A stretch of DNA of 64,000 bases from assembly GCA_030646915.1 (NCBI GenBank), contig JAUSKT010000021.1, forward strand, positions 19,707 through 83,706. Reading direction: 5' to 3'. Below are positions 1 to 64,000 of the stretch, in pieces. Each line of letters begins with the position of its first letter. The first letter of the stretch is position 1. A program made the position numbers and the translations under genes. The notes beneath the pieces are model-generated. The model worked only from the letters and a program-made list of their open reading frames with translations. It ran no database searches and had not been told where the DNA came from. The DNA comes from a bacterium (lineage in GTDB: Bacteria > Patescibacteriota > Minisyncoccia > UBA6257 > 02-FULL-45-10c).

Positions 1-295
1 GCTTTTCTTCAATGTCATCAAGAATATCAATATTATCGATAGAATTTAAATTTATTTTTAAATGTTTATTTAAAATAGGAAGATCAAACCGATTGATGCT
101 GAAGCCGATGATTAATCCGGTATTTTGAAGCAGAGTTTTTAATTTATCCAGCTCGTGTTCAAAAAAAGATAAATAAGCACCTTGCTTATAAGAATAAACG
201 CCGACAAAAGAAATTTTTAAATCAGTTAAATATTCCTGCCCGCCAACGTCAGCAAAAGAATTTTTAGTTTCTATATCTATGACTAATTTATCCAT
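1..295 (-). CDS. DEDD-type 3'-5' exonuclease-like protein (N-terminal part; continues beyond window start)
   Basis: Reverse-complement of 236-295 reads MDKLVIDIETKNSFADVGGQEYLTDLKISFVGVYSYKQGAYLSFFEHELDKL. VIDIET is an Exo I-type motif. The ORF is not in the supplied track because it runs off the edge. Confidence 0.5.
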   Translation of the reverse strand, partial: MDKLVIDIETKNSFADVGGQEYLTDLKISFVGVYSYKQGAYLSFFEHELDKLKTLLQNTGLIIGFSINRFDLPILNKHLKINLNSIDNIDILDDIEEK

Positions 296-404
296 GCTAA
301 TTTTATATAATTTTCTAGCTAATTAATGTATCCCGACTAATGTCGGGATGTAGGTTTGGCAGCCAATCGCGCTACGCTTTCGGCTTGCGCTCTTGGGCCA
401 AGCC

Positions 405-887
405 CTACACATGCCGGTCTGCTACTTTACTTGCTGCATAGCTATTCGGCTTAGTTTTTGCTTCAAAGTTATTAGCTCGGACTACGCCGACTAATTCCTG
501 GATCATGGTCCGGGTTTCGCCGTTTTCTCCGATATCTACATGGATTTCAAATCCGCATTTTTCCAGCCCGGCATCTTTTAAAATATTTACTAATCCTTTG
601 CTGATTTCTAAAGATAATAAAACTTCCTGCCACATCCGGTCGCGAAGAGTGTGAATTTCAGTTTTTTCAATATGGCGCCAAAAATACCGTCCGCCATTGC
701 CAACGCGCTGGACTACGATAGCGGTTACAAAATCCGCTTTATCTCCTGGCCGTTTTTCTGAGTCTGTTCCAACGATGATTTTATATTCCCGCTTAGGATC
801 GGCATTGATATATTCAGAGATTGTCTGGACAATTTGAGCTGGATTTAGTTTCAATCCAAATGAACTATTAAATAAATACTTTTCCAT
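405..887 (-). CDS. DUF458/YkuK-like protein (predicted RNase H-fold)
   Basis: 160-aa ORF with a GTDS motif (IIVGTDSEK) and a size typical of the YkuK family. Family assignment is from memory. Confidence 0.5.
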   Translation of the reverse strand: MEKYLFNSSFGLKLNPAQIVQTISEYINADPKREYKIIVGTDSEKRPGDKADFVTAIVVQRVGNGGRYFWRHIEKTEIHTLRDRMWQEVLLSLEISKGLVNILKDAGLEKCGFEIHVDIGENGETRTMIQELVGVVRANNFEAKTKPNSYAASKVADRHV

Positions 888-947
888 TTGCTAGTTAGAG
901 TAGCTTATTTTCATTCATATTTCAAGTTACTATATAATAGTAATAAT

Positions 948-2153
948 ATGCAGAGATATTATTTTGATTATGCGGCGGGTACGCCGGTAGATCCGATTGT
1001 GGAAAAAGCCATGCGTCCGTATTGGGCGGAAAAATCCGGAAATCCCGGATCACTTCATTTTTTCGGCCAAGAAGCATCTGCTGGAGTTTTTAATGCGCGC
1101 GATACGATAGCAAAAGCCTTAGGATGCAATTATAAGGAAGTTATTTTTACTGGCTCTGCAACGGAGGCGAATAATTTGGCGGTCAGGGGAGTTGTAAGAA
1201 GCTTCAGGCTTAAATTTCCAGGTATTAAGCCGAAAATTATAGTTTCAACAATTGAACATGAATCAGTTTTAGAAACTGCAAGAGACCTAGAAAGAGATGG
1301 TGTGGAAGTAGTTTATTTGCCAGTAGATAAAAATGGATTGGTGGATTTAAAGAAGTTAAAAGACGCACTGGATGAGCGGACAATTTTGGTTTCAGTAATG
1401 TATGTGAATAATGAAGTTGGGAGTATTCAGCCAATTAAAATGATTTCAGACATGGTTAAGAATTTCCGCGGCAGCAATAATTATCCATTATTTCACACTG
1501 ACGCAGTCCAAGCTTTTAATTATTTGAATTGTAATGTGAATGATTTGGGGGTGGACTTACTTACGCTTTCTTCCCAAAAAATTTACGGGCCGAAAGGATG
1601 TGGACTTCTTTATATAAGAAGTCAAAAGTTAAATGTCAAAAGTCAAATGTTGGGGCGAAATTTTATTTCGCCGATCATAACTGGCGGTTCGGCTCAAGAA
1701 TACGGGCTTCGCGCCGGAACGGAAAACGTGCCGGCAATTGTCGGATTTGGAAAAGCCATAGAACTTGTCTCTAATTCGCGCGAATTAGAGAATAAGAGAT
1801 TAAGGAAACTGCAGGAATATTTTTTGGCGCAGATGAAAAAAATTGCGCCTAAGGCAAAATTAAATGGCCCGGAAAATTTAAAAAATCGCATTCCCAATAA
1901 TTTAAATTTTTATTTTCCATCCCGCGAAAACGAATCAGGAACAGCCCAAGATTTACTGATTAAATTGGATTTAGCCGGTTTTGCGGTTTCGCCAGGCGCG
2001 GCTTGCACTGCCCGCACTTGCCAGCCATCGCATGTGCTGAAAGCTATGGGCTATTCAGATGAGCGCGCCACCAGCAGTTTACGGTTTACTTTTGGCAGGC
2101 CGATTTTTAAGAGTGATATTGATAAATTATTAAATGAGATAAAGAAATTTTGA
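948..2153 (+). CDS. iscS: cysteine desulfurase (class V aminotransferase, IscS/NifS)
   Basis: YFDYAAGTPVDP; SSQKIYGPKGCGLLYIR; GLRAGTENVPAIVGFG; C-terminal PGAAC active-site cysteine loop. Start set at MQRYYFDY (948). Stop is TGA. Confidence 0.9.
   Translation: MQRYYFDYAAGTPVDPIVEKAMRPYWAEKSGNPGSLHFFGQEASAGVFNARDTIAKALGCNYKEVIFTGSATEANNLAVRGVVRSFRLKFPGIKPKIIVSTIEHESVLETARDLERDGVEVVYLPVDKNGLVDLKKLKDALDERTILVSVMYVNNEVGSIQPIKMISDMVKNFRGSNNYPLFHTDAVQAFNYLNCNVNDLGVDLLTLSSQKIYGPKGCGLLYIRSQKLNVKSQMLGRNFISPIITGGSAQEYGLRAGTENVPAIVGFGKAIELVSNSRELENKRLRKLQEYFLAQMKKIAPKAKLNGPENLKNRIPNNLNFYFPSRENESGTAQDLLIKLDLAGFAVSPGAACTARTCQPSHVLKAMGYSDERATSSLRFTFGRPIFKSDIDKLLNEIKKF
1621..1648 (+). repeat. 4 x heptamer block GTCAAAA GTTAAAT GTCAAAA GTCAAAT, in frame inside iscS (encodes KLNVKSQML)
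   Basis: Direct read of the sequence. It coincides with roughly 10 extra residues relative to the IscS/NifS sequences I recall (LYVRxxxxLEPxxHGGG). Confidence 0.8.
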
Positions 2154-2236
2154 TATGATCAAGATATTGGCGGATATGTTATATTTAAATAAGCTCGTAA
2201 TTAATAATTAAAAAGTCGTAAAAATAAAATAATCTT

Positions 2237-3208
2237 ATGAAGAAAATCATTATAAATAGTATTATTGCAGCCAGTTTGGTTGCAGGCAGCAATTTGGCAG
2301 TTTTTGCCCAGACTACAGCTAGTCCGTTAAAGGAGGCAGTAAAAGAGAGAACAGAAACCAAGAAAGAAGCAGTTACGGAAAAAAGAGAGGCGGTTAAAAC
2401 AGCAGTGGAAGAAAGGAATGTGGCGGTAAAAAATGCCCAAGAGCAGAGAAAAACTGCAGCCCAAGAAATTAAGATTGAAAGAAAAGACGCGGTAAAAGCC
2501 GTGACGGCGGAAAGGGAAGCGGCAATGAAAACCGTCAAAGAAGCTTTACAAAAAGCTAATGAAGAAAGGAAAGTAGTTCTAGAAAAAACTCGTGAGGAAT
2601 TTAAAGTTAAAATGGAGGCGGCTAAAACCGAATTTGAAAAAAAGCGGGAAGCAGCTAAAACAGAATTAAAAACTCGGCTGGAAAAAGTTAAAGATGAAAA
2701 GAAAAAAGCAACAGTAGAAAGATTAGATAATCGATTTACAGAAATCAATACTAAGGAAACTAACCATTTATTAAATACCTTAACTCGTTTAGAGGAATTG
2801 CTTGGAAAAGTTTCTGCGCGAGCTGATAAAGCTGCTTCTAATGGCAAGGACGTTTCCGTAACAAGAACAGCGGTAGAAAAAGCTAAAACTTCCATTGCTT
2901 CAGCAAGAACTGCTTTGGAAGCTCAATTAAAGAAAACTTATCCAATCCAGATTAACGATGAAGCGCAATTAAAATCTGCAGTCGCAGCTGCCCGGGAAGC
3001 TTTAAATAAAGATTTGAAAGCTGCCAGGGAATTAGTAAGAACTGCGCATAAAGCAGTAGTGGATGCCACTAGGAATTTAAAAGCAGTTCCAGAAGTTAAT
3101 AAAGAGCCGGAAACAACGGCTGCCGTTACTGAAACAACTGCGCCAGCCCCAACGACAGAATCTTCAGCTGAAACCGAGTCGACAACAGAAACCTCAACTA
3201 ATAATTAA
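2237..3208 (+). CDS. secreted Lys/Glu/Ala-rich coiled-coil repeat protein with Thr/Ser/Glu-rich C-terminal tail
   Basis: Signal peptide MKKIIINSIIAASLVAGSNLAVFAQ. Repeated EAVKE/REAVK amphipathic segments. TTESSAETESTTETSTNN tail. Confidence 0.7.
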   Translation: MKKIIINSIIAASLVAGSNLAVFAQTTASPLKEAVKERTETKKEAVTEKREAVKTAVEERNVAVKNAQEQRKTAAQEIKIERKDAVKAVTAEREAAMKTVKEALQKANEERKVVLEKTREEFKVKMEAAKTEFEKKREAAKTELKTRLEKVKDEKKKATVERLDNRFTEINTKETNHLLNTLTRLEELLGKVSARADKAASNGKDVSVTRTAVEKAKTSIASARTALEAQLKKTYPIQINDEAQLKSAVAAAREALNKDLKAARELVRTAHKAVVDATRNLKAVPEVNKEPETTAAVTETTAPAPTTESSAETESTTETSTNN

Positions 3209-3219
3209 TCAAAAATAAT

Positions 3220-3453
3220 ATGGAACAAAATTCTTCAAAAACTTTAGTTTTGGCAGTAGTCGGAGTAGTTGTATTGGTAGTTGGCGCTTGGTTATTGATG
3301 GGATCCAGGCAGGCGGCAGCTCCGGAAATTTCTGGACCGGCTTTAAGCCAGGAAGATACCACTTCTGCAATTGAAGCAGAATTGGATGCAACGGACTTCG
3401 GAAATTTAGAAGCCGAACTCCAGGCAACTGACGCAGATTTAAATAGTTTGTAG
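3220..3453 (+). CDS. small single-pass membrane protein with acidic C-terminal tail
   Basis: LVLAVVGVVVLVVGAWLLMG transmembrane segment. Followed directly by an intrinsic terminator. Confidence 0.5.
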   Translation: MEQNSSKTLVLAVVGVVVLVVGAWLLMGSRQAAAPEISGPALSQEDTTSAIEAELDATDFGNLEAELQATDADLNSL

Positions 3454-3460
3454 AAAATAA

Positions 3461-3492
3461 AAAAACCACCAACTTGTTTGGTGGTTTTTTTA
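3461..3492 (+). terminator. rho-independent terminator
   Basis: aaaaaaaccaccaacttgtttggtggttttttta: stem accaccaa/ttggtggt followed by a U-run. Confidence 0.8.
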
Positions 3493-3510
3493 TATGCTCA
3501 ATGTAGGAAA

Positions 3511-3620
3511 ACCACGGCCTTTAGGCCGTGGATAGTTGGCATATTCGGCACTACACCTAGGTGTAGTGCCGGGCAAGCGAAGCTTGAAATATAAAGAAAC
3601 CCCGGCCTTCAGGCTGGGGA
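3511..3620. ncRNA. three tandem perfect GC-rich hairpins (candidate structured sRNA or REP-like array)
   Basis: ccacggcc-ttta-ggccgtgg (3511-3530); ggcactacac-ctag-gtgtagtgcc (3549-3572); ccccggcc-ttca-ggctgggg (3601-3620). Sits in an AT-rich intergenic region. Confidence 0.3.
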
Positions 3621-3683
3621 GTTTCATTTGCATTTTTTGAAGATCATGTTAATCTCTTAACAGAAATAAAAGTTTCAAGATCA

Positions 3684-3971
3684 TTGAAAAACGGGGCAAG
3701 AATGGAAAAAGTGTTCAAGACGTCTAATATGGTTAAAAAAATGAAACCAGTTTGGGCAGGCTTTATTATTAGTTTGGGTTATACAAAGAGACAAGGAAAA
3801 GCATTCGCTGAAGGATATGCTGCTGGAGTTGCTAAATTGCCAATTTTGGGCAAACTTAAGGCATTAGAAAATCAGGATGATCGCTGTATGAAAGTAGGTT
3901 TTAAAGCCTCTGGCATTAATGAAGAAGAGGCCTTAAAAAGATTTAATAGTAAACAACACCGTTCAATTTGA
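3684..3971 (+). CDS. hypothetical small protein
   Basis: 95-aa ORF with no recognisable motifs. An alternative start is MEKVFK at 3702. Confidence 0.3.
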   Translation: MKNGARMEKVFKTSNMVKKMKPVWAGFIISLGYTKRQGKAFAEGYAAGVAKLPILGKLKALENQDDRCMKVGFKASGINEEEALKRFNSKQHRSI

Positions 3972-3984
3972 GCGGTTTTTTGTT

Positions 3985-4011
3985 TTAGCACTCGGGTTGA
4001 CAGAGTGCTAA
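3985..4011 (+). promoter_or_regulatory. CIRCE operator (HrcA binding site), perfect match TTAGCACTC-N9-GAGTGCTAA
   Basis: ttagcactc gggttgaca gagtgctaa read directly from the sequence. It overlaps the -35 of the clpB promoter. Confidence 0.85.
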
Positions 4012-4026
4012 AACGTCTGCTATAAT
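3997..4026 (+). promoter_or_regulatory. sigma70-type promoter: TTGACA, 18-nt spacer, TATAAT (upstream of clpB)
   Basis: Consensus -35 (3997-4002) and -10 (4021-4026) hexamers. Confidence 0.7.
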
Positions 4027-4052
4027 GTAAATGTTATAATAAAAGTAATGAA

Positions 4053-4156
4053 TCCCGTTAGAAAATTAATAAATATGTTTAATAATAACCAAAATTTTAT
4101 AGAGCAGTATCGGAAATCTTCAGTCGGCAAGACGTTTAATTTAATTTTCTAACGGG
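4053..4156 (+). promoter_or_regulatory. clpB leader bracketed by a 16-nt inverted repeat atcccgttagaaaatt ... aattttctaacgggat; the right arm ends at the ATG
   Basis: Perfect inverted arms at 4053-4068 and 4141-4156. Same arm sequence as the hairpin at 8548-8599. Confidence 0.5.
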
Positions 4157-6820
4157 ATGAAGAACTTTAACCGTTTTACGATTAAAGCCCAGGAAGCTCT
4201 TCAAAATGCGCAGGATTTAGCGAGCCAAAAAAATCACGGTGAATTTAAGGCCCTGCATCTTTTGTCTGCTTTAATTTCCGATGAACAATCTTTAGTCCGC
4301 CCGCTTTTAACCCATTCCGGGGTGGATTTGGAAAAATTAGACGGGACAATTGAAGAAGAACTGAAAAAACTTCCAAAGATTTTTACAACCGCGACTGTCG
4401 GCCAGCTTTATTTATCCCAGGAATTGATGCAGGTGCTTGATAAGGCGGCAAAAATCGCCCAAATGCAAAAAGATGAATTTATTTCCTGTGAGCATTTGCT
4501 TTTAGGAATCTTGGAAACTTCATCCGCGGCCCAAATTTTATTGGAGCGGGCAGGTTTTCGCCGGGAGACCGCGCTTCGGAATTTAGCCCAGCTCCGCGGT
4601 TCAACTCGGGTTACTGATGAGACTCCGGAAAGTAAATTCCAAGTTTTGGATAAATATGCGATTAATCTTACTGATCAGGCTCGAGATGGGAAATTAGATC
4701 CGGTTATCGGCAGAGATGAAGAATTGCGGAGAGTAATTCAGGTTTTATCCCGCCGGACAAAAAACAACCCGATTTTAATTGGGGAACCGGGCGTGGGAAA
4801 AACCGCGATTGTTGAGGGTTTGGCGCAGAGAATTGTTTCCGGAGACGTGCCAGAACCGCTTAAAAATAAAGAAATTATAATGCTTGATTTAGGGTCGCTT
4901 ATTGCCGGAACTAAGTTTCGTGGTGAATTTGAAGACCGACTGAAAGCTTTTATAAAAGAAATCCAGAATTCCGCCGGCAGACTGATTCTTTTTATAGATG
5001 AGATACATATGATAGTAGGCGCTGGCGCAGCCGAGGGGGCAATTGACGCTTCTAATTTATTAAAGCCGGCATTGGCGCGAGGCGAACTTCACGCGATTGG
5101 CGCGACAACTTTAAAGGAATATCAAAAGCATTTTGAAAAAGATATGGCCTTAGTCCGGCGTTTCCAGCCGATTTTCGTGGAAGAGCCTTCATTGGAAGAC
5201 AGTGTTACTATTTTACGCGGATTGAAAGAAAAATATGAAATTCATCATGGTCTTAGAATCAGCGACGAAGCGCTTATAGCGGCCGTGAATTTATCGGCTC
5301 GTTATATTTCCGACCGATTTTTGCCCGATAAAGCAGTGGATTTAATTGATGAGGCATCGGCTGCCCGAAGATTAGAAACAGAAAGCTTGCCTTCAGAAAT
5401 TGATAAGATTCGAAGAGAACTTACTAGTTTGGAAGTGGAAAAATCGGCTTTAAATAAAGAGACTAATCCGAAAAGCAAAAAACGGCTGAAAGAAATAGCA
5501 AAAGCAATTATAGAATTAAAAGAAAAGAATGATGAACTTTCCGCCCAATGGCATGCGGAAAAACTGGCTTTTGAGAATTTGCATAATTTGCGGAAGAAAA
5601 TTGAAGATTTAAAGCGGGAAGTGGAAGTGGCGGAGCGGGAAGGGAATTTGGAGCGGGTAGCGCAGATTTTTTATGGCCAGTTGCCATTAGCGGAAAAAGA
5701 TTTTAATAATTTTGAGAAAAAATATTTTATTAAAAGCCAAAAGTCCCTGGCTGGGCAGATAAAATCTAAAAAAGATAAATTTTTGAAGGAATCGGTTGAT
5801 GAAGAAGATATTGCTTCTGTTGTTTCCCGCTGGACCGGCATTCCGGTTACTAAAATGCTTGAATCTGAAGGAGAAAAGCTAATGAAAATTGATGAAGTGC
5901 TTTCTAAAAGAGTAATCGGCCAAAAAGAAGGAATTTCTGCGGTTTCTAACGCCTTAAGGCGGGCACGAGCCGGGCTTTCGGATGAAAATCGGCCGCTTGG
6001 ATCTTTTATGTTTCTCGGCCCTACCGGAGTCGGCAAGACTGAACTCGCTAAAACTTTGGCGGAATTTATGTTTAATGATGAAAAAGCTTTAGTGAGGATT
6101 GATATGTCGGAATATATGGAAAAATATTCGGTATCCCGATTAATCGGTTCTCCTCCCGGATATGTCGGTTATGAAGAAGGCGGACAATTAACCGAGATAG
6201 TCCGCCATCGGCCGTATAGCTTGATTCTTTTTGATGAAATTGAGAAAGCCAATCCGGAAGTGTTCAATATTCTCTTACAAGTACTGGATAACGGCAGATT
6301 AACCGATGGAAAGGGCAGAGTAGTGAATTTCAAAAATACTATTATTATCATGACTTCTAATGTCGGCGGCCACTATATAAAGGAAATGGCTAATTTGGGA
6401 TTTGCTTCCGGGATTGAAGACGGCAATCGGGAAATGGAGGCTAGCCGCTTTAAAGAAAAAGTCCACGAGGAATTAAAAGAACGTTTCCGGCCGGAATTTT
6501 TAAACCGGATAGACGACATAATTATTTTTAATCCTCTTAAAAAGAGCGATATTGGGTTGATTATTGACAAGCAGATTGAAGAGGTAAGGCTAAAAGTGGA
6601 AAGCAAGGGAATGAAATTAATCATTGATTCTTCGGTTAAAAATTACCTGATTGAGCATGGCTATAGCGCGGAATATGGCGCCCGTCCGATTAAACGCTTG
6701 ATTCAAAAAACCATTCTCGATAAAATGGCCGATAAGATGATTAAGGGAGAGCTTAAACATGGTGGAAAAGTTAAAATTAGTTTTTCAAAATCACCGGAGC
6801 CAGTTATTGCTGTATCTTAA
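4157..6820 (+). CDS. clpB: ATP-dependent chaperone ClpB (two AAA+ modules with a coiled-coil middle domain)
   Basis: Clp N-domain; Walker A GEPGVGKT and GPTGVGKT; long coiled-coil insert; 887 aa. Confidence 0.97.
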
Positions 6821-7514
6821 AACGCTTATTTTCAGCCTGGTCTTGCTGATAGTTTTTTTAGGCAACTTTAATTTTATTTATATAGGGTTATTTGTTTTGA
6901 CGGCGTTTTTCCTTTATGCCCGCCCGCTTTTTGAGCATTACTATAATATTTATTCCTTTTTGATTTTAATCGCGGTTGCTCTTTTGGGGGTCTGGTCCGC
7001 GGCTGGATCTTCCTTGGTCTGGCTGAATTGGATTATTTTTTCCTGCCTTTTTTATCTTATTTTAGGAATTAAAGATTATCTTTTTATAAAAAGAAGCCGG
7101 CTTTATTATTCAGCGGCTCTGGTTTTGTCCTATTATATTTTTACCCTGTTTTTTTTATCGGATAAATCAGATTGGTTTTTATTGAAATATGGTTTGGCAG
7201 TTTTGGCGGTTTTTTTATTAATTCGCGAGTGGCTTGCCATTTTAACCAGCTTTAATTTTCCAAAAAGGGAATTACTAGCCGCTTCTGTCGCCGCTTTTTT
7301 GATGGCCCAAATTTTATGGGGCATTGCGCTTTTGCCTATTGGTTTTATTAATTCCGCTAATTTCGCGCTTTTATCCTTTTTTATAATCGGCGAATTTTTA
7401 TATAAGCATTTTACCGGCGGAATTTCCAAAGAATTTTTATGGCAGCATGCGGCCTTATTCATATTTTTATCGGCAATTATTTTTTGGACTTCTAATTGGA
7501 GCTTGAGTTTTTAA
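6759..7514 (+). CDS. hypothetical polytopic membrane protein
   Basis: Multiple hydrophobic helices. The ATG start overlaps the clpB 3' end by 62 nt, so the true start is uncertain. Confidence 0.5.
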
Positions 7515-7530
7515 CTTAACAATTTTTATT

Positions 7531-7559
7531 AACCGCTATTAAGCGGTTTTTTCTTTTTT
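7531..7559 (+). terminator. rho-independent terminator
   Basis: aaccgct-att-aagcggtt followed by a T-run. Confidence 0.75.
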
Positions 7560-7570
7560 AAAATCTAATA

Positions 7571-7773
7571 AAGCGAGTTTTTATTTACTTGAGAACATTG
7601 CGTAGGAATAGTTACAAAAATTTAAGCGAGCAGTCATCCCTACGGGAGATCTCTCGAAGGGAGAGAAAAATTCCGGGATACCCAGGAGGAATGACTAGGG
7701 TAGAATTTTTCCGTTAAGCGAGCGAATTATTTTTGTCTATTCTGAAGCAGCGTTCAAAAGAAATAAGAAGCGA
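7571..7773 (+). promoter_or_regulatory. four spaced AAGCGAG boxes (7571, 7624, 7706, 7767) plus a TTGACA(7783)-N17 promoter-like element upstream of the wHTH gene
   Basis: The heptamer is repeated four times within a 260-nt intergenic region. The inner segment 7630-7690 is GC-rich and partly self-complementary. Confidence 0.3.
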
Positions 7774-7818
7774 GCTAAAAGTTGACACATAGTTGAGGAT
7801 TGTAATAAAATAATCCCT

Positions 7819-8535
7819 ATGTCGCCTGATTTTGTGAAACAAAAAGCTCGTGAAATTTCTTACGCCCTTTTGAGGGTGGCTTTTTATATAAAGAGGGTAG
7901 AATTCCGATCCCGTTTGGAAGTTTTAGCAGTAGAGCTTTTAGAAAATGCTTCAAGGATAAGCGTTGATGCTAGTTTAGAAAATACCAATAAGGCCGTGGA
8001 AACAGTTTCGGTCTTAGATGGATTAATCCGTTTGGCGCACTCTATTTATGAAATAGAACCGGTGAACGCGACTATATTAGTTAGAGAATTAGATGGTCTT
8101 AGTTCGGCAATTCGGCAAGTATCGGAAAATTCTCAAAATCAATCCGGCAACCCAGTCTTTAATTCTGAATTGCCGAATTTGGAGAGCTTATTTTCTAAGG
8201 TTCCAGTAGCCGTTACTTCTTCAGTTAAACCGGTTTCTAGTTATGAAACTGTAAATTTGAATTCTTTTGAGAATAATCAGGAACCGACCTTATCAGATAA
8301 TAAGGCAAACGGCAACGGTAATAGTTTAAATACGGCAATTCGGCAATCGGCAATTATAAATAGGGTTAGATCCGGCAATGGGAATGGTTGTCGGTTAAAA
8401 GAATTAATTACAGATTTTTCCGATGTTAGCGAAAGAACCCTAAGATATGACCTCCAAAGGCTTTGTGATCAGGGCGTTATAGAAAGGGTGGGTAATGGGG
8501 GACCAGCCAGCTATTATAGGTATAAGAAGGAATAA
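7819..8535 (+). CDS. putative transcription regulator with C-terminal DeoR-type winged HTH
   Basis: C-terminal SERTLRYDLQRLCDQGVIERVGNGG matches the DeoR HTH pattern S-RT-R-DL--L---G-I-R--GG. Helical N-terminal domain. NGNG low-complexity linker. Confidence 0.55.
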   Translation: MSPDFVKQKAREISYALLRVAFYIKRVEFRSRLEVLAVELLENASRISVDASLENTNKAVETVSVLDGLIRLAHSIYEIEPVNATILVRELDGLSSAIRQVSENSQNQSGNPVFNSELPNLESLFSKVPVAVTSSVKPVSSYETVNLNSFENNQEPTLSDNKANGNGNSLNTAIRQSAIINRVRSGNGNGCRLKELITDFSDVSERTLRYDLQRLCDQGVIERVGNGGPASYYRYKKE

Positions 8536-8547
8536 GTCAGTAGATCA

Positions 8548-8599
8548 GTTGGGTGTAATCCCGTTAGAGGCAGCGAGGGCTCGCAGCTCGCCTCGGCCT
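8548..8599 (+). terminator. long perfect hairpin atcccgttagaggc...gcctctaacgggat with no U-run
   Basis: 14-bp perfect arms around a self-complementary 24-nt interior. Lies directly after the stop of the wHTH gene. Confidence 0.4.
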
Positions 8600-8860
8600 C
8601 TAACGGGATGTAATAAAAATAGGGCAATTTCGTTATATATTAGGTACCCCTTGAAAAGCCTATGAGTGTGTGATAAATTAGACACTTATCCACATAAGCA
8701 GATTTTGATGGGTATAAAATTCGTAGTAAAATAAACATATAGATTAAGATTCAGAAGTGAGGCTGAATCCAATCGATATCGCAGTTATTGTTATTTTGCG
8801 ATATTGGAATTATTAGCTTCACCGCCATTTGGCGGTTGTTGCTTTAATAGGATTCTTTTG

Positions 8861-8885
8861 CCTCGCTCACAGCGAGTTTTTTCTT
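8861..8885 (+). terminator. terminator-like hairpin ctcgct-cac-agcgag followed by a T-run, inside the long leader of the surface-protein gene
   Basis: Stem plus ttttttcttt. Could terminate a short transcript or act as an attenuator. Confidence 0.35.
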
Positions 8886-9077
8886 TAAATATCGGGAAAT
8901 TATTCTTTTGCTGAGGTCGATCCTTTGAATAGCGAAAGCGAAACAGGGGATAAGCAAAAAGGAGTAATTTTTTAAAAAGATTAACAAAATTAATAAATAA
9001 TATAAATTTTCTTCTTAGGTTTGAACGTCGATAATTTAGATCTAAAGAGAAAAAGGTCAAATAAAAATAAATTAAAT

Positions 9078-12000
9078 ATGAGTAAAAAATTAATACAAAA
9101 AGTTTCTACAACTGTAGTATCTATTGCTACAGTCGTTTCGCTTTCAGGCGCAGGAGCTTTGCTTCCAATGACAGTTAGTGGCGCAACCACAGCTGACTTG
9201 CAAGCACAGATTACTGCTTTGTTAGCGTCAGTAGCAGCTTTGCAAGCTCAATTAGGTTCAGCAACTTCTGGAACTTCCAGCGCTGCTTCAGCTACCTTAT
9301 TGTCTTCCGGGAACCTCACTCTCGGCAGCAAAGGAGCAGCAGTTATGGATTTACAGAAATTTTTGAATGCTAGTGGCGCGCAAGTTTCTGCTAGTGGCGC
9401 TGGCTCTCCTGGAAATGAAACTTCTTTCTTTGGTCCTGCGACCAGAGCAGCTCTTGCCAAGTGGCAGGCGGCTAATGGCGTTTCCCCAGCGGTTGGATAT
9501 TTTGGCGCGATCTCTCGTGCAAAAATGGCTTCTGTTGGTGGAACAACTGGCGGAACAACTGGCGGAACAACTGGCGGAACAACTGGAACAACTCCAGCCC
9601 CAGTAGTCCCAGCAGGCACTGGTTTGACGGTTACTTTAGCCGCAGATCAGCCAGCTCCAACATTAGCTCCTCGTTCAGCCGCCCGAATTCCATTCACTAA
9701 AATTCAATTAACCGCATCTGCCGACGGCGATGTAACGGTTAGTTCCTTAGTTGTGGAAAGAAAGGGTTTAGCTGAAGACGGCGCTCTTACTGGAATTCTT
9801 TTAGTAGATGAGAATGGAATTCAATTGGGCCTCAAAAAGACCTTGAATTCTTCCCATCAGGCTACTGTCGGTGAATCAATTGTGGTAAAAGCCGGTCAAA
9901 CTAGAACTTTGACTGTTGCCGCAAATAGAGACACTGCAGGCAGCCGTGGCGGTCAAACCGTTATGTTATCTGTTGTTGGAGTGAATACTTCAGCCGCAGT
10001 TAATGCAACCTTGCCGTTAAATGGAACCACTCAGACCATCAACGAAACCTTAACAATTGGTGACGTTACTATGGCTCGGGGCGGTAATGACCCAGGCACT
10101 AGCCGGACTAAGGAAATCGGTACTACCGGTTATACTTTTTCTTCGGTTAGAGTAACTGCTGGTTCAGCGGAAAAAGTTATTTTGAAGTCTATCCGATGGA
10201 ACCAGACTGGTTCTGCCGGCTCCGGTGATTTAAAGAACATCAAGTCTCTTGTTGATGGTGTTTCTTATGACACTGTGGTCAGCACTGACGGTAAATACTA
10301 CACTTCAACTTTTGGAGTCGGTATTTTAATGGACAAAGGTTCAATTAAAGATGTTTCTATTAAGGGTGATATTGAGGGGGGTTCTTTAAGAACTGTTGAC
10401 TTTGATATCGCGAAGATGACTGATCTCTTTGTAACCGGAGAAAACTTCGGCTACGGCATTGTTCCTCCACAAACTGGAACATCAGCTGCGACAGCTGACT
10501 CAGCCAATTTTAATAACACGGAAGATCCGTGGTATGATGCGGCTCAAGTTACTGTCAGTTCCGGGACTATGTCGGTAAGCAACTGGGCGGGCGTTCCGTC
10601 TCAGAATCTCGCCATTAATCTCGGCGGCCAGCCATTGGCTGGTTGGACGGTTGATGCAAAAGGCGAGCCAATCAGTGTTAGTAGTTTAAAGGTTACTTTA
10701 TACGGAGTTGGCACTACTAATGGAGTAGATGACTTAACTACCATATATTTGCAAAATGAAGCAGGAAAAATCTTAGCTGGTCCGATTGACGTTGCCAGCA
10801 CTGCCACAAATAATGCAATTATTACCTTTACTGACACTATTACTTTCCCAGTTGGAATAACTAACCTTACTTTAAAAGGTAAGCTGGGAACTGGTTTTAG
10901 CAATAATGACACCATTGCTGCTTCTACCACTCCAGGCGGTTGGACGACTACTGGTCAGACAACTGGATACTCAATTACTGCGACTCCGAGTACTGCTTTA
11001 GAGGGTCAGACAATGACTGCTAAGGGCTTAGCGCTGACTATCAGCGTTCAATCCACTCCAGCAGCTCAATCGATTGTCGGCGGAGCTCAAGGATTTGAGT
11101 TTACCCGATACACCTTTGATGCTTCTCAATCAGGCGAAGATGCCAAAATGAGCAGCGTTAATCTTGCAATTGACTACTCTGGCACAACTTCGGATAAACT
11201 ATCCGGTTGCCAGTTATGGGATGGCGTAACCGCTCTTAATACCGGCGGAAGCAATGTAGTAGACCCTACCGCAACTGCTTCTTCAACGGCATTTACTTTT
11301 GACACGCCATTAGTAGTTCCAAAAGGGACATCTAAGACGCTTTCTCTTAAATGCAATACGGAAACAGTTTCCGCTACTACGAATTATCGTTGGGGCATTG
11401 ATACCGATGCTTCATACACAGTAACAGGCTTAACTTCTGGACAATCAATTACTGACACGACTGTTGTGCCAGCCGCTAATAATAGCATTGGCCAATTAAT
11501 GTCTTTGACTACCGGCGGTTCTTACACCGTTACTGATGAAGATACCCCGGCTTACAGAATTGTAACGCCTGGCGCAGAAGAAACTTTGGGAAGATTGGCA
11601 TTCCAAGCCTCAACCGAGGCGATTGATGTCAGGGCAGTAGCGCTTAAATTAACCGGCGGTGCTTCTAATACCCCTAAAGATCTTCTTAACTTAAAGGTTA
11701 AGTTCTATGATGCGGCTAATCCTTCGGTTTCGATTGGTGAAGCTAATTTCGTAAATGAAGGGGATACTGCTACCGGCACGCTTGCCGTAGGAAGCTTTAA
11801 GGTGGAAAAAGGATACGGCGCGAGAAAGATACTTCTTATAAAAGGCACTATTGCTGACATCAGCGATGTTGCTTATGGGAATTATCAACTTACTGCGTCC
11901 GGCGACCTTCTTAAGGTTGATTACGATGGCGCTGCGGTTGGTTTGGCAAACGGCAACTACGGTGTTGGTTCGGCTGGCAATGTTTCCGGTCCGACCACTA

Positions 12001-12680
12001 ATACTACGTTAGCCGGCGTAAGGATAATGAAAGCAAAACCTGTTTTTGCTAAATTATCTTTGCCGAAAAATACCATCGCTGGCAACGCGGACCAGAGTGT
12101 GTACCGATTCTCTGTAGCAGCCACTAATGGAAATGTGGATCTTTATAAGGTCACATTCACTGTTGGCTCTTCAACGGTTTCGGCAACCACATCAGATTAT
12201 AAACTGTATGCCTTTACTGGTGCTGGCTTTAGCGGAGCGCTTCCGGGCTGGGCTGATTCTACTGGCTTATTGAATGCTGGCGGTTGCACGGATGGTTTAT
12301 CCGACACTTCTCCACAACGTTTAACTCTGAATGTTTATATGGATCAAACTGGCTGTGCTCAGGGTACTACTACCTTGAAGATTCCGATGGGGTCAACGTA
12401 TTACTTTGACTTGCATGCAACATTTGGCTCTGTTAGGACCACTACTGGATCTGAAAATATCAGCTTCCAATTAGAAGGCGATAGCGCTTTCCCAGTGAAT
12501 TCTTCTAACTTGATGCAACAAGCAAGTGGAGTTGATGGTGATGTTAGTGATGACCTTATCTGGTCACCGCGTTCAACAACCAGTCCTTCAGTTAGTAATC
12601 TTGACTTTACGAACGGAAATGGCGTTGATGGCTTGCCAGCTTCTAACATGAATCAGGAGACCCTAACGTTCACTCTGTAA
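9078..12680 (+). CDS. large cell-surface (S-layer-like) protein: signal peptide, peptidoglycan-binding domain, GGTT repeat linker, roughly 1000-aa Thr/Ser/Gly/Ala-rich beta-rich region
   Basis: Signal peptide MSKKLIQKVSTTVVSIATVVSLSGAGALLPMTVSGA. PG_binding_1-like segment LGSKGAAVMDLQKFLNASG...FGPATRAALAKWQAANGV. (GGTT)4. Almost no Cys. 460-nt upstream leader. Start moved from the track value (9021) to the ATG at 9078 in the same frame. Confidence 0.8.
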   Translation: MSKKLIQKVSTTVVSIATVVSLSGAGALLPMTVSGATTADLQAQITALLASVAALQAQLGSATSGTSSAASATLLSSGNLTLGSKGAAVMDLQKFLNASGAQVSASGAGSPGNETSFFGPATRAALAKWQAANGVSPAVGYFGAISRAKMASVGGTTGGTTGGTTGGTTGTTPAPVVPAGTGLTVTLAADQPAPTLAPRSAARIPFTKIQLTASADGDVTVSSLVVERKGLAEDGALTGILLVDENGIQLGLKKTLNSSHQATVGESIVVKAGQTRTLTVAANRDTAGSRGGQTVMLSVVGVNTSAAVNATLPLNGTTQTINETLTIGDVTMARGGNDPGTSRTKEIGTTGYTFSSVRVTAGSAEKVILKSIRWNQTGSAGSGDLKNIKSLVDGVSYDTVVSTDGKYYTSTFGVGILMDKGSIKDVSIKGDIEGGSLRTVDFDIAKMTDLFVTGENFGYGIVPPQTGTSAATADSANFNNTEDPWYDAAQVTVSSGTMSVSNWAGVPSQNLAINLGGQPLAGWTVDAKGEPISVSSLKVTLYGVGTTNGVDDLTTIYLQNEAGKILAGPIDVASTATNNAIITFTDTITFPVGITNLTLKGKLGTGFSNNDTIAASTTPGGWTTTGQTTGYSITATPSTALEGQTMTAKGLALTISVQSTPAAQSIVGGAQGFEFTRYTFDASQSGEDAKMSSVNLAIDYSGTTSDKLSGCQLWDGVTALNTGGSNVVDPTATASSTAFTFDTPLVVPKGTSKTLSLKCNTETVSATTNYRWGIDTDASYTVTGLTSGQSITDTTVVPAANNSIGQLMSLTTGGSYTVTDEDTPAYRIVTPGAEETLGRLAFQASTEAIDVRAVALKLTGGASNTPKDLLNLKVKFYDAANPSVSIGEANFVNEGDTATGTLAVGSFKVEKGYGARKILLIKGTIADISDVAYGNYQLTASGDLLKVDYDGAAVGLANGNYGVGSAGNVSGPTTNTTLAGVRIMKAKPVFAKLSLPKNTIAGNADQSVYRFSVAATNGNVDLYKVTFTVGSSTVSATTSDYKLYAFTGAGFSGALPGWADSTGLLNAGGCTDGLSDTSPQRLTLNVYMDQTGCAQGTTTLKIPMGSTYYFDLHATFGSVRTTTGSENISFQLEGDSAFPVNSSNLMQQASGVDGDVSDDLIWSPRSTTSPSVSNLDFTNGNGVDGLPASNMNQETLTFTL
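9541..9590 (+). repeat. 12-nt tandem repeat (GGCGGAACAACT) x4 encoding a GGTT linker
   Basis: Direct read of the sequence. The LAEQLAEQ ORF at 9367-9606 is the out-of-frame shadow of this repeat. Confidence 0.9.
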
Positions 12681-12705
12681 TCTAATATCTTGAGACTATT
12701 AGTAC

Positions 12706-12738
12706 AAAAACTCCCCTTTTGGGGAGTTTTTGTTTTTG
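12706..12738 (+). terminator. rho-independent terminator
   Basis: aaaaactcccc-tttt-ggggagttttt followed by a T-run. Confidence 0.8.
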
Positions 12739-12762
12739 CTAATATGATGTATGATATAAATT

Positions 12763-13485
12763 ATGAAAAAATTATTTATTCTACTATTATTAATTATTAT
12801 CACTGGAGCCGCCTGGTTTATTTTTAAAGATTTTCAATTAACAAATCAACCCAAGACAAATGCGCCTAGTGAACTTATTAACCCAGTATCATCAGAGGTT
12901 CAAAACCAAACATCTGCGATTCCCGATCTTAATCGTTCTATTGCTGTTTCAGCAGACCTTTCCGCAGATTCTAAAAAGAAATCTATTGAGGTTATCAAGA
13001 ATGTTTCCGAACAATTAAAAAAGAACCCCGATGTTCTTGATGGCTGGCTGATTCTTGGTTTGTACAGGCGGGAAATAGGAGACGCGGAAGGCGCGGCCGA
13101 GGCGTGGAAATATCTGACAACGATCCGCCCTAAGGATGCCAGAGCTTTTAGCAATCTTGCCGGTCTTTATTCTCACGAACTTAAAGATTATCCAAAAGCA
13201 GAGGAGTGGTATAACCAAGGCATCAAAGCCGACTCCAATGCAGTTTATCTTTATTTTTCTTTAGCCGAATTTTATCAATATTTTACAAAAGAAATAGAAA
13301 AAGTTGACGACGTATTTTTATTGGGCTTAAAAAATAATCCGGGCGATCTTAGCCTGATTTCCCAATTAGCTTACTTTTATAAAAGTATCGGAGAAAAAGA
13401 AAAAGCTCTAGATTATTTTAAAAAATTGGTTGCCTTAGATCCTTCTAATGATAAGGCAAAACAAGAGCTTGAGAATTTGAGATAG
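12763..13485 (+). CDS. membrane-anchored TPR-repeat protein
   Basis: N-terminal transmembrane segment. TPR-like AEAWKYLTTIRPKDARAFSNLAGLY and KAEEWYNQGIKADSNAVYLYFSLAEFY. Confidence 0.7.
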   Translation: MKKLFILLLLIIITGAAWFIFKDFQLTNQPKTNAPSELINPVSSEVQNQTSAIPDLNRSIAVSADLSADSKKKSIEVIKNVSEQLKKNPDVLDGWLILGLYRREIGDAEGAAEAWKYLTTIRPKDARAFSNLAGLYSHELKDYPKAEEWYNQGIKADSNAVYLYFSLAEFYQYFTKEIEKVDDVFLLGLKNNPGDLSLISQLAYFYKSIGEKEKALDYFKKLVALDPSNDKAKQELENLR

Positions 13486-13564
13486 GTTCTAGATATTCTT
13501 TATAATCGTCCAAATCCCGATAAACCCGTCTTTAAAAGAATCTTTTTTGATCAAAAGATAAAAT

Positions 13565-15271
13565 ATGAATAAAATAGGAAAATATTTTTTAGGGATTCAG
13601 CCATTTAAAATTTTAATTTTTATTATTTTGATTCTTGCCTTTTTGTTAAGATTTTGGAATGTTTGGAATCAAGATTTGTTCGGAGATGAAGCGCCGGACG
13701 CTTTTCGGGCAATTGGATATATAGATTATTTAGGCACTAGTTTTCAGACTCAGCCGATTGATTGGTACAAAAATACCGCTTTGCCCTGGTGGACCAGCCT
13801 TTCCTTCCACGATTTTCCGCCGCTGGCGATGATAATTCAGCACGCTTTTTTTGCGGTTTTTGGAGATTCGCTTTTAGTTGCCCGGTTGCCGGCGATAATT
13901 TTAGGAGTAATTTCGGTTTTTTTACTCTATTTAATCGCTAAAAAGTTTTTCGAAAATGAGATTTTGGCTTTATTTTCGGCCTTATTTTTCGCCATTAATA
14001 GCGAGATGGTATGGATTTTTCGTACTAGCATGCTAGAACCTATATTGCTATTTTTTATTTTGCTTAATATTTATTTTTTTTATCAGTTTATTTATGAAAA
14101 TAAATCCGGGCATTACTGGTGGCTTTTTGGAATAAGCTTGGGGCTGGTAACCTTGACTAAATACACAGGGGTTTTTTTGCTCCCGGTTTATATTCTTTAT
14201 ATTTTGATAACTAAAAGAGAAATTTTTAAAAATTGGAGATTGTATGCCGCTTTCCTTTTGGCCATCCTTTTATTTTTGCCGGTAATTATTTATAATATTT
14301 ATCTTTATAAAGCTACCGGGCATTTTGATTTGCAGATTTCCTATTTTCTTGGACAGGAGACGCCGGAATGGACGGGTTTAGTGGGGAAGATTCAATCGCC
14401 TTTTTCTGACATTCTTAAAAATTTGATGTTTCAGCAAAAAGATTCTGCCCCAAATTCCGTATGGCCGGTAGGTTATTATGGTTTGCCAGCTATTTTAGCT
14501 GTTTTGGGCGGAATAGTTTATTCCCTCCAAGATTTTCTTAAAAAGAAATTTAAAGGATTTGTATTTTTCAGCTTATATTTTATTTTTGTGACTTTGCTTT
14601 TGTTTAAAATCGGATCAGCGCATCGGTTTTTGGCCCTATATGGCCCCGCTTTTGCTATTTTTGCCGGTTATCTAGTGAATTCCCTATGGAATTTAAAAAT
14701 AAAAAAAGGAGTTGGTTTAGCATTTAAGGCGCTAATATTCATATTTTTTATTTGGGAATTATCTCATTCAATAAATACCAATTTTATTCAATATCCGAAT
14801 TATGGCATGGCTAATCTGGATAATTTTTTTAGAAATGAATTTCGAGGTAGAGAATCCGCGGTAGTTCCAGAATCGGATAATCCGCATTTAAATGACGTGA
14901 TTGGGGAATTTGTTGACAAAAAATCAGCTAATGCGCCGCGCGCCCTATGGCTGGTCATTTATAATGATAATGTCGCCCTGCCTACTTTGGAGTGGATTTA
15001 TTATAAAATGTTTTTTTATCACAGTATCCCGGCCATGTATGTTGAGAATTTTAATAAAGCAGTGAGTATTCAGGGTTCAGATTATTTTAAGGGCTTTGAT
15101 ATTTATTTTGTCCAAAGCACGGAAAATACTCCTTTGAATCAATTTAAAAAAGAGAAAACTGCCGGCTTGGAGTTTGAGAATCGCCTGCAAAAAATGGGAT
15201 TGCAGCCGATGAAAATTATTCACGGTCAAAATAATCTGCCGATGTTCAGAATCTATAAATTTTCTTTATAG
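13565..15271 (+). CDS. polytopic membrane glycosyltransferase, GT-C fold (ArnT/PMT-like, GT39/GT83-type)
   Basis: FGDEAPD acidic motif in the first extracytoplasmic loop. More than 10 predicted transmembrane helices. 568 aa. Confidence 0.7.
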   Translation: MNKIGKYFLGIQPFKILIFIILILAFLLRFWNVWNQDLFGDEAPDAFRAIGYIDYLGTSFQTQPIDWYKNTALPWWTSLSFHDFPPLAMIIQHAFFAVFGDSLLVARLPAIILGVISVFLLYLIAKKFFENEILALFSALFFAINSEMVWIFRTSMLEPILLFFILLNIYFFYQFIYENKSGHYWWLFGISLGLVTLTKYTGVFLLPVYILYILITKREIFKNWRLYAAFLLAILLFLPVIIYNIYLYKATGHFDLQISYFLGQETPEWTGLVGKIQSPFSDILKNLMFQQKDSAPNSVWPVGYYGLPAILAVLGGIVYSLQDFLKKKFKGFVFFSLYFIFVTLLLFKIGSAHRFLALYGPAFAIFAGYLVNSLWNLKIKKGVGLAFKALIFIFFIWELSHSINTNFIQYPNYGMANLDNFFRNEFRGRESAVVPESDNPHLNDVIGEFVDKKSANAPRALWLVIYNDNVALPTLEWIYYKMFFYHSIPAMYVENFNKAVSIQGSDYFKGFDIYFVQSTENTPLNQFKKEKTAGLEFENRLQKMGLQPMKIIHGQNNLPMFRIYKFSL

Positions 15272-16395
15272 ACCGATTCAGTTTTAGATACCATTTTCTC
15301 TAAGCTGAATTTTTCCAATACTGCTTTTTGAGCCATTTTTCCCAATTCGTTGCCAATAGTTTTGTTAGTTATTAATCCATTGATGGCCCCTGCGAGTATC
15401 GCCGAATCTTTTTGCGCTACCATTAATCCATTCTCATGATTTTTAATCATTTCCGGTATACCGCCAGCTTCCGTAACCACAATTGGCAATTCCGCCGCCA
15501 TCGCTTCCAGTAATATATAGGGCAGTCCCTCTTTGATTGAAGACATAACGAAAATATCAAAAGCTTTTAGGTATTCGGCGTCATTTCCAGTCGGATTAAT
15601 AAAGAAAAATCTACTATTGACATTTGACATTTGACATTTGACGTTCAACTTTTTTAATTCTGGTCCTTCGCCGATTATAAAAAAATAAGCATTAGGAATT
15701 AGGGCGGCGGATTGAATGAGGGTTTCGTAATTTTTTTCTTTAACTAATCGGCCAATGGAGCCAATCCACGGATAATTGGAATTAGGAATTAGGAATTTGG
15801 AATTTGGAATTTTATTTGCTATTTCTTTCCGTGCTTCTTCTTTGGATAAAAATTTCATATTTGGATCAATGCCATTATGGATTGTAGTTAATTTATTTTT
15901 CGGCGCAATTTTGTATTTTAAGGCCAAATTATAGTCATATTCTGAAACGCAGATGATTTTATCTTGGAATAATGCGGAAAATTTATGAAGCAGAATATAA
16001 AACCAGCGGATTGGGAAAGATAATTCATTAGTTGGATTAAAAACCCAGCCATGGGCGGTGAAGACCACCTTCGGCGGCGAACATTTGACATTTAACATGT
16101 GACATTTGACTTTATAGATTTTGGCGGCCAAAGAGCCAAGAACTCCGGCCTTAGAACTATTCAGATGAATGATGTCCGGACGTTCTTTTTTGTATAATTT
16201 AATTAATTCTATTATTGCCAGCCAGTCATTTATAAAAAACGGCCAGATTTTATTGGAAAGCCAGCGGAGGTCTTTTTGGCCAAAAATAATTTTAGAATCA
16301 AATTGATTCTTATCTAAATTAGCAGACAAATCATGGACATATTTTTGAGCTCCGCCAATATCAGCCTTTGTAATTATATAGAGAACTTTTATCAT
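15253..16395 (-). CDS. glycosyltransferase family 4 (GT-B)
   Basis: EX7E motif EGLPYILLEAMAAELPIVVTEAGGIPEMI. Contains three in-frame heptamer blocks. Confidence 0.9.
   Translation of the reverse strand: MIKVLYIITKADIGGAQKYVHDLSANLDKNQFDSKIIFGQKDLRWLSNKIWPFFINDWLAIIELIKLYKKERPDIIHLNSSKAGVLGSLAAKIYKVKCHMLNVKCSPPKVVFTAHGWVFNPTNELSFPIRWFYILLHKFSALFQDKIICVSEYDYNLALKYKIAPKNKLTTIHNGIDPNMKFLSKEEARKEIANKIPNSKFLIPNSNYPWIGSIGRLVKEKNYETLIQSAALIPNAYFFIIGEGPELKKLNVKCQMSNVNSRFFFINPTGNDAEYLKAFDIFVMSSIKEGLPYILLEAMAAELPIVVTEAGGIPEMIKNHENGLMVAQKDSAILAGAINGLITNKTIGNELGKMAQKAVLEKFSLEKMVSKTESVYKENL
15617..15644 (-). repeat. 4 x heptamer block (TTGACAT x3 + TTGACGT on the top strand; GTCAAAT on the sense strand), encoding NVKCQMSNV
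   Basis: Direct read of the sequence. Confidence 0.85.
15781..15815 (-). repeat. 5 x heptamer block ATTAGGA ATTAGGA ATTTGGA ATTTGGA ATTTTAT (encodes IPNSKFLIPNS); a further ATTAGGA ATTAGGG pair lies at 15691-15704
   Basis: Direct read of the sequence. Confidence 0.85.
16081..16108 (-). repeat. 4 x heptamer block ACATTTG ACATTTA ACATGTG ACATTTG (encodes HMLNVKCSP)
   Basis: Direct read of the sequence. Confidence 0.85.
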
Positions 16396-16427
16396 TTTAT
16401 TAGTTATATAATATAATTATAACTCGT

Positions 16428-17612
16428 ATGTTTAATAAAAATCCTCAAATAGCCGTTTTCTCGTTTGCTTATCATCCTTTTGAGGGGGGCGCTGAAATAG
16501 CCATAAGAGAGGTAATAAAGCGGCTTTTGGGTCTTAATTTTACTATTTTTACCTATAAATTTAATCGAAGCTGGTCCCCAAAAGAACGAAATGGCAATGT
16601 CGAAATTTTTCGGCTAGGGAGGGGAAGCAGATCTGGCAAATTATATGGCCGAATTTGGAGCAAGATTTTTTATATTTTTAAAGCTTTAGCTGAAGCAGAA
16701 AATTTGCATCAGCGGGAACGTTTTGACGCAATTTGGGCAGTCATGGCTTCTTATGGCGGTGTTGCAGCTTTATTTTTTAAATTAAAGCATCCAAAAGTGC
16801 CATTATTTTTAACTATTCAAGAAGGCGATTCGGAGCGGCATATGGTTTTGGGAAAATTTGGATTGGTGGGATTTTTAGGAAAAAGAATTATTAAAAATGC
16901 TGATTATATACAAGTAATCAGCAATTATTTAAAAGAGTTTGTAAAAAAAAGAGGCGCTGAATCGCCCATAGAGGTTATTCCTAATGGAGTAGATTTGGAA
17001 TTATTCAGCACCAAATATAGCAATGCGGAATTAAAGGCAATCCGTGAAAATTTAGGATTGAAAGATGAGTATGTCGTCATTACTACTTCCCGGCTGGTTT
17101 ATAAAAATGCAGTGGATGTTTTGATTGAAGCTATTGCGATTTGTAAAAGTAAAATGTTGAATATTAAATGTTTGGTTATCGGAGGCGGGCCGGAAAAAGA
17201 TAAGCTGAAATCCCAATGTAAAAAGTTAAAAGTTGATAACGATGTTATTTTTTTGGGGCAGATTCCCCAGCGGGACTTGCCCTTGTATTTGAAAGTTTCA
17301 GATCTCTTTGCAAGGCCTTCGCGTTCTGAGGGATTGGGGAGTTCTTTTTTAGAGGCGATGGCTGCCGGAATTCCGGTAATTGGTACTCCAGTAGGCGGAA
17401 TAGTGGATTTTTTAAAGGATGGCGAAACTGGTTTTTATGTGAAAGTTAATGATCCAAAAGATTTGGCAGATAAAATTTCTAAGGCTTTACGGGATCCGGA
17501 ACTTCGAAAGAAGGTTATCCATAACAGCCAGGTTTTAATCAGAGAAAATTATTCTTGGGATAAAATTGCGATTTTATTTAAAAATATTTTTGATCGCTTA
17601 ATCAATTTTTAA
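16428..17612 (+). CDS. glycosyltransferase family 4 (GT-B)
   Basis: EGLGSSFLEAMAAGIPVIGTPVGGIVDFL. A degenerate 7-nt periodic stretch at 17143-17175 encodes KSKMLNIKC. Confidence 0.9.
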   Translation: MFNKNPQIAVFSFAYHPFEGGAEIAIREVIKRLLGLNFTIFTYKFNRSWSPKERNGNVEIFRLGRGSRSGKLYGRIWSKIFYIFKALAEAENLHQRERFDAIWAVMASYGGVAALFFKLKHPKVPLFLTIQEGDSERHMVLGKFGLVGFLGKRIIKNADYIQVISNYLKEFVKKRGAESPIEVIPNGVDLELFSTKYSNAELKAIRENLGLKDEYVVITTSRLVYKNAVDVLIEAIAICKSKMLNIKCLVIGGGPEKDKLKSQCKKLKVDNDVIFLGQIPQRDLPLYLKVSDLFARPSRSEGLGSSFLEAMAAGIPVIGTPVGGIVDFLKDGETGFYVKVNDPKDLADKISKALRDPELRKKVIHNSQVLIRENYSWDKIAILFKNIFDRLINF

Positions 17613-17618
17613 TAATTT

Positions 17619-18734
17619 ATGTCAAAAAGAATTTTAATTGCAACTGGAATTTTCCCGCCGGATATAGGCGGTCCCGCGCTTTACAGCCAGAAATTGGCAG
17701 AAGAATTTTTAAAATTCGGAAAAAAAGTTACGGTACTTACTTACGGCAAAGGGTTTTTAAAAAGCAGCGATTATAAAATATTTGGCGTTTCCCGGTTGTG
17801 GCCTTCTGGAATTCGGCAGTTAATTTATCTTTTTAAATTATTGATTCAAGTTAAGGAATCAGACGCTTTATTAGCTATGGATTCTTTGGGTGCTGGTTTG
17901 CCAGCAGTTATAGCAGGAATTTTATTTAATAAAAAAGTGATTATTCGGATGGGGGGGGATTTTTTATGGGAAAAATTCGTTGAGTTTGGGCAAGGCAATG
18001 TTACTTTGACTGAATTTTATAAAAAAAATCTTCATAAAAGATTTCCTTTTTTGAATCGCTTGATAACTTTTACTTTAAAAGGGGCGAGTGCGGTTGTTTT
18101 TACCACCGATTTTCAAAAAGAAATATTTTTAGCCCATTACGGATTAAATCCCGACAAAACTTTTGTAGCGAGCAATGTTTTTAAAAAAGAAGCGGGCAAG
18201 ATCCAGCCCGAAAATATTGCAAAAACCATTTTGTGGGCAGGGCGTTTTTTAAAACTGAAGAATTTAGATTTTTTGTTGAAAATTTTTAAGCGCCTGCTGC
18301 CTTATAATCAAAACCTATCTTTAGAATTAGTTGGCGACGGTCCGGAAAAAAAGCGGATTGAAAAAATGGTTAAATCGGAAAAATTAGATGGGAAAGTTAA
18401 GATAAGCCCCGTAGCAGACAAATCGGCTGTAGCTGCTAAAATTATAAGCTCTTATTTTTGCATTTTGCCTTCTTTATCTGAAGTTAGCCCTAATTTTGCC
18501 CTGGAGTGTTTAGGCGCAGACAAGCCCGTCATTATTACCCAAGAAACCGGAATAAAAGAACAATTTCCCGGACTTATGTATGCCGATCCGAAGAAAGAAG
18601 ACAGTTTTTTTTCGGCCGCCCTTAGGCTGCTAGATAAAAATACATATTACAACTATCAAAAATTTATTTCTGAGATTTCTTATCAAAAGACCTGGCAGGA
18701 TTTAGCCAGTGAATATTTAAATTTATTAAAATGA
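17619..18734 (+). CDS. glycosyltransferase, GT-B fold (GT4-like, divergent)
   Basis: Two Rossmann-like halves. LVGDGPEKKRIEKM linker. C-terminal SEVSPNFALECLGADKPVII. Confidence 0.65.
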   Translation: MSKRILIATGIFPPDIGGPALYSQKLAEEFLKFGKKVTVLTYGKGFLKSSDYKIFGVSRLWPSGIRQLIYLFKLLIQVKESDALLAMDSLGAGLPAVIAGILFNKKVIIRMGGDFLWEKFVEFGQGNVTLTEFYKKNLHKRFPFLNRLITFTLKGASAVVFTTDFQKEIFLAHYGLNPDKTFVASNVFKKEAGKIQPENIAKTILWAGRFLKLKNLDFLLKIFKRLLPYNQNLSLELVGDGPEKKRIEKMVKSEKLDGKVKISPVADKSAVAAKIISSYFCILPSLSEVSPNFALECLGADKPVIITQETGIKEQFPGLMYADPKKEDSFFSAALRLLDKNTYYNYQKFISEISYQKTWQDLASEYLNLLK

Positions 18735-19870
18735 AAATTTTAACAATTGGTTCTGAAAGGAATCTTTTTAAAGATAATTCGGAAGCTCAAAAAAGAATTA
18801 AAGAATATGGGCAGCTTTATGACGAGTTAAGAATTATTGTTTTTAGTAATGCCGCAGATGAAAATAGCAATCTTCAATTGGGCGGGAACATTTTTATTTA
18901 TCCTACAAATCACAAAGTTAAATTATTTTATCTTTGGGATATTTATAAAATTGTAAATTCATGGAATTCATGGAAACCAGATATGATTACTTGCCAGGAT
19001 CCTTTTGAATCTGGTTTGGCTGGCTGGCTGTTGAAATTTTTTTTAAAAACCTCGCTTCAGCTGCAAGTTCACACTGATATTTTCAGCCCTTATTTTGGGC
19101 AAGAGTCGTTAAAAAATAAAATTCAATTGATGCTGGCTAAATTTTTATTACCGAAGGCAGATGGCATTCGCGTTGTTTCGGAAAGGATAAAACAGTCACT
19201 TAAGTCGAATGTCAAAGGTCAAATGTCAAATGTTATTGTATTGCCGATTTTTGTTGATATTAAGAAAATCCAATCTGCCAAAATAAAAGCTGATCTCCAT
19301 AAAAAATATCCGGATTATGATTTTATAATTCTAATGGCATCTAGGCTAAGTAAAGAAAAAAATATTGGAATGGCGATTGAGGCAATGAAAGAACTAAGTT
19401 TAAAGTCAAAAGTAAAAAGTAAAATGCTATTGTTGATTGTCGGTGATGGGCCAGAAAAAGAAAAGTTAATAGTTAAATGTCGAATGTTAAATGTTGTTGA
19501 TAATGTAAAGTTTGAGCCATGGACAGATGATTTGGTTTCTTACTATAAAACCTCTGATTTATTTTTGCTTATTTCCAATTATGAGGGATATGGCCGGACA
19601 GCAATAGAAGCAATGGCAGCTGGATTGCCGGTTGTTATGACTGATGTTGGTTTGGCTGGAGAAATATTAGTTGATGATTTAGATGGCAGAATAGTGCCGG
19701 TTGGAGATGCAAAAGCGCTTATAGAAGCAATTCTGCAATTACTAGAAAATCCTCTTAAAAGAGAAGAATTTAAGCAAAATAGCTTAAAATCGTTGAAAAA
19801 ATGGCCCACAAAAAAGGAATATTTGGAAAGATACAAAAATTCATTGAGTTTTAATAAGATGTTAAAATAA
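18731..19870 (+). CDS. glycosyltransferase family 4 (GT-B)
   Basis: EGYGRTAIEAMAAGLPVVMTDVGLAGEIL. Three heptamer blocks at 19204-19231, 19398-19425 and 19465-19499. Confidence 0.9.
   Translation: MKILTIGSERNLFKDNSEAQKRIKEYGQLYDELRIIVFSNAADENSNLQLGGNIFIYPTNHKVKLFYLWDIYKIVNSWNSWKPDMITCQDPFESGLAGWLLKFFLKTSLQLQVHTDIFSPYFGQESLKNKIQLMLAKFLLPKADGIRVVSERIKQSLKSNVKGQMSNVIVLPIFVDIKKIQSAKIKADLHKKYPDYDFIILMASRLSKEKNIGMAIEAMKELSLKSKVKSKMLLLIVGDGPEKEKLIVKCRMLNVVDNVKFEPWTDDLVSYYKTSDLFLLISNYEGYGRTAIEAMAAGLPVVMTDVGLAGEILVDDLDGRIVPVGDAKALIEAILQLLENPLKREEFKQNSLKSLKKWPTKKEYLERYKNSLSFNKMLK
19204..19231 (+). repeat. 4 x heptamer block GTCGAAT GTCAAAG GTCAAAT GTCAAAT (encodes KSNVKGQMSNV)
   Basis: Direct read of the sequence. 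Confidence 0.85.
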
Positions 19871-19876
19871 ATTCAT

Positions 19877-21529
19877 ATGAAAGAGACTTTGGGAAAGATT
19901 TTTCAGCCAAAACTAATTCTTCTTTATATATTAGTTTTTGCTTTTTTAGTTAGGGTTGTGGGCATTAGCTACGGCTTGCCGCTTTGGTTGATTGATGACG
20001 AACCACCGTTTACTTTGGCAGCGCTAAAAATGATCCAGTTAAAAACTTTATTGCCAGTTTTTCATTTAGAGGAATTTCGAACAGTTTTATACTATCCGCC
20101 ATACCTTTCTTATTTATATCTTCTACCATTCTCAATTTTATTGGGGATAAAATATCTTTTTTTTAGCGGCGGACGAGACCAATTTATTTATTATCTTACC
20201 AGTGATTTATCCCAGTTTTTTTTGATTGCCCGTTTTTTAAATGTAGTGCTAGGCGTTTTTTCCGTGGCAATGCTTTATAAAGTCGCTAAAAATATTTTTA
20301 AAAGTGAATTTGTTGGTTTATTGTCCGCCTTTTTTTTATCTACTAGTTTATTCCATATTCTTATGTCGGCTAATGGCAGGCATTGGTTGCCAGTATCCTT
20401 TTTTATTATATTAGTGCTTTGGCTTTTAAATTTAGATTGGGAATTTCGGAAAAGGTATTTCGCTGCGATTTTGGCTGTTGGTATTGGAATGGGCGTGAGC
20501 ATGATTAATATTTTATTGTTATTATTAATTGCCTGCTGGTACGTATTTTATGAACGAAGGCGCTTATCGGATTTAATTAAGGAAAAGTATTTTTATTTTG
20601 GAATACTACTTTTTATTTTATTGGCAATTTTGCCGGGAATTTTGTATCCGCAAAGCTTTGGATTCCGTGGAGATGTAACTTTTAAGGAGGGTAAATCAAT
20701 TTTGGGAATTGCCGCCAGCCCATTTTTATTTTTAAAACCGGCGGCATTATCTGAGCCAATTTTAATTATTTTTGCGGTTTTGGGACTGATGTTCTCTTTC
20801 TTTTATTTAAAAAACTTTTTTTGGCCGGTATTTATTTTCTTGTACGCATATAGCGGAATTTTTTATTTATTTTTCCGGTACGAGCATAGGTTTACCCTTC
20901 CACTTTTCCCATTATTGGCAATAATGTCAGCTTATGGATTTACGGAAGTTTATAAAAGAATCAGCGGACGGTTCCCATCATTTTTTTTAATGCTTATTTT
21001 GGCGCTGCCCCTGATTTTTTCTTTAAGATTAAGCTATTTAATGTATCAGAATGATTCGCGCAATCATTTAATAAATTGGATTAAGGATAATATTCCAACC
21101 AATTCCAAAATTTTAGTTTATGCGAGGCTGGCTCGCTTGCCGGCTACTCCAGAAGCCGTCAAAGAACAAAGAGCAATTGATTCGGGATCATTAAGAAAAG
21201 TAGATTTAGCAGAAGAAAGTTTACCTAAGCAATTGAGTTTTCACGCCTTAAATTTATACGATGTGAATAATCAGGAATTTTATAATAATATTGAACAATA
21301 TATCCATGATCACCAATATAATTATCTTTTTATAGGAGGAATTAATATCCAAGAGTCAGCTTATTTGGAGCAATTGCAAAAAATTGCGGATACTGGCATA
21401 TTATTAAAATCTTTTGGGAGATTTCAAGAAGACTATTCTCCTTCAATTGGCCAATTATTCGGCAACCCTTTTTATCTTTTTCAACTAAAAGAATTTGGTC
21501 CGCCCATAGCAATTTATAAATTACCATAA
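19877..21529 (+). CDS. polytopic membrane glycosyltransferase, GT-C fold (PMT/ArnT-like)
   Basis: LIDDEPPFTL acidic loop motif after TM1. About 12 predicted transmembrane helices. Confidence 0.65.
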   Translation: MKETLGKIFQPKLILLYILVFAFLVRVVGISYGLPLWLIDDEPPFTLAALKMIQLKTLLPVFHLEEFRTVLYYPPYLSYLYLLPFSILLGIKYLFFSGGRDQFIYYLTSDLSQFFLIARFLNVVLGVFSVAMLYKVAKNIFKSEFVGLLSAFFLSTSLFHILMSANGRHWLPVSFFIILVLWLLNLDWEFRKRYFAAILAVGIGMGVSMINILLLLLIACWYVFYERRRLSDLIKEKYFYFGILLFILLAILPGILYPQSFGFRGDVTFKEGKSILGIAASPFLFLKPAALSEPILIIFAVLGLMFSFFYLKNFFWPVFIFLYAYSGIFYLFFRYEHRFTLPLFPLLAIMSAYGFTEVYKRISGRFPSFFLMLILALPLIFSLRLSYLMYQNDSRNHLINWIKDNIPTNSKILVYARLARLPATPEAVKEQRAIDSGSLRKVDLAEESLPKQLSFHALNLYDVNNQEFYNNIEQYIHDHQYNYLFIGGINIQESAYLEQLQKIADTGILLKSFGRFQEDYSPSIGQLFGNPFYLFQLKEFGPPIAIYKLP

Positions 21530-22266
21530 TGAAAATCGTTATTATTATCCCAACTTATAATGAAAAAGAATCTATTGGCGAACTGATAGATGCGCTGGAA
21601 AGCGAATTTTTACTAATTTCCTCTCATGAAATGCATATCTTAATTGTGGATGGAAATTCTCCGGACGGCACGGCAGAAGCAATAAAGCAAAAACAGAAAA
21701 TTTATCACAATGTAGATCTAATAATAGAAAAAGAAAAGCGGGGATTAGGAATGGCATATATAGCGGGAATGAAATATGCAGTAAATCACTTGAATGCTGA
21801 TGCTTTTATAGAATTTGATGGAGATTTTCAACACGATCCAAAAGATATCAAACGCTTAATCGCAGAATTGGACAATGGGTATGACTATGTTATCGGTTCT
21901 AGATATGTTGCGGGGGGCGGTGTCCCCGGAGATTGGGCATTTCATAGGAAATTACTTAGTAAATTTGGTAGCTTATTTATTAAATTAGTTTTATCCCTAC
22001 CAACCAATGATAATACTTCGGGATTGAAATTATCCAGAGTAAAAGGATTTTTTGATAAGTTGCCATTAGATGAAAATAAAATTTTATCCAAGCGCCACGC
22101 TTATAAAATTCATCTTTTATATGAAATGATGCGTTTAGGAGTGAAAGTAAAAGAAATCCCAATTGTTTTTTTAGAGCGGGAAAGCGGCAATTCAAAAAGT
22201 TCATTTGAGGATATTATTGAGTCTCTAAAAGTAACCCTATCTTTATTTTTTAAAAAGAAATTTTAA
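21529..22266 (+). CDS. GT2 polyprenyl-phosphate glycosyltransferase (Dpm1/ArnC/GtrB-like)
   Basis: IIIPTYNEKESI; ILIVDGNSPDGT; DGDFQHDP (DXD-like motif). Confidence 0.88.
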   Translation: MKIVIIIPTYNEKESIGELIDALESEFLLISSHEMHILIVDGNSPDGTAEAIKQKQKIYHNVDLIIEKEKRGLGMAYIAGMKYAVNHLNADAFIEFDGDFQHDPKDIKRLIAELDNGYDYVIGSRYVAGGGVPGDWAFHRKLLSKFGSLFIKLVLSLPTNDNTSGLKLSRVKGFFDKLPLDENKILSKRHAYKIHLLYEMMRLGVKVKEIPIVFLERESGNSKSSFEDIIESLKVTLSLFFKKKF

Positions 22267-22267
22267 T

Positions 22268-22834
22268 ATGCTTGAATACCCTGATAAATTAGTTTTAAGA
22301 ATAAATGAGCTTTATTATACTTTAGGAGGAGAAGATTATGATTGTTCTCATGAAGAAATCTTAATATTGGAACCACCTCGCTGGAAAAGAGTTGCTGGAG
22401 CTTTAGTCGCTAATTCAGCACATCAGAAAAAGACTATACTAGACGTTGGTTCCGGTACGGGATTTGTAGCAACAGTTCTTGGCCCGTATTTAACTGATAA
22501 GGATCAGTTTATTTGCTTAGACATTTCTCAAAAGTTCTTAGATCAATGCAAATTAAATTTAGAAAATAAAAAATTTAAGTGTCAATTAGTCTATAAACAA
22601 TATAATGGAATGCTTTTACCCTTTGAAGATAAATCTATTGATATTTTGACTTTGAATTCTGTTTTGCATCATATTCCCAATACAGAATTATTTCTTGGCG
22701 AGGTGGACAGAGTTTTAAAAAGAGGAGGATATTTAGTAATTGGCCATGAAGCAAATCGGAGATTTTATAAAAATAAAGCCGTTTGGACCTTATATCGAAT
22801 TTTATATGTTTTTTTAATCCGTCATCCATTATAG
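22268..22834 (+). CDS. class I SAM-dependent methyltransferase (possibly the 5' part of a frameshifted gene)
   Basis: ILDVGSGTGFVATVL motif I. The ORF stops just after a T7 tract. Confidence 0.75.
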   Translation: MLEYPDKLVLRINELYYTLGGEDYDCSHEEILILEPPRWKRVAGALVANSAHQKKTILDVGSGTGFVATVLGPYLTDKDQFICLDISQKFLDQCKLNLENKKFKCQLVYKQYNGMLLPFEDKSIDILTLNSVLHHIPNTELFLGEVDRVLKRGGYLVIGHEANRRFYKNKAVWTLYRILYVFLIRHPL

Positions 22835-23205
22835 ATATATTAACAAGGCGAGGATTTTTAAAAATAAAAAATAACCCTTTTTCGGATTCTAAAAATAAAT
22901 ATGATGAGATATCCAATAGAATAAATGAAATATTATTGTCCGAGGGTTTAATTAAAGAAAAATTTTCTAAACTTAAAATTGATAGCATAGTGGAATATTA
23001 TGTGCATAGGGGATTTGATATAGATGATATAAACAAAAGTTTAAACTATAAATTATTATACATTGAAACATATAATCACCTATGGTGGGTAATGAATAAG
23101 CATTATAAAAATCCACTAATTATTTTTTTAAATAAGATTTTGGGCATTTTATATCCATTGGATGGCAAAAATATGTTTTTAGTATTAGAGAAACCAAAAA
23201 TTTAA
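22783..23205 (+). pseudogene. 140-aa ORF overlapping the methyltransferase 3' end in the +1 frame; a single T insertion in the T7 tract (22810-22816) fuses the two ORFs into one protein of about 315 aa
   Basis: Checked by hand: gtt ttt tta atc (VFLI...stop) becomes gtt ttt ttt aat ccg (VFFNPSSIID...) with one extra T. Confidence 0.45.
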
Positions 23206-23223
23206 TTAAGAGTTTTATTGATT

Positions 23224-24369
23224 ATGAGCAGTTCAAAAATTAAAATTGCTATTATGTCTGATGTGATTGACCGTCGTCCGGAGCGTGCGGTTTATGGGCG
23301 GCGGTTAGTGGAAAATTTACTGAAACATCCGGAGTTGGATATTTACCTTATTCATTATAAGAAAATGCCGGATGATCCGCTTTATGACCGTGTGCACGAA
23401 ATTTTAATACCTTTAATGCCACTACCATGGGCATCGCATTTTTTCTCTTTTATTTGGTTTTGTCTGACTACTAAGGAAAAATTTGATATAGTACATTGGC
23501 TGGTAAATCGCCCATATCCATTTTTTTGGTGGATACCGACAAAGAAGACTGTGGTTACCGTTCATGGAGGAACTGGGGAGCGGGCGCCCCACATTTTTAC
23601 GATTCCTAATTTATTTTTTAATTTTTTTCTACGCCATTTTAATCATCATATGGATGCAGCTATCGCAGTCTCTGAATATGGAAATAAAGAGGCGATTTAC
23701 GATTATCATATTTTACCGGAAAAAGTTTTTACAATTTATAACGGCATTGATCCGATTTACCGCCAGTTGTCGGAAAATGTTGTGCGTCAAACGCTTAAAA
23801 AATATAATGTTAATTTTGAAAAATATTTTCTTTATCTTGGGGGATTGCAAACGCATAAGAATGTTAAACGTTTAGTTGAGGCTTATATTTTATTACGCGA
23901 TTCCCGTTCAATTAAAGAAAAATTAATAATTATCGGAAGGACTTCTTATGGAGCCAAAGAAGTCCATGGAACAGCGCTTAATTCAAAATATTCCAGTGAT
24001 ATTTTATTCATTAATTATGTGTCATTGGAAGATTCGCCAGCTTTTTATTGCGGAGCAACCGCTTTGGTATTCCCTTCTTTAAATGAAGGTTTCGGTTTAC
24101 CAGTTGTGGAAGCGATGAGTTGCGGTATTCCAGTAATTACTTCTGATTCGACTTCCTTGCCAGAAGTTTCCGGAGGAGCGGCAATATTAATAAATCCGTA
24201 TAAAGTTGAAGAAATAATGAATGCAATGAGAAAAATAGTAGAAAATGAGAATTTAAGAAAAGAGATGGTGGTTAAGGGGATAATTAGAGCAAAAATTTTC
24301 ACCTGGGAAAAGCATGTGGAAGAAACCCTCATCTTATATAAGAAGATTTTAAATACGGATCAGTCATAA
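23224..24369 (+). CDS. glycosyltransferase family 4 (GT-B)
   Basis: EGFGLPVVEAMSCGIPVITSDSTSLPEVSGGAAILINP. The first ATG is at 23224; the track start at 23218 is a TTG. Confidence 0.9.
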   Translation: MSSSKIKIAIMSDVIDRRPERAVYGRRLVENLLKHPELDIYLIHYKKMPDDPLYDRVHEILIPLMPLPWASHFFSFIWFCLTTKEKFDIVHWLVNRPYPFFWWIPTKKTVVTVHGGTGERAPHIFTIPNLFFNFFLRHFNHHMDAAIAVSEYGNKEAIYDYHILPEKVFTIYNGIDPIYRQLSENVVRQTLKKYNVNFEKYFLYLGGLQTHKNVKRLVEAYILLRDSRSIKEKLIIIGRTSYGAKEVHGTALNSKYSSDILFINYVSLEDSPAFYCGATALVFPSLNEGFGLPVVEAMSCGIPVITSDSTSLPEVSGGAAILINPYKVEEIMNAMRKIVENENLRKEMVVKGIIRAKIFTWEKHVEETLILYKKILNTDQS

Positions 24370-24469
24370 AAATATCCACGCGATAGGTTATTTAATTTTT
24401 GACATTTTTTTAAAAAAATAGTAAGCTATACCCAGTTCATTTACTTACAAAATAATAAAGGAGCGACCA

Positions 24470-26299
24470 ATGCAGAAGCGCATAATTCTCGTGATGAAAA
24501 AATACATTATTGAGCCGCTTGGCGTAATGCATTTAGCAGGCATCGCAAAAGAGCTTGGATTAGACGTAAGGATCTTCTTGCATGAAGATTTCAATTTCCA
24601 GCCGCTTTTTGAAGAAATAGAATCTTTTAAGCCTGACTGGGTTGGTTTTTCCACCTGGACAGGGGCGCATCTCCAGACTTTCAGAGCAGCGGACATAATC
24701 CGCAAAATGGGCGTTAAGGTCGCAATCGGCGGTCCTCACGCAACTTATTTTTCTGAAGAGTGCGCGGGGCATGCTGATGCAGTTGCAAAAGGAGAAAGCT
24801 TCAGGATTTTACGGCAGATACTTACCGGAGTTTCATTGCCAGGAATTGTTGAAGCATCGCCGCGGATTTTTTTTGACACACAGCCTAGGGTGGAAGACTT
24901 TCCTCTGCCATCTGCGGGGCGCGATATTGTTTATCACCGCTATCCAGATCTAGGCGCAAGTCCGATCAAGAGCATTATGGGTTCAACTGGATGCCCCTTT
25001 CACTGCAGCTACTGTAATTCGCCTCACTTAAATGAGATGTATGGCGGATTTGAGAAAGTTTTCCGCGTGCGTCCGATAGATGACATCATACGAGAGGCGG
25101 TGCATGTGCGGGATGAATGGGGTGCAGAGATGTTTTATTTTCAGGATGATATTTTCGGGTATAGGATAGATTGGCTAACCGAATTTTCCCGTCGCTGGAA
25201 AAAAGAAGTTGGAATACCTTGGCACTGCCAAATCCGCTTGGAACTTATAAAGGGAGATGTCGGTTTGCGCAGGCTAGAACTTTTCCGTGAAGGGCTTTGT
25301 AGCGGCATTACACTTGCTATTGAGTCTGGCGATGATTTCTTGCGGGAGTTTGTCCTTTTGCGTCCGATGCCCCATGAATTGATTGTAGAGGGGTGTAAGA
25401 AGATCATGGATTTCGGATTGACTCTTAGGACAGAACAGATTTTACAGATTCCATTCTCAAATCTAAAAACAGACCTTTCAACTTTGAAACTGAACTGCGA
25501 GATTTGCCCACAAATGAGCTGGTCGTCAATTCTCGCTCCCTTTGGAGAAACTAATATGGGTAAAATTGCCCATAACTTCGGTTTCTATACTGGGAATAAT
25601 GATGACTTGGATGAAGTATTCTATTTTGACTACAGTCAGCTTCGGCATTCAGAAACAGCAAAATCCGTTATTGAACCTATAGCAAGAAAGATATCTGAAG
25701 AGAAAAAGACACAACGTTTTGAAAGCCCGCTTCTTAAGATGTTCGCCAAGCCAGGAGAGAATGAATCTCTTGTTTCTGATGTTTATTACCGAGATGAAAG
25801 CTTGATCGGCATAAAGCCGGAATCGCTTTGTAAAATTCAATTCATGAATGATGAAGAAAATACCCGTTATTGTGATCAGACTTCCCGCCTGCAGAGACTC
25901 TTCAACTGGCTTTCTAAAGTTCCGCAAGGCTGGAAACTTGGAGAAAAATGGACAAGTCTTCCTAAAGAAGATTGGACATTTGCCAAGCTTGGAGAACTTA
26001 CTGAGGCGCACTTAAAAGAGTGTGGCTATGGAGAGCGGGCAGAAAAATGGAAAATAGAATTTGCAGCTCGTTTAGGATGTTCGGCGGATAATCTTCCGCC
26101 GGGAATCCGCGACAATCCTCTTTACTTCTGTTTTTTCCCGTCCAGCGATGAATTCGCGAAACGAATACAGGAGAAAAAAATCTTTGATTTGGATTCCTGG
26201 AAGTTCTTTAATGCATTAGGCGGAGAAGCGCGTCGATGGCTATTTAGTAGATTCGTTTATAAGACTGATGCTGCCACGCCTCCAATTGCGAAAGCTTAA
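24470..26299 (+). CDS. cobalamin-binding (class B) radical SAM enzyme with a roughly 250-aa C-terminal extension of unknown function
   Basis: N-terminal B12-binding-like Rossmann segment (VMHLAGIAKELGLDVRIF...VGFST). CPFHCSYC = Cx3Cx2C. Strong AAAGGAG Shine-Dalgarno at 24455. GC visibly higher than the neighbouring genes. Confidence 0.8.
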   Translation: MQKRIILVMKKYIIEPLGVMHLAGIAKELGLDVRIFLHEDFNFQPLFEEIESFKPDWVGFSTWTGAHLQTFRAADIIRKMGVKVAIGGPHATYFSEECAGHADAVAKGESFRILRQILTGVSLPGIVEASPRIFFDTQPRVEDFPLPSAGRDIVYHRYPDLGASPIKSIMGSTGCPFHCSYCNSPHLNEMYGGFEKVFRVRPIDDIIREAVHVRDEWGAEMFYFQDDIFGYRIDWLTEFSRRWKKEVGIPWHCQIRLELIKGDVGLRRLELFREGLCSGITLAIESGDDFLREFVLLRPMPHELIVEGCKKIMDFGLTLRTEQILQIPFSNLKTDLSTLKLNCEICPQMSWSSILAPFGETNMGKIAHNFGFYTGNNDDLDEVFYFDYSQLRHSETAKSVIEPIARKISEEKKTQRFESPLLKMFAKPGENESLVSDVYYRDESLIGIKPESLCKIQFMNDEENTRYCDQTSRLQRLFNWLSKVPQGWKLGEKWTSLPKEDWTFAKLGELTEAHLKECGYGERAEKWKIEFAARLGCSADNLPPGIRDNPLYFCFFPSSDEFAKRIQEKKIFDLDSWKFFNALGGEARRWLFSRFVYKTDAATPPIAKA

Positions 26300-26305
26300 G
26301 TTAAT

Positions 26306-26334
26306 CGCCCCAACTAAGGTTGGGGCGTTTTTAT
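26306..26334 (+). terminator. rho-independent terminator
   Basis: cgccccaac-taag-gttggggcg followed by ttttt. Confidence 0.8.
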
Positions 26335-26379
26335 TGGATATTTTATAAAATATGGACCAGTATAAGAGATTAATTCCTC

Positions 26380-26856
26380 TTGAGTCGTAAGGATATGATA
26401 TTCTTTGAGAAGTATCTAAATGCATTAATTCCTTGTTTTAAATATATGGAAATGCCGCTTTCTGAAATATTAGACCGCCATTCAATTGTACGATTAAAAA
26501 TCGAGCGGCTTTCTCCTGTCCAAAAAAATGCTGAACCGTTATTACAGAGGGAATTTGCGGCTTATAGCGCTGCTATTGAAGATTTTCATAAAAAAAATAT
26601 TGAGGTTAAAAAAGAATGGCTGGAAGGCCTTTATAAGATTAATGGGCGTTGTTGGGATTTAGAAGCGGATATTCGCCAGGGAAAGGAGAAGAAATTGGGT
26701 TTGGAAGAAGTGGGTAGGAGGGCTTTATTGCTACGAGATATCAATAGCGAACGGGTAGCTTTAAAAAATAAAATTACTAAAGAAAGCGGCTTGGGTTTTC
26801 CAGAAATTAAAACTAATCATGCTTCCGCAAATCCAAATGAGGATTTTTCCAAATGA
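26380..26856 (+). CDS. hypothetical protein
   Basis: 158-aa ORF with no motif I can name. 4-nt overlap with the next gene suggests translational coupling. Confidence 0.4.
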   Translation: MSRKDMIFFEKYLNALIPCFKYMEMPLSEILDRHSIVRLKIERLSPVQKNAEPLLQREFAAYSAAIEDFHKKNIEVKKEWLEGLYKINGRCWDLEADIRQGKEKKLGLEEVGRRALLLRDINSERVALKNKITKESGLGFPEIKTNHASANPNEDFSK

Positions 26857-27965
26857 AATTAGTTTACCTTGCGAACTTCCGTATTCCGACTAAAAGAGCG
26901 CACGGAGTACAGATCATGAAAATGGCTGAGGCATTTGCCAAAAGAGGAATTGAAGTGGAACTGCTGATCCCTTGGCGTTTTGACGGTTTAAATGAAGATC
27001 CATTTGTTTATCATCAGGCCAAAAAAATTTTTAAAATTCGGACTTTGCCCAATTTAGATTTACTTCAATGGCCGGTTGGTAAGCTGGGATTTGTAATTAC
27101 TACCATCAGTTTTTTATTGTCGGCAAAATTTTATTTATTTTTTAAAAGATACGACGTTTTATACACTCGAGAGCCGTTATCTGGATTATTTTTTTCTAAT
27201 TTTATTTTAGAAATACATCACTTGCCTGAAAAAATCAGTTCTACCTATAAATATTTTTTTAAGAAAGCAAAGTTGATTGTAATGCTCAATAATTTTTTGA
27301 AAAAGGAAATAGCCGGCGCCGGAGTTCCCGGAAATAAAATTTTGGTATTTCCGGACTGTGTAGATTTGGAAGAATTTGACCAGAATATTTCCAAGGAAAC
27401 CGCCAGAAAAAAAATAGATTTGCCATTGGATAAAAAAATAGTAGTTTATACCGGAAGTTTTTCTATTTATGATTGGAAGGGGGTTGATGTTCTATTGGAA
27501 GCAGCTAAGTCTTTTGGGAATGATTATCTTTTTGTAGGTGTCGGCGCCCATAACGAAGAGGAGATGAAGCAATTAGAAGATCGGTATCCGCTTAAGAATA
27601 TTTTATTAAAATATTTCATACCTCATCAATCGGTGATTTGGTATTTAAAAGCAGCGGATATTTTGGTTTTACCTAATAAATCCGGGAATGCTATATCTGT
27701 ATGGCATACTTCACCGCTAAAATTATTTGAATATATGGCGGTTCAGCGACCCATTATAAGTTCGGATTTGCCATCGATCCGAGAGGTAGTAGGCGAGGAA
27801 GAAGTTTTTTTAGTAAAACCGAATAAGCCAGAGGATTTGTCTAAAGCGATATCTTTTCTTTCTGGAGAGAAAGATTTACAGCTAAAATTAGCTGCAAATG
27901 CTTATAATAAAGTAAAAAATTATACATGGGATAAAAGAGTAGCGGCAATTTATGAAAAATTTTAA
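26853..27965 (+). CDS. glycosyltransferase, GT-B fold (GT4-like)
   Basis: C-terminal KLFEYMAVQRPIISSDLPSIREVVG; two-domain architecture. Confidence 0.7.
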   Translation: MKLVYLANFRIPTKRAHGVQIMKMAEAFAKRGIEVELLIPWRFDGLNEDPFVYHQAKKIFKIRTLPNLDLLQWPVGKLGFVITTISFLLSAKFYLFFKRYDVLYTREPLSGLFFSNFILEIHHLPEKISSTYKYFFKKAKLIVMLNNFLKKEIAGAGVPGNKILVFPDCVDLEEFDQNISKETARKKIDLPLDKKIVVYTGSFSIYDWKGVDVLLEAAKSFGNDYLFVGVGAHNEEEMKQLEDRYPLKNILLKYFIPHQSVIWYLKAADILVLPNKSGNAISVWHTSPLKLFEYMAVQRPIISSDLPSIREVVGEEEVFLVKPNKPEDLSKAISFLSGEKDLQLKLAANAYNKVKNYTWDKRVAAIYEKF

Positions 27966-29283
27966 TAATCAAAAAATAATTTTATCGGGCCTTTTGGCAA
28001 TTACCTTTTTCATTTCTCTGGGTTATTCTTTTTATTTTCGAATTCCGACCGCCGCAGATGCGCGCGCTTATGACAGCATAGCTTGGAATATTGTCCGTGG
28101 AAATGGTTATTTAGAAGTTTCGGGCGTTTCGCCCGAGAAAGATAATTCTATTATTCGAGTTGGGCCGGGATATGAAATTTTCTTGGCGGCTATTTATTAT
28201 ATTTTTGGCCATAGCTATGAAGCAGTTTGGATTATTCAGGCATTGCTTATGGCGATGACAGCTTTATTGATTTTTTTAACTACTAAGGAGATTTTTCAGA
28301 ATCATTGGAATTTTCTTATTGGAATAATTGCCGCAGCTTTAGTCGGTTTTTCTCCTGATTTAATTACAATGCAGGGAATGTTAATGACTGAAACTTTGGG
28401 AATTTTTCTTATCGTTTTAACCAGCTATTTATTTTGCCGATATTATAATGCTGAAGAAAAATCTTGGATTTCGGCTATATTGCTGGGATTAGCTATCGGA
28501 TTAGCCACTTTAGTGCGAGCGCCGGCCTTGTTCTTGTTTTTTCCAGTTGCCGCTTATTTTTTAATATCTAAAAATTGGAAACATTTTTTATTGGCAGGCA
28601 TTACGATTATTGCGTTATTTTTGCCATGGATTATAAGAAATTATCAAGTTTATGGCGTTTTTTTACCGACTAATGCCGCTGCCGGATTTAATTTATTGAC
28701 TGGCAATCATTTGGGAGCAAGCGGAGAACAGGGCGATTTTTCGGTTTTGAATCATTATCCAGCGGGATTAAATGGAGTTCAGATCAATAAGCTAGCTACG
28801 GATGATGCTATAAAATTTATCCTAAATAATCCGCTAGAATTTTTAAAATTGACCATTTATCGAATTTCTATTTATTTCAGCTTTGCCCGGCCGACCGGAT
28901 TTTGGTTCCATCTTCGGGGATGGGATAAAATTATCACTTTAGTTTTATCGGCAATTTATTCAATTGCGCTTTTTATCTTTGGATTTTGGGGAATTAGCCA
29001 GATTAAAAATTTGGAGGTTAGGGAAAAGAACTTAGCCAAATTTTTTCTGACAATGCTTGTAATGATGCCACTCGCAATTATTGGCATTATTGTGGAAACA
29101 AGATATCGAATGTTAGTCTATCCATTTTTTGCAGTTTTCGCCGGTTATGGATTCAGCGAATTTTTAAATAAGCGTATATATTGGAAACCGGCTTTATATT
29201 TAGCATTGTTATTGTTTGTAAACAGCACTTTTGACATATTAAGAAATTTTGGCCGGATTATTGATAAAGTTAATAATTTCTAA
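27952..29283 (+). CDS. polytopic membrane protein, GT-C-like glycosyltransferase
   Basis: About 12 transmembrane helices. ADARAYDSIAWN loop after TM1. Confidence 0.6.
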   Translation: MKNFNNQKIILSGLLAITFFISLGYSFYFRIPTAADARAYDSIAWNIVRGNGYLEVSGVSPEKDNSIIRVGPGYEIFLAAIYYIFGHSYEAVWIIQALLMAMTALLIFLTTKEIFQNHWNFLIGIIAAALVGFSPDLITMQGMLMTETLGIFLIVLTSYLFCRYYNAEEKSWISAILLGLAIGLATLVRAPALFLFFPVAAYFLISKNWKHFLLAGITIIALFLPWIIRNYQVYGVFLPTNAAAGFNLLTGNHLGASGEQGDFSVLNHYPAGLNGVQINKLATDDAIKFILNNPLEFLKLTIYRISIYFSFARPTGFWFHLRGWDKIITLVLSAIYSIALFIFGFWGISQIKNLEVREKNLAKFFLTMLVMMPLAIIGIIVETRYRMLVYPFFAVFAGYGFSEFLNKRIYWKPALYLALLLFVNSTFDILRNFGRIIDKVNNF

Positions 29284-29284
29284 T

Positions 29285-30316
29285 ATGCCCACTTTAAATA
29301 AATTTTTAGAAAATAAAACAATTTTAGTCTGCGGCGGATGTGGTTTTATGGGTTCTAATTTCATCCGTTTTATTTTGGATAATTTTAAAAAAACTAAAAT
29401 TATTAATTTAGATCTTTTAACTTATGCCGGAAATAAAGATAATTTAAAGGAGATTAATCTTAAAAATTACAGCTTTATAAGGGGGGATATCAATAACACT
29501 AAGCTTGTTGCAGGATTAATGAAAAAGGCTGATTTAGCGGTCAATTTCGCCGCAGAAACTCATGTAGACAAGTCTATCCACGGCGGCGCTCCAGATTTTG
29601 TCCGCACTAATATTTTAGGGGTTCAGTCTTTGCTGGAGGCGTTGCGCCAGTCGCCAAAAATTTTAAAATTTATACAGATTTCTACTGATGAAGTTTGGGG
29701 AGATTTAAGCCTTAATTCTAAAATTAAATTTACTGAAAAATCAGCATTTAAACCAAATTCTCCATATGCGGCTTCTAAGGCGGCCGGCGATCTTTTAGTT
29801 CGGTCTTACTTTAGGACTTATGGGTTGCCGATGATTGTTTCCCATTCGGTAAATAATTTCGGTCCAAGGCAATTTCCAGAAAAGCTGATTCCTTTTTTTG
29901 CTTTAAGGGCAATGCAAAATAAGCCCCTGCCTCTTTATGGCGATGGGAAAAATGTCCGTGACTGGCTTTATGTAGATGACCATAGTTCAGCTATTTTAAC
30001 TCTTTTTCAGAAAGCTAAGACAGGGGAGGTTTATGCGATTTCTCGAAGCGAAGAATATTCTAATTTAGAAATTGCTGATAGAATACTAAAGATATTAGAT
30101 AAATCCAATAATTTAATAACTTTTGTTAAAGACCGGCCAGGACACGATCGGAGATATTCCGTCGATTCTTCAAAATTAAGGCTTTTGGGTTGGCAGCCCA
30201 AATTTTCATTTGAAAAGCAGTTGAAAAAAACAATAAGTTGGTATAAAGAAAACCTGCAATGGTTTAATAATGTTCTAAAGAAGAGTAGCGAAATTAATAA
30301 GCATATTAAGATATAA
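29285..30316 (+). CDS. rfbB: dTDP-glucose 4,6-dehydratase
   Basis: ILVCGGCGFMGSNF; YAASKAAGD (YxxxK); GDGKNVRDWLYVDDH. Start set at MPTLNK. Confidence 0.9.
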   Translation: MPTLNKFLENKTILVCGGCGFMGSNFIRFILDNFKKTKIINLDLLTYAGNKDNLKEINLKNYSFIRGDINNTKLVAGLMKKADLAVNFAAETHVDKSIHGGAPDFVRTNILGVQSLLEALRQSPKILKFIQISTDEVWGDLSLNSKIKFTEKSAFKPNSPYAASKAAGDLLVRSYFRTYGLPMIVSHSVNNFGPRQFPEKLIPFFALRAMQNKPLPLYGDGKNVRDWLYVDDHSSAILTLFQKAKTGEVYAISRSEEYSNLEIADRILKILDKSNNLITFVKDRPGHDRRYSVDSSKLRLLGWQPKFSFEKQLKKTISWYKENLQWFNNVLKKSSEINKHIKI

Positions 30317-30322
30317 AATAAA

Positions 30323-31042
30323 ATGAAAGGTGTAATTCTTGCCGGCGGAAACGGCACAAGGCTAAGCCCCCTTACTTTAGTTACTAATAAGCATCTTTTG
30401 CCGGTGTATAAAAAACCGATGATTTATTGGCCGCTGGAAACATTGATCCAATGCGGAATTAAAAATATTCTTATTATTTCTGGACGGGGGCATGCCGGGC
30501 ATTTTGTAAATTTACTTGGTTCTGGAAAAAAATTTGGAGTAAATCTGTCTTATGAGGTACAGGAAAATGCCGGTGGCATTGCCCATGCGCTGGCTATAGC
30601 CGATGATTTTGCTGATAACGGAAAAATTGCTGTTATTTTAGGGGATAATGTTTTTATGGATTCTAAAGAAATTCAAAAGGGAGTTAAAGATTTTAAACAA
30701 CAAAAAAATGGATCAAAAATATTTTTAAAATCAGTTCTAGATGCTAACCGATTTGGCGTGGCAGAAATTAATAAAAAGAAAGTAGCCAGAATAGAAGAGA
30801 AGCCAGCTAAGCCGAAATCCAATTTGGCGGTTACCGGTATATATCTTTATGACGAGCAGGTATTTAATATTATCCGAAAAATTAAACCATCCCGAAGGGG
30901 GGAGTTGGAAATAACTGACGTTAATAATTCTTATATTAAGAAGAATCAGATGACTTTTCAGATTTTAAAATCAGAATGGACCGATGCTGGAACTTTTGAT
31001 TCTCTTTTGCGTGCGAATTTACTTGCAGCTGAAATGGCTTAG
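30323..31042 (+). CDS. rfbA: glucose-1-phosphate thymidylyltransferase (short form)
   Basis: MKGVILAGGNGTRLSPLT...KHLLPVY nucleotidyltransferase signature. Confidence 0.85.
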   Translation: MKGVILAGGNGTRLSPLTLVTNKHLLPVYKKPMIYWPLETLIQCGIKNILIISGRGHAGHFVNLLGSGKKFGVNLSYEVQENAGGIAHALAIADDFADNGKIAVILGDNVFMDSKEIQKGVKDFKQQKNGSKIFLKSVLDANRFGVAEINKKKVARIEEKPAKPKSNLAVTGIYLYDEQVFNIIRKIKPSRRGELEITDVNNSYIKKNQMTFQILKSEWTDAGTFDSLLRANLLAAEMA

Positions 31043-31054
31043 AATTTTTATATT

Positions 31055-31753
31055 ATGCATAAATTATCAATAGTTATTCCGGCATATGATGAAAAAAATA
31101 CCATTGAAGAAATTATCCGACGAGTTAAGGCTGTGAATCTCAATGGCGTAGTAAAAGAAATTATTGTGGTGGATGATGGTTCTAAAGATGGCACTAGGGA
31201 AATACTCAAGAAAATTACGGATATTCGCTATATTTTCCACGAAAAAAATCTTGGCAAGGGCGGAGCGATGAAAACTGGATTTAAAGCTGCGACTGGAGAC
31301 TTACTAATACCCCAAGATGCAGATTTAGAATATGATCCCAATGATTATGGGGCTATGATCGCGCCGATTTTACGGGGCGAAACAGAGGTTACTAATGGAG
31401 TCCGTATTCAGCCAAAAAATGATTCTCGCCGAACCACAGTCGCTTATTGGCTGCATTGGCTTGGCAATAATGCAATTACTTGGACGACGAATTGGCTTTA
31501 TTGGAATAATGCCGAAGAGTATGAGGGGTGTTATAAGGCCATTACCAAAAGACTACTTGATTCAATTAATATAAAAACGAATAATTTTGATTATGACAAT
31601 GAGCTTTTTTGTAAGTTTTTAAAACAAGGCTATAAAATTATTGATGTGCCAATTAAATACTATCCAAGAGATTACGAGCAGGGTAAAAAAATCAATTGGA
31701 AGCACGGTTTTTTGATTTTATGGACGATTATTAAAACCCGATTTATTGATTAG
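31055..31753 (+). CDS. GT2 family glycosyltransferase
   Basis: SIVIPAYDEKNTI; IIVVDDGSKDGT; QDADLEYDP. Confidence 0.8.
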   Translation: MHKLSIVIPAYDEKNTIEEIIRRVKAVNLNGVVKEIIVVDDGSKDGTREILKKITDIRYIFHEKNLGKGGAMKTGFKAATGDLLIPQDADLEYDPNDYGAMIAPILRGETEVTNGVRIQPKNDSRRTTVAYWLHWLGNNAITWTTNWLYWNNAEEYEGCYKAITKRLLDSINIKTNNFDYDNELFCKFLKQGYKIIDVPIKYYPRDYEQGKKINWKHGFLILWTIIKTRFID

Positions 31754-31777
31754 GAATTAACTCAAAACACCCATATT

Positions 31778-32845
31778 TTATTTTTGTGCTTGAAGGACGG
31801 AGCGGTAGGCAACCAAGGTTCTTGCTAATCCAGTTTCTAAATCTACGGTGGGGTTAAAACCCAAATCTCTTTTTATTTTTGTAATATTTGGGCATCGGCG
31901 TTTTGGCTCTCCGGCTGGGTAGGATTCTGGATAATTAATAAGCTGTACTTTAGAATTAGTCGCCGCTAATTTAGTTATGATATTTCCTAAATCATTCATA
32001 TTGATTTCTTCATTATCCCTACCTACGTTATAAACCTCGCCATTTTTACCAGAAACTAATATTTTAAAGAATCCTTGGATGGCATCAGTTATATAGCAAA
32101 AAGTCCGAGTTTGATTTCCCTTGTCATGAACTGGTAAATTTTCTCCGTTAATAGCCTTAACCATAAAAGTTGGTATTACCCTGTAATCATTCACTTTCAT
32201 TCCTGGACCATAGACATTGAATGGACGGACTATTTTAACTGGAAGATTATATAGTTGGTGGTAAGTTACGCAAAGAGTTTCGCCTAAGCGCTTGGATTCA
32301 TCGTAGCAAGCTCGGGGTCCGATAGGAGAAATATTTCCGGAATACTCCTCGGGTGTAGGAATAAATTTAGGATCTGGATCCCCATAAATTTCACTGGAAC
32401 TGAAATAAAGCATACTTTTAACTTTCTTTTCTTTTGTATATTCCAAAAAATTTTTAGTGCCGTTTACAGCCACCTCAATAGTTTCGATTGGAAATTTTTT
32501 ATAGTAAAAAGGGGAGGCTAAACCAGCGGCATGAATTACGTAATCGGCATCAATATTCGTTGGAATAGGTTTCCTGACATCGTGTTCAATAAGTTTAAAA
32601 TTAGGATTATTTTCAGAGGCGAAAATTAAATTTTTTTGGGAGCCAGTGATAAAATTATCCATAATTATCACTTTGCAGGGATTTTTTAAAACTTCCTTAT
32701 TTAATTGAAGAAATGTGGCGACTAAATAATTCCCCAAGAAGCCCGCGCCGCCAGAAATCAGAATAGTTTTTCCATCAAAAGCAGGTGCTTCCCTTTTGAT
32801 AGAATCAATGATATTTTTAATGTCTTCTTGTATAAGAGCATCCAT
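31778..32845 (-). CDS. NAD-dependent sugar-nucleotide decarboxylase/dehydratase (UDP-glucuronate decarboxylase / UXS-ArnA C-terminal-like SDR)
   Basis: ILISGGAGFLGNYL; YDESKRLGE (YxxxK). 355 aa. Confidence 0.75.
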   Translation of the reverse strand: MDALIQEDIKNIIDSIKREAPAFDGKTILISGGAGFLGNYLVATFLQLNKEVLKNPCKVIIMDNFITGSQKNLIFASENNPNFKLIEHDVRKPIPTNIDADYVIHAAGLASPFYYKKFPIETIEVAVNGTKNFLEYTKEKKVKSMLYFSSSEIYGDPDPKFIPTPEEYSGNISPIGPRACYDESKRLGETLCVTYHQLYNLPVKIVRPFNVYGPGMKVNDYRVIPTFMVKAINGENLPVHDKGNQTRTFCYITDAIQGFFKILVSGKNGEVYNVGRDNEEINMNDLGNIITKLAATNSKVQLINYPESYPAGEPKRRCPNITKIKRDLGFNPTVDLETGLARTLVAYRSVLQAQK

Positions 32846-32916
32846 AAATTTAAAGCTTTTTATTTTAGAGATAGGTTGATTATAAATTATATATTATATT
32901 TGTAAATCGGGGAAAT

Positions 32917-34533
32917 TTGAATCATTATTATAACATGATAAATAATAAAAAAGTTATTGTGGTTTTGCCGGCTTATAATGCCGCTAAAACTTTAGAAAAG
33001 ACTTTATTTGCTATACCAAAAGATTGGGTAGACGATGTTATTTTAGTGGATGATTTGAGTCGCGATGACACAGTGGCAGTTGCAAAAAAAATGGGACTAA
33101 AAACTTTTGTTCATGAGAAAAATCTTGGTTATGGCGGAAATCAAAAGACTTGTTATAGAGAAGCTTTAAAATTAGGCGCTGATATCGTGGTAATGCTGCA
33201 TCCGGATTTCCAATATGACCCATCTTTTATTCCAGAAATGATTAAGCCAATTGCTATGGGTGAATGCGATGCAGTATTCGGTTCTCGGATGTATGTAAAG
33301 AGGAATGCTCTTTTGGGCGGCATGCCTTATTGGAAATTTTTTGCCAATATTTTTTTGACTTTACTGGAAAATTTAGTTTTGAAGATGAATTTAACTGAGT
33401 ATCACTCTGGCTTTCGAGCTTATAGTAAAAGAGTTTTAGAATTGCCGCTATATTTGAATTCTGACGGTTTTGTTTTTGATACGGAAATTATTGTTCAGAT
33501 GAAAGTAGCAGGAATGAAAATTAAAGAAATTCCTATCACAACCAGGTATTTTTCTGAAGCTTCTATGATTGGATTTTGGCGCAGCGTTCAATACGGACTT
33601 AATATTTTATCAGTAATGTTTCGTTATTTGCTGGGCCAATTTGAAATTCAATATTGTGAAAAATCTTGCCCGAATTGCCAAAAACAGCAGTCACTTATTT
33701 TTTTAAGGGGGTCTGATGATTTGATGGGGATATTAAAAAATACTAATTATCAGATTACTGAGTCTAATATTGGCCTTTATGGAAATATATATCACTGCGT
33801 TAATTGTGACTTATATTTTGTTGATCGTTTTAATATTGAAGCTGCGTTAAATAAATATTATGCTAGGCAGTCGTTGGATATTGTTTATTTAAGAGATGTA
33901 ATCGGAAGACGCAAGGCCTTTCGGCGAGTATTAGAAAAAATAATATATTTAAATCCGGATATGAAAAATTTATTGGATATCGGTTGCGGTCCAGGATTTT
34001 TCTTAGCTGAAGCAGAATCAGCAGGTTTGGATGTTTGGGGGTTGGAGATTTCCAATGAATCGGTTAAATTTGCCAAAGATAAATTAAATTTGCCTCAAGT
34101 TTTTCAAGACGAAGAGTCGCTTGAAGAAGCGGCTCCTAAACCATTTGGTGCAATCACCGCTTTTGATTTTATTGAGCATGCTTTAGACCCAAAGGAAATT
34201 TTTATAAAGGTGCATAAAAAACTTGAAACAGGAGGCCTGTTTGTATTTACTATTCCAATTATTGATTCGTTTGTGGCTAAATTACTTGGCAAAAGATGGC
34301 ATGCCTTGGTGCCCTCTCATTTGAATTATTTTACTTTTAAATCATTAGCGAATATTTATCTACCATTAGGATATTCATTAGTTAGAAAAAGATGGCATTG
34401 GAAATATTTATCTTTTTCTTATTTATTAAAGCGATTATTTAAAAAACCAGATTGGCGGCTTCCTAAGGTATTGGATTTTGTAATTCCAGTTAATTTTTTT
34501 GATGAAGCAGAGGTTTACTTAAGAAAAAATTGA
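32917..34533 (+). CDS. bifunctional GT2 glycosyltransferase / SAM-dependent methyltransferase fusion
   Basis: N-terminal VIVVLPAYNAAKT...VDDLSRDDT. Zinc-ribbon cysteines CPNCQ...CVNCD. C-terminal LLDIGCGPGFFLAEA methyltransferase motif I. Confidence 0.8.
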   Translation: MNHYYNMINNKKVIVVLPAYNAAKTLEKTLFAIPKDWVDDVILVDDLSRDDTVAVAKKMGLKTFVHEKNLGYGGNQKTCYREALKLGADIVVMLHPDFQYDPSFIPEMIKPIAMGECDAVFGSRMYVKRNALLGGMPYWKFFANIFLTLLENLVLKMNLTEYHSGFRAYSKRVLELPLYLNSDGFVFDTEIIVQMKVAGMKIKEIPITTRYFSEASMIGFWRSVQYGLNILSVMFRYLLGQFEIQYCEKSCPNCQKQQSLIFLRGSDDLMGILKNTNYQITESNIGLYGNIYHCVNCDLYFVDRFNIEAALNKYYARQSLDIVYLRDVIGRRKAFRRVLEKIIYLNPDMKNLLDIGCGPGFFLAEAESAGLDVWGLEISNESVKFAKDKLNLPQVFQDEESLEEAAPKPFGAITAFDFIEHALDPKEIFIKVHKKLETGGLFVFTIPIIDSFVAKLLGKRWHALVPSHLNYFTFKSLANIYLPLGYSLVRKRWHWKYLSFSYLLKRLFKKPDWRLPKVLDFVIPVNFFDEAEVYLRKN

Positions 34534-35975
34534 AGGATCAAATGATTGAAAACTTTTTAAAAAAATATTATTCAGAAATTATTTTTTGTTTATTGTTAAC
34601 TGGCATAGTAATTGTTTCCTTGCCGGCTTTAACCACTAAGCCTAGGCTTTGGTATGACGAGGGGATTAATATTGAATTTGCTAAGAATTTTCTTGATTTT
34701 GGAAAATTAGACACTTCAGTTGCTCCAGGAGAGTTTTCCGGATTAACTCGTTTTTATCAGGCATCTGGCTACCCACTTTCTCTTCCTCTGAGCATTTTTT
34801 TTAGTATTTTTGGATTTGGCTCAGTTCAAGCTAGGGCTTACATGCTTTGCTGGATAGCGATTGCGCTCACATCAATTTTTATTTTTGTTAAAAAAATGGC
34901 TGGAAAAGAAGCGGCTTTAGCTGCTTCAATTCTAATCGCTACTTTTGCATCGTTTCATGATAATGGCCGTACGGTTATGGGGGAAATTCCAGGATTTGTT
35001 TTCTTGCTTTGGGCGTTATATTGGATTTTCTGGAAAAATTCTTATTTTATCAGTGGTTTATTATTTGGCTTAGCGATTTCTGCCAAGCCGTCGGTTTATA
35101 TTTCAGCTTTACCGGCAATTTTAATTTTGCTTATTTTAGAGCGGGATAATTTTTGGAAGAACGGATTAAAAATTTTCGCCGGAATGCTCCCGCTGTTTTT
35201 ATTAAGAATTTGGTTTGTCATGCCAAATATTTTTTCTTTAGCGGACTGGCAAGGAGTGATTAATCTTTTTCAAAATCCTTTTGGCGCCAATATTTCTCCG
35301 GCAGTCAATTTTTTAGCTAATTTTTCCGCTATTCCAAGGACTTATACTATTATTTATTTTGGATTATTTACTGCAATTATTTTATTTGATTATTTCAGGC
35401 GGAACCCCAAAGATTTTATTTATAAGAAATTTTTTTGGTTTGCAATCATTTATAATTTTTTCGCCTTTTTATATTATCTTAAAAGTCCGGGCTGGCTCCG
35501 TTATTTAATAGCAGCTGATCTCCTTACCTTTATTCTTTTAGTTTTGGCCTTAAGAAATCTTCTATTAGAATCCATAAAAAAGAAAATACTTTTTTATTTG
35601 ATAATTTTCGGCTTAATTAGTTTTCAAACCTATTATTTATTTACTAGCGCCAAGATATTTTACTCGGATAGTGAGGAGGTAGTTATTAGTTTAGTAAATA
35701 CAGAATTTAAAAATAATACCATTGGCATTTTTAATGTTCCAGAAATTGGCGCTTTTGTGCCAGCCGAAAGGAAATATCAAACTTATCGCATGTTGGGTGT
35801 TCCTTTTATCGGGAAAAATCCTATTTTTTATAATCCATTTCCAAAATTTTTTATTCTAAGATCCGGAGAGGAAACATCCCATTTTTTATCGGGAGAAAAA
35901 GAAATTTTACTAAAGAATTACCAACTTTTACAAATAGTAGGACATTACAGTATTTATAAACGAATTGTGGATTAA
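34530..35975 (+). CDS. polytopic membrane glycosyltransferase, GT-C fold (ArnT-like)
   Basis: RLWYDEGINIEFA (YDEG loop motif). About 12 transmembrane helices. Confidence 0.65.
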   Translation: MKDQMIENFLKKYYSEIIFCLLLTGIVIVSLPALTTKPRLWYDEGINIEFAKNFLDFGKLDTSVAPGEFSGLTRFYQASGYPLSLPLSIFFSIFGFGSVQARAYMLCWIAIALTSIFIFVKKMAGKEAALAASILIATFASFHDNGRTVMGEIPGFVFLLWALYWIFWKNSYFISGLLFGLAISAKPSVYISALPAILILLILERDNFWKNGLKIFAGMLPLFLLRIWFVMPNIFSLADWQGVINLFQNPFGANISPAVNFLANFSAIPRTYTIIYFGLFTAIILFDYFRRNPKDFIYKKFFWFAIIYNFFAFLYYLKSPGWLRYLIAADLLTFILLVLALRNLLLESIKKKILFYLIIFGLISFQTYYLFTSAKIFYSDSEEVVISLVNTEFKNNTIGIFNVPEIGAFVPAERKYQTYRMLGVPFIGKNPIFYNPFPKFFILRSGEETSHFLSGEKEILLKNYQLLQIVGHYSIYKRIVD

Positions 35976-36006
35976 TCAAAGATAAATTATAATAAAATTC
36001 ATCTTA

Positions 36007-37221
36007 ATGAAAATTATAAAATATAAAAAACAACTAGGAGTGGGAGGATTTTCAGCAACTCCTATCACAAAAAAATATGTAAATGAGGTCTTAAAAACTG
36101 GCAGGCTTAGTTATGGCCCCTTTTTAAAATCTTTTGAAAAAAAATTTGCAGAAATCCACAATAGGCGATTTGGCATATCTGTAAATAGCGGTACCAGTGC
36201 TTTGCAGGTTGCAGTTCATGCCCTAAAATCGTTTGATGGCTGGCAGGATGGTGATGAGATTTTGGTTCCGGCGCTTACTTTTATTGCCACTTCTAATGTT
36301 GTTCTTTCAAATAATTTAAAGCCGGTTTTTGTTGATATAGACAAGCGTACTTATAATATTGATCCTAAAAATATTGAAAAAAAGATTACTAAAAAAACCA
36401 GGGCAATTATGCCGGTGAATCTTTGTGGCCTACCAGCGAATATGAAAGCAATAATGAAAATTGCAAAGAAGCATAAATTAAGAGTTATAGAAGATTCCTG
36501 CGAAACAATGTTTGTAAAGCGGGATGGCGAGATGGTTGGTTCTTTAAGCGATATTGCCTGTTTTTCTACTTATGTGGCCCATCTTTTGACTACGGGAGTG
36601 GGCGGGCTTGTGTTAACTAATGATAAAGAAATTGCTATAAAATTAAGGAGCTTAGTTAATCATGGACGAGATTCTATTTATCTTTCTATAGATGATGATA
36701 AAAATAAGAGCGGGGGGGAAATGAAAGAAATTATAAGCCGCCGCTTTTCTTTTATTGATATCGGATACAGTTATCGACTTACTGAATTTGAGGGCGCTTT
36801 AGGCTTAGCTGGATTGGCTCAATGGAAAGAAAATATTACAGCAAGAAAGAAGAATGCCAGAATGTTATTAAATGGCCTTGCTCAATTTAGCGATTTTTTG
36901 CAGCTGCCATATATACCACGTGGGGCAGAACATGCATTTATGATGTTTCCGATTACCGTAATTAATAAGAAAATTAATATGATTGAATTGGTAAATTGGC
37001 TGGAGAGCTGGAATATTGAAACTCGTCCATTATTCCCGCTTTTAAATCAGCCTATTTATCAAAAAATATTCGGAGATTTGGAGCCAAAATATCCAATTGC
37101 AACTTTTGTAAGGAAAAATGGATTTTATATAGGATGCCATCCTCAATTGAAGAGTGCTGATATAAGTTACATAATTTCAGTTTTTAAAGATTTTTTTAAA
37201 TTAAATAAGCTTCAAAAATAA
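36007..37221 (+). CDS. DegT/DnrJ/EryC1/StrS family PLP-dependent sugar aminotransferase
   Basis: Family-typical layout; SGTSALQVAV; 404 aa. Confidence 0.8.
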   Translation: MKIIKYKKQLGVGGFSATPITKKYVNEVLKTGRLSYGPFLKSFEKKFAEIHNRRFGISVNSGTSALQVAVHALKSFDGWQDGDEILVPALTFIATSNVVLSNNLKPVFVDIDKRTYNIDPKNIEKKITKKTRAIMPVNLCGLPANMKAIMKIAKKHKLRVIEDSCETMFVKRDGEMVGSLSDIACFSTYVAHLLTTGVGGLVLTNDKEIAIKLRSLVNHGRDSIYLSIDDDKNKSGGEMKEIISRRFSFIDIGYSYRLTEFEGALGLAGLAQWKENITARKKNARMLLNGLAQFSDFLQLPYIPRGAEHAFMMFPITVINKKINMIELVNWLESWNIETRPLFPLLNQPIYQKIFGDLEPKYPIATFVRKNGFYIGCHPQLKSADISYIISVFKDFFKLNKLQK

Positions 37222-37224
37222 AAT

Positions 37225-37944
37225 ATGCCCGCTCCAACATTTTCTTTCGTTTTTCCGACTTATAATGAAAAGGATAATATTAAAATTTTAATCCCGACTA
37301 TTATTAATATTTTTAAGGGATTAATTATAGAAATTATTATTGTAGACGACGGATCCACTGACGGCACCATTGAAGAAATACAAAAATTTCAAAAAGAACA
37401 CCTCAATATTTTTTTAGTTAAAAGAAATAGATTAGGGGGCATCGGATCCGCTTTGATTGCTGGCTATAACTCGGCCAAAGGAGAATATATAATTTCTTGC
37501 GATTCCGACCTGTCTTTTTCTTTTGATGGCATTAAAGAAATAGCAGATAAATTAATGCTCGGCACCTATGATTTAGTTTTAGGCTCCAGATATTTGAAGG
37601 GCTCTTATTACGAGGCGCCAAATTCCAATATTTTGAAAAAGAAATTAATCAGTAAATTCGGCAATATTTTTTTGCGTTTTGTTACTTTCATTCCAGTAAG
37701 TGATTTTTCAGCTGATTGCCGGGGTATAAAAAATTCGATTTGGAAAAATCTTGGCGTTAAAAGCAGGGATAATTTCATGCTTTTTGAGACTGTTTGGAGG
37801 GTTTATAGGGCTGGAGGATCTATAAGAGAGGTGCCGGTAAAATTTCACGATAGGAGGTTTGGCGTTTCAAAATTAAAATTAAGAAAAGAATTTTTTGTAT
37901 TTTTTTCGCAATTATTCAAATTATATTTTAGCCATGAAAAATAA
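37225..37944 (+). CDS. GT2 polyprenyl-phosphate glycosyltransferase (Dpm1-like)
   Basis: FSFVFPTYNEKDNI; IIVDDGSTDGT. Confidence 0.8.
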   Translation: MPAPTFSFVFPTYNEKDNIKILIPTIINIFKGLIIEIIIVDDGSTDGTIEEIQKFQKEHLNIFLVKRNRLGGIGSALIAGYNSAKGEYIISCDSDLSFSFDGIKEIADKLMLGTYDLVLGSRYLKGSYYEAPNSNILKKKLISKFGNIFLRFVTFIPVSDFSADCRGIKNSIWKNLGVKSRDNFMLFETVWRVYRAGGSIREVPVKFHDRRFGVSKLKLRKEFFVFFSQLFKLYFSHEK

Positions 37945-38830
37945 AAGAATACGAGTAGTAGTTTTCGGCAAATCCGGATTATTAGGGGGAGAATTTTTTA
38001 GTTATTTTATTTCAAAAAAAATTTCTGTTTTTGGATATGATTCCAAGAGCTGTGATATAACAAAATTTGATCAGATTTTTAAGATTATTAAAAAAATAAA
38101 ACCCGATATAGTAATAAATTGCTCGGGTAAAATAAATATTGATAAATGCGAGGAAGATCCGGTAGGCGCATATATGGTAAATTCTATTGGTCCAGGCAAC
38201 ATCGCCCGTGCTTTGAAACTTTTAAATAAAAAAACCGCTTTTTTTCATATAAGCACTGCTTATATTTTTGGCGGCAAGGCATCGGGGGGATATAAAGAGA
38301 ACTCGGACGTTAAGCCGGTTAATATTTATGGCTGGTCTAAATTTTTAGGAGAAAAAATCGTAGAACAGGAATTAAGAAAAAATAGCTTGGTTAAATATTT
38401 TATTATAAGAACTGGTTGGATGTATGGCGGATTTCGAAGGACTTTTATTGAAGACATTATTGATTCTTTGCGCACGAATAAAACTATGAAGTTAGTTACT
38501 GATAATTATAATGTTCCAACCTGGACAGGAGATTTGGTTAGGGGTGCGGTCGCTTTATTAAAAAATAAAAAATTAAAAAGCGGAATTTATCATTTGTTTA
38601 ATAGTTATAAAAAACCCGTGGCTAAATATGACATAGGAGTTTTTATGGCTGGTATCTTGAGAATCAACACTAAGAGGCTTGAGCCGTGCCGATATAAGGA
38701 TGTTTCTAAAATTGGCAAGCCGGGAAATACTATATTGATAAATTCAAAGGTCAAGAATCTGCCTGATTGGAAAAAATCTCTGGCTCGTTATTTAAAGCTT
38801 AAATACTGGAACAGTTTTAATTTGAAATAA
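37934..38830 (+). CDS. NAD(P)-dependent 4-keto-6-deoxyhexose reductase (RmlD/Rmd-like)
   Basis: [17 protein letters not shown]; RmlD-like length. Sits just upstream of gmd. Start set at MKNKRIR. Confidence 0.7.
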
Positions 38831-38856
38831 TCTTTGATTTGCCTTATATTTCATTT

Positions 38857-39840
38857 ATGAAAAAAAGAGCTTTTATAACCGGAATTACAGGGCAAGACGG
38901 TTCTTATTTAGCAGAACTGCTTTTATCAAAGGGATACGAAGTTCATGGACTGGTAAGAAGGTCTAGTACTTTTAACAGGGAAAGGATAGCTGATATATAT
39001 AAAAATCTTCAGAGTACGAAAAATATTTTTTTGCATTATGGCGATCTTTCCGATTCGAGTAATTTGGCGCGATTGATTGTTAAAATTGATCCTAATGAAA
39101 TATATAATCTTGGAGCGCAAAGTCACGTCGGGATTAGTTTTGATATGCCGGAATACACTTCGGATGTTGATGCGCTTGGAGCATTAAGGCTTCTTGAGGC
39201 AATAAAGGAATCCCATATTAAATGCAGATTTTATCAGGCTTCTTCTTCGGAAATGTTTGGAAATTCTCGCCAAAGAATTCAAAATGAAGAAACGCCATTT
39301 TCTCCAAGGAGTCCGTATGGAGTTGCAAAAGTTTTTGCTTATTTAATAACTAAAAACTTCAGGGAAGCTTACGGACTTTTTGCCTGCAATGGGATTTTAT
39401 TTAATCATGAATCTCCGAGAAGAGGTGAGAATTTTGTGACAAAAAAGATTTCTAGGGGCGTAGCTGAGATTGCTCTCGGTAAAAAGGATAAAATTTATTT
39501 AGGAAATTTGAATGCCAAGCGCGATTGGGGTTATGCCCCGGAATATGTTGAAGCAATGTGGCTTATGCTTCAGCAGAAAAAGCCGGATGATTATGTAATT
39601 GCAACTGGCGAAGCACATTCAGTCCGAGAATTTGCTGAGGAAGCATTTCGGTGTATAGGGATAAAGAATTGGAAAAAATATATAGAAATTGATAAGAGGT
39701 ACTATCGTCCGACAGAAGTTGATTCGCTTACTGGTGATGCTTCAAAAGCTAAAAAAATCTTGAAATGGCACCCAAAAACTAAATTTAAAGATTTAGTTAA
39801 AATAATGGTGGAAGCTGATTTAAATTTTCTAAAAAAGTAA
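38857..39840 (+). CDS. gmd: GDP-mannose 4,6-dehydratase (paralog 1)
   Basis: [28 protein letters not shown]; YGVAKV (YxxxK); NHESPRRG. Confidence 0.92.
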
Positions 39841-39845
39841 AATAA

Positions 39846-39876
39846 TAAAAAAGCCGCACTTTAGCGCGGCTTTTTC
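39846..39876. terminator. bidirectional intrinsic terminator (A-run, hairpin, U-run)
   Basis: aaaaagccgcactttagcgcggcttttt between convergent genes. Confidence 0.7.
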
Positions 39877-39880
39877 AATT

Positions 39881-40201
39881 TTAATCATTAAATGGTAGAT
39901 ATAAATCTCCAATTTGCCAATCTGCTACCCCTTTAATAATATCAGCCATTTCTTTATGTTTTGGATGCGCTTGGAATGCTTTAAAAGCATCATTATTTTC
40001 AAAGACAGCTATTTCTACTAAATCTACGTTTTTACGAAGATCCAAATTCCAATTAACTTTCCAAAAAATAATTCCAGCCTCTTCTCCGCCACAATCTTTA
40101 TCTAGCGTTTGATAACGATTACAAATTTCTTGTTTTACTGTCTCTGGAGTGTCTGGCTTGAATGAAATTAATACCACGTGCCATAGTTTATTTTGTTCCA
40201 T
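39881..40201 (-). CDS. Dabb-family stress-responsive alpha/beta-barrel protein (copy 1)
   Basis: WHVVLISFKP...VDLVEIAVFEN. 106 aa. Paralog of 45039-45368. Confidence 0.75.
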   Translation of the reverse strand: MEQNKLWHVVLISFKPDTPETVKQEICNRYQTLDKDCGGEEAGIIFWKVNWNLDLRKNVDLVEIAVFENNDAFKAFQAHPKHKEMADIIKGVADWQIGDLYLPFND

Positions 40202-40246
40202 AGTTTATTCATAAAACATAGATAAAATATCAGAAGTTTCATAGAT

Positions 40247-41365
40247 ATGGTTAATTTTAAAAAATCAGCGAAAGTTTGCTTTGTTATCCCTGAATACGAC
40301 CCAGATATCTCAACCCATTTTAATTATTTATATGATTTTATTAAAGTTTTATTTTCAGATTTTGATATTTTTTTATTGATAGAGAAAGGAGCTGGAATGC
40401 CGAATTTCGCGGATCCAAATAGGGTTTACATCCAGAAATTTAAATTTACTCCGTTAAGAATTATAGAGAATTTTTTAGTTATTTTTTATATCAGGCTGAT
40501 CGGCTATAGAGATTTTTACATCCACTATTCTTTTTTATCCGCCTTTAACGCCTCTTTAATTTCAAAGTTTGTAGGAGGAAGAACTTTTTATTGGAATTGC
40601 GGTTTACCGTGGCTTTACTCCAGAAATTATTTTCGGGAAAAATTTGAACGCGCAGCGTATCGTTTAGTTACTTTTTTAGTAACCGGTACAGAGGGATTAA
40701 AAAATCAATATGCCAAGCATTATCAATTGGGGCTTTCTAAAATTAAAGTGCTTCCAAATTGGATCAATGTTAACCAATTCCATAAGCAATTTGAGATTAT
40801 CCAAGATTTAAAATTAAAGCTAAACATTTCTCCGAAAGATAAGGTTATATTATTTGTCCATCGGTTATCCAATAGAAAAGGAGCTCATTATCTTCCTAGG
40901 ATTATACAGGGCCTGGAAAACGAGAAAGTAGTATTACTAATCGTCGGCGGGGGACCGGAAAGAGAAAAGATTGAATTGGAAATTAGGAAGTCTAGACTAG
41001 AAAAAAAAGTTCGTTTTTTAAATTCTATTCCTAATAAAGAAATCCAAAATTATTTTGGCATAGCAGATATATTTATTATGCCGTCAGAAGAAGAGGGTTT
41101 CCCGCATGTGCTTTTAGAGGCGATGGTCGTTGGCGTTCCTTTTGTGGCGTTTGATGTGGGGGGCGTAAAGGAAATTTCTCCGCCGGAATCTTTAGGATAT
41201 ATCGTAGCTCCTTATGATATAAAAAGTTTTTCTAACAAAATAAAAGAACTTTTGCATTATAATGGAGATCGGATTGCAAAATTGTCTGAAATTGAACAAA
41301 GTTGGGTAAAACAGTTTGATTTATCGATTACCCTTGATAAATTCAAGGATATAATATTAAAATAA
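40247..41365 (+). CDS. glycosyltransferase family 4 (GT-B)
   Basis: EEEGFPHVLLEAMVVGVPFVAFDVGGVKEI. Confidence 0.88.
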   Translation: MVNFKKSAKVCFVIPEYDPDISTHFNYLYDFIKVLFSDFDIFLLIEKGAGMPNFADPNRVYIQKFKFTPLRIIENFLVIFYIRLIGYRDFYIHYSFLSAFNASLISKFVGGRTFYWNCGLPWLYSRNYFREKFERAAYRLVTFLVTGTEGLKNQYAKHYQLGLSKIKVLPNWINVNQFHKQFEIIQDLKLKLNISPKDKVILFVHRLSNRKGAHYLPRIIQGLENEKVVLLIVGGGPEREKIELEIRKSRLEKKVRFLNSIPNKEIQNYFGIADIFIMPSEEEGFPHVLLEAMVVGVPFVAFDVGGVKEISPPESLGYIVAPYDIKSFSNKIKELLHYNGDRIAKLSEIEQSWVKQFDLSITLDKFKDIILK

Positions 41366-41387
41366 ATAATTTGGAATAATATAATTT

Positions 41388-42386
41388 ATGGCGAACAAGA
41401 AAACAGCTTTAATTACCGGCATAACCGGCCAGGACGGATCATATCTAGCCGAACTGCTTTTATCAAAGGGATATGAAGTTCATGGAGTTATGAGGCGGTC
41501 AAGCTCCCTTAATATCGGGAGAATAGAACATATTTTTGATTTTAATGATGTTAGAGAAAAAACCCATTTGCATTATGGAGATTTAGCAGAAGGAATTGAT
41601 CATTTACTTTATGAATTGCAGCCAGATGAAGTTTATAATCTTGGTGCTATGAGCCATGTTAAGATTTCTTTTGATATCCCAATTTATACTGGGGACATCA
41701 CTGGATTGGGAGCAGCCAGAATTTTAGAAGGTATCCACAAGCTTGGTTTGACTCAAAAAACTAAATTTTATCAGGCTTCGTCTAGCGAAATGTTTGGCAT
41801 TACTCCGCCTCCTCAATCAGAAACTAGCCCATTTAATCCAGTTTCGCCTTATGGATGTGCAAAGCTTTATGCTTACTATATGACTAAAGCTTACCGTACT
41901 GGCTATGGAATTTTTGCGGCTAATGGAATTCTTTTTAATCATGAAAGCGAGAGAAGGGGTATGAATTTTGTAACTAGGAAAATAACTCGTGGAGTAGCAA
42001 GAATAAAACTGGGATTGCAGGATAAGCTGATTCTTGGAAACTTGGATGCTAAAAGGGATTGGGGGCATAGCCGCGATTATATGGAAGCTATATATATGAT
42101 TATGCAGCACGATAAACCAGAAGATTGGGTGGTGGCGACCGGCGAATATCATACTGTCAGAGAATTTATGGAAGAAGTTTTTAAATATTTCGGATTGGAT
42201 TGGGAAAAACATGTTGTCATTGATAAGGTTTATAATCGGCCTAATGAAGTGCCCGCGCTTTTAGGCGATGCTGCCAAGATTAAAAAAGTTTTAGGCTGGA
42301 AGCCGAAAGTTTCTTTTAAGGAATTGGTCAAAGTGATGTGTGACAGTGATTTTGAAAAAGAAAAAAAGGATTCTCATATAGCATAA
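41388..42386 (+). CDS. gmd: GDP-mannose 4,6-dehydratase (paralog 2)
   Basis: [28 protein letters not shown]; NHESERRG. A run of about 35 nt (gaactgcttttatcaaagggata[c/t]gaagttcatgga) is near-identical to paralog 1. Confidence 0.92.
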
Positions 42387-43601
42387 ATGAAAGTTTTTTT
42401 AATCACTTCCAAATTAAGTTTTAAAACTGGCGGCGGCTCAATCATAGAAATGGATCTTACGGCCCGCGAACTTCAGCGGCTTGGCAATGACGTCACGGTC
42501 ATAACTATTTTTTCTCAGCATAATGAGATACTAAAACCTCTGCCTTATAAAGTAATTGAAGAACAGATTAAATCTGGAAAACAACTAGATATCTTATTTG
42601 GTCTTTTAAGAATACTCAGAAAATATTCTAATAAGGCGGATGCATTTCACATTGACGGCTTTATGCTTTATGGCGGCGGATTGTATCGGCGACTTGGCGG
42701 CAAAGTGCCGATCCTCTGTTTCATCAACCGGGAGCTGACCGCTTGGCCGGATGAAACGAATTCTTTTTTTCAAAATTCTGCGGCTAGCTCATTTCTTAAC
42801 GGCCTTAAAAGAAAAATCCGCTGGTATATTGAACGCCATATTTTTATTTATTTTGCCAACGGATTGGATTTCGCCACATTTGAAAATCCTTTTTTGGAAC
42901 AAAAATACGTGGATTTCGGTTTGAAATTAAAATCCGTCGGGAAGACCCTCATCATCGGCGGCCCGTATCCTTTCAGTAAAGTCATGAAGGAAAACGGCAT
43001 CACCGAAGATTCTTACCGCAAGCGGAACAAAAAGACCGGCAAAATAACTCTCTTATTTTCCGGAAGAATGGTGGCGGGAAAAGGATTTGATTTTATCATC
43101 ACGGCATTTTCTAAAATCAAAAATAAGGATAATTTTCGCCTGGTTTTGACTGGAAGCGGCCCGGAAGAGAATCTAGTTCGGCAATTAATCAAGGATTTAA
43201 ATCTTGATTCTTACGTGGAATTGCCTGGTTGGATTTCTAGGGCAGAACTGAATGATATTCTGAAAAAAACTGACATATTTATTCAGCCTCTTTGGCGACC
43301 ATTTTTATCTTCATTGGCACTTTCAGAGGCTATGGCATTCGGCATACCATCTATTGTTCCTAGTGGAGGTGGATTGGCTTTTGTAGCTGGAGACAGTTGC
43401 TTAACCTTCAAGCCAGGGAATGTGGATGATCTGGCTGCTCAGCTTGAGAAACTCGGTTCCGATTACGATCTGCGCGCGGAGCTTTCGCACCAATGTTATA
43501 TTCGGCTTAATAAAGAAGATGTCAGTTATGAAAAAACTATGCCCAAGATAAGTAAAATTTTACAGGATTTGGCAGCTAAATCGAAAAAGAAACATCTTTA
43601 A
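42387..43601 (+). CDS. glycosyltransferase, GT-B fold (GT4-like)
   Basis: LSEAMAFGIPSIVPSGGGLAFVAGD. Patchy higher GC. Confidence 0.7.
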   Translation: MKVFLITSKLSFKTGGGSIIEMDLTARELQRLGNDVTVITIFSQHNEILKPLPYKVIEEQIKSGKQLDILFGLLRILRKYSNKADAFHIDGFMLYGGGLYRRLGGKVPILCFINRELTAWPDETNSFFQNSAASSFLNGLKRKIRWYIERHIFIYFANGLDFATFENPFLEQKYVDFGLKLKSVGKTLIIGGPYPFSKVMKENGITEDSYRKRNKKTGKITLLFSGRMVAGKGFDFIITAFSKIKNKDNFRLVLTGSGPEENLVRQLIKDLNLDSYVELPGWISRAELNDILKKTDIFIQPLWRPFLSSLALSEAMAFGIPSIVPSGGGLAFVAGDSCLTFKPGNVDDLAAQLEKLGSDYDLRAELSHQCYIRLNKEDVSYEKTMPKISKILQDLAAKSKKKHL

Positions 43602-43643
43602 TTTTATTTTGGAAATTGGAGTATGTGTGATAAATTATAAAAT

Positions 43644-44936
43644 ATGAAAAATCCGAATTATACAACTATAAAAAAATGCCGGATTTGCGGCAATTCTAAT
43701 TTAGTTAAAGTTTTAGATTTTGGCAGGCGGCATATAGGATGCACTCCTGTTAAAAGCAATAAAAATAATAAACTGGCAAAAATAAAAATCCCGCTAGTTG
43801 CTGTTCTTTGTGATCGACGGAAGAATAAATCCGCTTGCGGCGCCGTGCAATTATTGAACACGGTGAACGGAGACCTGGTATACCGGAATATCTTTTATAG
43901 GACGGCGACTAATCCCATGATGCGTGATGCCATGAATAATGTAGTGAAAGATTGCATGGGAAAATTAAATCTGAAGAAGGATGATTATGTTCTGGATATC
44001 GGTTCCAATGACGGCACCCTGTTGACTTATTATCCGAGTTATCTGAAAAGGATCGGCATAGATCCGACTCTGAATATTGATTTCAGTAAATTAGACCCTT
44101 CTATAAAAACCGTAACAGATTATTTTTCCAAAAAAGCCGCTCTCAAAGCCAGTGATGGCACTCTTTATAAAGCAATCACCGCAATCGCTATGTTTTATGA
44201 TTTGGATGATCCTCTCGCCTTCCTTTCGGAAATAGAATCTTCCTTGGCACTAGACGGAATTTTCTGCGTACAAATGAGTTACTTGCCAACTTCTCTTAAA
44301 ACGCTGAATTTTTATGATGTTATTCATGAGCATCTTTTGTATTATACGCTCAGTGTATTTAATCACTTAGTGGAAAAAAGTAATCTTTATATTTTTGATG
44401 TTTCTTTTAATGATGTAAATGGTGGAAGTATCAGGGTTTTTCTGACCCATAAAAACAATGTCCGGCCAGTTTCTTCGGAGGTCAATAAAATTCTCAAAAC
44501 CGAAAGTTCGATGAAGTTATCTGATATTTCTACTTATAAAGAATTTTCTAAAAAAATCCAAAATCTTAAGAAAGTTACCCGCCAGGTGATTTTAAATGAA
44601 ATAAAGAATGGCAGTTTAATGATCGGTCTTGGCTCTTCCAATAAAGGCAATACTCTTCTTGAATTTTTTGATATTGATAAGAAATTATTGCCTTACATCG
44701 GCGACAGGAATCCGGAAAAATTTGGCCTGAGAACCGTAGGAACGGATATTGAATTAATTTCTGAAGAAGATGCGAGAAAGTTAAACCCTTCTTGTATGTT
44801 GGTATTAATCTGGTTTTTTAAGGATGAAGTTTTAAAGCGGGAGAAGGAATATCTAGAAAAAGGAGGGAAATTATTATTTCCAATGCCATATCCTTATTTT
44901 GTTACTAAAGATGGAGAGAAAAAAATTGATTGGTAG
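43644..44936 (+). CDS. SAM-dependent NDP-hexose C-methyltransferase-like protein (TylCIII/EryBIII-type with N-terminal zinc ribbon)
   Basis: N-terminal CRICGNS...LDFG ribbon. LDIGSNDGTL methyltransferase motif. About 430 aa, as in this family. Confidence 0.65.
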   Translation: MKNPNYTTIKKCRICGNSNLVKVLDFGRRHIGCTPVKSNKNNKLAKIKIPLVAVLCDRRKNKSACGAVQLLNTVNGDLVYRNIFYRTATNPMMRDAMNNVVKDCMGKLNLKKDDYVLDIGSNDGTLLTYYPSYLKRIGIDPTLNIDFSKLDPSIKTVTDYFSKKAALKASDGTLYKAITAIAMFYDLDDPLAFLSEIESSLALDGIFCVQMSYLPTSLKTLNFYDVIHEHLLYYTLSVFNHLVEKSNLYIFDVSFNDVNGGSIRVFLTHKNNVRPVSSEVNKILKTESSMKLSDISTYKEFSKKIQNLKKVTRQVILNEIKNGSLMIGLGSSNKGNTLLEFFDIDKKLLPYIGDRNPEKFGLRTVGTDIELISEEDARKLNPSCMLVLIWFFKDEVLKREKEYLEKGGKLLFPMPYPYFVTKDGEKKIDW

Positions 44937-45009
44937 GTGAAATAATTTTGTAAAATTAATTATTGAACTTGATTTTAAAGTTAATTATCCTAAATATTTT
45001 TTAAAATAA

Positions 45010-45038
45010 AAAAAGCCGCATGTAAGTGCGGCTTTTTG
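45010..45038. terminator. bidirectional intrinsic terminator
   Basis: aaaaaagccgca-tgtaag-tgcggcttttt. Confidence 0.7.
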
Positions 45039-45368
45039 TTACAATTTACGCGATAATTGAAAATAAATATCGCCAACCTGCCAATCAGCGGCATTTTTAA
45101 GAATATCAGTCAGTTCTTTATGTTTTGGGTGCGTTCTAAATGCCTGTAGAGCATTATTATTTTCAAAAGCAGCTATTTCTACTAAATCTACGTTTTTGCG
45201 AAGATCCAGATTCCAGTCAACTTTCCAAAAGATGATTCCAGCTTTTTCTCCACCACAATCCTTATCAAGAGTTTGATATCGATCGTAAATTTCTTGTTTG
45301 AATATTTCTGAGGCCCCTGGTTTAAATGAAATTAATACTACGTGCCATAATTTATTTTGTTCCACCAA
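45039..45368 (-). CDS. Dabb-family stress-responsive alpha/beta-barrel protein (copy 2)
   Basis: About 75% aa identity to copy 1. A near-identical nucleotide stretch includes gctatttctactaaatctacgttttt. Confidence 0.75.
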   Translation of the reverse strand: MVEQNKLWHVVLISFKPGASEIFKQEIYDRYQTLDKDCGGEKAGIIFWKVDWNLDLRKNVDLVEIAAFENNNALQAFRTHPKHKELTDILKNAADWQVGDIYFQLSRKL

Positions 45369-45550
45369 ACCGCCTCTTCAATTCTCTTTATCTTTCTGGT
45401 AAAAAGATTATCACAAAAATAATATTTTTGTCAATTAATAAAAATAGATTTTTAACTGTTGTAACCCCCACTTCTCGTTTTAAGTTAAATGGGTGTATAG
45501 AATTCAAGTATTATTGAGATAAGCCCTATATAAGTGCTAAAATTATTCAT

Positions 45551-46264
45551 ATGTTAAATAAGCAAAAACTATCTTTATCCATATTTTTTCCTTGTTATAA
45601 CGATAAGGGCACCATTGCTTTTATGGTTTTGGAGGCTAAAAAAGTTGCTCAGCAGCTTACGAATGATTTTGAAATTATTGTAATAGATGACGGATCAACA
45701 GATGGAAGCCGGGAATTGCTTTCTGCTCTTAAGGAACAAGTTCCTGAATTAAAATTGGTTTTTCATGAAAAAAATGGCGGCTATGGCGCTGCATTGCGAA
45801 GCGGTTTTAAAGCGGCTACGAAAGAACTGGTTTTTTACACTGACGGAGACGCGCAATATGACGTGAGAGAATTGCCATTATTGCTTTCAAAATTAACTCC
45901 AGATGTTGATATTGTAAATGGCTACAAGATTAAAAGATCCGATCCTTTGCACCGCATTATTGTCGGATATATTTATCAATATGTAATGAAATTGGTTTTT
46001 TGGCTACCGATCAAGGATCCTGATTGTGATTTTCGGCTTATTCGGAGAAAAGTCTTTGATAAAGTAAGCCTACAAAGCTCAACCGGAACTATTACTATAG
46101 AACTTGTTAAAAAGATCCAGCAAGCCGGTTTTCGTTTTAGCGAAGTTGGGGTTCATCATTATTTTCGCATTTACGGCAAATCACAATTTTTTAATTTTAA
46201 GCGCGTATTCAAGACTTTATGGAAATTGATGTTTTTATGGCTTGAGCTTATGATTTTATCATAA
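45551..46264 (+). CDS. GT2 polyprenyl-phosphate glycosyltransferase (Dpm1-like)
   Basis: LSIFFPCYNDKGTI; IVIDDGSTDGS; TDGDAQYD. Confidence 0.85.
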   Translation: MLNKQKLSLSIFFPCYNDKGTIAFMVLEAKKVAQQLTNDFEIIVIDDGSTDGSRELLSALKEQVPELKLVFHEKNGGYGAALRSGFKAATKELVFYTDGDAQYDVRELPLLLSKLTPDVDIVNGYKIKRSDPLHRIIVGYIYQYVMKLVFWLPIKDPDCDFRLIRRKVFDKVSLQSSTGTITIELVKKIQQAGFRFSEVGVHHYFRIYGKSQFFNFKRVFKTLWKLMFLWLELMILS

Positions 46265-46266
46265 TT

Positions 46267-46860
46267 ATGAACATATTACTTAAGGCATTGGCGTCTCGGC
46301 CAGAAATTTCTATTTTTCTCCGTAAAATCGTGGAGATTAATTTTCGAAATCAGAAAAAAATTATAAGACAGAACTTTGAGGCTAATCCAAGCGATCGCGT
46401 GCTAGATATTGGCTGCGGCACGGGCGAGTTTTCTCCCAGCTTTTCAAAAAGCAAATACGTTGGCATTGATATTGATCAAAAAAACATAACCTACGCGAAA
46501 AAACATTATAAAGGCGATTTTCGGGTTGCTGATGGCACGCAATTGCCATTTGAAAATGGAAGCTTTGATAAGATTTTAATAGTTGGAGTATTCCATCATC
46601 TTTCAACTGCGGACTGCAAATTAGTTTTTGGTGAGATGAAGCGAGTATTAAAAAAAGGAGGACAGATTTTGATTATGGAAGATACCAAGTCTGATAGATT
46701 TCTTGTTAAATTTATGCAGTCAGTTGATCAGGGAGCTTATATAAGGAATTTTTCTGAATGGAATTCTTTATTATCCAATAATTTCTATATTCAAAAATCA
46801 GGCTCTTTTAATAACGGCGCCTGCTTCTATTCCTATTTTTTGATCAAGGATTCTTCTTAG
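46267..46860 (+). CDS. class I SAM-dependent methyltransferase
   Basis: VLDIGCGTGEFS motif I. Confidence 0.75.
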   Translation: MNILLKALASRPEISIFLRKIVEINFRNQKKIIRQNFEANPSDRVLDIGCGTGEFSPSFSKSKYVGIDIDQKNITYAKKHYKGDFRVADGTQLPFENGSFDKILIVGVFHHLSTADCKLVFGEMKRVLKKGGQILIMEDTKSDRFLVKFMQSVDQGAYIRNFSEWNSLLSNNFYIQKSGSFNNGACFYSYFLIKDSS

Positions 46861-46906
46861 ATTTGATGAATTCGGCAAATAATGAGAATATTTAAATACT
46901 ATTTTT

Positions 46907-47335
46907 ATGATAAAAAATATAAAAGTAAAAAATTCAGGCATAGTTAAATTGCAATTTTTTGATGATTTTCCTGATGGTAATTTAGTTATTGGCGAGTCTG
47001 AAAGAAATATACCCTTTAAAATTAAAAGATTTTACTTTATTGATTATTTATTTAACCCTAAGGCTAACCGAGGTTTCCATGCTCATAAAAAGACTGAACA
47101 AATAATTTTCTGCATTAACGGCTCTTTTGAACTTAATTTGGATGATGGCCATGATAAGCAAAAAATTGTTATGACCGATCCGCATATTGGCATCCGATTA
47201 GGGCCGAAACTTTGGCATACCATGAAGAAATTTTCTCGGGATTGCGTTATTTTAGTTGTTGCAAATGATTTTTATAAAAAGTCTGATTATATACGGGATT
47301 ATCAAGAATTTTTAAGGTACATTAAAACCAAGTAG
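46907..47335 (+). CDS. dTDP-4-dehydro-6-deoxyglucose 3,4-ketoisomerase (FdtA/QdtA, WxcM-like cupin)
   Basis: RGFHAHKKTEQIIFCINGSFELNLDDG is characteristic of the FdtA cupin. 142 aa. Confidence 0.75.
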   Translation: MIKNIKVKNSGIVKLQFFDDFPDGNLVIGESERNIPFKIKRFYFIDYLFNPKANRGFHAHKKTEQIIFCINGSFELNLDDGHDKQKIVMTDPHIGIRLGPKLWHTMKKFSRDCVILVVANDFYKKSDYIRDYQEFLRYIKTK

Positions 47336-47338
47336 TTT

Positions 47339-48085
47339 ATGGAAAAACCGGTTTATGAAAGCATGTATCTGCACGAAGAGGATTTTTGGTGGTTTTTAGG
47401 AATGAGAAAAATTTCTGAAATTTTTCTGAGGAACTATATAATGCCTTCTGTTGATAATAAAATTTTAGATGCCGGTTGCGGCGGAGGCGGGAAATTTAAG
47501 ATGCTCAGTCAATATGGAAAAGTTTATGGAATTGATATTTCACAAGAGGCATTGAAATATTCAAGATTAAGAAATATTGCTGAAGTATCTTATGGATCGG
47601 TAGAAAAAATACCCATGGGGAATAATGAATTTAATCTGGTAAATTGTAATGATGTTTTATATCATAGTGAAGTCGGCAATGACGTTCTGGCAATGCAGGA
47701 ATTTGCCAGAGTACTCAAACCAGGTGGAATACTTTTTATCCGGGAGGCAGCATATGATTGGCTTCGCGGGCATAATGATAAAGTAGTATGGGTAAAGCAC
47801 CGATATTCAAAAAGAGAAATTATTTCAAAGTTAGAAGCAAATGGTTTTGAAATATTAAGGATCAGTTATGTCAATTGTTTCCTTTTCCCCATTGCTTTAA
47901 TTGTCAGGCTTTTTGAGCGGGCGATTAATCGGAATGACATCCCTGAAGATATTTATAATCCGCCTTTTTTATTGAATTCATTATTTACGCGCATACTTAA
48001 TGCCGAAGCAACTGTATTATCATTTATGAATTTGCCCTTCGGTCTATCCATTGCCTGTGTAGCTAGAAAGAAAAAAACGGTTTAA
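47339..48085 (+). CDS. class I SAM-dependent methyltransferase
   Basis: ILDAGCGGGGKFKML motif I. Confidence 0.75.
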   Translation: MEKPVYESMYLHEEDFWWFLGMRKISEIFLRNYIMPSVDNKILDAGCGGGGKFKMLSQYGKVYGIDISQEALKYSRLRNIAEVSYGSVEKIPMGNNEFNLVNCNDVLYHSEVGNDVLAMQEFARVLKPGGILFIREAAYDWLRGHNDKVVWVKHRYSKREIISKLEANGFEILRISYVNCFLFPIALIVRLFERAINRNDIPEDIYNPPFLLNSLFTRILNAEATVLSFMNLPFGLSIACVARKKKTV

Positions 48086-48107
48086 GATTGAAACAAGTTC
48101 TATTATT

Positions 48108-49193
48108 ATGATTCCATTTGTAGACTTTACCCGAGAATATAAGGAAATAGGGAAGGAAATCGATGTCGCCATTAAGGAAGTTTTGGAACGGGGTTTTTTT
48201 ATTTTGGGTCCGGAATTAGAAAATTTTGAGAAAAAATTTGCAGAATATTGCGACGCCAAATATTGCGTGGGCGTAAATTCTGGAACTGACGCTTTATATC
48301 TGAGTTTGTTATGCGCAGGCATAGGTCCGGGGGATGAGGTGATAGTGCCGGTTAATACTGCCGTGCCTACGGCTATGGCCGTTTCCATGAGTGGAGCTAA
48401 GCCGGTTTTTGCAGATTGCGACGAGAATTTTTTGATTGATATTGATAAAATTCCCCAGCTTTTGACAAAAAAAACCAAAGCAATCATGCCAGTGCATCTT
48501 TATGGCCGGGCTTGCGACATGGGCCGTTTAAAAAAGTTGGCGGTTGCCAATAAATTATTTTTAATTGAAGATTGCGCCCAGTCTGCCGGCGCGGAATGGG
48601 ACGGAAAAAAAGTAGGAACTTTGGGAGATTTCGGATGCTTCAGTTTTTATCCGACAAAAAATCTCGGAGCTTACGGAGACGGAGGAGCGGTAATTATAAA
48701 TAATGAAGATTATTACAAAAAATTGCTCGCCTCCCGTTTTTATGGGCAGGCTGACCGGGTCCATTGTTCTGGATTCGGCATTAACAGCAGGCTGGATGAA
48801 ATCCAAGCCGCTATTTTAAATGCCAAACTTAAGCATCTTGATATTTGGAATAATGCAAGGCAAAAAATTGCCGATTTATATAGGAAATTAATAACCAATC
48901 CAAAAATTATTTTGCCGGCTGCCAGTAACGATAATAATCATATTTATCATCTTTTTGTCATAAGAGCTCCCAAAAGAGATTCGCTTAAAAAAATCCTTGA
49001 AGATAAAGGTATTAAAACAGCAATTCATTATCCCGCACCCCTTTCTCGGCATTCTTTTTTTGCCGGCGCAAAACAAGAATTATTTCCTATGGCGGACCAA
49101 TATGCTGGAGAAATACTTTCGTTGCCTATGCATCCTTTCTTAGAAGAATCTGAAATCAGGGAAATCGCCGACGTTTTAAATAATTATGCATAA
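48108..49193 (+). CDS. DegT-family PLP-dependent aminotransferase (FdtB/QdtB-like, dTDP-3-keto-6-deoxyhexose 3-aminotransferase)
   Basis: FVDFTREYKEIGKEIDVAIKEVLERGFFILGPELENFEKKFAEY. Adjacent to the FdtA-like gene. Confidence 0.8.
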   Translation: MIPFVDFTREYKEIGKEIDVAIKEVLERGFFILGPELENFEKKFAEYCDAKYCVGVNSGTDALYLSLLCAGIGPGDEVIVPVNTAVPTAMAVSMSGAKPVFADCDENFLIDIDKIPQLLTKKTKAIMPVHLYGRACDMGRLKKLAVANKLFLIEDCAQSAGAEWDGKKVGTLGDFGCFSFYPTKNLGAYGDGGAVIINNEDYYKKLLASRFYGQADRVHCSGFGINSRLDEIQAAILNAKLKHLDIWNNARQKIADLYRKLITNPKIILPAASNDNNHIYHLFVIRAPKRDSLKKILEDKGIKTAIHYPAPLSRHSFFAGAKQELFPMADQYAGEILSLPMHPFLEESEIREIADVLNNYA

Positions 49194-50889
49194 AAATACA
49201 GTTGTTAAGCCAGTATTCATAATACTGTTATTAAGCGTTCTTTTTACGGTTATAATCCAACTGGATCTTACTCGGGCTATTTTTTTTGATAATTATTTGA
49301 ACACTAGGCAGATCAGCGGCGTTAATTATTATTTGTCTTTAATTAATGAAAGTTCCAAGGGTAATTGGCAATTGGGAAGCCCTTATATTTTAGAATGGCG
49401 TTATGCGCCTTATTTATATCCCGCTTTAAATATTAACGCGCCGGGGCTGTTTAAAAGAGTTTTGGGCTTGGATATAAAATTATATGCTGCAATTATGGGG
49501 TATTTGTCTGTTTTTTCTATTATGGCCTTGATGTTAATGGCCTTTTCTTACATCTTTAGTTCTAATTATTTTGGTTATTTATTGGCAACAGTCTTTATTT
49601 TCTTTCCTAGGGTAATTATGTGGAATCGAACTTTGAGTCCAGAAATAAATTTTATACCTTTAGCGTTATTTTTAATTTTTTATTTCTCTAATTTTAAATT
49701 TTGGAAACGAGAAATAGGCTTAGCGCTTTCAACTGGAATTTTATTTTATATATATCCATATTATTGGACCTTTGCTTTAGTGCTTTTGGGAATAAGCGAT
49801 TTCTGGAAATTTTGGGATGAGAAGAAGATTATTTGGAATTATTTATATAAATATTTGCTTACTATGGGGCTTGCCTCATGGTATTTAGCCCATCTTTGGC
49901 AAATACAGCACCTTTCTTATTATCGCGAGACCATGGCAAGGATAGGTTTTCTTTATAGCCGTTTGCCGGCAGGCTGGTATACTCAAGCAGTTTTATTATC
50001 ATCTCTGATTATTTATTTCTTTTTAAAGAAATATATCTTTCCAAGATTAGATATAAAGATGATTGCTGATGGCGCCTTAAATAAGATTGTTGCCGGCTTG
50101 GTGGCTAGCTTAGTTGTCCTTAATCAGCAGCTTATTACTAATGTGCAAATGGAATTTAATTCCCATTATTTCCCGGTCATTCTGGTTTTTCTGGTTGCTT
50201 TTTGGGGAAGCTTAACTTTTATCTTAATTAGTAATTTTAATTTTTATAAAAAGAGCATTTTGATTTTTTTATCTTTTCTCCTGGTGACAGGATTAGTCGC
50301 GGTTAGAATATATCAGATATCTGCAAGCTTTGGCCCAGATGGTTATATCGGGGGCAAGGCAGATGGGGTAGTTGAATGGCTTTTAAAAAATCAGATTCAA
50401 GATAAGGTGGTATATGCGCCCGAAGATCTTGGCGATGAGATTAATTTGTGGACCAATAATTATTTAGTTTGGAATGACAACCAGGCATTGCAATTGACAC
50501 CGACCAATGAACTCATTGATCGTTTTACTTATTTTGATATTACCAACCAGAATATCACTAATCATCTTTTTGACCGGCAAACGGCAATTTTCGGACAAAC
50601 CTTTATTTCTTCAATGCAAAAAGACAATGTGATAAATAATATTAAGGCCAAGCTTTCAGGCAAGAATTTTGTGCCAGCCACTTTAGCGGAATATACAAAG
50701 TATGATTTTGAACCAATGTATAAAAAAAGGATTCAGCCAGACAGCGCTGAATTTAATAAATACTTGGAAAAATTCCATGTTAGTTATTTGGTATACAGGC
50801 AAAAAGATAGGAATAGCATTTACAAATCCGTACCGGGAAAAATTGTTTTTGAAAGCGAGTCTTATTTGATTAAAAAACTGGCGCCATAA
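49186..50889 (+). CDS. large polytopic membrane protein, putative GT-C-fold glycosyltransferase (1 of 3 in tandem)
   Basis: About 12 transmembrane helices. ISGVNYY motif in the first loop. 567 aa. Confidence 0.55.
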   Translation: MHKNTVVKPVFIILLLSVLFTVIIQLDLTRAIFFDNYLNTRQISGVNYYLSLINESSKGNWQLGSPYILEWRYAPYLYPALNINAPGLFKRVLGLDIKLYAAIMGYLSVFSIMALMLMAFSYIFSSNYFGYLLATVFIFFPRVIMWNRTLSPEINFIPLALFLIFYFSNFKFWKREIGLALSTGILFYIYPYYWTFALVLLGISDFWKFWDEKKIIWNYLYKYLLTMGLASWYLAHLWQIQHLSYYRETMARIGFLYSRLPAGWYTQAVLLSSLIIYFFLKKYIFPRLDIKMIADGALNKIVAGLVASLVVLNQQLITNVQMEFNSHYFPVILVFLVAFWGSLTFILISNFNFYKKSILIFLSFLLVTGLVAVRIYQISASFGPDGYIGGKADGVVEWLLKNQIQDKVVYAPEDLGDEINLWTNNYLVWNDNQALQLTPTNELIDRFTYFDITNQNITNHLFDRQTAIFGQTFISSMQKDNVINNIKAKLSGKNFVPATLAEYTKYDFEPMYKKRIQPDSAEFNKYLEKFHVSYLVYRQKDRNSIYKSVPGKIVFESESYLIKKLAP

Positions 50890-50947
50890 CAATAATAGCC
50901 TTTCGAGGTGTTCTAATATAAAATAGGATAATTAGCAAAATAAACTT

Positions 50948-52687
50948 ATGCTCAGCTTTATTTATTCTCGGGAAAAATACACTCTAGTCTTATTAAGTGT
51001 TGCGATTGGAATTTTAATTTCCGCTCCGGCAATTTATTTCCGTTATTTTGACGGCGGATATAAAGGCATAGATTTTTTTGGTTCGGACGCGGAAAATTAT
51101 TATTTAGGGCAAATTCAAGAAATTTATGATGGCCATTGGTTTTCGGGGAACATTTATGTAGAGGAGGGTAAAAATGACCCTTACGTGCAGCAGCCATTGC
51201 CAGCGATGATAATCGCTTTCTTGGGGCAATCTTTAGGAATATCTGCCAGAGACGTTAATGTCCTGACAAAATTTTTATTTCCAGCGCTTTTAACCGTCAT
51301 AGTTTATCTGTTTTTTTCTGCTTTAACTGGCCGTAAAGATTTTGCAATTTTGATGACGATTTTTGTGATGCTGATTCAGGCAAGCTGGATATTTTTTGAT
51401 CCTGGGTCTTGGCTGCCATTTTTATTGAAGGGAGAGTTCAGGGGCACTGATTATAATTTTATCAGCTATGCACGGCCTATTAATCCGCAGATCAGCTCCA
51501 TTTTCTTTTTTGGATATTTATTATGCGCTTGGAAATTTTTCTTCAGCCGTCTTTCTGAAAAAATGGAAAAGATATATGGGATCGCCAGCGCTGTTATTTT
51601 AGGATTGTCTTTTTATATATATTTTTTCACTTTTTCATTTTTATCAGTATTTAACGCGGTTTTATTTTTTTGGTTCTTATATTCCAGGGATTGGATCCGC
51701 CTGAAAAAGACTTTTCTTGTTTCAATCGGCGCCCTGGCCATTGCAGTGCCTTATTTTGCCAATGTTCTGGAAATGATGAAATCGCCGAATTACAGCCAGC
51801 TGGCCCATCGGACGAACATCCTCGAAACTCACAGATTTATTTTCAGCAAAGTGTGGTGGGGGGTGACCGCGCTTTTTCTGCTGTTATATCGCGGATCCCG
51901 CAAGGTAAAAATTTTTACTTTAGCCTTTCTAGCCACGGCATTTTTAGTCACCAATCAGCAGTTAATCACCGGGAAAACTTTACCGCTTCCAGCCCATTAT
52001 CATTGGTATTACATTGCTCCAATTGGGGGCGCGATTCTTGTTTACCTTTTTTTTATGTATTTTGAAAAGTTAGCCGGTCTTTTTGTATCGCGTTTGGCAA
52101 TGTTATTTTTTATTTTAATATCTTTTTATGCTGGTTTTTTGTATCAAAAAATTTCTTATACAAAACAGTGGGACTATTTTATTTATCAGCAAAGGTATGC
52201 CCCGATATTGTCTTGGTTAGATCTGGATATTAAGAAAGAAAGTGCTATTTTTACTAACGAAGATTTATCAGGGCTTATTCCTGCCTATACCCGCCATAAT
52301 GTTTATTATTCAGGTCTTTTAACTGATTCCCTGATAAGCGAAGAAAGGATTAGGCATTCTCTTTATGTTTATTTTTTTCTTAATGGCGTCACTGAAGATT
52401 CGGCTAGGGATTTTTTTTACGATAATCGGGATTGGGTGGGCAGCCAAATTTTCAGCGACTATTATCGGCAAAAAAGTGGCTGCCATGGATGTTTCCCGGA
52501 TTCTATTTTAGACGGATTTATCCAGGAATATCGGAAATTCCTTAAAAAGGGTTTTTTGGAACAGATTAAAAAATATCAGGTTGATTACGCCGTCTGGGAT
52601 AAAGAGAAAAATCCGGAATGGCGATTGGACCGTTTTTTTAATGAAAAAGTATATGAGAAAGATAATATTATCGTTTATAAATTTTAA
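50948..52687 (+). CDS. large polytopic membrane protein, putative GT-C-fold glycosyltransferase (2 of 3)
   Basis: FGSDAENYYLGQ loop motif after TM1. 579 aa. Confidence 0.55.
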   Translation: MLSFIYSREKYTLVLLSVAIGILISAPAIYFRYFDGGYKGIDFFGSDAENYYLGQIQEIYDGHWFSGNIYVEEGKNDPYVQQPLPAMIIAFLGQSLGISARDVNVLTKFLFPALLTVIVYLFFSALTGRKDFAILMTIFVMLIQASWIFFDPGSWLPFLLKGEFRGTDYNFISYARPINPQISSIFFFGYLLCAWKFFFSRLSEKMEKIYGIASAVILGLSFYIYFFTFSFLSVFNAVLFFWFLYSRDWIRLKKTFLVSIGALAIAVPYFANVLEMMKSPNYSQLAHRTNILETHRFIFSKVWWGVTALFLLLYRGSRKVKIFTLAFLATAFLVTNQQLITGKTLPLPAHYHWYYIAPIGGAILVYLFFMYFEKLAGLFVSRLAMLFFILISFYAGFLYQKISYTKQWDYFIYQQRYAPILSWLDLDIKKESAIFTNEDLSGLIPAYTRHNVYYSGLLTDSLISEERIRHSLYVYFFLNGVTEDSARDFFYDNRDWVGSQIFSDYYRQKSGCHGCFPDSILDGFIQEYRKFLKKGFLEQIKKYQVDYAVWDKEKNPEWRLDRFFNEKVYEKDNIIVYKF

Positions 52688-54304
52688 ATGTCATTCTCTT
52701 TTTTAAAAGAAAATAAAGTTTTTTTGGCAATTTTATTTTTAATTTTTTCTACTTATCTTTGGCTGGCCTGGCAGCCGATAGAAAAATTACTTTCCGGATT
52801 TTTAGTAGATGATGCCTTTTATTATTTTAAGTCGGCGGCTAATTTAGCAAATAGATTAGGCCCGACTTTTGATGGGGAACATCTGACTAATGGCTACCAT
52901 CCTTTGTGGATGGGGATTAATGCAGTTATTTATTATTTATTCCCCAATAATAAAATATTGCCCATTCATTTAATTCTGACTTTGGCGGTTTTATTTTTTG
53001 CTGGCGGCACATTGCTTTGTTGGAAGATTATTTCCCAGCTTGTCCAAGACAGGACTATGCAGATTCTTTTACTGCTTGCTTACGCCTTGAATCCTTGGAA
53101 TATCAGTAATATTTTGAATGGATTAGAAACTTCACTGGCGCTTTTTCTTCTTATATTGCTTTTCTGGCTTTTTTTAAGGATTTTGAATGGTAAAGATAGA
53201 ATCACGGATTTTTTGTTGTTGGGCATGGTGGGAGGCCTGACTGTTTTGGCAAGATTAGATTATGGATTATTTTTAGCGGCTATTCTTATTTTTTTCCTCT
53301 TTAAGAAAAAGTATTCTTGGCCGTCTTTACTTGCTTTTTCTTTGACCGCTTTTCTTTTGGCGGTGCCCTGGTTTTTATATAATTATTTTTATTTTGGTTC
53401 GTTAATTCCGGCGAGCGGCTTAGCTTATACATTAATTAATCACCGTCTATGGTTTTATAAGGATCGGAATTTAACTCAAATTCTGCTTTGGTCTTTGTAT
53501 AATTTTATTGGCACTATTACTTTTACTCTAAAGACCATCGGTCTGCCAAATTTTTATTCCGCTTCCAATCTATGGAAATCTTTTTGGTCTCTTGGAGTTA
53601 TTTTTTTTCCGATTATTGCAGGCATAATTTATTTTTATACAGTAAAGAGAGATCAATTTAAAGAATATTTAAGAAAGCTTATGGCTTCTAATGAATGGAT
53701 AGTCTTTATCATTTTTTTTATTGCTTACTTTGGCTTGATTGTTGTCCATGGGGCAATTCGATGGTCTAGTCGAGAATGGTATTTTGCGAGCTTTCCTTTT
53801 TTGGTTGTTATTTTTCTTGCCTTGCTTTTAAGTAGATCCTCTATGGAAATTTATTGTAAAAGAATATTACTGGCACTTGCCTTATTATTGGGCATTTCTT
53901 TTGGCATATCTTGGGCGGGCATTTTTACCCAATATAACGGCCAATTGGAAGCGTATAACGCTGCTTTGTGGGCTCGGGATAATCTTCCAGCTAATGTGCG
54001 TATTGCCGCTTTTAATAGCGGGGTTTTAGGCTATTTTAGCGAACGCTTTATCATGAATTCCGACGGGCTTATAAATAACAGCGCTTTTGAGGCGTTGAAA
54101 GAAAATCGTTTATGGGAATTATTTAAAAAGGAGCGCATTGATTATCTGATGGATTATGAAATCACCTTAACTTACCGCTTTAAATCTTTTTTGGGGATAG
54201 AAAATCCAATGGCAGAAGTTAACAGAATAAATATTCCTATTGTTTTAGCCCCTTCGTCGGAGAGTTATGCAGGTTCGCATATCGGTATTTTCCAGCTGAA
54301 GTAA
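52688..54304 (+). CDS. large polytopic membrane protein, putative GT-C-fold glycosyltransferase (3 of 3)
   Basis: FLVDDAFYYFKS loop motif after TM1. 538 aa. Confidence 0.55.
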   Translation: MSFSFLKENKVFLAILFLIFSTYLWLAWQPIEKLLSGFLVDDAFYYFKSAANLANRLGPTFDGEHLTNGYHPLWMGINAVIYYLFPNNKILPIHLILTLAVLFFAGGTLLCWKIISQLVQDRTMQILLLLAYALNPWNISNILNGLETSLALFLLILLFWLFLRILNGKDRITDFLLLGMVGGLTVLARLDYGLFLAAILIFFLFKKKYSWPSLLAFSLTAFLLAVPWFLYNYFYFGSLIPASGLAYTLINHRLWFYKDRNLTQILLWSLYNFIGTITFTLKTIGLPNFYSASNLWKSFWSLGVIFFPIIAGIIYFYTVKRDQFKEYLRKLMASNEWIVFIIFFIAYFGLIVVHGAIRWSSREWYFASFPFLVVIFLALLLSRSSMEIYCKRILLALALLLGISFGISWAGIFTQYNGQLEAYNAALWARDNLPANVRIAAFNSGVLGYFSERFIMNSDGLINNSAFEALKENRLWELFKKERIDYLMDYEITLTYRFKSFLGIENPMAEVNRINIPIVLAPSSESYAGSHIGIFQLK

Positions 54305-54307
54305 AGA

Positions 54308-54790
54308 TTGATTATGAACCCTATTCTTTTTGAAGAATTAAATCTAAATTTAGAAGGCCGGATAATTTTTTTGGATATTGATGGAACTTTAATTGCTGAC
54401 GGCAGCCAATTGGATTTTGAGCCAAAAATTTTAAATAAAATTAATTTTTTACGTCAGAAAAATCAGATCTTTCTTTGTACGAATTCCAGTGATAGAATCA
54501 GGAGTAATAAAATTGAAAGGGCGCTGAGTCTTCCAATTGCGACTTATAATCATAAAAAACCAAGCTCAAAGATAATAAAGGAACTCGGCATCGGCAAAGA
54601 AAATAAAAATTTCTTAGTGATTGGCGATAAAGTTTTAATTGACGGGCTTTTTGCTTTAAATATCGGCGCTGAATTTATAAAGGTTAAGAGGAAAATTTCT
54701 GGCCAAGAATCTTTAGTGATAAAGTTAATTAACTTGGCAGATGATTTAATATGCCAGGTAGTGAAACTTCGGTGGTTTCTCAAAAATTAA
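54308..54790 (+). CDS. HAD-superfamily phosphatase
   Basis: FLDIDGTLIAD motif I (DxDGT). LVIGDKVLIDG motif IV. Confidence 0.6.
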   Translation: MIMNPILFEELNLNLEGRIIFLDIDGTLIADGSQLDFEPKILNKINFLRQKNQIFLCTNSSDRIRSNKIERALSLPIATYNHKKPSSKIIKELGIGKENKNFLVIGDKVLIDGLFALNIGAEFIKVKRKISGQESLVIKLINLADDLICQVVKLRWFLKN

Positions 54791-54886
54791 TCAAGGCTAT
54801 AACTATAGACTTAGTCATTACAGAAATAATAATTAATTATAATTCAGAGCTTCGAAACTAATAATGCCGAAGTTCTACTACCTGGT

Positions 54887-55942
54887 ATGGCATATCGCGA
54901 AAATTCTAAAACTTATTTAATTACCGGCGGTTCGGGGTTTTTGGGAATTAATTTAGTCCGCTATTTATTGGCAAGGGGACAGCGGGTGCGTTCTTTAGAC
55001 GCCATTCCATTTGATTATCCGGAAAAAGATAAAATTGAGTGGCTAGCTGGAGATGTTCGGGATAAAGCTGCAGTAGATAAAGCCATGAAGGGAATTGATA
55101 TTGTTGTTCATTGCGCAGCGGCTCTTCCGCTTTATTCTAAAGAAGATATTTTAAGCACTGAAGTTGATGGAACTAGAAATGTTTTGGAAAGCGCTAAAAA
55201 TAATAATGTAGATCGATTCATTCATATTTCTTCGACAGCGGTTTATGGAATTCCGGACCATCATCCGATTTATGAAAATGATAAGCTGGTAGGCGTAGGG
55301 CCTTATGGAGAGGCAAAAATAAAAGCGGAAGAGCTTTGTTTGGCAGCTAGGAAAAATGGAATGTGTGTTTCGATTATCCGGCCGAAATCTTTTGTCGGCC
55401 CGGAGCGGCTGGGAGTTTTTGCGCTTTTTTATGATTGGGCGAAAAATGGTCATAATTTTCCAATGATCGGCAACGGCAAAAACCGTTATCAGCTTTTGGA
55501 TGTGGAAGATTTATGTGAAGCGATTTATTTGTGCAGTACTAAGCCAAAAGAGTCGGTGAATGATACTTTTAATGTGGGCGCCAAGGAATTTACCACCATG
55601 AAAGAAGATTATCAGGCAGTTTTAGATGAGGCGGGATTTGGCAAGAAAATTATCGGTTTTCCCGCAGCCCCGATGATCTGGACTCTCAGGTTTTTGGAAT
55701 TATTAAAATTATCGCCTTTATATAAATGGGTTTATGAAACTGCCGCTAAAGATTCTTTTGTATCCATAGAAAAAGCAGAGAAAAAATTAGATTGGCATCC
55801 GAAATATTCCAATAAACAAGCTTTGCTCCGGAATTATAAATGGTATTTGAAAAATCTTTATAAATTTGAAGGCAAGAGCGGCGTTTCCCACCGGGTTCCT
55901 TGGAAACAGGGTATACTGAAATTAGCTAAATTTTTCTTTTAG
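54887..55942 (+). CDS. NAD-dependent epimerase/dehydratase family SDR (UDP-hexose 4-epimerase-like)
   Basis: TYLITGGSGFLGINLVRYL; YGEAKIKAEE (YxxxK). Confidence 0.8.
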   Translation: MAYRENSKTYLITGGSGFLGINLVRYLLARGQRVRSLDAIPFDYPEKDKIEWLAGDVRDKAAVDKAMKGIDIVVHCAAALPLYSKEDILSTEVDGTRNVLESAKNNNVDRFIHISSTAVYGIPDHHPIYENDKLVGVGPYGEAKIKAEELCLAARKNGMCVSIIRPKSFVGPERLGVFALFYDWAKNGHNFPMIGNGKNRYQLLDVEDLCEAIYLCSTKPKESVNDTFNVGAKEFTTMKEDYQAVLDEAGFGKKIIGFPAAPMIWTLRFLELLKLSPLYKWVYETAAKDSFVSIEKAEKKLDWHPKYSNKQALLRNYKWYLKNLYKFEGKSGVSHRVPWKQGILKLAKFFF

Positions 55943-55944
55943 TT

Positions 55945-56808
55945 ATGAATATTTTTAAAAATTTATTAATTTCAATGCGGCCGAAGCAGTGGACGAAAAA
56001 CCTGTTTCTTTTTACTGCTTTGTTTTTTGTCAAAGCTTTTACGGATTTAGATAAGGTGCTTTTGGCAACTGAAGCTTTTGCTTTATTTTGTTTGGCATCC
56101 AGCGCAGTTTATTTATTGAACGATATTGCAGATTTGCCGAAAGATCGTGAACATCCGTTTAAAAGACTTCGACCTTTAGCCGCTGGCAAGATTAATGCAG
56201 CGCTGGTTGCAGTGATGGCAGTATTATTGGGGGCATCAGCAATAATTGGCGGATTTTATTTAAATTTTTGGTTTGGTCTTACTGTTGTCGGATATATTTT
56301 ATTGAATATTGCTTATTCATTGCTTTTAAAAAATCTGATTATCCTCGATGTTTTTACAATTGCCATTGGTTTTGTAATCCGGGTTGTTGCCGGAGCAGTT
56401 GCGATTAATGTACCTTTTTCTTCCTGGCTGATTTTATGCACTTTTTTCCTTACCTTGTTTCTTGCAATCAATAAAAGGAAAGGCGAATTGTTATTTAATT
56501 CTGCCAGTGGCAACAGGTCAGTTTTGCGGAATTATTCTGCGGGATTTTTAGACCAGATGAGTTTGATTGCGTTATCGGCAACTATTATCAGCTATACTTT
56601 TTATACTTTTAGTTCGGAACACAGCAAGCTTTTGATGCTGACAGTTCCAATCGTGCTTTACGGGCTTTTTAAATATCTTTTTATCGTAAATGAAAGCCAA
56701 GGCGCTGATGACGGCCCGAGTGATATTTTTTTGAGGGAATTCAGTTTACAGCTTACAGTTCTAGTTTGGATTGCGGCAGTGGCGTTAGTTTTACTTTACG
56801 GGAAGTAA
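55945..56808 (+). CDS. UbiA-family prenyltransferase resembling decaprenyl-phosphate 5-phosphoribosyltransferase (DPPR synthase)
   Basis: NDIADLPKD (NDxxDxxxD); RPLAAGKI; about 8 transmembrane helices; 287 aa. Confidence 0.75.
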   Translation: MNIFKNLLISMRPKQWTKNLFLFTALFFVKAFTDLDKVLLATEAFALFCLASSAVYLLNDIADLPKDREHPFKRLRPLAAGKINAALVAVMAVLLGASAIIGGFYLNFWFGLTVVGYILLNIAYSLLLKNLIILDVFTIAIGFVIRVVAGAVAINVPFSSWLILCTFFLTLFLAINKRKGELLFNSASGNRSVLRNYSAGFLDQMSLIALSATIISYTFYTFSSEHSKLLMLTVPIVLYGLFKYLFIVNESQGADDGPSDIFLREFSLQLTVLVWIAAVALVLLYGK

Positions 56809-58296
56809 CCCAACTTTTTTTGCTATCAATCTGGCTAAGTCGTCAAATCCTTTTTCGTGTTTAATTGCCTCAAGACTTTCCGCTCCTTCTCTGATTTTAG
56901 TGAGATTGGCATTTACAGAGTCTTCCAAAATTGCCCCGATAAAATTTATTAATTCTCGATCGTCATGGCGGAAGTTTTCTAACTGCTCTTTTACTAAATA
57001 AGGCAGTTTTTCAATATTGTCAGATCTTTTTACCATAGAAAGTTTATTAAACCAAACATCGGCGAAAGTAATGGTTGGTTTTTTGAGGAATATTGCTTCC
57101 CAAATTGCGCCTCCGCTAATAGAAAATACCAGTTTGGCATTTTTTATTAAATTTAGCCCTGCAATATTCGGATTGATCAACTGGATATTGGGTATTTTTA
57201 ATAATTCCTTATAATATTTCCTTGGCCTGTAGCCGACCATGGAAGGATGCTCTTTTACCAGAAGCTTAAAATTAATTGGAAGAGATTTGGCAATTTGCTT
57301 GATCAGATTTATTTGGTCGTTCCAAAAAGGCGCGTAAAGAAATAAGGCAATTTCCGGTTCATAGTGAAGTCCATAGAAGGCGTAATCTCCTTGAGTATCG
57401 GGCGCGGAATAGAGATCTGAATATCCGCGGAGCATTCTTACTTTTCTTTTAATTTTATCCCAAATTGAATACCAGAAGATTTCATCTGTGTAGTCCTTTT
57501 CTTTTTTTTGCAGATTTTTCCAAAAGAAATTAGATAACCAGGTCGCCAATTTAACAAACCGATGCGGCAAAAGGAACCGAAATTGTTTGAGGGTTGTAAG
57601 CGCGAGGTTGTCCGGCGAATAGGCGTCATAATACGACTGTGGATTATTTCTAAATTCTTCTAAAAATTGTTTTGCTTCTTTTTCTTTAGGATTAGGAATT
57701 TTACCTGATTGTATTTCATCAAATATTTTATTTGCCCAGCTGAAAGTCCTATAATCTTCGGTCAGAATAATCCCATTTTTAATCCGGCTGTAATTAAGGC
57801 TAAGGATTTTAACCCCCATTTTTTTACAAATATGATAAAGCAGCAGGGATGCCGTTGATCCAACGACTGAAGTAAATAAGAAATCAGGTTTTTCTTCTTT
57901 AAGAAATTTAATAATTTCTTTGGAAGTCACCTGAAGAACCCGGAGCATGTCTTCATAAGATAGTAATGGCTGATCGTGGGGATATTCTCTGATGAGCTGG
58001 CTATGCATTATTACTCGGTCTATGTATAAGTAATGCCAGAGGTTAGGAAGGCCATATTCTTTTTCCAGCCATTTTAAGTATTCAAAATCTAACTTTTCAT
58101 TCTTATATTTTTTATAAATATCTTCGTCTAAAAGAATTTTGGTTATTGGCAAGTCTTTTTGAGAACTCAAAAATTGATACGCGGTCCTTGGAGTAGTATA
58201 GATGCAAAATTCATCTACGCCATATTTCATAAGTTGTTTGGCAATATGGCAGCCTATTGGCGCAAATCTACGTTGTAAGAAGAAGCATCCTTTCAT
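56791..58296 (-). CDS. capsule polysaccharide biosynthesis protein family (KpsS/KpsC-like Capsule_synth)
   Basis: Rossmann-like layout. WNDQINLIKQIAKSLPINFKLLVKEHP pattern typical of this family. Assignment tentative. Confidence 0.45.
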   Translation of the reverse strand: MKGCFFLQRRFAPIGCHIAKQLMKYGVDEFCIYTTPRTAYQFLSSQKDLPITKILLDEDIYKKYKNEKLDFEYLKWLEKEYGLPNLWHYLYIDRVIMHSQLIREYPHDQPLLSYEDMLRVLQVTSKEIIKFLKEEKPDFLFTSVVGSTASLLLYHICKKMGVKILSLNYSRIKNGIILTEDYRTFSWANKIFDEIQSGKIPNPKEKEAKQFLEEFRNNPQSYYDAYSPDNLALTTLKQFRFLLPHRFVKLATWLSNFFWKNLQKKEKDYTDEIFWYSIWDKIKRKVRMLRGYSDLYSAPDTQGDYAFYGLHYEPEIALFLYAPFWNDQINLIKQIAKSLPINFKLLVKEHPSMVGYRPRKYYKELLKIPNIQLINPNIAGLNLIKNAKLVFSISGGAIWEAIFLKKPTITFADVWFNKLSMVKRSDNIEKLPYLVKEQLENFRHDDRELINFIGAILEDSVNANLTKIREGAESLEAIKHEKGFDDLARLIAKKVGLLPVK

Positions 58297-58379
58297 AATT
58301 TTTTATCGATATTTTAATATCACTTAATATAACACCTTATTTTTTCCTTGGTAACCCATAATTTTCCTATGTTACAATC

Positions 58380-58408
58380 TTGACTTTCATCAAGTTATAA
58401 TCTAAAAT
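58380..58408 (+). promoter_or_regulatory. putative sigma70 promoter TTGACT-N17-TAAAAT upstream of pseB
   Basis: Sits in the 145-nt divergent intergenic region. Confidence 0.3.
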
Positions 58409-58441
58409 ATAGCTATTAATTATATATAAGCGTTAATTTTT

Positions 58442-59419
58442 ATGAATTACGATTTTCTAAATGGGAAAACTGTTTTAGTCACCGGAGGCACCGGTTCTTT
58501 TGGGAATAAATTTATTGAAACATTATTAACTAAAGCTGATTGTAAAAAAATTATAGTATTAAGCAGAGATGAGTTTAAGCAGCACGAAATGAAGCAGAGG
58601 TTCCCTAATTCAGAAAAGAAACTAAGATTTTTTTTAGGGGATATTAGGGACGTTTCCCGCCTCCAGCGCGCTTTTCAGGGCGTGGACATAGTAGTGCATG
58701 CCGCTGCTTTAAAGCAGGTTCCGGCTTTGGAATTTAATCCATTGGAAGCAGTTAAAACTAATGTTCTTGGCACTCAGAATGTTATTGACGCAGCTTTAGA
58801 CAATAAGGTTCAAAAAGTTTTATTTGTTTCTACTGATAAAGCAGTTAACCCAATTAATCTTTATGGCGCTACTAAGCTTTGCGCTGAAAAGCTTTGGATT
58901 GCCGCTAATGCTTATCGCCCAAATAGAGAAGCTACTTCTTTCAGTTTAGTTCGCTATGGGAATGTCGTCGGCAGCCGCGGCAGCATAGTTGAAGTTTTAA
59001 ATAATCAAAAAAAGAATGGCGTAGTTACTTTGACTCATGAAGATATGACTCGTTTTTGGATCAGCCTGGATCAGGGCGTGGAATTAGTTTTATACGGCTT
59101 AAAAAAAATGAAGGGCGGTGAAATTTTCTTGCCAAAACTTCCAGCTATGAAAATCAGCGATCTGATTTCTTCAATGGCTCCGGGATGCGAGGTGAAAGTT
59201 GTAGGAATCCGGCCGGGAGAAAAATTGCACGAAGCTCTTATGACTGAGGATGAAGTTCGGAGAGCAAAAGATGTGGGGGATTATTATTTGGTTGAGCCAA
59301 ATCATGATTGGTGGGATGGATCGCATTTGAAAGAATTCCAGGCATTGCCGGAAGATATGTCTTATGTAAGCGATAGAGTTGATCGGCTTACTCATGAAGA
59401 TTTTATAAGATTGGTTTAA
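58442..59419 (+). CDS. pseB: UDP-N-acetylglucosamine 4,6-dehydratase (inverting), PseB/FlaA1/CapD family
   Basis: TVLVTGGTGSFGNKF; KAVNPINLYGATKLCAEKL; RYGNVVGSRGS. Very close to the H. pylori FlaA1 pattern as I recall it. Confidence 0.9.
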   Translation: MNYDFLNGKTVLVTGGTGSFGNKFIETLLTKADCKKIIVLSRDEFKQHEMKQRFPNSEKKLRFFLGDIRDVSRLQRAFQGVDIVVHAAALKQVPALEFNPLEAVKTNVLGTQNVIDAALDNKVQKVLFVSTDKAVNPINLYGATKLCAEKLWIAANAYRPNREATSFSLVRYGNVVGSRGSIVEVLNNQKKNGVVTLTHEDMTRFWISLDQGVELVLYGLKKMKGGEIFLPKLPAMKISDLISSMAPGCEVKVVGIRPGEKLHEALMTEDEVRRAKDVGDYYLVEPNHDWWDGSHLKEFQALPEDMSYVSDRVDRLTHEDFIRLV

Positions 59420-59441
59420 ATTTGAATCAGTATTTTTTGAA

Positions 59442-60584
59442 ATGATACCTTACGGACATCAATCTATAGATGACTCTGATATAAAAGCGGTTATAAAGGT
59501 TTTAAAATCAGATTGGCTTAGCCAGGGCCCTAAGATTGCTGAATTTGAAGAGGCTTTAGCTAAATATTGCGGCGCCAAATACGCTGTGATTTTTTCCAGC
59601 GGTACTGCGGCGCTTCATGCAGCTTATTTTTCAGCAGGATTGAAATCGGGAGATGAATTCATTACTACTCCATTAACTTTTGCCGCAACTGGCAATGCCG
59701 GTCTTTATTTAGGCGCAAAGCCGGTTTTTGCCGATATTGGAGAAGATTTGAATTTGGATCCTGAAGAAACGGTTAAAAAAATAAACTCCAAGACCAAACT
59801 TATTTCTGTGGTGGATTTTGCTGGGTTGCCGGCTAAATTGGATGAATTGAAAAAAATCGCCCGTAAACATAATTTAGTTTTAGTGGAAGACGGATGCCAT
59901 GCGCTGGGAGCAAGCTATAAGGGTAAAAAAATCGGTTCCGTCGCTGATATGACGGCATTTAGTTTTCATCCGGTAAAATCCATTACTACAGGAGAAGGCG
60001 GCGCGGTGCTTACTGACAATAAAGATTACTATGAAAAAATGAAAGTTTTCCGCCATCATGGAATCGTGCGCGACCCATCCAAATTCAAAAATAAATCAGA
60101 TGGCGATTGGTATCATGAAATGCAGGAGCTTGGATTCAATTATCGGATTACTGATATCCAGGCGGCTCTGGGAATTTCCCAGCTGAAAAGACTGGATAAA
60201 TTTATAAAGGCAAGAAAGAAAATTGCATCAGCTTATAACCAAGCTTTCAAGAAATTTTCTGATAAAATAAAACTTCCGTCAGACAGCAAAGATTTTTCTT
60301 CATCTTGGCATATTTATATTTTAAGATTAAAAGGAAAATTAGAAAAAAAACGCGCAGAGGTTTTCAAAAAATTAAGAGAAGCAGGAATTGGAGCGCAGGT
60401 CCATTATTTGCCGGTTTATCTGCATCCGTATTATCAGTCTTTGGGCTATAAAAAGGGTTTATGCCCGAAAGCGGAAGAATATTATGAAACAGCCATTTCT
60501 TTACCGATTTTCCCAGATCTAAAATTAAAAGACCAGCAATTTGTAATTAAAAAACTCAATGAAATCCTTAAAAGTTATTTGTGA
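59442..60584 (+). CDS. pseC: UDP-4-amino-4,6-dideoxy-N-acetyl-beta-L-altrosamine transaminase (PseC, DegT family)
   Basis: FSFHPVKSITTGEGGAVLTDN; KMKVFRHHG; GAQVHYLPVY. Confidence 0.88.
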   Translation: MIPYGHQSIDDSDIKAVIKVLKSDWLSQGPKIAEFEEALAKYCGAKYAVIFSSGTAALHAAYFSAGLKSGDEFITTPLTFAATGNAGLYLGAKPVFADIGEDLNLDPEETVKKINSKTKLISVVDFAGLPAKLDELKKIARKHNLVLVEDGCHALGASYKGKKIGSVADMTAFSFHPVKSITTGEGGAVLTDNKDYYEKMKVFRHHGIVRDPSKFKNKSDGDWYHEMQELGFNYRITDIQAALGISQLKRLDKFIKARKKIASAYNQAFKKFSDKIKLPSDSKDFSSSWHIYILRLKGKLEKKRAEVFKKLREAGIGAQVHYLPVYLHPYYQSLGYKKGLCPKAEEYYETAISLPIFPDLKLKDQQFVIKKLNEILKSYL

Positions 60585-61077
60585 AGTTTCCAATAAACAT
60601 TGCCATTTGACTGAAGAAGCTTTAAAAAAATCCGGACTGAATTTAACGAAATTAAAGGACTTATCTCAACCAGGACAGTGGGTCAGTAAAGAATATTATA
60701 ATGATGGTCAGGATAATTTTCGGGTTATTTTGCCTTCGAGAGAAACGGATCAATTTGAGCTTTCTTTAACTGATTGGATTAAGCGTTTTGGCCGAGATGC
60801 AGAACCAAAATGGAAAAGAAATAAAGAGTCCGGATATGTAGTAACTTTGCGCCACCTCCATATTTCCGATTTGCAAGCTGAAGAGCTTGGCCTTAAAGAT
60901 GGAGATTTTGTTTCTATCAGAAATATCGGAATAAGAGCGGGTCAGTTCGATAAAGTTTTAGTTCGAGTGAATTCCAATTTTGATTTTCGAGTGCATTTAG
61001 ATACTGATGAAGCCAATGCGCTTTATATAAAAAATGGAGATGAGGTAGAATTAGTTTTATCTAATAAAAGAACCTAA
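60559..61077 (+). CDS. PduL-type phosphate acyltransferase (phosphotransacylase)
   Basis: Two PduL repeats: VSNKHCHLT and VTLRHLHIS. LSQPGQW. HLDTDEANA (compare Salmonella PduL HIDTDEANA). Overlaps the pseC 3' end by 26 nt. Confidence 0.75.
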   Translation: MKSLKVICEVSNKHCHLTEEALKKSGLNLTKLKDLSQPGQWVSKEYYNDGQDNFRVILPSRETDQFELSLTDWIKRFGRDAEPKWKRNKESGYVVTLRHLHISDLQAEELGLKDGDFVSIRNIGIRAGQFDKVLVRVNSNFDFRVHLDTDEANALYIKNGDEVELVLSNKRT

Positions 61078-61095
61078 ATATTTCAAGTAATATAT

Positions 61096-62058
61096 ATGCA
61101 CAATAAAAAATTAAACTCTATTATGATTGTTGGGCTTGGTTCTATTGGCCGGCGGCATCTTAAAAATGTTTTGGCATTGGGGTATCGCAACGTGAGCGGT
61201 GTAGAGCCGAATAAAAAAAATGCTACAGCTGTGCAGGAAGAATTTTCTATTTCTGTGTATAATTCTTTGCAATTTGGTTTAAAGCAGGCGAAACCAGATG
61301 CAGTTTTTATATGCTCTCCTACAAATTTTCATATTTTAAACGCAATGGCTGCCCTTCGCGCTGGCTCGCACATTTTTATTGAAAAACCGTTATCAGTAAA
61401 TTTAAAAGGCGTTGATAATCTTATTCATTTGGCAAAACAAAAGAAAAAAATAGCAATGGTAGCTTGCAATTATCTTTTTCATCACGGATTTCAAAAATTG
61501 CAAAAAATTTTAGCGCAAAAAATTTACGGAAAACCGCTTTTTTGCCGGGTTACGGTTAGTTATTACTTGCCAACAGCCCGGAAAAATTCTAATTATAAAA
61601 ATCTTTATGCGGCGAGAAAAAATCAAGGCGGGGGAGTGGTTTTAGATTCCGGCAGCCATACAGTTAATTATTTACAGAATCTTTTCGGAAAAATAAAAAA
61701 AAGCGAGATAATTACTAGCAAACTTCATTCTTTAGGAATTCAAAGCGAAGAAGCTGCAGTTTTGGTATTGGAACATGCCAATGGGATTTTGAGCACTATT
61801 TCTCTAGATTATTTAAGTAAAAAACCTATTCATCGGCTGGAAGTAGTTACTGATCGAGGGTTGTTGATTTTAGATATCAAAGATGACTTCCTAGTATTTA
61901 AAGACGGTAAAAATAAAAAAGTGATTTATAAAGGCAATGGGGGTGCGAACCAGATGTTTCTTGATGAATTGAAATATTTTTTTCACTCTCTTAAAGAGAG
62001 AAAAAAACCGCTACAAGATTTAGAAGAGGCAAAAGAAATATTAAAAATTTTGGTTTAA
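61096..62058 (+). CDS. Gfo/Idh/MocA-family NAD(P)-dependent oxidoreductase
   Basis: IMIVGLGSIGRRHL N-terminal Rossmann; EKPLS motif. Confidence 0.85.
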   Translation: MHNKKLNSIMIVGLGSIGRRHLKNVLALGYRNVSGVEPNKKNATAVQEEFSISVYNSLQFGLKQAKPDAVFICSPTNFHILNAMAALRAGSHIFIEKPLSVNLKGVDNLIHLAKQKKKIAMVACNYLFHHGFQKLQKILAQKIYGKPLFCRVTVSYYLPTARKNSNYKNLYAARKNQGGGVVLDSGSHTVNYLQNLFGKIKKSEIITSKLHSLGIQSEEAAVLVLEHANGILSTISLDYLSKKPIHRLEVVTDRGLLILDIKDDFLVFKDGKNKKVIYKGNGGANQMFLDELKYFFHSLKERKKPLQDLEEAKEILKILV

Positions 62059-62070
62059 CTTAGTTATAAG

Positions 62071-63411
62071 TTGGTTAGTTCTAATAATATGGCTATCAAA
62101 AACCAAAAAGGGATTGCTTTATGGAATAGAGCAAAAAAAATTATTCCCGGCGGGAGCCAGCTTTTATCTAAGCGTTCGGAAATGTTTTTGCCGGATCAAT
62201 GGCCTTCTTATTATAAAAAAGCTAAAGGCATTGAAATTCTAGATTTAGACGGTAAAAAATATATGGATTTTTCTATTATGGGCGTCGGTTCCTGCGCGCT
62301 TGGTTATGCTGATCCGGATGTGAATAAGGCAGTAAAATCTGCGATAGATAACGGTTCAATGTCAACTCTTAATTGTCCAGAGGAAGTGGAATTAGCAGAG
62401 CTTTTAATTAAATTGCACCCTTGGGCAAAAATGGCCCGCTATGCAAGGACTGGCGGGGAAGCAATGGCAGTGGCGGTGAGAATTGCCCGCGCTTACAGCG
62501 GCAAGGAAAAGGTAGTTTTTTGCGGCTATCATGGCTGGTCAGATTGGTATTTGGCCGCGAATTTAGCCGATCAGAAAAATTTAGACGGGCATTTGCTTCC
62601 AGGCTTGGAACCTGCAGGAGTTCCTCGTTCTCTTAGAGGAACAACGCTGGCTTTTTCATATAACCATATTGATGAATTAGAGAAGCTTGTAAAAGAAAAT
62701 AACGATATAGGCGTTATTGTAGTTGAACCATTTAGGCATCAACAGCCCCAAAATGATTTTTTAAAAAAGGTAAAAAAGATTGCCGAAAAAATCGGGGCAG
62801 TATTGATTTTTGATGAAGTTACCATTGCTTGGCGACTGAATGCCGGCGGCGTGCATCTTTTATATCGAGTTAATCCGGATATTGCTGTTTTGGGCAAAGC
62901 TATGAGTAATGGCTATCCGATGGCGGCGATTATTGGGCGGGAGGAAGTCATGCAGGCAGCCCAAAAAACTTTTATTAGTAGTACTTATTGGACGGAGAGG
63001 ATCGGGCCGACTGCATCTTTGGCAACGATTAAAAAAATGCAAAAAGTTAATCTACCAAGGCATTTAAAGAAAATTGGCAAGATGATCGGTGATGGCTGGC
63101 AAAAATTAGCAAAAAAACATCAATTAAAATTAAATGTTATCGGACCAGAAGCTTTAATCACTTTTTCTTTTGATTATAAAGATGATAGCCAGGCGATCAG
63201 GACTTTATTTACCCAAGAAATGCTGAAGCGGGGATTTTTAGCTTCTTCCAGTGTTTACGTTTCTTATGCGCATAAGCCTTATCATGTGAAAAAATATTTG
63301 AAAACAGTTGATGAAGTATTTGGAATTATTAAAAAAGCGATTTCAGATAAAAGAATCACTACCATTCTTAACGGTCCGGTTTCTCATACTGGATTTAAGC
63401 GTCTTACTTAA
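62071..63411 (+). CDS. class III (glutamate-1-semialdehyde aminomutase-like) PLP-dependent aminotransferase
   Basis: GGSQLLSKR; IFDEVTIAWRLNAGG; 446 aa. Confidence 0.85.
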   Translation: MVSSNNMAIKNQKGIALWNRAKKIIPGGSQLLSKRSEMFLPDQWPSYYKKAKGIEILDLDGKKYMDFSIMGVGSCALGYADPDVNKAVKSAIDNGSMSTLNCPEEVELAELLIKLHPWAKMARYARTGGEAMAVAVRIARAYSGKEKVVFCGYHGWSDWYLAANLADQKNLDGHLLPGLEPAGVPRSLRGTTLAFSYNHIDELEKLVKENNDIGVIVVEPFRHQQPQNDFLKKVKKIAEKIGAVLIFDEVTIAWRLNAGGVHLLYRVNPDIAVLGKAMSNGYPMAAIIGREEVMQAAQKTFISSTYWTERIGPTASLATIKKMQKVNLPRHLKKIGKMIGDGWQKLAKKHQLKLNVIGPEALITFSFDYKDDSQAIRTLFTQEMLKRGFLASSSVYVSYAHKPYHVKKYLKTVDEVFGIIKKAISDKRITTILNGPVSHTGFKRLT

Positions 63412-63417
63412 AATTTA

Positions 63418-64000
63418 TGGTTACCGCAATAATTCAAGCTCGGATGGGTTCTACTCGACTGCAGGGTAAGGTTTTGAAAAAGGTTTTGGGCAAGACAATG
63501 CTGGAATATCAAATTGAGAGAGTAAAACGAGCCAAGACTATTAATCAGATTATTCTTGCAACCACCACTAATTCAGAGAATAAAAAAATTATCCAACTTG
63601 CTCAAAAATTAAAAGTTAGGGCGTTTGCCGGTTCAGAAAACGATGTATTGGACCGTTATTATCAGGCAGCTACAAGATTCGGCATTGATGATGTAATCGT
63701 AAGATTAACTGGCGATTGTCCGCTAACCGATCCTAATATCATCGATAGGGTAGTCAGATTTTATCTAAAAAATAAAAAAAGCTGCCAATATGCAAATAAT
63801 GTCGATCCGCCGACTTTTCCGGATGGCATGGATGTAGAAGTTTTTTCATTTAATATATTAAAAGAAGCATGGCAAAAAGCGGATTTGCTTTCGGAACGAG
63901 AACACGTGACTCCTTATATCAGGAATCATCCGGAAAAATTCAAAATTAAAAATTTAAAAAGCAGAAAAGATTTATCTCGCCCACGCTTGGTACTTGATAA
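63418..64000 (+). CDS. acylneuraminate / nonulosonate cytidylyltransferase family (PseF/NeuA/SpsF-like), truncated at window end
   Basis: MVTAIIQARMGSTRLQGKVLKKVLGK. No stop codon before position 64000. Confidence 0.75.

Follow-up and report, generated by a model that had tools for sequence, protein, structure and literature searches.

Is the 4.8-kb GDP-sugar cassette in this glycan locus, which lies between two copies of a small Dabb gene, an acquired and recombination-prone module, or a stable operon with a moving neighbour? The window, i.e. the whole 64,000-nucleotide stretch of DNA analysed here, belongs to an extended locus for glycans and nucleotide sugars in a Patescibacteria (CPR) metagenome-assembled genome, from an uncultivated groundwater-type bacterium. 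The named homologs are from Kaiserbacteria, Giovannonibacteria, Parcubacteria, Saccharibacteria and Patescibacteria.

Gene content and predicted chemistry

The features of the locus are the following.

38839..39840, plus strand: gmd1, GDP-mannose 4,6-dehydratase, final gene of the upstream unit (TIGR01472, PF16363 full length)
39846..39877 (hairpin 39847-39875), both strands: terminator A, predicted bidirectional intrinsic terminator with A-tract, GCCGC stem and T-tract (scan, folding)
39881..40201, minus strand: Dabb1, 106 aa, dimeric alpha/beta-barrel family (PF07876, 48.4 bits)
40247..41365, plus strand: GT4a, family 4 glycosyltransferase, first cassette gene (PF00534, 2.4e-40)
41388..42386, plus strand: gmd2, second GDP-mannose 4,6-dehydratase (TIGR01472; PDB GMD match, 1.6e-121)
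42387..43601, plus strand: GT4b, family 4 glycosyltransferase, start abutting the gmd2 stop (PF00534, 1.8e-25)
43644..44936, plus strand: NDP-hexose 3-C-methyltransferase, TylC3/TcaB9 type (PF08421+PF13489+PF08484)
44939..45563, no strand: 625-bp segment with terminator B, Dabb2 and the divergent promoter region, missing from the collinear contig L047
45009..45037, both strands: terminator B, predicted bidirectional intrinsic terminator, homologous to A at 25/29 nt (repeat family, scan, folding)
45039..45365, minus strand: Dabb2, 108 aa from GTG (PF07876, 38.4 bits)
45407..45434, minus strand: putative promoter 5' of Dabb2, TTGACA-16-TG-GATAAT (11/12 consensus matches)
45514..45543, plus strand: putative promoter just upstream of the GT2 gene, within the indel segment (10/12 matches with TG)
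45551..46264, plus strand: GT2 glycosyltransferase, first gene of the downstream unit (PF00535)

This order, with both Dabb genes on the minus strand, is the one given in a preliminary description, and it was recovered from the open reading frames and Pfam/TIGR HMMs. Both cassette junctions are also found on independent Logan contigs from run SRR13727527. After the cassette, the downstream unit consists of GT2, MT, FdtA, MT and DegT. The GTG start of Dabb2 aligns with the ATG of Dabb1 and gives the 108-aa form that is on record, the ORF list instead starts the gene at TTG 45368. The sites at 45407..45434 and 45514..45543 may act as promoters; the former is the top consensus match across 36-50 kb.

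Both dehydratases score above the TIGR01472 equivalog cutoff of 415 (527.5 bits for gmd1, 462.1 bits for gmd2). The methyltransferase has a Zn-binding N-domain (PF08421), a SAM MTase domain (PF13489) and a C-methyltransferase C-domain (PF08484). Over its full length it matches the D-mycarose 3-C-methyltransferase 4rv9 (7.5e-44) and TcaB9 (~1e-31), and the full-length matches also include 3ndi and 5t64. A Gmd above the equivalog cutoff together with a full-length 3-C-methyltransferase homolog supports the earlier suggestion of a C-methylated 6-deoxyhexose, i.e. the cassette is predicted to encode a GDP-6-deoxyhexose C-methylation route. That the methyltransferase substrate would be GDP-linked is suggested by the neighbouring gmd2. 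According to what is known of the families, Gmd would convert GDP-mannose to GDP-4-keto-6-deoxymannose, which would then be C-methylated, probably at C-3, and the methylated sugar would be transferred by the GT4 enzymes. GT4a, gmd2, GT4b and the 3-C-methyltransferase would form a single transcription unit between the two terminators. Virenose in the LPS of Coxiella burnetii is an example of a GDP-mannose-derived C-methyl 6-deoxyhexose.

Comparison with related contigs

A search of genome and JGI metagenome collections with Dabb returned nothing closer than 66%, and related contigs were obtained instead through a methyltransferase search. The four relatives (L042, L046, L047, L022) are short metagenomic contigs; other Dabb copies in those genomes lie outside view, and the gmd1|GT4a junction lies outside their coverage.

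Orthologs of GT4a, gmd2, GT4b and the methyltransferase occur in the same order in all four, at about 56-93% aa identity (GT4a 56-60% in L042 and L046, gmd2 89-92% in L042, L046 and L022, GT4b 80-93%), and in three of the four the cassette continues directly into the downstream genes. In L047 the methyltransferase (87%) is followed after a 14-bp gap by GT2 (85%), and L046 has GT4a, gmd2 (89%), GT4b (80%), the methyltransferase (80%), a 41-bp gap and GT2; neither has a Dabb between methyltransferase and GT2. L042 has the same gene order with one Dabb on the minus strand 3' of the methyltransferase and none before GT4a, and it is collinear with L046 apart from this 598-bp Dabb unit. In L022 a Dabb on the plus strand lies inside the operon, between gmd2 (92%) and GT4b (82%). 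According to blastn, L047 is collinear with the window over 43374-44938 and 45564-48358. Since neither L046 nor L047 has a Dabb where the methyltransferase meets GT2, the segment 44939-45563 is a 625-bp indel.

Across the window and these contigs the Dabb unit is present in zero, one or two copies, at three intergenic positions and in both orientations. The junction polymorphism that had been anticipated is therefore found for the Dabb unit, but none of the relatives lacks the cassette and has a single Dabb at the junction. The synteny shows, at the level of gene order, that GT4a, gmd2, GT4b and the 3-C-methyltransferase belong to the core of the locus and were inherited vertically, not inserted as an island. 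The Dabb unit may have moved by illegitimate recombination, or by allelic exchange via the conserved flanking genes.

The preliminary description had instead suggested an acquired or duplicated module; on this reading the 350-bp repeats would be scars or tools of insertion and could drive excision, amplification or exchange by homologous recombination. A coherent operon bracketed by direct repeats, with a second gmd inside, is what such a module would look like. The block downstream is also mosaic among the relatives (GT2, MT and FdtA are 42-64% identical in L042 and L046 and 74-85% in L047), and glycan loci are known recombination mosaics. However, the cassette genes are syntenic in all four relatives, mostly at 80-92% identity, and in L046 and L047 they meet the downstream genes without any Dabb. 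The patchy and high GC that had been described is not seen, as the cassette genes range from 0.33 to 0.40 where the window genes average 0.358 +/- 0.035 (gene z -0.8 to 1.2), and with this ordinary composition GC gives no hint that the cassette is foreign. Pfam identifies only sugar enzymes in the cassette and no integrase or transposase, no tRNA insertion sites or structured RNAs were found at the locus, and a search for terminal repeats and target duplications gave nothing convincing, only AT-rich chance inverted repeats. Dabb and the GT4s have no PADLOC or PHROG matches, and their derivation from a defence system or a phage was rejected as well. By presence/absence, composition, and recombinase, tRNA or terminal repeats, the stretch from GT4a to the methyltransferase does not resemble a genomic island.

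The repeats themselves, approximately 39846-40205 and 45008-45368 (~360 bp, spacing 5164 bp), are probably poor substrates for recombination. To call them near-identical was an overstatement, the Dabb coding sequences have 80% DNA identity, with a single exact run of 28 nt, the next being 15 nt. In E. coli, recombination needs ~25-30 nt or more of perfect identity, and divergence strongly suppresses RecA recombination; Patescibacteria may differ in this requirement. Repeat-mediated excision or amplification of the cassette could in principle take place, although only rarely. The data do not support a cassette that is mobile and prone to recombination. Because of the synteny the acquired module is largely refuted, and we regard it as very unlikely.

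Age and origin of the duplicated genes

A true duplicated Dabb-plus-terminator unit is present. The gccgca...tgcggc pairing attributed to both hairpins holds for hairpin B, but the stem of hairpin A has an A-C mismatch. The motif AAGCCGC-N-GCGGCTT has only two sites in the 64 kb, where none is expected by chance, and these are the two hairpins. Terminator A folds at -14.4 kcal/mol on the plus strand and -20.1 kcal/mol on the minus strand (z -3.9 and -5.0), terminator B at -17.6 and -15.7 kcal/mol. The terminator scan detected A on both strands and B on the minus strand, and the plus strand of B folds equally well. Both have the GC-rich stem-loop and T-run of an intrinsic bidirectional terminator, termination itself being predicted. 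Terminator A is common to the convergent genes gmd1 and Dabb1, and such two-way terminators are predicted to be a way to split a long same-strand glycan locus into separate transcription units. Dabb homologs elsewhere, including the one in L042 at the same junction, carry unrelated terminators.

Among all paralogs in the window, the Dabb proteins are the closest pair, with 74% identity (about 75% had been estimated), followed by the gmd pair at 57%. No further pair exceeds 35%, which excludes a larger segmental duplication. At identical residues the same codon is used in 74% of the cases for the Dabb pair and 52% for the gmd pair. Dabb1 and Dabb2 differ by dN 0.15, dS 0.81 and pS 0.50, a pS that covers only ~63 synonymous sites and is also lowered by the codon bias common to one genome, with which the gmd pair reaches 0.66. 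Ortholog pairs between the window and the relatives have a pS of 0.58-0.77 in every case, and the window Dabbs compared with the relatives' Dabbs 0.69-0.84. Because the synonymous divergence of the Dabb pair is below that of any ortholog pair, and because the hairpin is common to both copies, we infer a duplication of the unit that is specific to this lineage and followed its separation from the nearest known relatives. Enough time has passed since then for ~20% DNA divergence.

In the protein tree, the clade of Dabb1, Dabb2 and the L022 protein P0004 has no clear branching order (Dabb1+P0004 in 133/300 bootstraps, Dabb1+Dabb2 in 75/300), so the duplication could be older than the split of the L022 lineage; alternatively, the pS could have been lowered by partial gene conversion. 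In a different history, Dabb would have been ancestral at the methyltransferase|GT2 junction and lost twice (L046, L047), and Dabb1 would have been imported by recombination from a related strain with a Dabb elsewhere, like L022. The minus-strand Dabb of L042 at the same junction, the slight preference of P0004 for Dabb1, and a Dabb1/Dabb2 DNA divergence of 20%, equal to that between lineages, all fit such an import. We consider it quite unlikely, given that the hairpin terminator common to both window copies is absent from L042 and L022 and that the pS between Dabb1 and the L022 Dabb (0.75) is higher than between Dabb1 and Dabb2 (0.50).

Both copies are under purifying selection, with a dN/dS of 0.18 and all family-invariant residues retained in both. 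A faster evolution of one copy was rejected, as the relative-rate counts of 13 vs 9 are not significant (p = 0.52). At the ends of the Dabb unit, the search for terminal inverted repeats and target-site duplications gave AT-rich matches only. Low GC3 sets only the Dabb genes apart, which is weak at ~106 codons.

By their divergence (57% aa, dN 0.38, pS 0.66), gmd1 and gmd2 are old paralogs. The near-identical stretch of about 35 nt reported between them does exist, 34/35 nt at 38914-38948 and 41451-41485, but it is within chance: 10/11 same codons are expected (permutation p = 0.40), which rules out gene conversion at this match. It represents, as judged from the codons, no more than protein conservation and common codon use. 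Both families are doubled within 6.5 kb, and each time gmd precedes Dabb, as if [gmd, terminator, Dabb] had been duplicated in tandem long ago and the glycosyltransferases and methyltransferase inserted later. The two pairs would then be of the same age; however, divergence is much greater between the gmds than between the Dabbs, even though Gmd usually evolves more slowly as a protein. Further, gmd2 has its 89-92% orthologs in the relatives, L042 has two gmd types and a single Dabb, and Dabb2 comes after the methyltransferase, not after gmd2, which makes a joint tandem duplication highly improbable. No close ortholog of gmd1 was found in the contigs of the four relatives.

The Dabb subfamily and known systems

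Both Dabbs belong to PF07876 (48.4 and 38.4 bits against a cutoff of 25). Approximately 19 of the 27 distinct loci with such a Dabb lie among nucleotide-sugar genes, and in 13 a Gmd or a 4,6-dehydratase-like SDR is encoded only a few genes away (both our own tallies). A methyltransferase is adjacent or near in L008, L011, L018, L033, L039 and L042. Since several homologs are found outside glycan loci (L017, L019, L026, L036), the link to function is a statistical one. The idea that Giovannonibacteria conserve a trio of gmd, Dabb and methyltransferase was rejected: in L008 and L011 the SDR beside Dabb has only 26% identity to Gmd, and the NCBIfam models that it matches best are those of dTDP-glucose 4,6-dehydratase, far below cutoff. 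By gene neighbourhood, Dabb is associated more broadly with SDRs of the 4,6-dehydratase-like kind.

We found no literature that links Dabb to sugar pathways. In other families the DABB fold supports cofactor-free acid/base chemistry on enolisable ketones. Guilt by association and this chemistry suggest that Dabb probably works with NDP-4-keto-6-deoxyhexose pathways. A bolder proposal, to which we give a low probability, is that the subfamily is an accessory protein of these pathways that travels between glycan-locus sites as a recombinase-free promoter-gene-terminator minicassette. Such a protein could be a cofactor-free epimerase, isomerase, tautomerase or keto-sugar handler, the last acting perhaps on the intermediate of a Gmd-type dehydratase before C-methylation or transamination.

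The reading that we consider likely combines a Dabb unit duplicated within the lineage, a stable core cassette, a variable Dabb unit and a tie between Dabb and keto-sugar pathways. This amounts to common paralogy with a slight twist, a stable operon with a small moving gene at its flank. As the operon is stable and Dabb is the moving part, an annotation of the locus as a sugar island that is mobile or was acquired recently would be misleading. To our knowledge, the surface glycans of CPR bacteria are essentially unstudied. A rare, highly conserved Dabb subfamily that accompanies 4,6-dehydratases, C-methyltransferases and aminotransferases there offers a tangible candidate for a regulator, or for a step still missing, in rare-sugar biosynthesis.

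Compared with known DABB proteins, the AF2 monomer model of Dabb1 (pLDDT 94.2, pTM 0.83, element order E-H-E-E-H-E) is a confident ferredoxin-like beta-alpha-beta x2 fold. Its top Foldseek matches are DABB proteins, with probability 1.00 to many DABB structures and a TM of 0.7-0.8 to Arabidopsis At3g17210/HS1, poplar SP1, olivetolic acid cyclase (OAC) and Passiflora hydroxynitrile lyase. In the profile, H8, Y30 and HPxH (H79, H82) align with H5, Y27, H75 and H78 of OAC, whereas the catalytic Tyr72 of OAC is a Phe in the window Dabbs. Unlike the wider Dabb family, the subfamily is narrow (19 clusters at E<=1e-30 among 1.84 billion representatives), is nearly confined to Patescibacteria, is found for the most part in nucleotide-sugar loci, and has its own invariant residues (S13, C37-G38-G39, N52, D54, R56, K57, E63, D94-W95).

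The cassette, which brings a Gmd, a three-domain C-methyltransferase and glycosyltransferases together in one operon, is comparable to GDP-mannose-derived C-methyl 6-deoxyhexose pathways and, in its methyltransferase, to the dTDP-sugar enzymes TylC3, TcaB9, MtmC and KijD1. It differs by having no internal 4-ketoreductase or epimerase, the nearest candidate is an RmlD-like gene upstream of gmd1, and we know of no described pathway of this kind with a Dabb partner. Finally, the locus resembles mosaic O-antigen and capsule loci in its conserved flanks, its allelic blocks of differing divergence and its indels at intergenic junctions. However, it lies in a CPR bacterium, and what recurs as an indel is a single small gene that brings along a predicted terminator and predicted promoters but no IS element or recombinase.

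Organisation of the locus

The gene order and strands in the preliminary description are borne out by the ORF list, Pfam and NCBIfam: a four-gene unit is bracketed by two predicted terminators and two antisense Dabb genes.

Features of the locus (coordinates, strand, identity, basis).
37895-38830, +, RmlD-like reductase gene, Pfam/NCBIfam
38839-39840, +, gmd1, TIGR01472 (527 bits, cutoff 415)
39847-39875, hairpin A, motif, terminator scan and folding
39881-40201, -, Dabb1, PF07876
40247-41365, +, glycosyltransferase GT4a, PF00534
41388-42386, +, gmd2, TIGR01472 (462 bits)
42387-43601, +, GT4b, PF00534
43644-44936, +, C-methyltransferase, PF08421+PF13489+PF08484
45009-45037, hairpin B, motif, terminator scan and folding
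45039-45365, -, Dabb2, PF07876
45551-46264, +, GT2, PF00535

Both junctions are also present, with identical proteins, in short Logan contigs of run SRR13727527, assembled independently, so a chimeric join is unlikely. Along its whole length the C-methyltransferase shows homology to sugar 3-C-methyltransferases of solved structure (4rv9, 7.5e-44; TcaB9; KijD1). The setting is a long, almost single-stranded glycan locus, with a GT2-methyltransferase fusion, PMT_2, DegT aminotransferases, GT2, FdtA and methyltransferases as neighbours. Counted from its first TTG, the RmlD-like ORF shares 50 nt with the GT2 gene before it (37895-37944); its Pfam match starts at residue 20, and the true start is probably further downstream. 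Further along, 49186-54304 holds three large consecutive ORFs (567, 579 and 538 aa) with no Pfam match at E<=1e-5, to which a 578-aa unannotated protein of a Giovannonibacteria locus (L008) is related.

The cassette had been described as patchy and high in GC, which the measurements contradict: its genes lie at 0.33-0.40, the mean over all genes of the window being 0.358 +/- 0.035 (largest z 1.2), and the window has several more extreme genes outside the cassette. The outliers are 9021-12680 (0.455, a 1219-aa ORF), 24470-26299 (0.441) and 22783-23205 (0.234); GC3 is lowest in the two Dabb genes (0.196 and 0.239). The two gmd genes are 57% identical. The near-identical stretch of about 35 nt noticed between them exists (34/35 nt, 38914-38948 and 41451-41485) but does not exceed chance; it encodes a conserved N-terminal Rossmann segment, and 52% codon sharing at identical residues suffices to account for it (permutation p = 0.40).

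The Dabb repeats

The direct repeats, put at about 350 bp, measure about 360 bp. They are in register, 5164 bp apart, each reaching from the hairpin's A-tract up to the start codon. Protein identity between the two Dabbs is 74%, close to the 75% first estimated. At the DNA level the repeats are far from near-identical, as had been claimed, with coding parts 80% identical, a longest exact run of 28 nt and a next longest of 15 nt. The proposed gccgca/tgcggc stem is perfect in hairpin B but not in hairpin A. The motif AAGCCGC-N-GCGGCTT occurs only twice in the 64 kb, in these two hairpins, with 0 sites expected by chance. On both strands the hairpins fold at -14 to -20 kcal/mol (z -3.9 to -5.3), and they are the strongest terminator-like sites in the 36-50 kb section of the window; given the good folding on two strands and the top rank in the scan, we read them as predicted bidirectional terminators, common to convergent genes.

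Homology between the copies stops exactly at the start codon on one side and at the hairpin on the other. At this divergence only constrained sequence is recognisable, so the original duplicated segment may have been longer. Exactly at the Dabb1 start codon, the 5' edge of this repeat copy, lies a 15-nt near-tandem repeat (40178-40209, GTGCCATAGTTTATT / GTTCCATAGTTTATT, 17 nt apart), which may either be the footprint of a junction or have arisen by chance in AT-rich sequence.

Judged by consensus alone, the region's best sigma-70-like match lies inside the Dabb2 unit and faces Dabb2 (45434-45407), and a second consensus match there faces GT2 (45514-45543). Each Dabb unit, terminator plus gene, would stop transcription from both sides and then restart it, which would cut the glycan locus into separate operons. 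The cassette itself would synthesise and transfer a C-methylated GDP-6-deoxyhexose. It encodes no 4-ketoreductase, so the sugar must be finished by a reductase encoded elsewhere, the RmlD-like gene product being one candidate.

Variation among relatives and age of the duplication

Searching with the methyltransferase yielded four related contigs.

Related contigs (amino acid identity to the window).
L047, Logan SRR22387949: GT4b 84%, methyltransferase 87%, 14-bp gap, GT2 85%, MT (methyltransferase) 74%, FdtA 81%, MT 83%, DegT 93%; no Dabb at the methyltransferase-GT2 junction
L046, Logan SRR22388032: GT4a 60%, gmd2 89%, GT4b 80%, methyltransferase 80%, 41-bp gap, GT2 onwards; no Dabb over the whole contig
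L042, ENA groundwater, 15 kb: orthologs of the window genes at 32917 and 34530, gmd-like gene, 54% identical to gmd1 and carrying a terminator of its own, 272-bp gap, GT4a 56%, antisense ORF of unknown type, gmd2 89%, GT4b, methyltransferase 87%, different hairpin, Dabb (-) 67%, GT2 onwards; a single Dabb downstream of the methyltransferase, no copy ahead of GT4a
L022, Logan SRR22388050: gmd2 92%, Dabb (+ strand, 4-bp overlap), GT4b 82%; one Dabb copy, in-operon

The DNA of L047 is collinear with 43374-44938 and 45564-48358, so that 44939-45563, with terminator B, Dabb2 and the promoter-like sites, is an indel of 625 bp. Between L042 and L046 collinearity is likewise broken only by a 598-bp Dabb unit, present in L042. 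The cassette genes form a core that is conserved and runs on into the downstream genes, and synteny across the four contigs makes the Dabb unit the variable element, with 0, 1 or 2 copies at three positions and in both orientations when the window is included. Uniform synteny without junction polymorphism is therefore not what the relatives have, but the polymorphism is the opposite of the predicted one: Dabb varies, not the cassette.

L042 has further peculiarities. The Dabb-free gap between the terminator of its gmd-like gene and GT4a (5110-5290) contains a roughly 20-nt inverted repeat (CCAGGTAGT...TCTGCGAC / GTCGCAGACTCACTACCTGG), with about 100 bp between the arms and a 12-nt internal tandem duplication in one of them. 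A second antisense insertion (6421-7386, -), a 321-aa ORF between GT4a and gmd2, is missing in the window and L046; it has no Pfam match and a weak NUDIX-like PHROG match (E=5e-4). The gmd2 ortholog (7578-8576, 89% aa) is split into two called ORFs of 154 and 158 aa, through pseudogenisation or faulty assembly.

Divergence by Nei-Gojobori counts (pS of within-genome pairs is lowered by shared codon bias).
Dabb1 vs Dabb2 (only about 63 synonymous sites): pS 0.50, dS 0.81, dN 0.15, dN/dS 0.18
gmd1 vs gmd2: pS 0.66, dS about 1.6, dN 0.38
Window genes vs orthologs of nearest relatives: pS 0.58-0.77, dS 1.1 to saturated, dN 0.06-0.19
Dabb1 or Dabb2 vs Dabbs of relatives: pS 0.69-0.84, dS 1.9 to saturated, dN 0.15-0.22

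The Dabb pair has the lowest pS and is the closest paralog pair of the window; the gmd pair comes next and the remaining pairs stay at or below 35%, which leaves no larger segmental duplication. Terminators of Dabb homologs in other organisms are unrelated to A and B, including that of the L042 copy at the same junction. Together these sequence comparisons suggest that the Dabb-plus-terminator unit was duplicated within the window lineage, an event that would be younger than the gmd paralogy, yet old; the split from the known relatives probably predates it. The protein tree does not separate the order of Dabb1, Dabb2 and P0004, the Dabb of L022, inside their clade. Both copies are maintained: neither has lost any of the residues invariant in the family.

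Were the two repeats to recombine, the cassette would be deleted or amplified. Given 20% divergence and just one identical run, of 28 nt, such events should be rare, and none of the four related contigs contains a product of this kind. In view of the syntenic core, the 80% repeats and the one 28-nt run, the idea that the cassette is mobile or acquired and its repeats recombinogenic is not supported; what the CPR glycan locus contains is a pair of old paralogs under selection, two copies of a small, roaming gene unit.

The Dabb subfamily

A search at E<=1e-30 over 1.84 billion representatives gave 19 clusters, which makes the subfamily a small one. Particular to it are the invariant motifs DCGG and N-x-D-x-RK. 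Named homologs of Dabb and the methyltransferase come from Kaiserbacteria, Giovannonibacteria, Parcubacteria, Saccharibacteria, Sungbacteria and Patescibacteria. Among the Dabb matches a single label falls outside the CPR, "uncultured Gammaproteobacteria"; it belongs to L015 (CAZSQN010000002.1, a 243-kb contig), with a Dabb homolog (65% identity) between NeuB and a CMP-sugar cytidylyltransferase; it may reflect a binning or taxonomy error, or transfer.

By hand tally about 19 of 27 distinct Dabb loci have nucleotide-sugar gene surroundings. The neighbour is often a true Gmd (the window, L022, L034, L035, L039, L021) or a 4,6-dehydratase-like SDR (L008, L011, L018, L027, L029, L033), and other frequent neighbours are a 3-C-methyltransferase or a DegT aminotransferase; a few loci have no connection with sugars (L017, L019, L026, L036). 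The giovannonibacterial proteins (P0018, P0023, P0035; L008, L011) carry a C-terminal CxxC...CxxC tail of about 45 aa, zinc-ribbon-like, and rare fusions are NUDIX-Dabb and Dabb-PTH2 (P0170, P0166). At L014 (1375-2190) a NUDIX-GNAT gene lies just upstream of Dabb. No link between Dabb proteins and sugar pathways turned up in the papers searched. The gene surroundings suggest a possible role tied to NDP-4-keto-6-deoxyhexose intermediates.

The main value of the locus is as a lead toward the function of the subfamily. The AF2 model (pLDDT 94) has the classical DABB fold, and its best structural matches are DABB proteins without assigned function, the hydroxynitrile lyase PeHNL, olivetolic acid cyclase (OAC), SnoaB and At3g17210. 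The family profile aligns H8, Y30 and H79-P-x-H82 with OAC H5, Y27 and H75-P-A-H78, whereas the subfamily has Phe where OAC has Tyr72.

What the first reader, a model, noticed from the sequence alone, without database searches (positions are those of the whole stretch)
49186..56808. A DPPR-synthase-like UbiA prenyltransferase, HAD phosphatase and SDR sit beside three tandem GT-C membrane proteins sharing a D[AD][AEN]xYY loop motif
The UbiA-family protein (NDIADLPKD, RPLAAG) resembles the mycobacterial decaprenyl-phosphate 5-phosphoribosyltransferase. In that pathway a phosphatase and an SDR (DprE2-type) follow. Here a HAD phosphatase and an SDR are adjacent, and three paralogous GT-C-like proteins (ISGVNYY, DAENYY, DDAFYY after TM1) could be the lipid-pentose-using transferases. 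This would be a polyprenyl-phospho-ribose or arabinose-type donor system outside Actinobacteria.
Basis: inference. Interest (0 to 1): 0.65.

Follow-up and report, generated by a model that had tools for sequence, protein, structure and literature searches.

The report
Lipid-linked pentose sugar pathway, CPR bacterium
An uncultured ultra-small (Patescibacteria/CPR) bacterium encodes enzymes for making a lipid-carried five-carbon sugar next to membrane enzymes that could attach it to the cell surface; this kind of pathway was described in 2024, so the find is a new variant, not a new kind.

Summary
The UbiA-family protein (55945-56808) is a decaprenyl/polyprenyl-phosphate 5-phosphoribosyltransferase homolog, not a quinone prenyltransferase. 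It passes the NCBIfam equivalog cut-off, aligns over its full length with Mtb Rv3806c (PDB 8j8j, E 1e-42) and keeps the NDxxDxxxD residues. NCBI already names it so.

A small HAD-IIIA-like phosphatase and an extended SDR travel with it in several CPR lineages. The SDR is GalE/3β-HSD/HpnA-like, not DprE2-type. SDR orthologs also pair with this UbiA in Elusimicrobiota, Fibrobacteres, WOR-1, haloarchaea and actinomycetes.

M2 and M3 are GT-C glycosyltransferases by predicted fold (pLDDT 92-93). M1 is an M2 paralog that has lost the near-invariant acidic loop residue. M3 is only a remote homolog of M1/M2.

The module matches the "three-component" pentofuranose glycosylation systems of Kelly et al. 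(PNAS 2024). It differs in four ways: a CPR host, a separate non-orthologous phosphatase, different GT-C families, and no flippase or DprE1 gene in the 64 kb.

M1/M2 orthologs consistently follow a small ArnC-like GT2 plus a methyltransferase. Probably only M3, perhaps M2, uses the pentose donor.

Its novelty outside Actinobacteria and the shared role of the trio are overstated. Interest is modest.

The parts
55945..56808 (+). Polyprenyl-phosphate 5-phosphoribosyltransferase (PPPRS/DPPRS, UbiA superfamily), 287 aa, about 7-9 TM helices. Catalytic-loop residues N59, D60, D63, D67; also R76-P77 and K177-R178-x-x-E181.
   Evidence: NCBIfam NF008977 246.2 bits (cut-off 234) and NF008978 205 bits. 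Pfam UbiA 2.2e-20. PDB 8j8j Mtb DPPRS E 1.4e-42, residues 2-286 aligned to 12-302. The listed residues are invariant among 25 homologs. NCBI names the identical protein 'decaprenyl-phosphate phosphoribosyltransferase'.
54887..55942 (+). Extended SDR (GalE/3β-HSD/HpnA-like), 351 aa. TGGSGFLG at 13-20, D38 at the end of β2 (suggests NAD preference), S115-S116-T117, Y140-x-x-x-K144. Proposed epimerase acting on polyprenyl-P-ribofuranose.
   Evidence: Pfam Epimerase 7.7e-44 and 3Beta_HSD 2.4e-26. NCBIfam HpnA 2.5e-32, below cut-off. Orthologs of 71-81% identity lie beside UbiA in Giovannonibacteria, Saccharibacteria, Elusimicrobiota and L091; 52-65% in WOR-1 and Fibrobacteraceae. Orthologs of 34-52% identity lie beside or near a DPPRS-like UbiA in haloarchaea, Streptomyces, Nonomuraea and NGR234. 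The function is inferred.
54308..54790 (+). Small cap-less HAD phosphatase (HAD-IIIA/YqeG-like), 160 aa. Motif I D23-x-D25-G-T27, motif II T58, motif IV G106-D107-x-x-x-x-D112. Proposed polyprenyl-P-ribose-5-phosphate phosphatase.
   Evidence: NCBIfam HAD-SF-IIIA 9.1e-10 and YqeG 7.2e-9; Pfam Hydrolase_6 and PGP_phosphatase; all at or below cut-offs. Orthologs lie adjacent to UbiA in L001 (41%), L005 (38%) and L091 (54%). In other taxa the slot next to UbiA is filled by a different phosphatase type: PAP2, HAD-IB, PHP or a fused HAD.
52688..54304 (+). M3: GT-C glycosyltransferase (PMT_2/GT39/ArnT-like), 538 aa. Family-invariant D41, D42, Y45 in the loop after TM1; also D62, H71, R189, D191. Most likely user of the pentose donor.
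   Evidence: Pfam PMT_2 1.3e-4, below the gathering score. Many homologs carry PF13231, and NCBI names the protein 'glycosyltransferase family 39 protein'. AF2 pLDDT 92.7. Foldseek probability 1.0 to OST/STT3; ArnT 5f15 TM 0.57; AftB 9dlh TM 0.56, rmsd 5.9. It abuts the HAD-SDR-UbiA block both here and, in a different gene order, in L091.
50948..52687 (+). M2: GT-C-fold membrane protein of a family found mainly in Patescibacteria and matching no Pfam or NCBIfam model, 579 aa. Near-invariant E49 and Y52 in the loop after TM1.
   Evidence: No Pfam or NCBIfam hit. 58 homologs, named only as hypothetical proteins from Patescibacteria-type MAGs. AF2 pLDDT 92.3. Foldseek probability 1.0 to STT3/PglB; AftA 8if8 TM 0.54; also ArnT and DPY19. 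Orthologs regularly follow a small GT2 plus methyltransferase.
49186..50889 (+). M1: paralog of M2, 567 aa, in which the conserved acidic loop residues are replaced (S-G-V-N-Y-Y). Possibly a non-catalytic or re-purposed GT-C.
   Evidence: BLASTP against M2: 23% identity over 477 aa, E 2e-7. 254 cluster representatives at E<=1e-3. The closest orthologs P0299, P0301 and P0303 also lack the D/E, whereas P0302, P0304, P0306 and P0309 keep [ND]DE.
45551..49193 (+). Upstream same-strand genes: ArnC/PpgS-like small GT2 (45551-46264), methyltransferase (46267-46860), FdtA-like 3,4-ketoisomerase (46907-47335), methyltransferase (47339-48085), DegT aminotransferase (48108-49193). Probably a separate polyprenyl-P-aminosugar donor module feeding M1/M2.
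   Evidence: Pfam. NCBIfam best hit for the GT2 is undecaprenyl-phosphate 4-deoxy-4-formamido-L-arabinose transferase, 5.5e-22, below cut-off. The same gene set accompanies M2-like genes in L001.

Best explanation
The last three genes of a + strand operon (HAD 54308-54790, SDR 54887-55942, UbiA 55945-56808) form a donor-synthesis module for a polyprenyl-phosphate-linked pentofuranose.

Proposed steps:
1. The UbiA-family enzyme transfers ribose-5-phosphate from PRPP to a polyprenyl phosphate on the cytoplasmic face. Homology is shown; activity is inferred.
2. The small HAD phosphatase removes the 5-phosphate to give polyprenyl-P-ribofuranose. This is inferred from synteny and from the fact that some phosphatase always accompanies this UbiA clade.
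3. The NAD-dependent extended SDR then epimerises the lipid-linked ribose through a transient keto intermediate. This needs no DprE1-type flavoenzyme. The product is most likely xylofuranose (C3), as shown for Citrobacter ORF13; arabinofuranose (C2) is not excluded. This step is inferred.
4. The donor is flipped by a transporter not encoded in this window. A Giovannonibacteria relative has a GtrA-family gene at this position.
5. A GT-C glycosyltransferase uses the donor outside the membrane to decorate an unknown surface glycan or protein of this Patescibacteria (CPR) bacterium.

M3 is the most likely transferase and M2 a possible one. M1/M2 belong to a separate, Patescibacteria-restricted GT-C family that more probably uses a polyprenyl-P-aminosugar made by the upstream ArnC-like GT2/FdtA/DegT/methyltransferase genes. 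M1 has lost its conserved acidic residue.

The whole stretch is one part of a ~50 kb glycosylation island with seven GT-C genes and at least five small GT2 genes.
For: UbiA is DPPRS-like.

Synteny of UbiA-HAD-SDR: Giovannonibacteria L001 (with GtrA), Saccharibacteria L005 and L091 (all six orthologs).

UbiA-SDR pair without the HAD: Elusimicrobiota, WOR-1 and Fibrobacteraceae; haloarchaea, Streptomyces, Nonomuraea and NGR234.

Non-orthologous phosphatases in the same slot: PAP2 in L086, HAD-IB in L085, PHP in L013 and L092, fused HAD in L096.

GT-C folds of M2 and M3.

M3 adjacency to the UbiA block is kept despite gene rearrangement. In UbiA-less loci, M3 orthologs are instead flanked by another donor module, GT2 plus epimerase.

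M2 orthologs follow GT2 plus methyltransferase. The window GT2 is ArnC-like. M1 has lost the acidic residue.

No DprE1-like, DprE2-like, GtrA, SMR, MATE or LPG_synthase_TM gene is in the window.

Experimental precedent for every step comes from Kelly et al. 2024 (PMC11127046).
Against: No biochemistry exists for any of these proteins.

I could not obtain the Citrobacter ORF13 or ORF12 sequences, so orthology of this SDR to the proven Ribf-to-Xylf epimerase, and of M1-M3 to GT136, is untested.

No flippase was found in 64 kb. The rest of the 90.9 kb contig and of the genome could not be read.

Orthologs of M1, M2 and M3 all occur in loci without a UbiA gene within 10 kb. None of the three is therefore strictly tied to the pentose module, and the assignment of M3 rests on adjacency in only two loci.

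The HAD matches are below curated cut-offs.

Many 40-48% identical UbiA homologs in other phyla sit beside DUF362 and housekeeping genes rather than glycan genes. The clade may therefore not have a single function.
Confidence: 0.55

Rival explanations
1. One reading: all three tandem GT-C proteins use the lipid-linked pentose, as Emb/Aft enzymes do, and together build an oligo- or poly-pentofuranose (arabinan-like) structure. The SDR plays the DprE2 role and a DprE1-like oxidase is encoded elsewhere.
For: The three GT-C genes lie immediately upstream of HAD-SDR-UbiA on one strand with tiny gaps. M2 resembles AftA and M3 resembles AftB about as well as any other GT-C. L001 and L005 carry two or three M2-like genes near UbiA and no M3. 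Kelly et al. note 'elaborate' systems with several GT-Cs.
Against: M1 lacks the near-invariant acidic residue. M1/M2 orthologs always follow their own small GT2 and/or methyltransferase, and occur without UbiA within 10 kb. The SDR is an extended SDR, unlike DprE2. No FAD oxidase is in the window. The window holds at least five small GT2 genes plus one UbiA against seven GT-Cs, which suggests roughly one donor per GT-C.
Confidence: 0.15
2. The HAD-SDR-UbiA genes are only a neighbour of the GT-C genes within a crowded glycan island. Their product is not a glycosyl donor for M1-M3. It might be a membrane glycolipid end-product, or be used by one of the four upstream PMT_2 GT-Cs or by a GT-C elsewhere.
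For: Orthologs of all three GT-Cs occur without a nearby UbiA. In Streptomyces the SDR-UbiA pair sits with GT2s, an EEP phosphatase and an LPG_synthase_TM protein, with no annotated GT-C. Many UbiA homologs have non-glycan neighbours such as DUF362. Four other GT-Cs are in the window.
Against: A GT-C gene lies next to the UbiA-SDR module in the window, L091, WOR-1 L057 (TMEM260/PMT_2-like) and Haloterrigena L092 (two GT-Cs). Beside the UbiA of Lactococcus L085 there is an unannotated 462-aa protein whose fold I did not test. In every characterised case, the only known use of polyprenyl-P-pentofuranose is as a GT-C donor (PMC11127046).
Confidence: 0.15
3. The SDR is not an epimerase of the lipid-linked sugar. 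It could be an ordinary nucleotide-sugar enzyme of the island, or a reductase that fixes a keto intermediate made by another enzyme. In that case the donor delivered is plain ribofuranose.
For: The window contains at least seven other extended SDRs for nucleotide sugars. The best family matches are all below cut-off and heterogeneous. Citrobacter O1 works without any epimerase.
Against: The SDR is the most conserved protein of the module (71-81% identity across phyla, against 55-69% for UbiA). It stays beside UbiA from CPR bacteria to haloarchaea and actinomycetes, while the other neighbours change. It clusters with lipid-substrate SDRs (HpnA, OleD, 3β-HSD, SdmB) rather than with a specific NDP-sugar equivalog.
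Confidence: 0.1

Closest known systems
Three-component extracytoplasmic pentofuranose glycosylation systems (Citrobacter youngae O1/O2 ORF15-ORF14-ORF12, with ORF13 epimerase); Kelly et al., PNAS 2024, PMC11127046
   Same: A UbiA-family polyprenyl-P phosphoribosyltransferase homologous to Rv3806c. A HAD-superfamily phosphatase for the 5-phosphate. An optional GalE-like SDR with TGxxGxxG and YxxxK as sole epimerase. An adjacent GT-C fold transferase, within a glycan gene cluster.
   Different: The phosphatase is a separate 160-aa HAD-IIIA/YqeG-like protein, not the fused PRP domain; the paper reports a separate PRP in one phage. No MATE, SMR or GtrA flippase gene is in the 64 kb. The GT-Cs are PMT_2-like (M3) or belong to a family with no Pfam model (M1/M2). 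The acceptor cannot be an LPS O antigen in the usual sense, because the host is a Patescibacteria bacterium; to my knowledge these are not known to make LPS. Orthology to ORF12 (GT136) and ORF13 could not be tested.
Mycobacterial decaprenyl-phospho-arabinose pathway (Rv3806c UbiA, Rv3807c, DprE1/DprE2, Emb/Aft GT-Cs)
   Same: The first enzyme is a clear homolog (E 1e-42 over the full length, catalytic NDxxDxxxD conserved). The logic of a lipid-linked pentofuranose donor plus GT-C transferases is the same.
   Different: The phosphatase is HAD, not PAP2. There is no DprE1 flavoenzyme and no classical-SDR DprE2; a single extended SDR stands in their place. The GT-Cs are far smaller than Emb/AftD and lack their carbohydrate-binding domains.
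Pseudomonas aeruginosa PA7 pilin D-arabinofuranosylation (PPPRS, DprE1/E2 homologs, TfpW GT-C), as summarised in PMC11127046
   Same: A PPPRS-based lipid-pentose donor is used by a GT-C outside Actinobacteria to modify a surface protein. A protein acceptor (pilin or S-layer) is a plausible target in a CPR bacterium.
   Different: That system uses DprE1/E2 homologs. No pilin gene or TfpW-like gene is linked here.
ArnC/ArnT-type and GtrB/GtrA/Gtr-type systems (GT2 polyprenyl-P-sugar synthase + flippase + GT-C)
   Same: This is the likely logic of the upstream GT2-MT-FdtA-MT-DegT-M1-M2 genes. M3's best TM-score is to ArnT bound to undecaprenyl phosphate.
   Different: The donor sugar is probably a methylated 3-amino-3,6-dideoxyhexose, not Ara4N or glucose. 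No flippase gene is present. The M1/M2 family matches no existing Pfam or NCBIfam model.

Membership tests
DPPRS/PPPRS clade of the UbiA superfamily (Rv3806c, C. youngae ORF15-C) | Sequence membership: scores above the curated equivalog cut-off and aligns full-length to Rv3806c, rather than to UbiA, MenA or CyoE | tested here: met
   NF008977 246.2 bits against cut-off 234. Other prenyltransferase models score 39 bits or less. PDB 8j8j E 1.4e-42 over residues 2-286, and no other PDB family at E<=0.01.
DPPRS/PPPRS clade of the UbiA superfamily | Catalytic loop II N-D-x-x-D-x-x-x-D, and loop IV R...E, shown to be required in ORF15 and Rv3806c | tested here: met
   N59, D60, D63, D67 and R178, E181 are present and invariant in 25 homologs. 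The residue roles come from PMC11127046.
DPPRS/PPPRS clade of the UbiA superfamily | Enzyme activity: PRPP + polyprenyl-P gives polyprenyl-P-ribose-5-P | not testable with these tools
   Needs a membrane assay.
Three-component pentofuranose glycosylation system (Kelly 2024) | Phosphoribose 5-phosphatase associated with the PPPRS | tested here: met
   A HAD with intact DxDxT and GDxxxxD motifs is adjacent and syntenic in L001, L005 and L091. It belongs to a different HAD subfamily from the fused PRP: no match to the HAD part of NF006088, and no BLASTP similarity to the Lactococcus HAD-IB.
Three-component pentofuranose glycosylation system (Kelly 2024) | Dedicated small flippase (MATE/SMR/GtrA-type) encoded with the system | tested here: not met
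   No multi-TM ORF of 60-260 aa lies outside the larger genes, except one unassigned 251-aa protein at 6759-7514. tblastn with GtrA (L001, L085), SMR (NGR234) and LPG_synthase_TM queries found nothing in the window. A GtrA-family gene is present in the Giovannonibacteria relative. The rest of the genome could not be searched.
Three-component pentofuranose glycosylation system (Kelly 2024) | GT-C fold glycosyltransferase adjacent to the donor genes | tested here: met
   Foldseek on the M2 and M3 models gives probability 1.0 to STT3, PglB, ArnT, AftA and AftB. M3 lies 3 nt upstream of the HAD gene.
CAZy GT136 (C. youngae ORF12) | Sequence similarity to ORF12, its D31/E34/Y35/H106/R349 residues, and a C-terminal CBM | tested here: inconclusive
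The SI figures are images, and accessions CP099034, BK026208 and CP032687 are absent from the collections. The putative GT-C next to the Burkholderia multivorans HAD-UbiA fusion shows no similarity to M1-M3 or to the M3 profile, but its reading frame and family are unverified. The M2 and M3 models end in small α/β domains, not an Ig-like β-rich CBM.
ORF13-type SDR epimerase (Ribf to Xylf) | GalE-like extended SDR with TGxxGxxG and YxxxK, encoded with the PPPRS | tested here: met
   T13-G20, and Y140/K144. Epimerase family 7.7e-44. Adjacent to UbiA here and in at least 10 other loci.
ORF13-type SDR epimerase (Ribf to Xylf) | Orthology to ORF13 and C3-epimerase activity on polyprenyl-P-Ribf | not tested
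   The ORF13 sequence is not held. Activity needs an assay.
DprE1/DprE2 two-enzyme epimerase | FAD-dependent oxidase (DprE1) plus a classical ~250-aa SDR (DprE2) beside the PPPRS | tested here: not met
   Pfam scans of all window ORFs of 150 aa or more found no FAD_binding_4/ALO-type oxidase and no adh_short-type SDR. The SDR present is an extended type.
GT-C superfamily (M1) | Conserved acidic residue in the first extracytoplasmic loop | tested here: not met
   M1 and three orthologous clusters have G/V or G/S/R/H where the M1/M2 family has D-E. More distant orthologs keep [ND]DE.

The most novel reading that the evidence does not exclude
The tightly conserved UbiA-SDR pair defines an uncharacterised, widely spread route. 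Here the SDR is 71-81% identical across CPR lineages and Elusimicrobiota, and 34-52% identical in haloarchaea, Streptomyces, Nonomuraea and rhizobia. In this route a single lipid-substrate SDR would replace DprE1/DprE2 and make a polyprenyl-P-pentofuranose other than ribose: Araf, Xylf or a so-far-unseen epimer. In ultra-small CPR episymbionts this donor, together with a Patescibacteria-restricted GT-C family that includes a degenerate paralog (M1), would decorate the surface structures (pili or S-layer) that mediate host attachment.
Probability: 0.2. Interest if true: 0.6.

Novelty: new variant of a known kind. Interest (0 to 1): 0.35.

Why it matters
Almost nothing is known about the cell-surface glycans of Patescibacteria/CPR bacteria, yet their lifestyle depends on attaching to host cells. 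This locus predicts that some of them make a lipid-linked pentofuranose and attach it outside the membrane, and that they devote ~50 kb and seven GT-C enzymes to surface glycosylation.

It also gives three testable leads:
- an SDR that may epimerise a lipid-linked ribose on its own;
- a GT-C family with no Pfam model;
- a naturally degenerate GT-C paralog.

The core pathway is already established in other bacteria, and the key gene is already named by automated annotation. The gain is in scope and detail, not a new principle.

Tried and rejected
- Leptospira origin. I suspected it from the 35% GC and a weak LA_3751/3752 NCBIfam hit. Rejected: the identical proteins come from a 'MAG: bacterium', and the relatives are Harrisonbacteria, Paceibacterota and Giovannonibacteria.
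- Obtaining Citrobacter ORF12/ORF13, or the candidates listed by Kelly et al. The SI sequences are images. CP099034, BK026208 and CP032687 are not in the collections. The Burkholderia multivorans locus has no annotation, and only the HAD-UbiA fusion and a 4-TM ORF could be recognised. Its putative GT-C did not match M3.
- Reading the rest of the 90.9 kb source contig for a flippase or DprE1. The look-ups returned only short Logan contigs or nothing.
- The 116-aa gene between SDR and UbiA in L091 as a flippase. Rejected: it is soluble and has no homolog in the window.
- A UDP-galactopyranose-mutase reading of the flavoprotein beside M3 homologs in L090 and L097. Rejected: it is HpnE/amine-oxidase-like.
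- Using the 80 genome loci to define conserved neighbours. Most non-CPR UbiA homologs sit beside DUF362 and housekeeping genes, so they say nothing about this module.
- A phage search found one unannotated fragment only.

Full report
**What is in the sequence.** The gaps between them are 58, 0, 3, 96 and 2 nt. The upstream DegT gene overlaps M1 by 8 nt, and a convergent gene overlaps the UbiA stop codon, so UbiA probably ends a long operon.

**Source organism.** The window is not from an actinobacterium or a Gram-negative. Identical proteins are on record from a 90.9 kb contig of a 'MAG: bacterium'. The nearest named relatives are Candidatus Harrisonbacteria, Paceibacterota, Giovannonibacteria and 'Patescibacteria group'. 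The host is therefore a CPR/Patescibacteria bacterium with about 35-37% GC.

**The UbiA protein.** It scores 246.2 bits on NCBIfam NF008977, 'decaprenyl-phosphate phosphoribosyltransferase' (cut-off 234). Generic UbiA, heme-O-synthase and other prenyltransferase models score 39 bits or less. In the PDB it matches only the two Mtb Rv3806c entries (8j8j, E 1.4e-42, full length). N59, D60, D63, D67 and R178/E181 are invariant in 25 homologs. They correspond to the residues that Kelly et al. tested by mutation in Citrobacter ORF15. NCBI's pipeline already gives it this name.

**The HAD and the SDR.** The HAD keeps DxDGT (23-27), T58 and GDxxxxD (106-112). Its best matches are HAD-IIIA/YqeG-type models, at or below their cut-offs.

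The SDR is an extended SDR (Pfam Epimerase 7.7e-44). It has TGGSGFLG, Y140-x-x-x-K144 and an Asp at the end of β2. Its best NCBIfam matches, all below cut-off, are HpnA, LegB, RmlB, OleD and SdmB. It is not DprE2-like.

Synteny ties both genes to UbiA:
- Giovannonibacteria: UbiA-HAD-SDR-GtrA (L001).
- A Saccharibacteria MAG: UbiA-HAD-SDR (L005).
- L091: HAD-SDR-x-UbiA, with orthologs of all six window genes.

The SDR is the best-conserved member, at 71-81% identity against 55-69% for UbiA. It also stays beside UbiA in other lineages:
- Elusimicrobiota, WOR-1 and Fibrobacteraceae.
- Haloarchaeal megaplasmids, at 50-52% identity.
- Streptomyces and Nonomuraea, at 42% identity.
- pNGR234a, at 34% identity and within 7 kb.

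The phosphatase slot next to UbiA is filled by a different enzyme family in different taxa:
- a divergent PAP2 in Marivivens;
- a HAD-IB in a Lactococcus plasmid, which also has GtrA;
- a PHP domain in Haloterrigena and Elusimicrobiota;
- a fused HAD in Burkholderia.

This repeated replacement argues that a phosphatase step is needed after the UbiA reaction.

**The membrane trio.** M2 has no Pfam or NCBIfam match. Its 58 homologs carry only 'hypothetical protein' names and come from Patescibacteria-type MAGs. An AlphaFold model built on 36 sequences has pLDDT 92.3. Foldseek places it in the GT-C fold with probability 1.0: STT3, PglB, AftA (TM 0.54), ArnT and DPY19.

M3 hits PMT_2 weakly, and many of its homologs carry PF13231. 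NCBI calls it GT39. Its model (pLDDT 92.7) is closest by TM-score to ArnT with undecaprenyl phosphate (0.57) and AftB (0.56, rmsd 5.9).

So the trio are glycosyltransferase-fold proteins, not transporters. They are not three equal paralogs, however:
- M1 and M2 are paralogs (E 2e-7).
- M3 is related only at profile level (hhalign probability 97%, E 1e-10, N-terminal 200 columns, with the loop motifs aligned).
- In the M1/M2 family the near-invariant loop residues are E49 and Y52 in M2 numbering.
- M1 and its three closest ortholog clusters have lost the acidic residues, while more distant orthologs keep [ND]DE. M1 may be non-catalytic.

**Wider context.** The window from about 12.7 to 63.4 kb is one large glycosylation island. 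It contains:
- four further PMT_2 GT-Cs (13565, 19877, 27952, 34530);
- at least five small GT2s (21529, 31055, 32917 as a GT2-methyltransferase fusion, 37225, 45551);
- eight GT4-type enzymes (Glycos_transf_1);
- several aminotransferases and many nucleotide-sugar dehydratases and epimerases;
- methyltransferases and a radical-SAM enzyme.

The scans found no FAD-dependent DprE1-like oxidase, no classical SDR, no Wzx/Wzy and no GtrA/SMR/MATE/LPG_synthase_TM protein.

**Which GT-C uses the pentose?** M2 orthologs always follow a small GT2 plus a methyltransferase (L087, L088, L091, L097, L005). In L087 and L088 there is no UbiA within reach. The window's own upstream GT2 is ArnC/PpgS-like and is followed by FdtA, DegT and two methyltransferases. 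M1/M2 therefore more probably use a GT2-made polyprenyl-P-aminosugar.

M3 abuts the UbiA block in both loci that have both genes, and the gene order differs between them (window: M3-HAD-SDR-UbiA; L091: HAD-SDR-x-UbiA-M3). In three UbiA-less loci, M3 orthologs are flanked by a different putative donor module: GT2 plus a 332-342 aa epimerase, with an RGP-family protein in L089. I read this as a swap of donor modules around one GT-C family. That favours M3 as the pentosyl transferase here, but the evidence is thin.

**Comparison with what is known.** Kelly, Duong, Nothof, Lowary and Whitfield (PNAS 2024, PMC11127046) established 'three-component systems'. These comprise a PPPRS of the UbiA family fused to a HAD phosphoribose phosphatase, a small flippase, and a GT-C (founding GT136) that adds α-Ribf to the O antigen in the periplasm. 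In serotype O2 a single GalE-like SDR (ORF13) converts the donor to Xylf, whereas Araf-containing glycans come with DprE1/E2 homologs. [quoted passage not shown]

The present module works like these systems. It differs in these respects:
- the host is a CPR bacterium;
- the phosphatase is separate and of another HAD subfamily;
- the GT-C families are different;
- no flippase gene is in the 64 kb, so one defining component was tested and not found.

I found no paper linking Patescibacteria/CPR with this pathway.

The best-supported mechanism runs PRPP + polyprenyl-P → lipid-P-Ribf-5-P (UbiA) → lipid-P-Ribf (HAD) → an epimer, probably Xylf (SDR) → flipping by an unidentified transporter → transfer by M3, perhaps M2, to an unknown surface acceptor. 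Only the homologies, folds and synteny are shown; every catalytic step is inferred.

This is a new variant of a known kind and of modest interest. The more interesting open point is the deeply conserved UbiA-SDR pair, which may be a one-enzyme alternative to DprE1/E2.

Noticed in passing
window 12763-63411: A ~50 kb glycosylation island in a small-genome CPR bacterium. It holds seven GT-C genes (13565-15271, 19877-21529, 27952-29283, 34530-35975, plus M1-M3), at least five small GT2s, eight GT4-type enzymes, four DegT aminotransferases, a sugar C-methyltransferase (43644-44936) and many SDRs. No Wzx, Wzy or ABC exporter was recognised.
   Followed up: partly
window 24470-26299: A B12-binding radical-SAM enzyme (609 aa) is embedded among the glycosyltransferase genes. 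It may be a radical methylase or modifier of a sugar.
   Followed up: no
window 60559-61077: A 172-aa protein matches PTAC (phosphate propanoyltransferase, PduL-like; 2.9e-31). It lies between a DegT aminotransferase and a GFO/IDH/MocA oxidoreductase in a PseB-like sugar gene set, an unusual partner for sugar genes.
   Followed up: no
window 56791-58296 (- strand): A 501-aa protein with weak Capsule_synth / BFO_1060-family GT matches converges on the UbiA gene and overlaps it by 18 nt. A ~500-aa Capsule_synth protein recurs in the related CPR loci L087, L088, L089, L090, L091 and L097.
   Followed up: partly
window 6759-7514: A 251-aa protein with about 8-9 predicted TM segments has no Pfam or NCBIfam match. 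It is the only unassigned small polytopic membrane protein in the window, lies 47 kb from the UbiA module, and is an untested flippase candidate.
   Followed up: partly
L006-L084 (e.g. L033:10889-12103): Most 40-48% identical DPPRS-like UbiA homologs in Chloroflexota, Acidobacteriota, Clostridia, Bacteroidota and other phyla are not in glycan clusters. In 25 of 81 loci they sit next to a DUF362 protein and housekeeping genes (TlyA-like, mevalonate-kinase-like, RecO-like). This suggests a different, uncharacterised role for that large clade.
   Followed up: partly
L089:10001-14433: In a Harrisonbacteria MAG an M3 homolog is followed by a small GT2, an epimerase and a protein hitting PF03214 (RGP, the plant UDP-arabinopyranose mutase family). 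This hints at a UDP-L-arabinofuranose-derived lipid donor for the same GT-C family.
   Followed up: no
L090:11622-14679 and L097:12623-15622: M3 homologs in UbiA-less CPR loci are flanked by a conserved trio: an epimerase of 332-338 aa, a GT2 of 237 aa, and a 433-aa HpnE/amine-oxidase-like flavoprotein. A flavoprotein oxidase paired with an SDR next to a lipid-sugar synthase recalls the DprE1/DprE2 logic. I did not test this.
   Followed up: no
L092:4162-11080 and L093:6956-13943: In Haloterrigena and Streptomyces the SDR-UbiA pair is accompanied by a protein with a lysylphosphatidylglycerol-synthase transmembrane domain (MprF-flippase-like). This may be an alternative flippase for the lipid-linked pentose. 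The haloarchaeal locus also has a PHP phosphatase and two GT-Cs.
   Followed up: partly
window 9021-12680: A 1219-aa protein with a peptidoglycan-binding domain lies just upstream of a TPR protein and the first GT-C of the island. It is a possible surface-protein acceptor for glycosylation.
   Followed up: no

Follow-up and report, generated by a model that had tools for sequence, protein, structure and literature searches.

A short PduL-fold protein is a conserved component of sialic-acid-like sugar clusters in uncultured CPR bacteria

The CMP-pseudaminic acid pathway of Helicobacter and Campylobacter (PseB, PseC, PseH, PseG, PseI and PseF) shares equivalog-level PseB and PseC with the operon described here. 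A CTP_transf_3 cytidylyltransferase is also common to both, although that of the operon is SpsF-like. Furthermore, the operon adds three genes to the canonical pathway, which encode a short protein of the PduL (PTAC, PF06130) family, a Gfo/Idh/MocA oxidoreductase and a class-III aminotransferase. A second described system, the O-antigen locus of Legionella pneumophila non-Sg1 strains (Sg6/Sg12), has the gene order GNAT, PseG, ‘glutamate-1-semialdehyde aminomutase’ (GSA-like) and acylneuraminate cytidylyltransferase (PMC3694923). Like the operon, it places a class-III (GSA-like) PLP enzyme beside a cytidylyltransferase within a nonulosonic-acid cluster, and the role of the GSA-like enzyme is uncharacterised there (PMC3694923). 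HisH/HisF/WbpG-like acetamidino genes are present in the Legionella locus (PMC3694923) and in four of the related loci that we compared (L088, L090, L093 and L103). However, the table of the Legionella locus lists no PduL-like gene, and its host is a proteobacterium rather than a member of the CPR (PMC3694923).

Positions 58442–64000 of the window (the whole 64-kb stretch of DNA that was analysed) are occupied by a single tight operon on the + strand with intergenic gaps of 5–22 nt. The operon and its upstream flank comprise the following features:

56791–58296, − strand: 501-aa protein, distant relative of Capsule_synth (KpsS/KpsC-like) proteins (tblastn E 7e-18 and 4e-21 to L002 proteins)
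58380–58408, + strand: promoter-like site, TTGACT-17-TAAAAT (10/12 consensus matches)
58442–59419, + strand: PseB, inverting UDP-GlcNAc 4,6-dehydratase, 325 aa (TIGR03589, 438.2 bits, cut-off 407.75; Polysacc_synt_2, E 5e-99)
59442–60584, + strand: PseC, UDP-4-amino-4,6-dideoxy-N-acetyl-beta-L-altrosamine transaminase, 380 aa (TIGR03588, 502.1 bits, cut-off 423.5; DegT_DnrJ_EryC1, E 2e-118)
60559–61077, + strand: short PduL/PTAC-fold dimetal protein (short PTAC), 172 aa (PF06130, 109.1 bits, gathering score 25)
61096–62058, + strand: Gfo/Idh/MocA NAD(P)-dependent oxidoreductase, 320 aa (GFO_IDH_MocA N- and C-terminal domains)
62071–63411, + strand: class-III (GSA-aminomutase-like) PLP enzyme/aminotransferase (Aminotran_3, E 5e-43)
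63417–64000, + strand: SpsF-type cytidylyltransferase (CTP_transf_3), cut by the window end (PF02348, E 6e-36)

An earlier note on this DNA had called pseB and pseC canonical, and both indeed exceed their NCBIfam equivalog cut-offs. Profile matches also confirmed the three identities it gave 3′ of the PduL-like gene (Gfo/Idh/MocA oxidoreductase, class-III aminotransferase and cytidylyltransferase), and the 26-nt overlap that it reported between pseC and the PduL-like gene is exact (60559–60584). The promoter-like site lies in a 145-nt AT-rich gap 5′ of pseB and is a possible operon promoter; it is a consensus match only, and promoter-like sites in this region showed no enrichment over shuffled sequences. 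The 501-aa protein is transcribed divergently from the sugar operon and had no Pfam match at 1e-3, but its tblastn targets were both Capsule_synth proteins of L002, making it a candidate transferase for the acidic sugar. In L002, L005, L093 and L094, the sugar clusters likewise have Capsule_synth genes beside them.

The MocA and class-III aminotransferase genes, which the earlier note had read as a functional pair, form a conserved module in relatives together with the SpsF-type cytidylyltransferase. For example, L094, a relative lacking the PTAC gene, carries MocA, class-III aminotransferase, CTP_transf_3 and GNAT genes in this order, with NeuB further on. Orthologues of the cytidylyltransferase (56–62% identity) follow the aminotransferase or the PTAC gene in L009, L093, L094 and L103. 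The MocA protein reached no NCBIfam equivalog; its best matches, inositol 2-dehydrogenase and UDP-GlcNAc 3-dehydrogenase, fell far under their cut-offs. The class-III aminotransferase matched PRK06209 (GSA-aminomutase-like) best, with 265 bits (cut-off, 486), and has thousands of CPR homologues (67–89% identity), one of which (P0200) is fused to CTP_transf_3. Its start is probably the ATG at 62089, which gives the 440 aa found in relatives; the version starting with TTG (from 62071) is absent from the public protein collection. The last gene had been described as a CMP-sugar synthetase. Its CTP_transf_3 cytidylyltransferase domain agrees with this, but the protein is SpsF-like and does not appear to be a PseF equivalog, the 194-aa fragment scoring 32 bits against PseF TIGR03584 (cut-off, 205.7). 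Among solved structures, 6oew (‘Cytidylyltransferase’, 139 bits) is the closest, and the SpsF-type enzyme is presumed to be the CMP-nonulosonate synthetase.

The gene overlapping pseC had been described as a clear PduL with double RHxH motifs and HLDTDEANA. Its product has the PF06130 domain, RHLH at residues 98–101 and HLDTDEANA at 146–154, but the first motif reads KHCH (13–16). The PF06130 match is split in two stretches, and the scores against the NCBIfam models of PduL (NF011652, 111.4 bits) and EutD (NF040837, 94.5 bits) lie under the respective cut-offs of 209 and 315. Identity to canonical PduLs is 35–41% by BLASTP. The AF2 model (pLDDT 90.4) nevertheless predicts the two-barrel PduL fold, and its only full-length structural match is PduL from R. 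palustris (rPduL; 5CUO), with E 3e-15, TM 0.81 (query) and 0.74 (target), and ~29% identity in the structural alignment. The Zn ligands of rPduL are His48, His50, Glu109, His157, His159 and His204, and the CoA contacts are Ser45, Lys70, Arg97, Leu99, His204 and Asn211 (PMC4784909). All six Zn ligands are invariant in 119 sequences (H14, H16, E67, H99, H101 and H146 in the short PTAC), as is Arg103 (R61); Arg194 is too, save for Lys in a few. The sugar-linked tier of short PTACs also keeps the CoA contacts (S11, K33, R55, I57, H146 and N153, with Leu99 replaced by Ile), and Arg97 is lost in a more distant tier. The fold and these residues are shared with canonical PduL/EutD and are consistent with the short PTAC being a PduL-fold protein that is catalytically intact and binds CoA.

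The short PTAC core is ~20 residues shorter than PduL overall. In PduL, Arg103 and, within the R-x-S-G loop, Ser127 position the phosphate, Ser127 doing so in the 5CUP structure (PMC4784909). The R125-x-S127-G128 loop is invariant in ~70 canonical PduLs but deleted in short PTACs, and the alignment contains no conserved Ser-Gly in its place, so the binding of phosphate or acyl-phosphate is not assured. The segment between E109 and H157 has 31 aa versus 47 in PduL (16 residues fewer), and the lid segment (78–96) has 14 versus 19–20. Furthermore, at the position of pocket residue Ala154, short PTACs have Thr or Ile, which suggests a smaller acyl pocket compatible with acetyl. Unlike PduL, short PTACs have no encapsulation peptide and are linked to sugar and acetyltransferase genes.

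Comparison of the PduL copy with fermentative forms, as the earlier note had suggested, placed the short PTACs in a separate, monophyletic clade (NJ bootstrap 100/100), whereas CPR PduLs linked to acetate kinase (AckA) grouped with canonical PduLs. The short PTAC clade is CPR-restricted and distinct from canonical PduLs. The same protein family occurs in the same bacterial radiation as a PduL-acetate kinase(-PFOR) module: PduLs of 189–190 aa are encoded directly upstream of acetate kinase in Patescibacteria L079 and Buchananbacteria L083, with PFOR also downstream in L079. These proteins are full-length, match PF06130 as one stretch (189–201 bits) and keep the Ser127 loop region, none of which is true of the short PTAC. 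Neither microcompartment genes nor acetate or propionate kinase genes were found in the 64-kb window or the short-PTAC loci. PF06130 membership, the intact metal site and the occurrence in CPR of PduL-type enzymes with acetate kinase would suit a housekeeping fermentative phosphotransacylase (Pta analogue) that sits in the sugar cluster by chance. However, the short form has its own clade with shared deletions and just four 50%-identity representatives among 1,499 PTAC-like ones, the AckA-linked CPR PduLs are full-length and cluster with canonical PduLs, and the linkage to nonulosonic-acid genes recurs. The Pta-analogue reading is thus strongly disfavoured.

Linkage of the short PTAC to nonulosonic-acid genes was found in at least seven gene orders (the window; L009; L002/L005; L088; L008; L107; L090; L103; L104). 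Together with the separate full-length PduL beside acetate kinase in CPR, this supports the earlier reading of the gene as part of the sugar cluster rather than a chance neighbour. The nearest architecture to the window is that of L009 (PseB-PseC-PTAC-CTP_transf_3-rSAM, then a PseH-like GNAT). A DegT/PseC aminotransferase gene adjoins, and often overlaps, the short PTAC gene in the window, L009, L090, L104, L088, L008, L095 and L101. The clusters span Pse-type routes (PseB/PseC, as in the window) and NeuC/NeuB-type routes, as in L088, where NeuC scores 368 (cut-off, 236) and NeuB 429 (cut-off, 400). This suggests that the role of the short PTAC does not depend on a particular sugar stereochemistry. 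Relatives’ clusters also contain acetamidino (WbpG/HisH/HisF-like) and formyltransferase-like genes, indicating non-standard N-substituents, and some clusters (L002 and L103) contain PIG-L deacetylases.

The proposal that PduL stands in place of the usual acetyltransferase was not supported, because every related short-PTAC cluster with enough sequence also has a Hexapep protein or a PseH-like GNAT, often adjacent. Hexapep genes lie directly upstream of the short PTAC in L088, L008, L095 and L107 (with a 4-nt overlap in L107), and a Hexapep or PseH-like GNAT gene is found elsewhere in the cluster in L002, L090, L103, L104 and L009. Outside sugar clusters, distant short PTACs directly follow a RimI-like GNAT of 146 aa in L091 and L092, whose neighbourhoods are unrelated. 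Another distant short PTAC directly follows a 129-aa Hexapep protein (L105), and no acetyltransferase lies within 5 kb of that in L106. The common denominator of short-PTAC neighbourhoods is a protein that uses acetyl-CoA and has one of two unrelated folds. The neighbouring Hexapep proteins (129–147 aa) match NeuD/PglB/VioB in the C-terminal LbH part only, and the GNATs of relatives are only PseH-like (36–50 bits; cut-off, 93).

In agreement with the earlier note, no GNAT of the PseH type precedes the window end. Homologues of GNAT, Hexapep, NeuB/PseI, NeuC and AckA proteins were not detected in the 64-kb window by tblastn (E<=0.1) or Pfam (nearly all ORFs >=150 aa), and Pfam annotation, the only search made for PseG-type (family 28) glycosyltransferases, returned none among the window’s ORFs or in the Pse-type relatives L009 and L094. 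At 64000 the window’s own cluster breaks off; in L009 and L094, PseH-like GNATs are encoded downstream, as is NeuB in L094 and all longer relatives. As related clusters carry acetyltransferases, the missing pseH, pseG and pseI are most simply explained by truncation of the cluster at the window end. The contig from which the window comes has a length of 90,866 nt.

We propose, with a probability of about 0.45, that the short PTAC is a dedicated acetyl-CoA-recharging partner of N-acetyltransferases in surface-glycan pathways. The pathway in the window would start with UDP-GlcNAc and proceed via PseB and then PseC. For the short PTAC we infer an acetyl substrate and an anabolic direction of phosphotransacetylase chemistry (acetyl-phosphate + CoA -> acetyl-CoA + Pi). 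In a metabolically minimal cell, whose CoA pool is small, this would recharge that pool for use by the N-acetyltransferase. That transferase would acetylate the 4-amino sugar produced by the neighbouring DegT/PseC aminotransferase and would be accompanied, not replaced, by the short PTAC. The remaining steps, among them a PseH-like GNAT and a NeuB/PseI synthase, would be expected just past the window end. The MocA protein, class-III aminotransferase and SpsF-type cytidylyltransferase make up a separate conserved module of these clusters. Against a recharging role stand the lack of acetate kinase or any other visible acetyl-phosphate source in the window and all short-PTAC loci, the deleted Ser127 loop, the 111-bit score under the PduL cut-off, and the L106 and window neighbourhoods, where no acetyltransferase is seen.

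Some of the same evidence fits a protein that is itself an N-acyltransferase, with the dimetal site transferring the acyl moiety of acyl-CoA or acyl-phosphate to the 4-amino nucleotide sugar, much as the earlier note had suggested with its unconventional N-acylating enzyme. Its gene adjoins or overlaps that of the DegT/PseC aminotransferase in most sugar-linked contexts, and loss of the Ser127 loop with retention of the CoA contacts could make room in the acceptor site for a molecule bigger than phosphate. Furthermore, the truncated Hexapep neighbours may not be self-sufficient, and the visible part of the window has no acetyltransferase. We regard this activity as unlikely, however, since a Hexapep or PseH-like GNAT is already present in each related cluster with enough sequence and L088, with a single copy each of aminotransferase, Hexapep and NeuB, leaves no acylation step over. 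The pairing of distant short PTACs with RimI-like GNATs outside sugar clusters also speaks against it, and no PTAC-fold protein is known to us to acylate amines. Less likely still is a hydrolase that activates water instead of phosphate at the dimetal site, for example as an acyl-CoA thioesterase, an N-deacetylase that makes the sugar nitrogen available to a group other than acetyl, or a phosphoesterase acting on nucleotide sugars in place of PseG. Retention of all metal ligands despite loss of the phosphate-positioning loop would be consistent with hydrolysis, as would the lack of a Pfam-reported PseG-type enzyme in L009 and L094 and the genes for non-standard N-substituents in relatives. Yet the sugar-linked tier keeps Arg103 and the full set of CoA contacts, NeuC-type clusters with a short PTAC need no PseG, and L002 and L103 already have PIG-L deacetylases. 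A hydrolase would also leave the GNAT pairing outside sugar clusters unexplained.

We found no paper connecting PduL with nonulosonic-acid-type sugars, and the short PTAC is a conserved, previously undescribed component of sialic-acid-like sugar clusters in uncultured CPR/Patescibacteria. There is a small chance that its clade represents a new sugar-pathway acyltransferase lacking the phosphate site, or a catalytic or CoA-handling subunit that works with the truncated Hexapep proteins. If so, CPR bacteria would use an N-acylation chemistry unseen in any characterised nonulosonic-acid pathway.

The operon at 58442-64000 comprises six genes, all in one direction and spaced by -26 to +22 nt:

58442-59419, +, PseB (TIGR03589, 438 bits; cut-off 408)
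59442-60584, +, PseC (TIGR03588, 502 bits; cut-off 423.5)
60559-61077, +, PTAC-domain protein of 172 aa (PF06130, 109 bits)
61096-62058, +, Gfo/Idh/MocA oxidoreductase
62071-63411, +, class-III, GSA-aminomutase-like PLP enzyme
from 63417, +, CTP_transf_3 cytidylyltransferase, cut at the window end (64000)

The TIGRFAM and Pfam scores confirm the gene content that an earlier note had read from the sequence of this region, and the gene coordinates confirm the 26-nt overlap it claimed between pseC and the PTAC gene. The motifs it named are also present, except that the first "RHxH" is actually KHCH. There is weak evidence for a promoter-like site in the AT-rich gap 5' of pseB. The window proteins are identical to NCBI entries MDO8430343-47, encoded on a MAG contig of 90,866 nt, and an exact-protein look-up matched one 3.8-kb Logan contig. 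Near relatives of the PTAC protein and the aminotransferase carry the labels Tagabacteria, Harrisonbacteria, Vogelbacteria, Nealsonbacteria, Parcubacteria or Patescibacteria, which places the source genome in the CPR/Patescibacteria. A partial PseB (P0122) in the same 90% cluster as the product of 58442-59419 (at least 90% identical) carries the NCBI label "Nanoarchaeota archaeon", either through a binning error or through a recent CPR-DPANN transfer.

The model and alignment of the 172-aa protein indicate a real PduL-fold enzyme from a separate clade, the short PTAC. Its AlphaFold model (pLDDT 90.4) has only one full-length structural match, R. palustris PduL 5CUO (E 3e-15, TM 0.81/0.74). We compared residues in an alignment of 119 homologues, with roles and numbering from the R. 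palustris PduL structure (PMC4784909). The six Zn ligands show no variation, nor does Arg103; Arg194 is replaced by Lys in a few sequences only; and the window protein and its near relatives retain the CoA contacts Ser45, Lys70, Arg97, Leu99 (as Ile), His204 and Asn211. The Glu109-His157 segment has 31 residues versus 47 in canonical PduL. With this shortening the R125-x-S127-G128 loop is lost; all ~70 canonical sequences have it without variation, and its Ser127 positions phosphate in 5CUP (PMC4784909). The lid segment is also reduced (14 residues versus 19-20), and Thr or Ile replaces Ala154 of the acyl pocket. Two tiers can be told apart among the short forms, one 64-83% (tier 1) and the other ~39-52% (tier 2) identical to the window protein; together they are monophyletic in 100/100 NJ bootstraps (58 sequences). 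The clade is small: of 1,499 PTAC-like proteins in a set of 1.84 billion representatives at 50% identity, only four short forms (162-170 aa, 179-235 bits) outscored the canonical PduLs, which reached at most 128 bits.

Scanning genome contigs with the short-clade alignment returned mostly canonical PduLs, which share the HLDTDEAN motif, and at least two short-clade loci (L008, L009). A scan of metagenome contigs with the degenerate pattern QFELSLTDW[IV] gave 10 loci, four of them chance matches (L096, L098-L100). The tier-1 gene belongs to nonulosonic acid (NulO) clusters:

Gene order around tier-1 short PTAC genes (L numbers, loci of relatives; AT3, class-III aminotransferase; CTP3, CTP_transf_3 cytidylyltransferase; rSAM, radical SAM)
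Window/L001: PseB-PseC-PTAC-MocA-AT3-CTP3
L009: PseB-PseC-PTAC-CTP3-rSAM-GNAT-Fmt-like
L002-L007/L097: Hexapep-DegT-dehydratase-PTAC-DUF218-NeuB-Hexapep-DegT
L088/L089/L102, L008, L107, L095, L101: NeuC-Hexapep-PTAC-DegT
L090: GNAT...FdtA-DegT-PTAC-HisF...NeuB
L103: PTAC-CTP3-rSAM-HisH-WbpG-like-HisF...PIG-L-GNAT-NeuB
L104: DegT-PTAC-DUF218-GNAT-NeuB

These clusters are of both the PseB/PseC (window) and NeuC/NeuB types (L088; NeuC 368, cut-off 236; NeuB 429, cut-off 400). The PTAC gene usually touches a DegT aminotransferase gene, and every cluster with enough sequence also encodes an acetyltransferase, be it a 144-152-aa Hexapep protein, often directly upstream of PTAC, or a PseH-like GNAT. 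Tier-2 genes lie outside NulO clusters. Two follow a RimI-like GNAT of 146 aa, each in a different, unrelated housekeeping region (L091, L092); one follows a 129-aa Hexapep gene in another sugar cluster (L105); and one has no acetyltransferase nearby (L106).

Genes accompanying the short PTAC
Hexapep, adjoining the PTAC gene, 129-147 aa: L088 9486-9929; L002 7452-7886; L107 9298-9738; L105 4609-4998
DUF218: L002 10538-11164; L005; L104 3446-4102; L090 4919-6292
Formyltransferase-like: L009 5155-5868; L103 8740-9765 and 11730-12446

The PTAC-adjacent Hexapep proteins align to NeuD/PglB/VioB (TIGR03570) only over its C-terminal left-handed beta-helix (model ~101/116-202) and appear to have no N-terminal nucleotide-sugar-binding domain. 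DUF218 (YdcF/SanA-like), a recurrent and uncharacterised component of CPR NulO clusters, is encoded directly 3' of the short PTAC in three clusters (L002, L005, L104); in L090 it forms one protein with a CTP_transf_3 cytidylyltransferase. Formyltransferase-like genes (Formyl_trans_N / Formyl_trans_C_2) adjoin PseH-like GNATs in PTAC-containing clusters, and WbpG-like/HisH/HisF genes occur in L088, L090 and L103; both hint at possible N-formyl and acetamidino NulO variants.

The earlier note had placed PduL in the position of the usual acetyltransferase, a reading unsupported by L009, the closest architecture, which has a PseH-like GNAT three genes past PTAC. A PTAC-less relative (L094) has the order PseB-like-DegT-...-MocA-AT3-CTP3-GNAT-ATP-grasp-HAD-NeuB. 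PseH is indeed absent from the window, as we found no homologues of GNAT, Hexapep, NeuB, NeuC or acetate kinase in its entire 64 kb; the lack of pseH and pseI is most simply explained by the cut at 64000.

The same note reasoned that a pseH just downstream, together with a second, PduL-less copy of the cluster, would make the PduL a chance neighbour. A pseH-like gene does follow in relatives, whereas the window itself ends at 64000; the reasoning nonetheless fails because the PTAC-NulO linkage is conserved. PTAC-less clusters were found in other organisms only (L093, L094). A housekeeping Pta analogue that landed in the sugar cluster by chance is highly improbable, ruled out essentially by the separation of the clade, its rarity (4/1,499 representatives) and the full-length CPR PduLs linked to acetate kinase. 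The latter, from Patescibacteria (L079, 10001-13564) and Buchananbacteria (L083, 10007-11859), are encoded directly upstream of acetate kinase, and in L079 also of PFOR, and they cluster with canonical PduLs in the NJ tree. Therefore, PduL, not Pta, is the fermentative phosphotransacetylase of these lineages. Among the short-PTAC loci, the gene was never found in an acetate kinase context.

GNAT and Hexapep acetyltransferases have unrelated folds and share the use of acetyl-CoA. The pairing of the short PTAC with either fold, its retained CoA and metal residues and its independence from sugar stereochemistry point to a CoA-centred service role. We tentatively favour (probability about 0.45) a role in which the enzyme would regenerate acetyl-CoA from acetyl-phosphate to supply the step that N-acetylates the 4-amino sugar. 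In such CPR cells, acetyl-CoA may be spent chiefly on sugar N-acetylation. The main point against acetyl-CoA regeneration is the deletion of the phosphate loop, and it also counts against it that no acetyl-phosphate source is visible in the short-PTAC loci. Because of these same two observations, two other readings stay alive: the short PTAC could itself be a direct N-acylating enzyme, which we consider unlikely, or it could have a hydrolytic role, which seems more doubtful still. Replacement of PseG was rejected as a general role, since the short PTAC gene is also found in clusters of the NeuC type, which need no PseG.

The MocA oxidoreductase, class-III aminotransferase and SpsF-type cytidylyltransferase form an independent and very conserved module. 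The window aminotransferase has thousands of CPR homologues (67-89% identity). L093 carries the trio without PseB, PseC or PTAC, and its genes upstream of the trio are in synteny with those of the window; L094 also lacks PTAC but combines the trio with a PseB-like dehydratase and a DegT aminotransferase. A 677-aa fusion of a class-III aminotransferase to a CTP_transf_3 cytidylyltransferase (P0200) argues that both enzymes work on one intermediate or on consecutive ones. A GSA-like enzyme of the Legionella pneumophila Sg6/Sg12 O-antigen locus adjoins an acylneuraminate cytidylyltransferase, PseG and a GNAT, and the locus thus shares with the window a GSA-like enzyme beside a cytidylyltransferase (PMC3694923). 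A reasonable inference is that the MocA-aminotransferase pair would oxidise and then transaminate the NulO or the CMP-linked form of it. Two papers on NulO clusters mention neither class-III aminotransferases nor MocA proteins. Among solved structures, the nearest to the two enzymes are GSA aminomutases and inositol-type dehydrogenases of a generic kind. The name "PmdC", under which a distant MocA match is listed in the PDB, led only to an unrelated lignin enzyme.

From ~13.5 kb to its end, the window is a single very large surface-glycan region with many GT4 and GT2 genes, GT-C/PMT_2-like membrane proteins, methyltransferases, a B12-radical SAM enzyme, three DegT aminotransferases, GDP-mannose dehydratases, and UbiA, SDR and HAD proteins. 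Individual features in and near it are:

6759-7514 and 7819-8535, ORFs near the 1,219-aa ORF, also without Pfam match
9021-12680, 1,219-aa ORF without Pfam match, between ClpB and the glycan region
24470-26299, B12-binding radical SAM enzyme
49186-56808, three large membrane proteins (567, 579 and 538 aa; Pfam match absent or weak PMT_2), then a small HAD phosphatase, an SDR epimerase/reductase and a UbiA prenyltransferase
56791-58296, -, 501-aa protein without Pfam match, divergent from pseB

The gene content of 49186-56808 resembles that of a pathway that supplies GT-C glycosyltransferases with polyprenyl-phosphate sugar donors; two of its membrane proteins and the epimerase are syntenic in L093. 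The 501-aa protein shows distant similarity (E 1e-18 to 1e-21) to Capsule_synth (KpsS/KpsC-like) proteins, which flank the NulO clusters of L002, L005, L093 and L094, and is a candidate NulO transferase. B12-binding radical SAM enzymes also occur in L008, L009, L090, L094 (three copies) and L103, a recurrence in CPR NulO/glycan clusters that suggests C-methylation or other radical tailoring of sugars.

To our knowledge, PduL is known only as a CoA-recycling enzyme of microcompartments and a fermentative Pta substitute. Our full-text literature search retrieved no paper linking PduL or phosphate propanoyltransferase to pseudaminic, legionaminic or nonulosonic acids and almost nothing on CPR nonulosonic-acid pathways. 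The short PTAC is a modified form of an already known enzyme family, placed in a new functional setting; it does not amount to a new kind of system. A trimmed PduL clade hard-wired to N-acetyltransferases and sialic-acid-like sugar clusters is a new role for the fold, and it suggests that organisms almost devoid of central metabolism regenerate acetyl-CoA locally or use a new acyl-transfer chemistry. The weight of the finding would rise sharply if the protein were an N-acyltransferase in its own right. Together with its relatives, the window indicates that Patescibacteria encode large and varied NulO pathways, whose sugars may matter for the surface display of such epibionts to their hosts.
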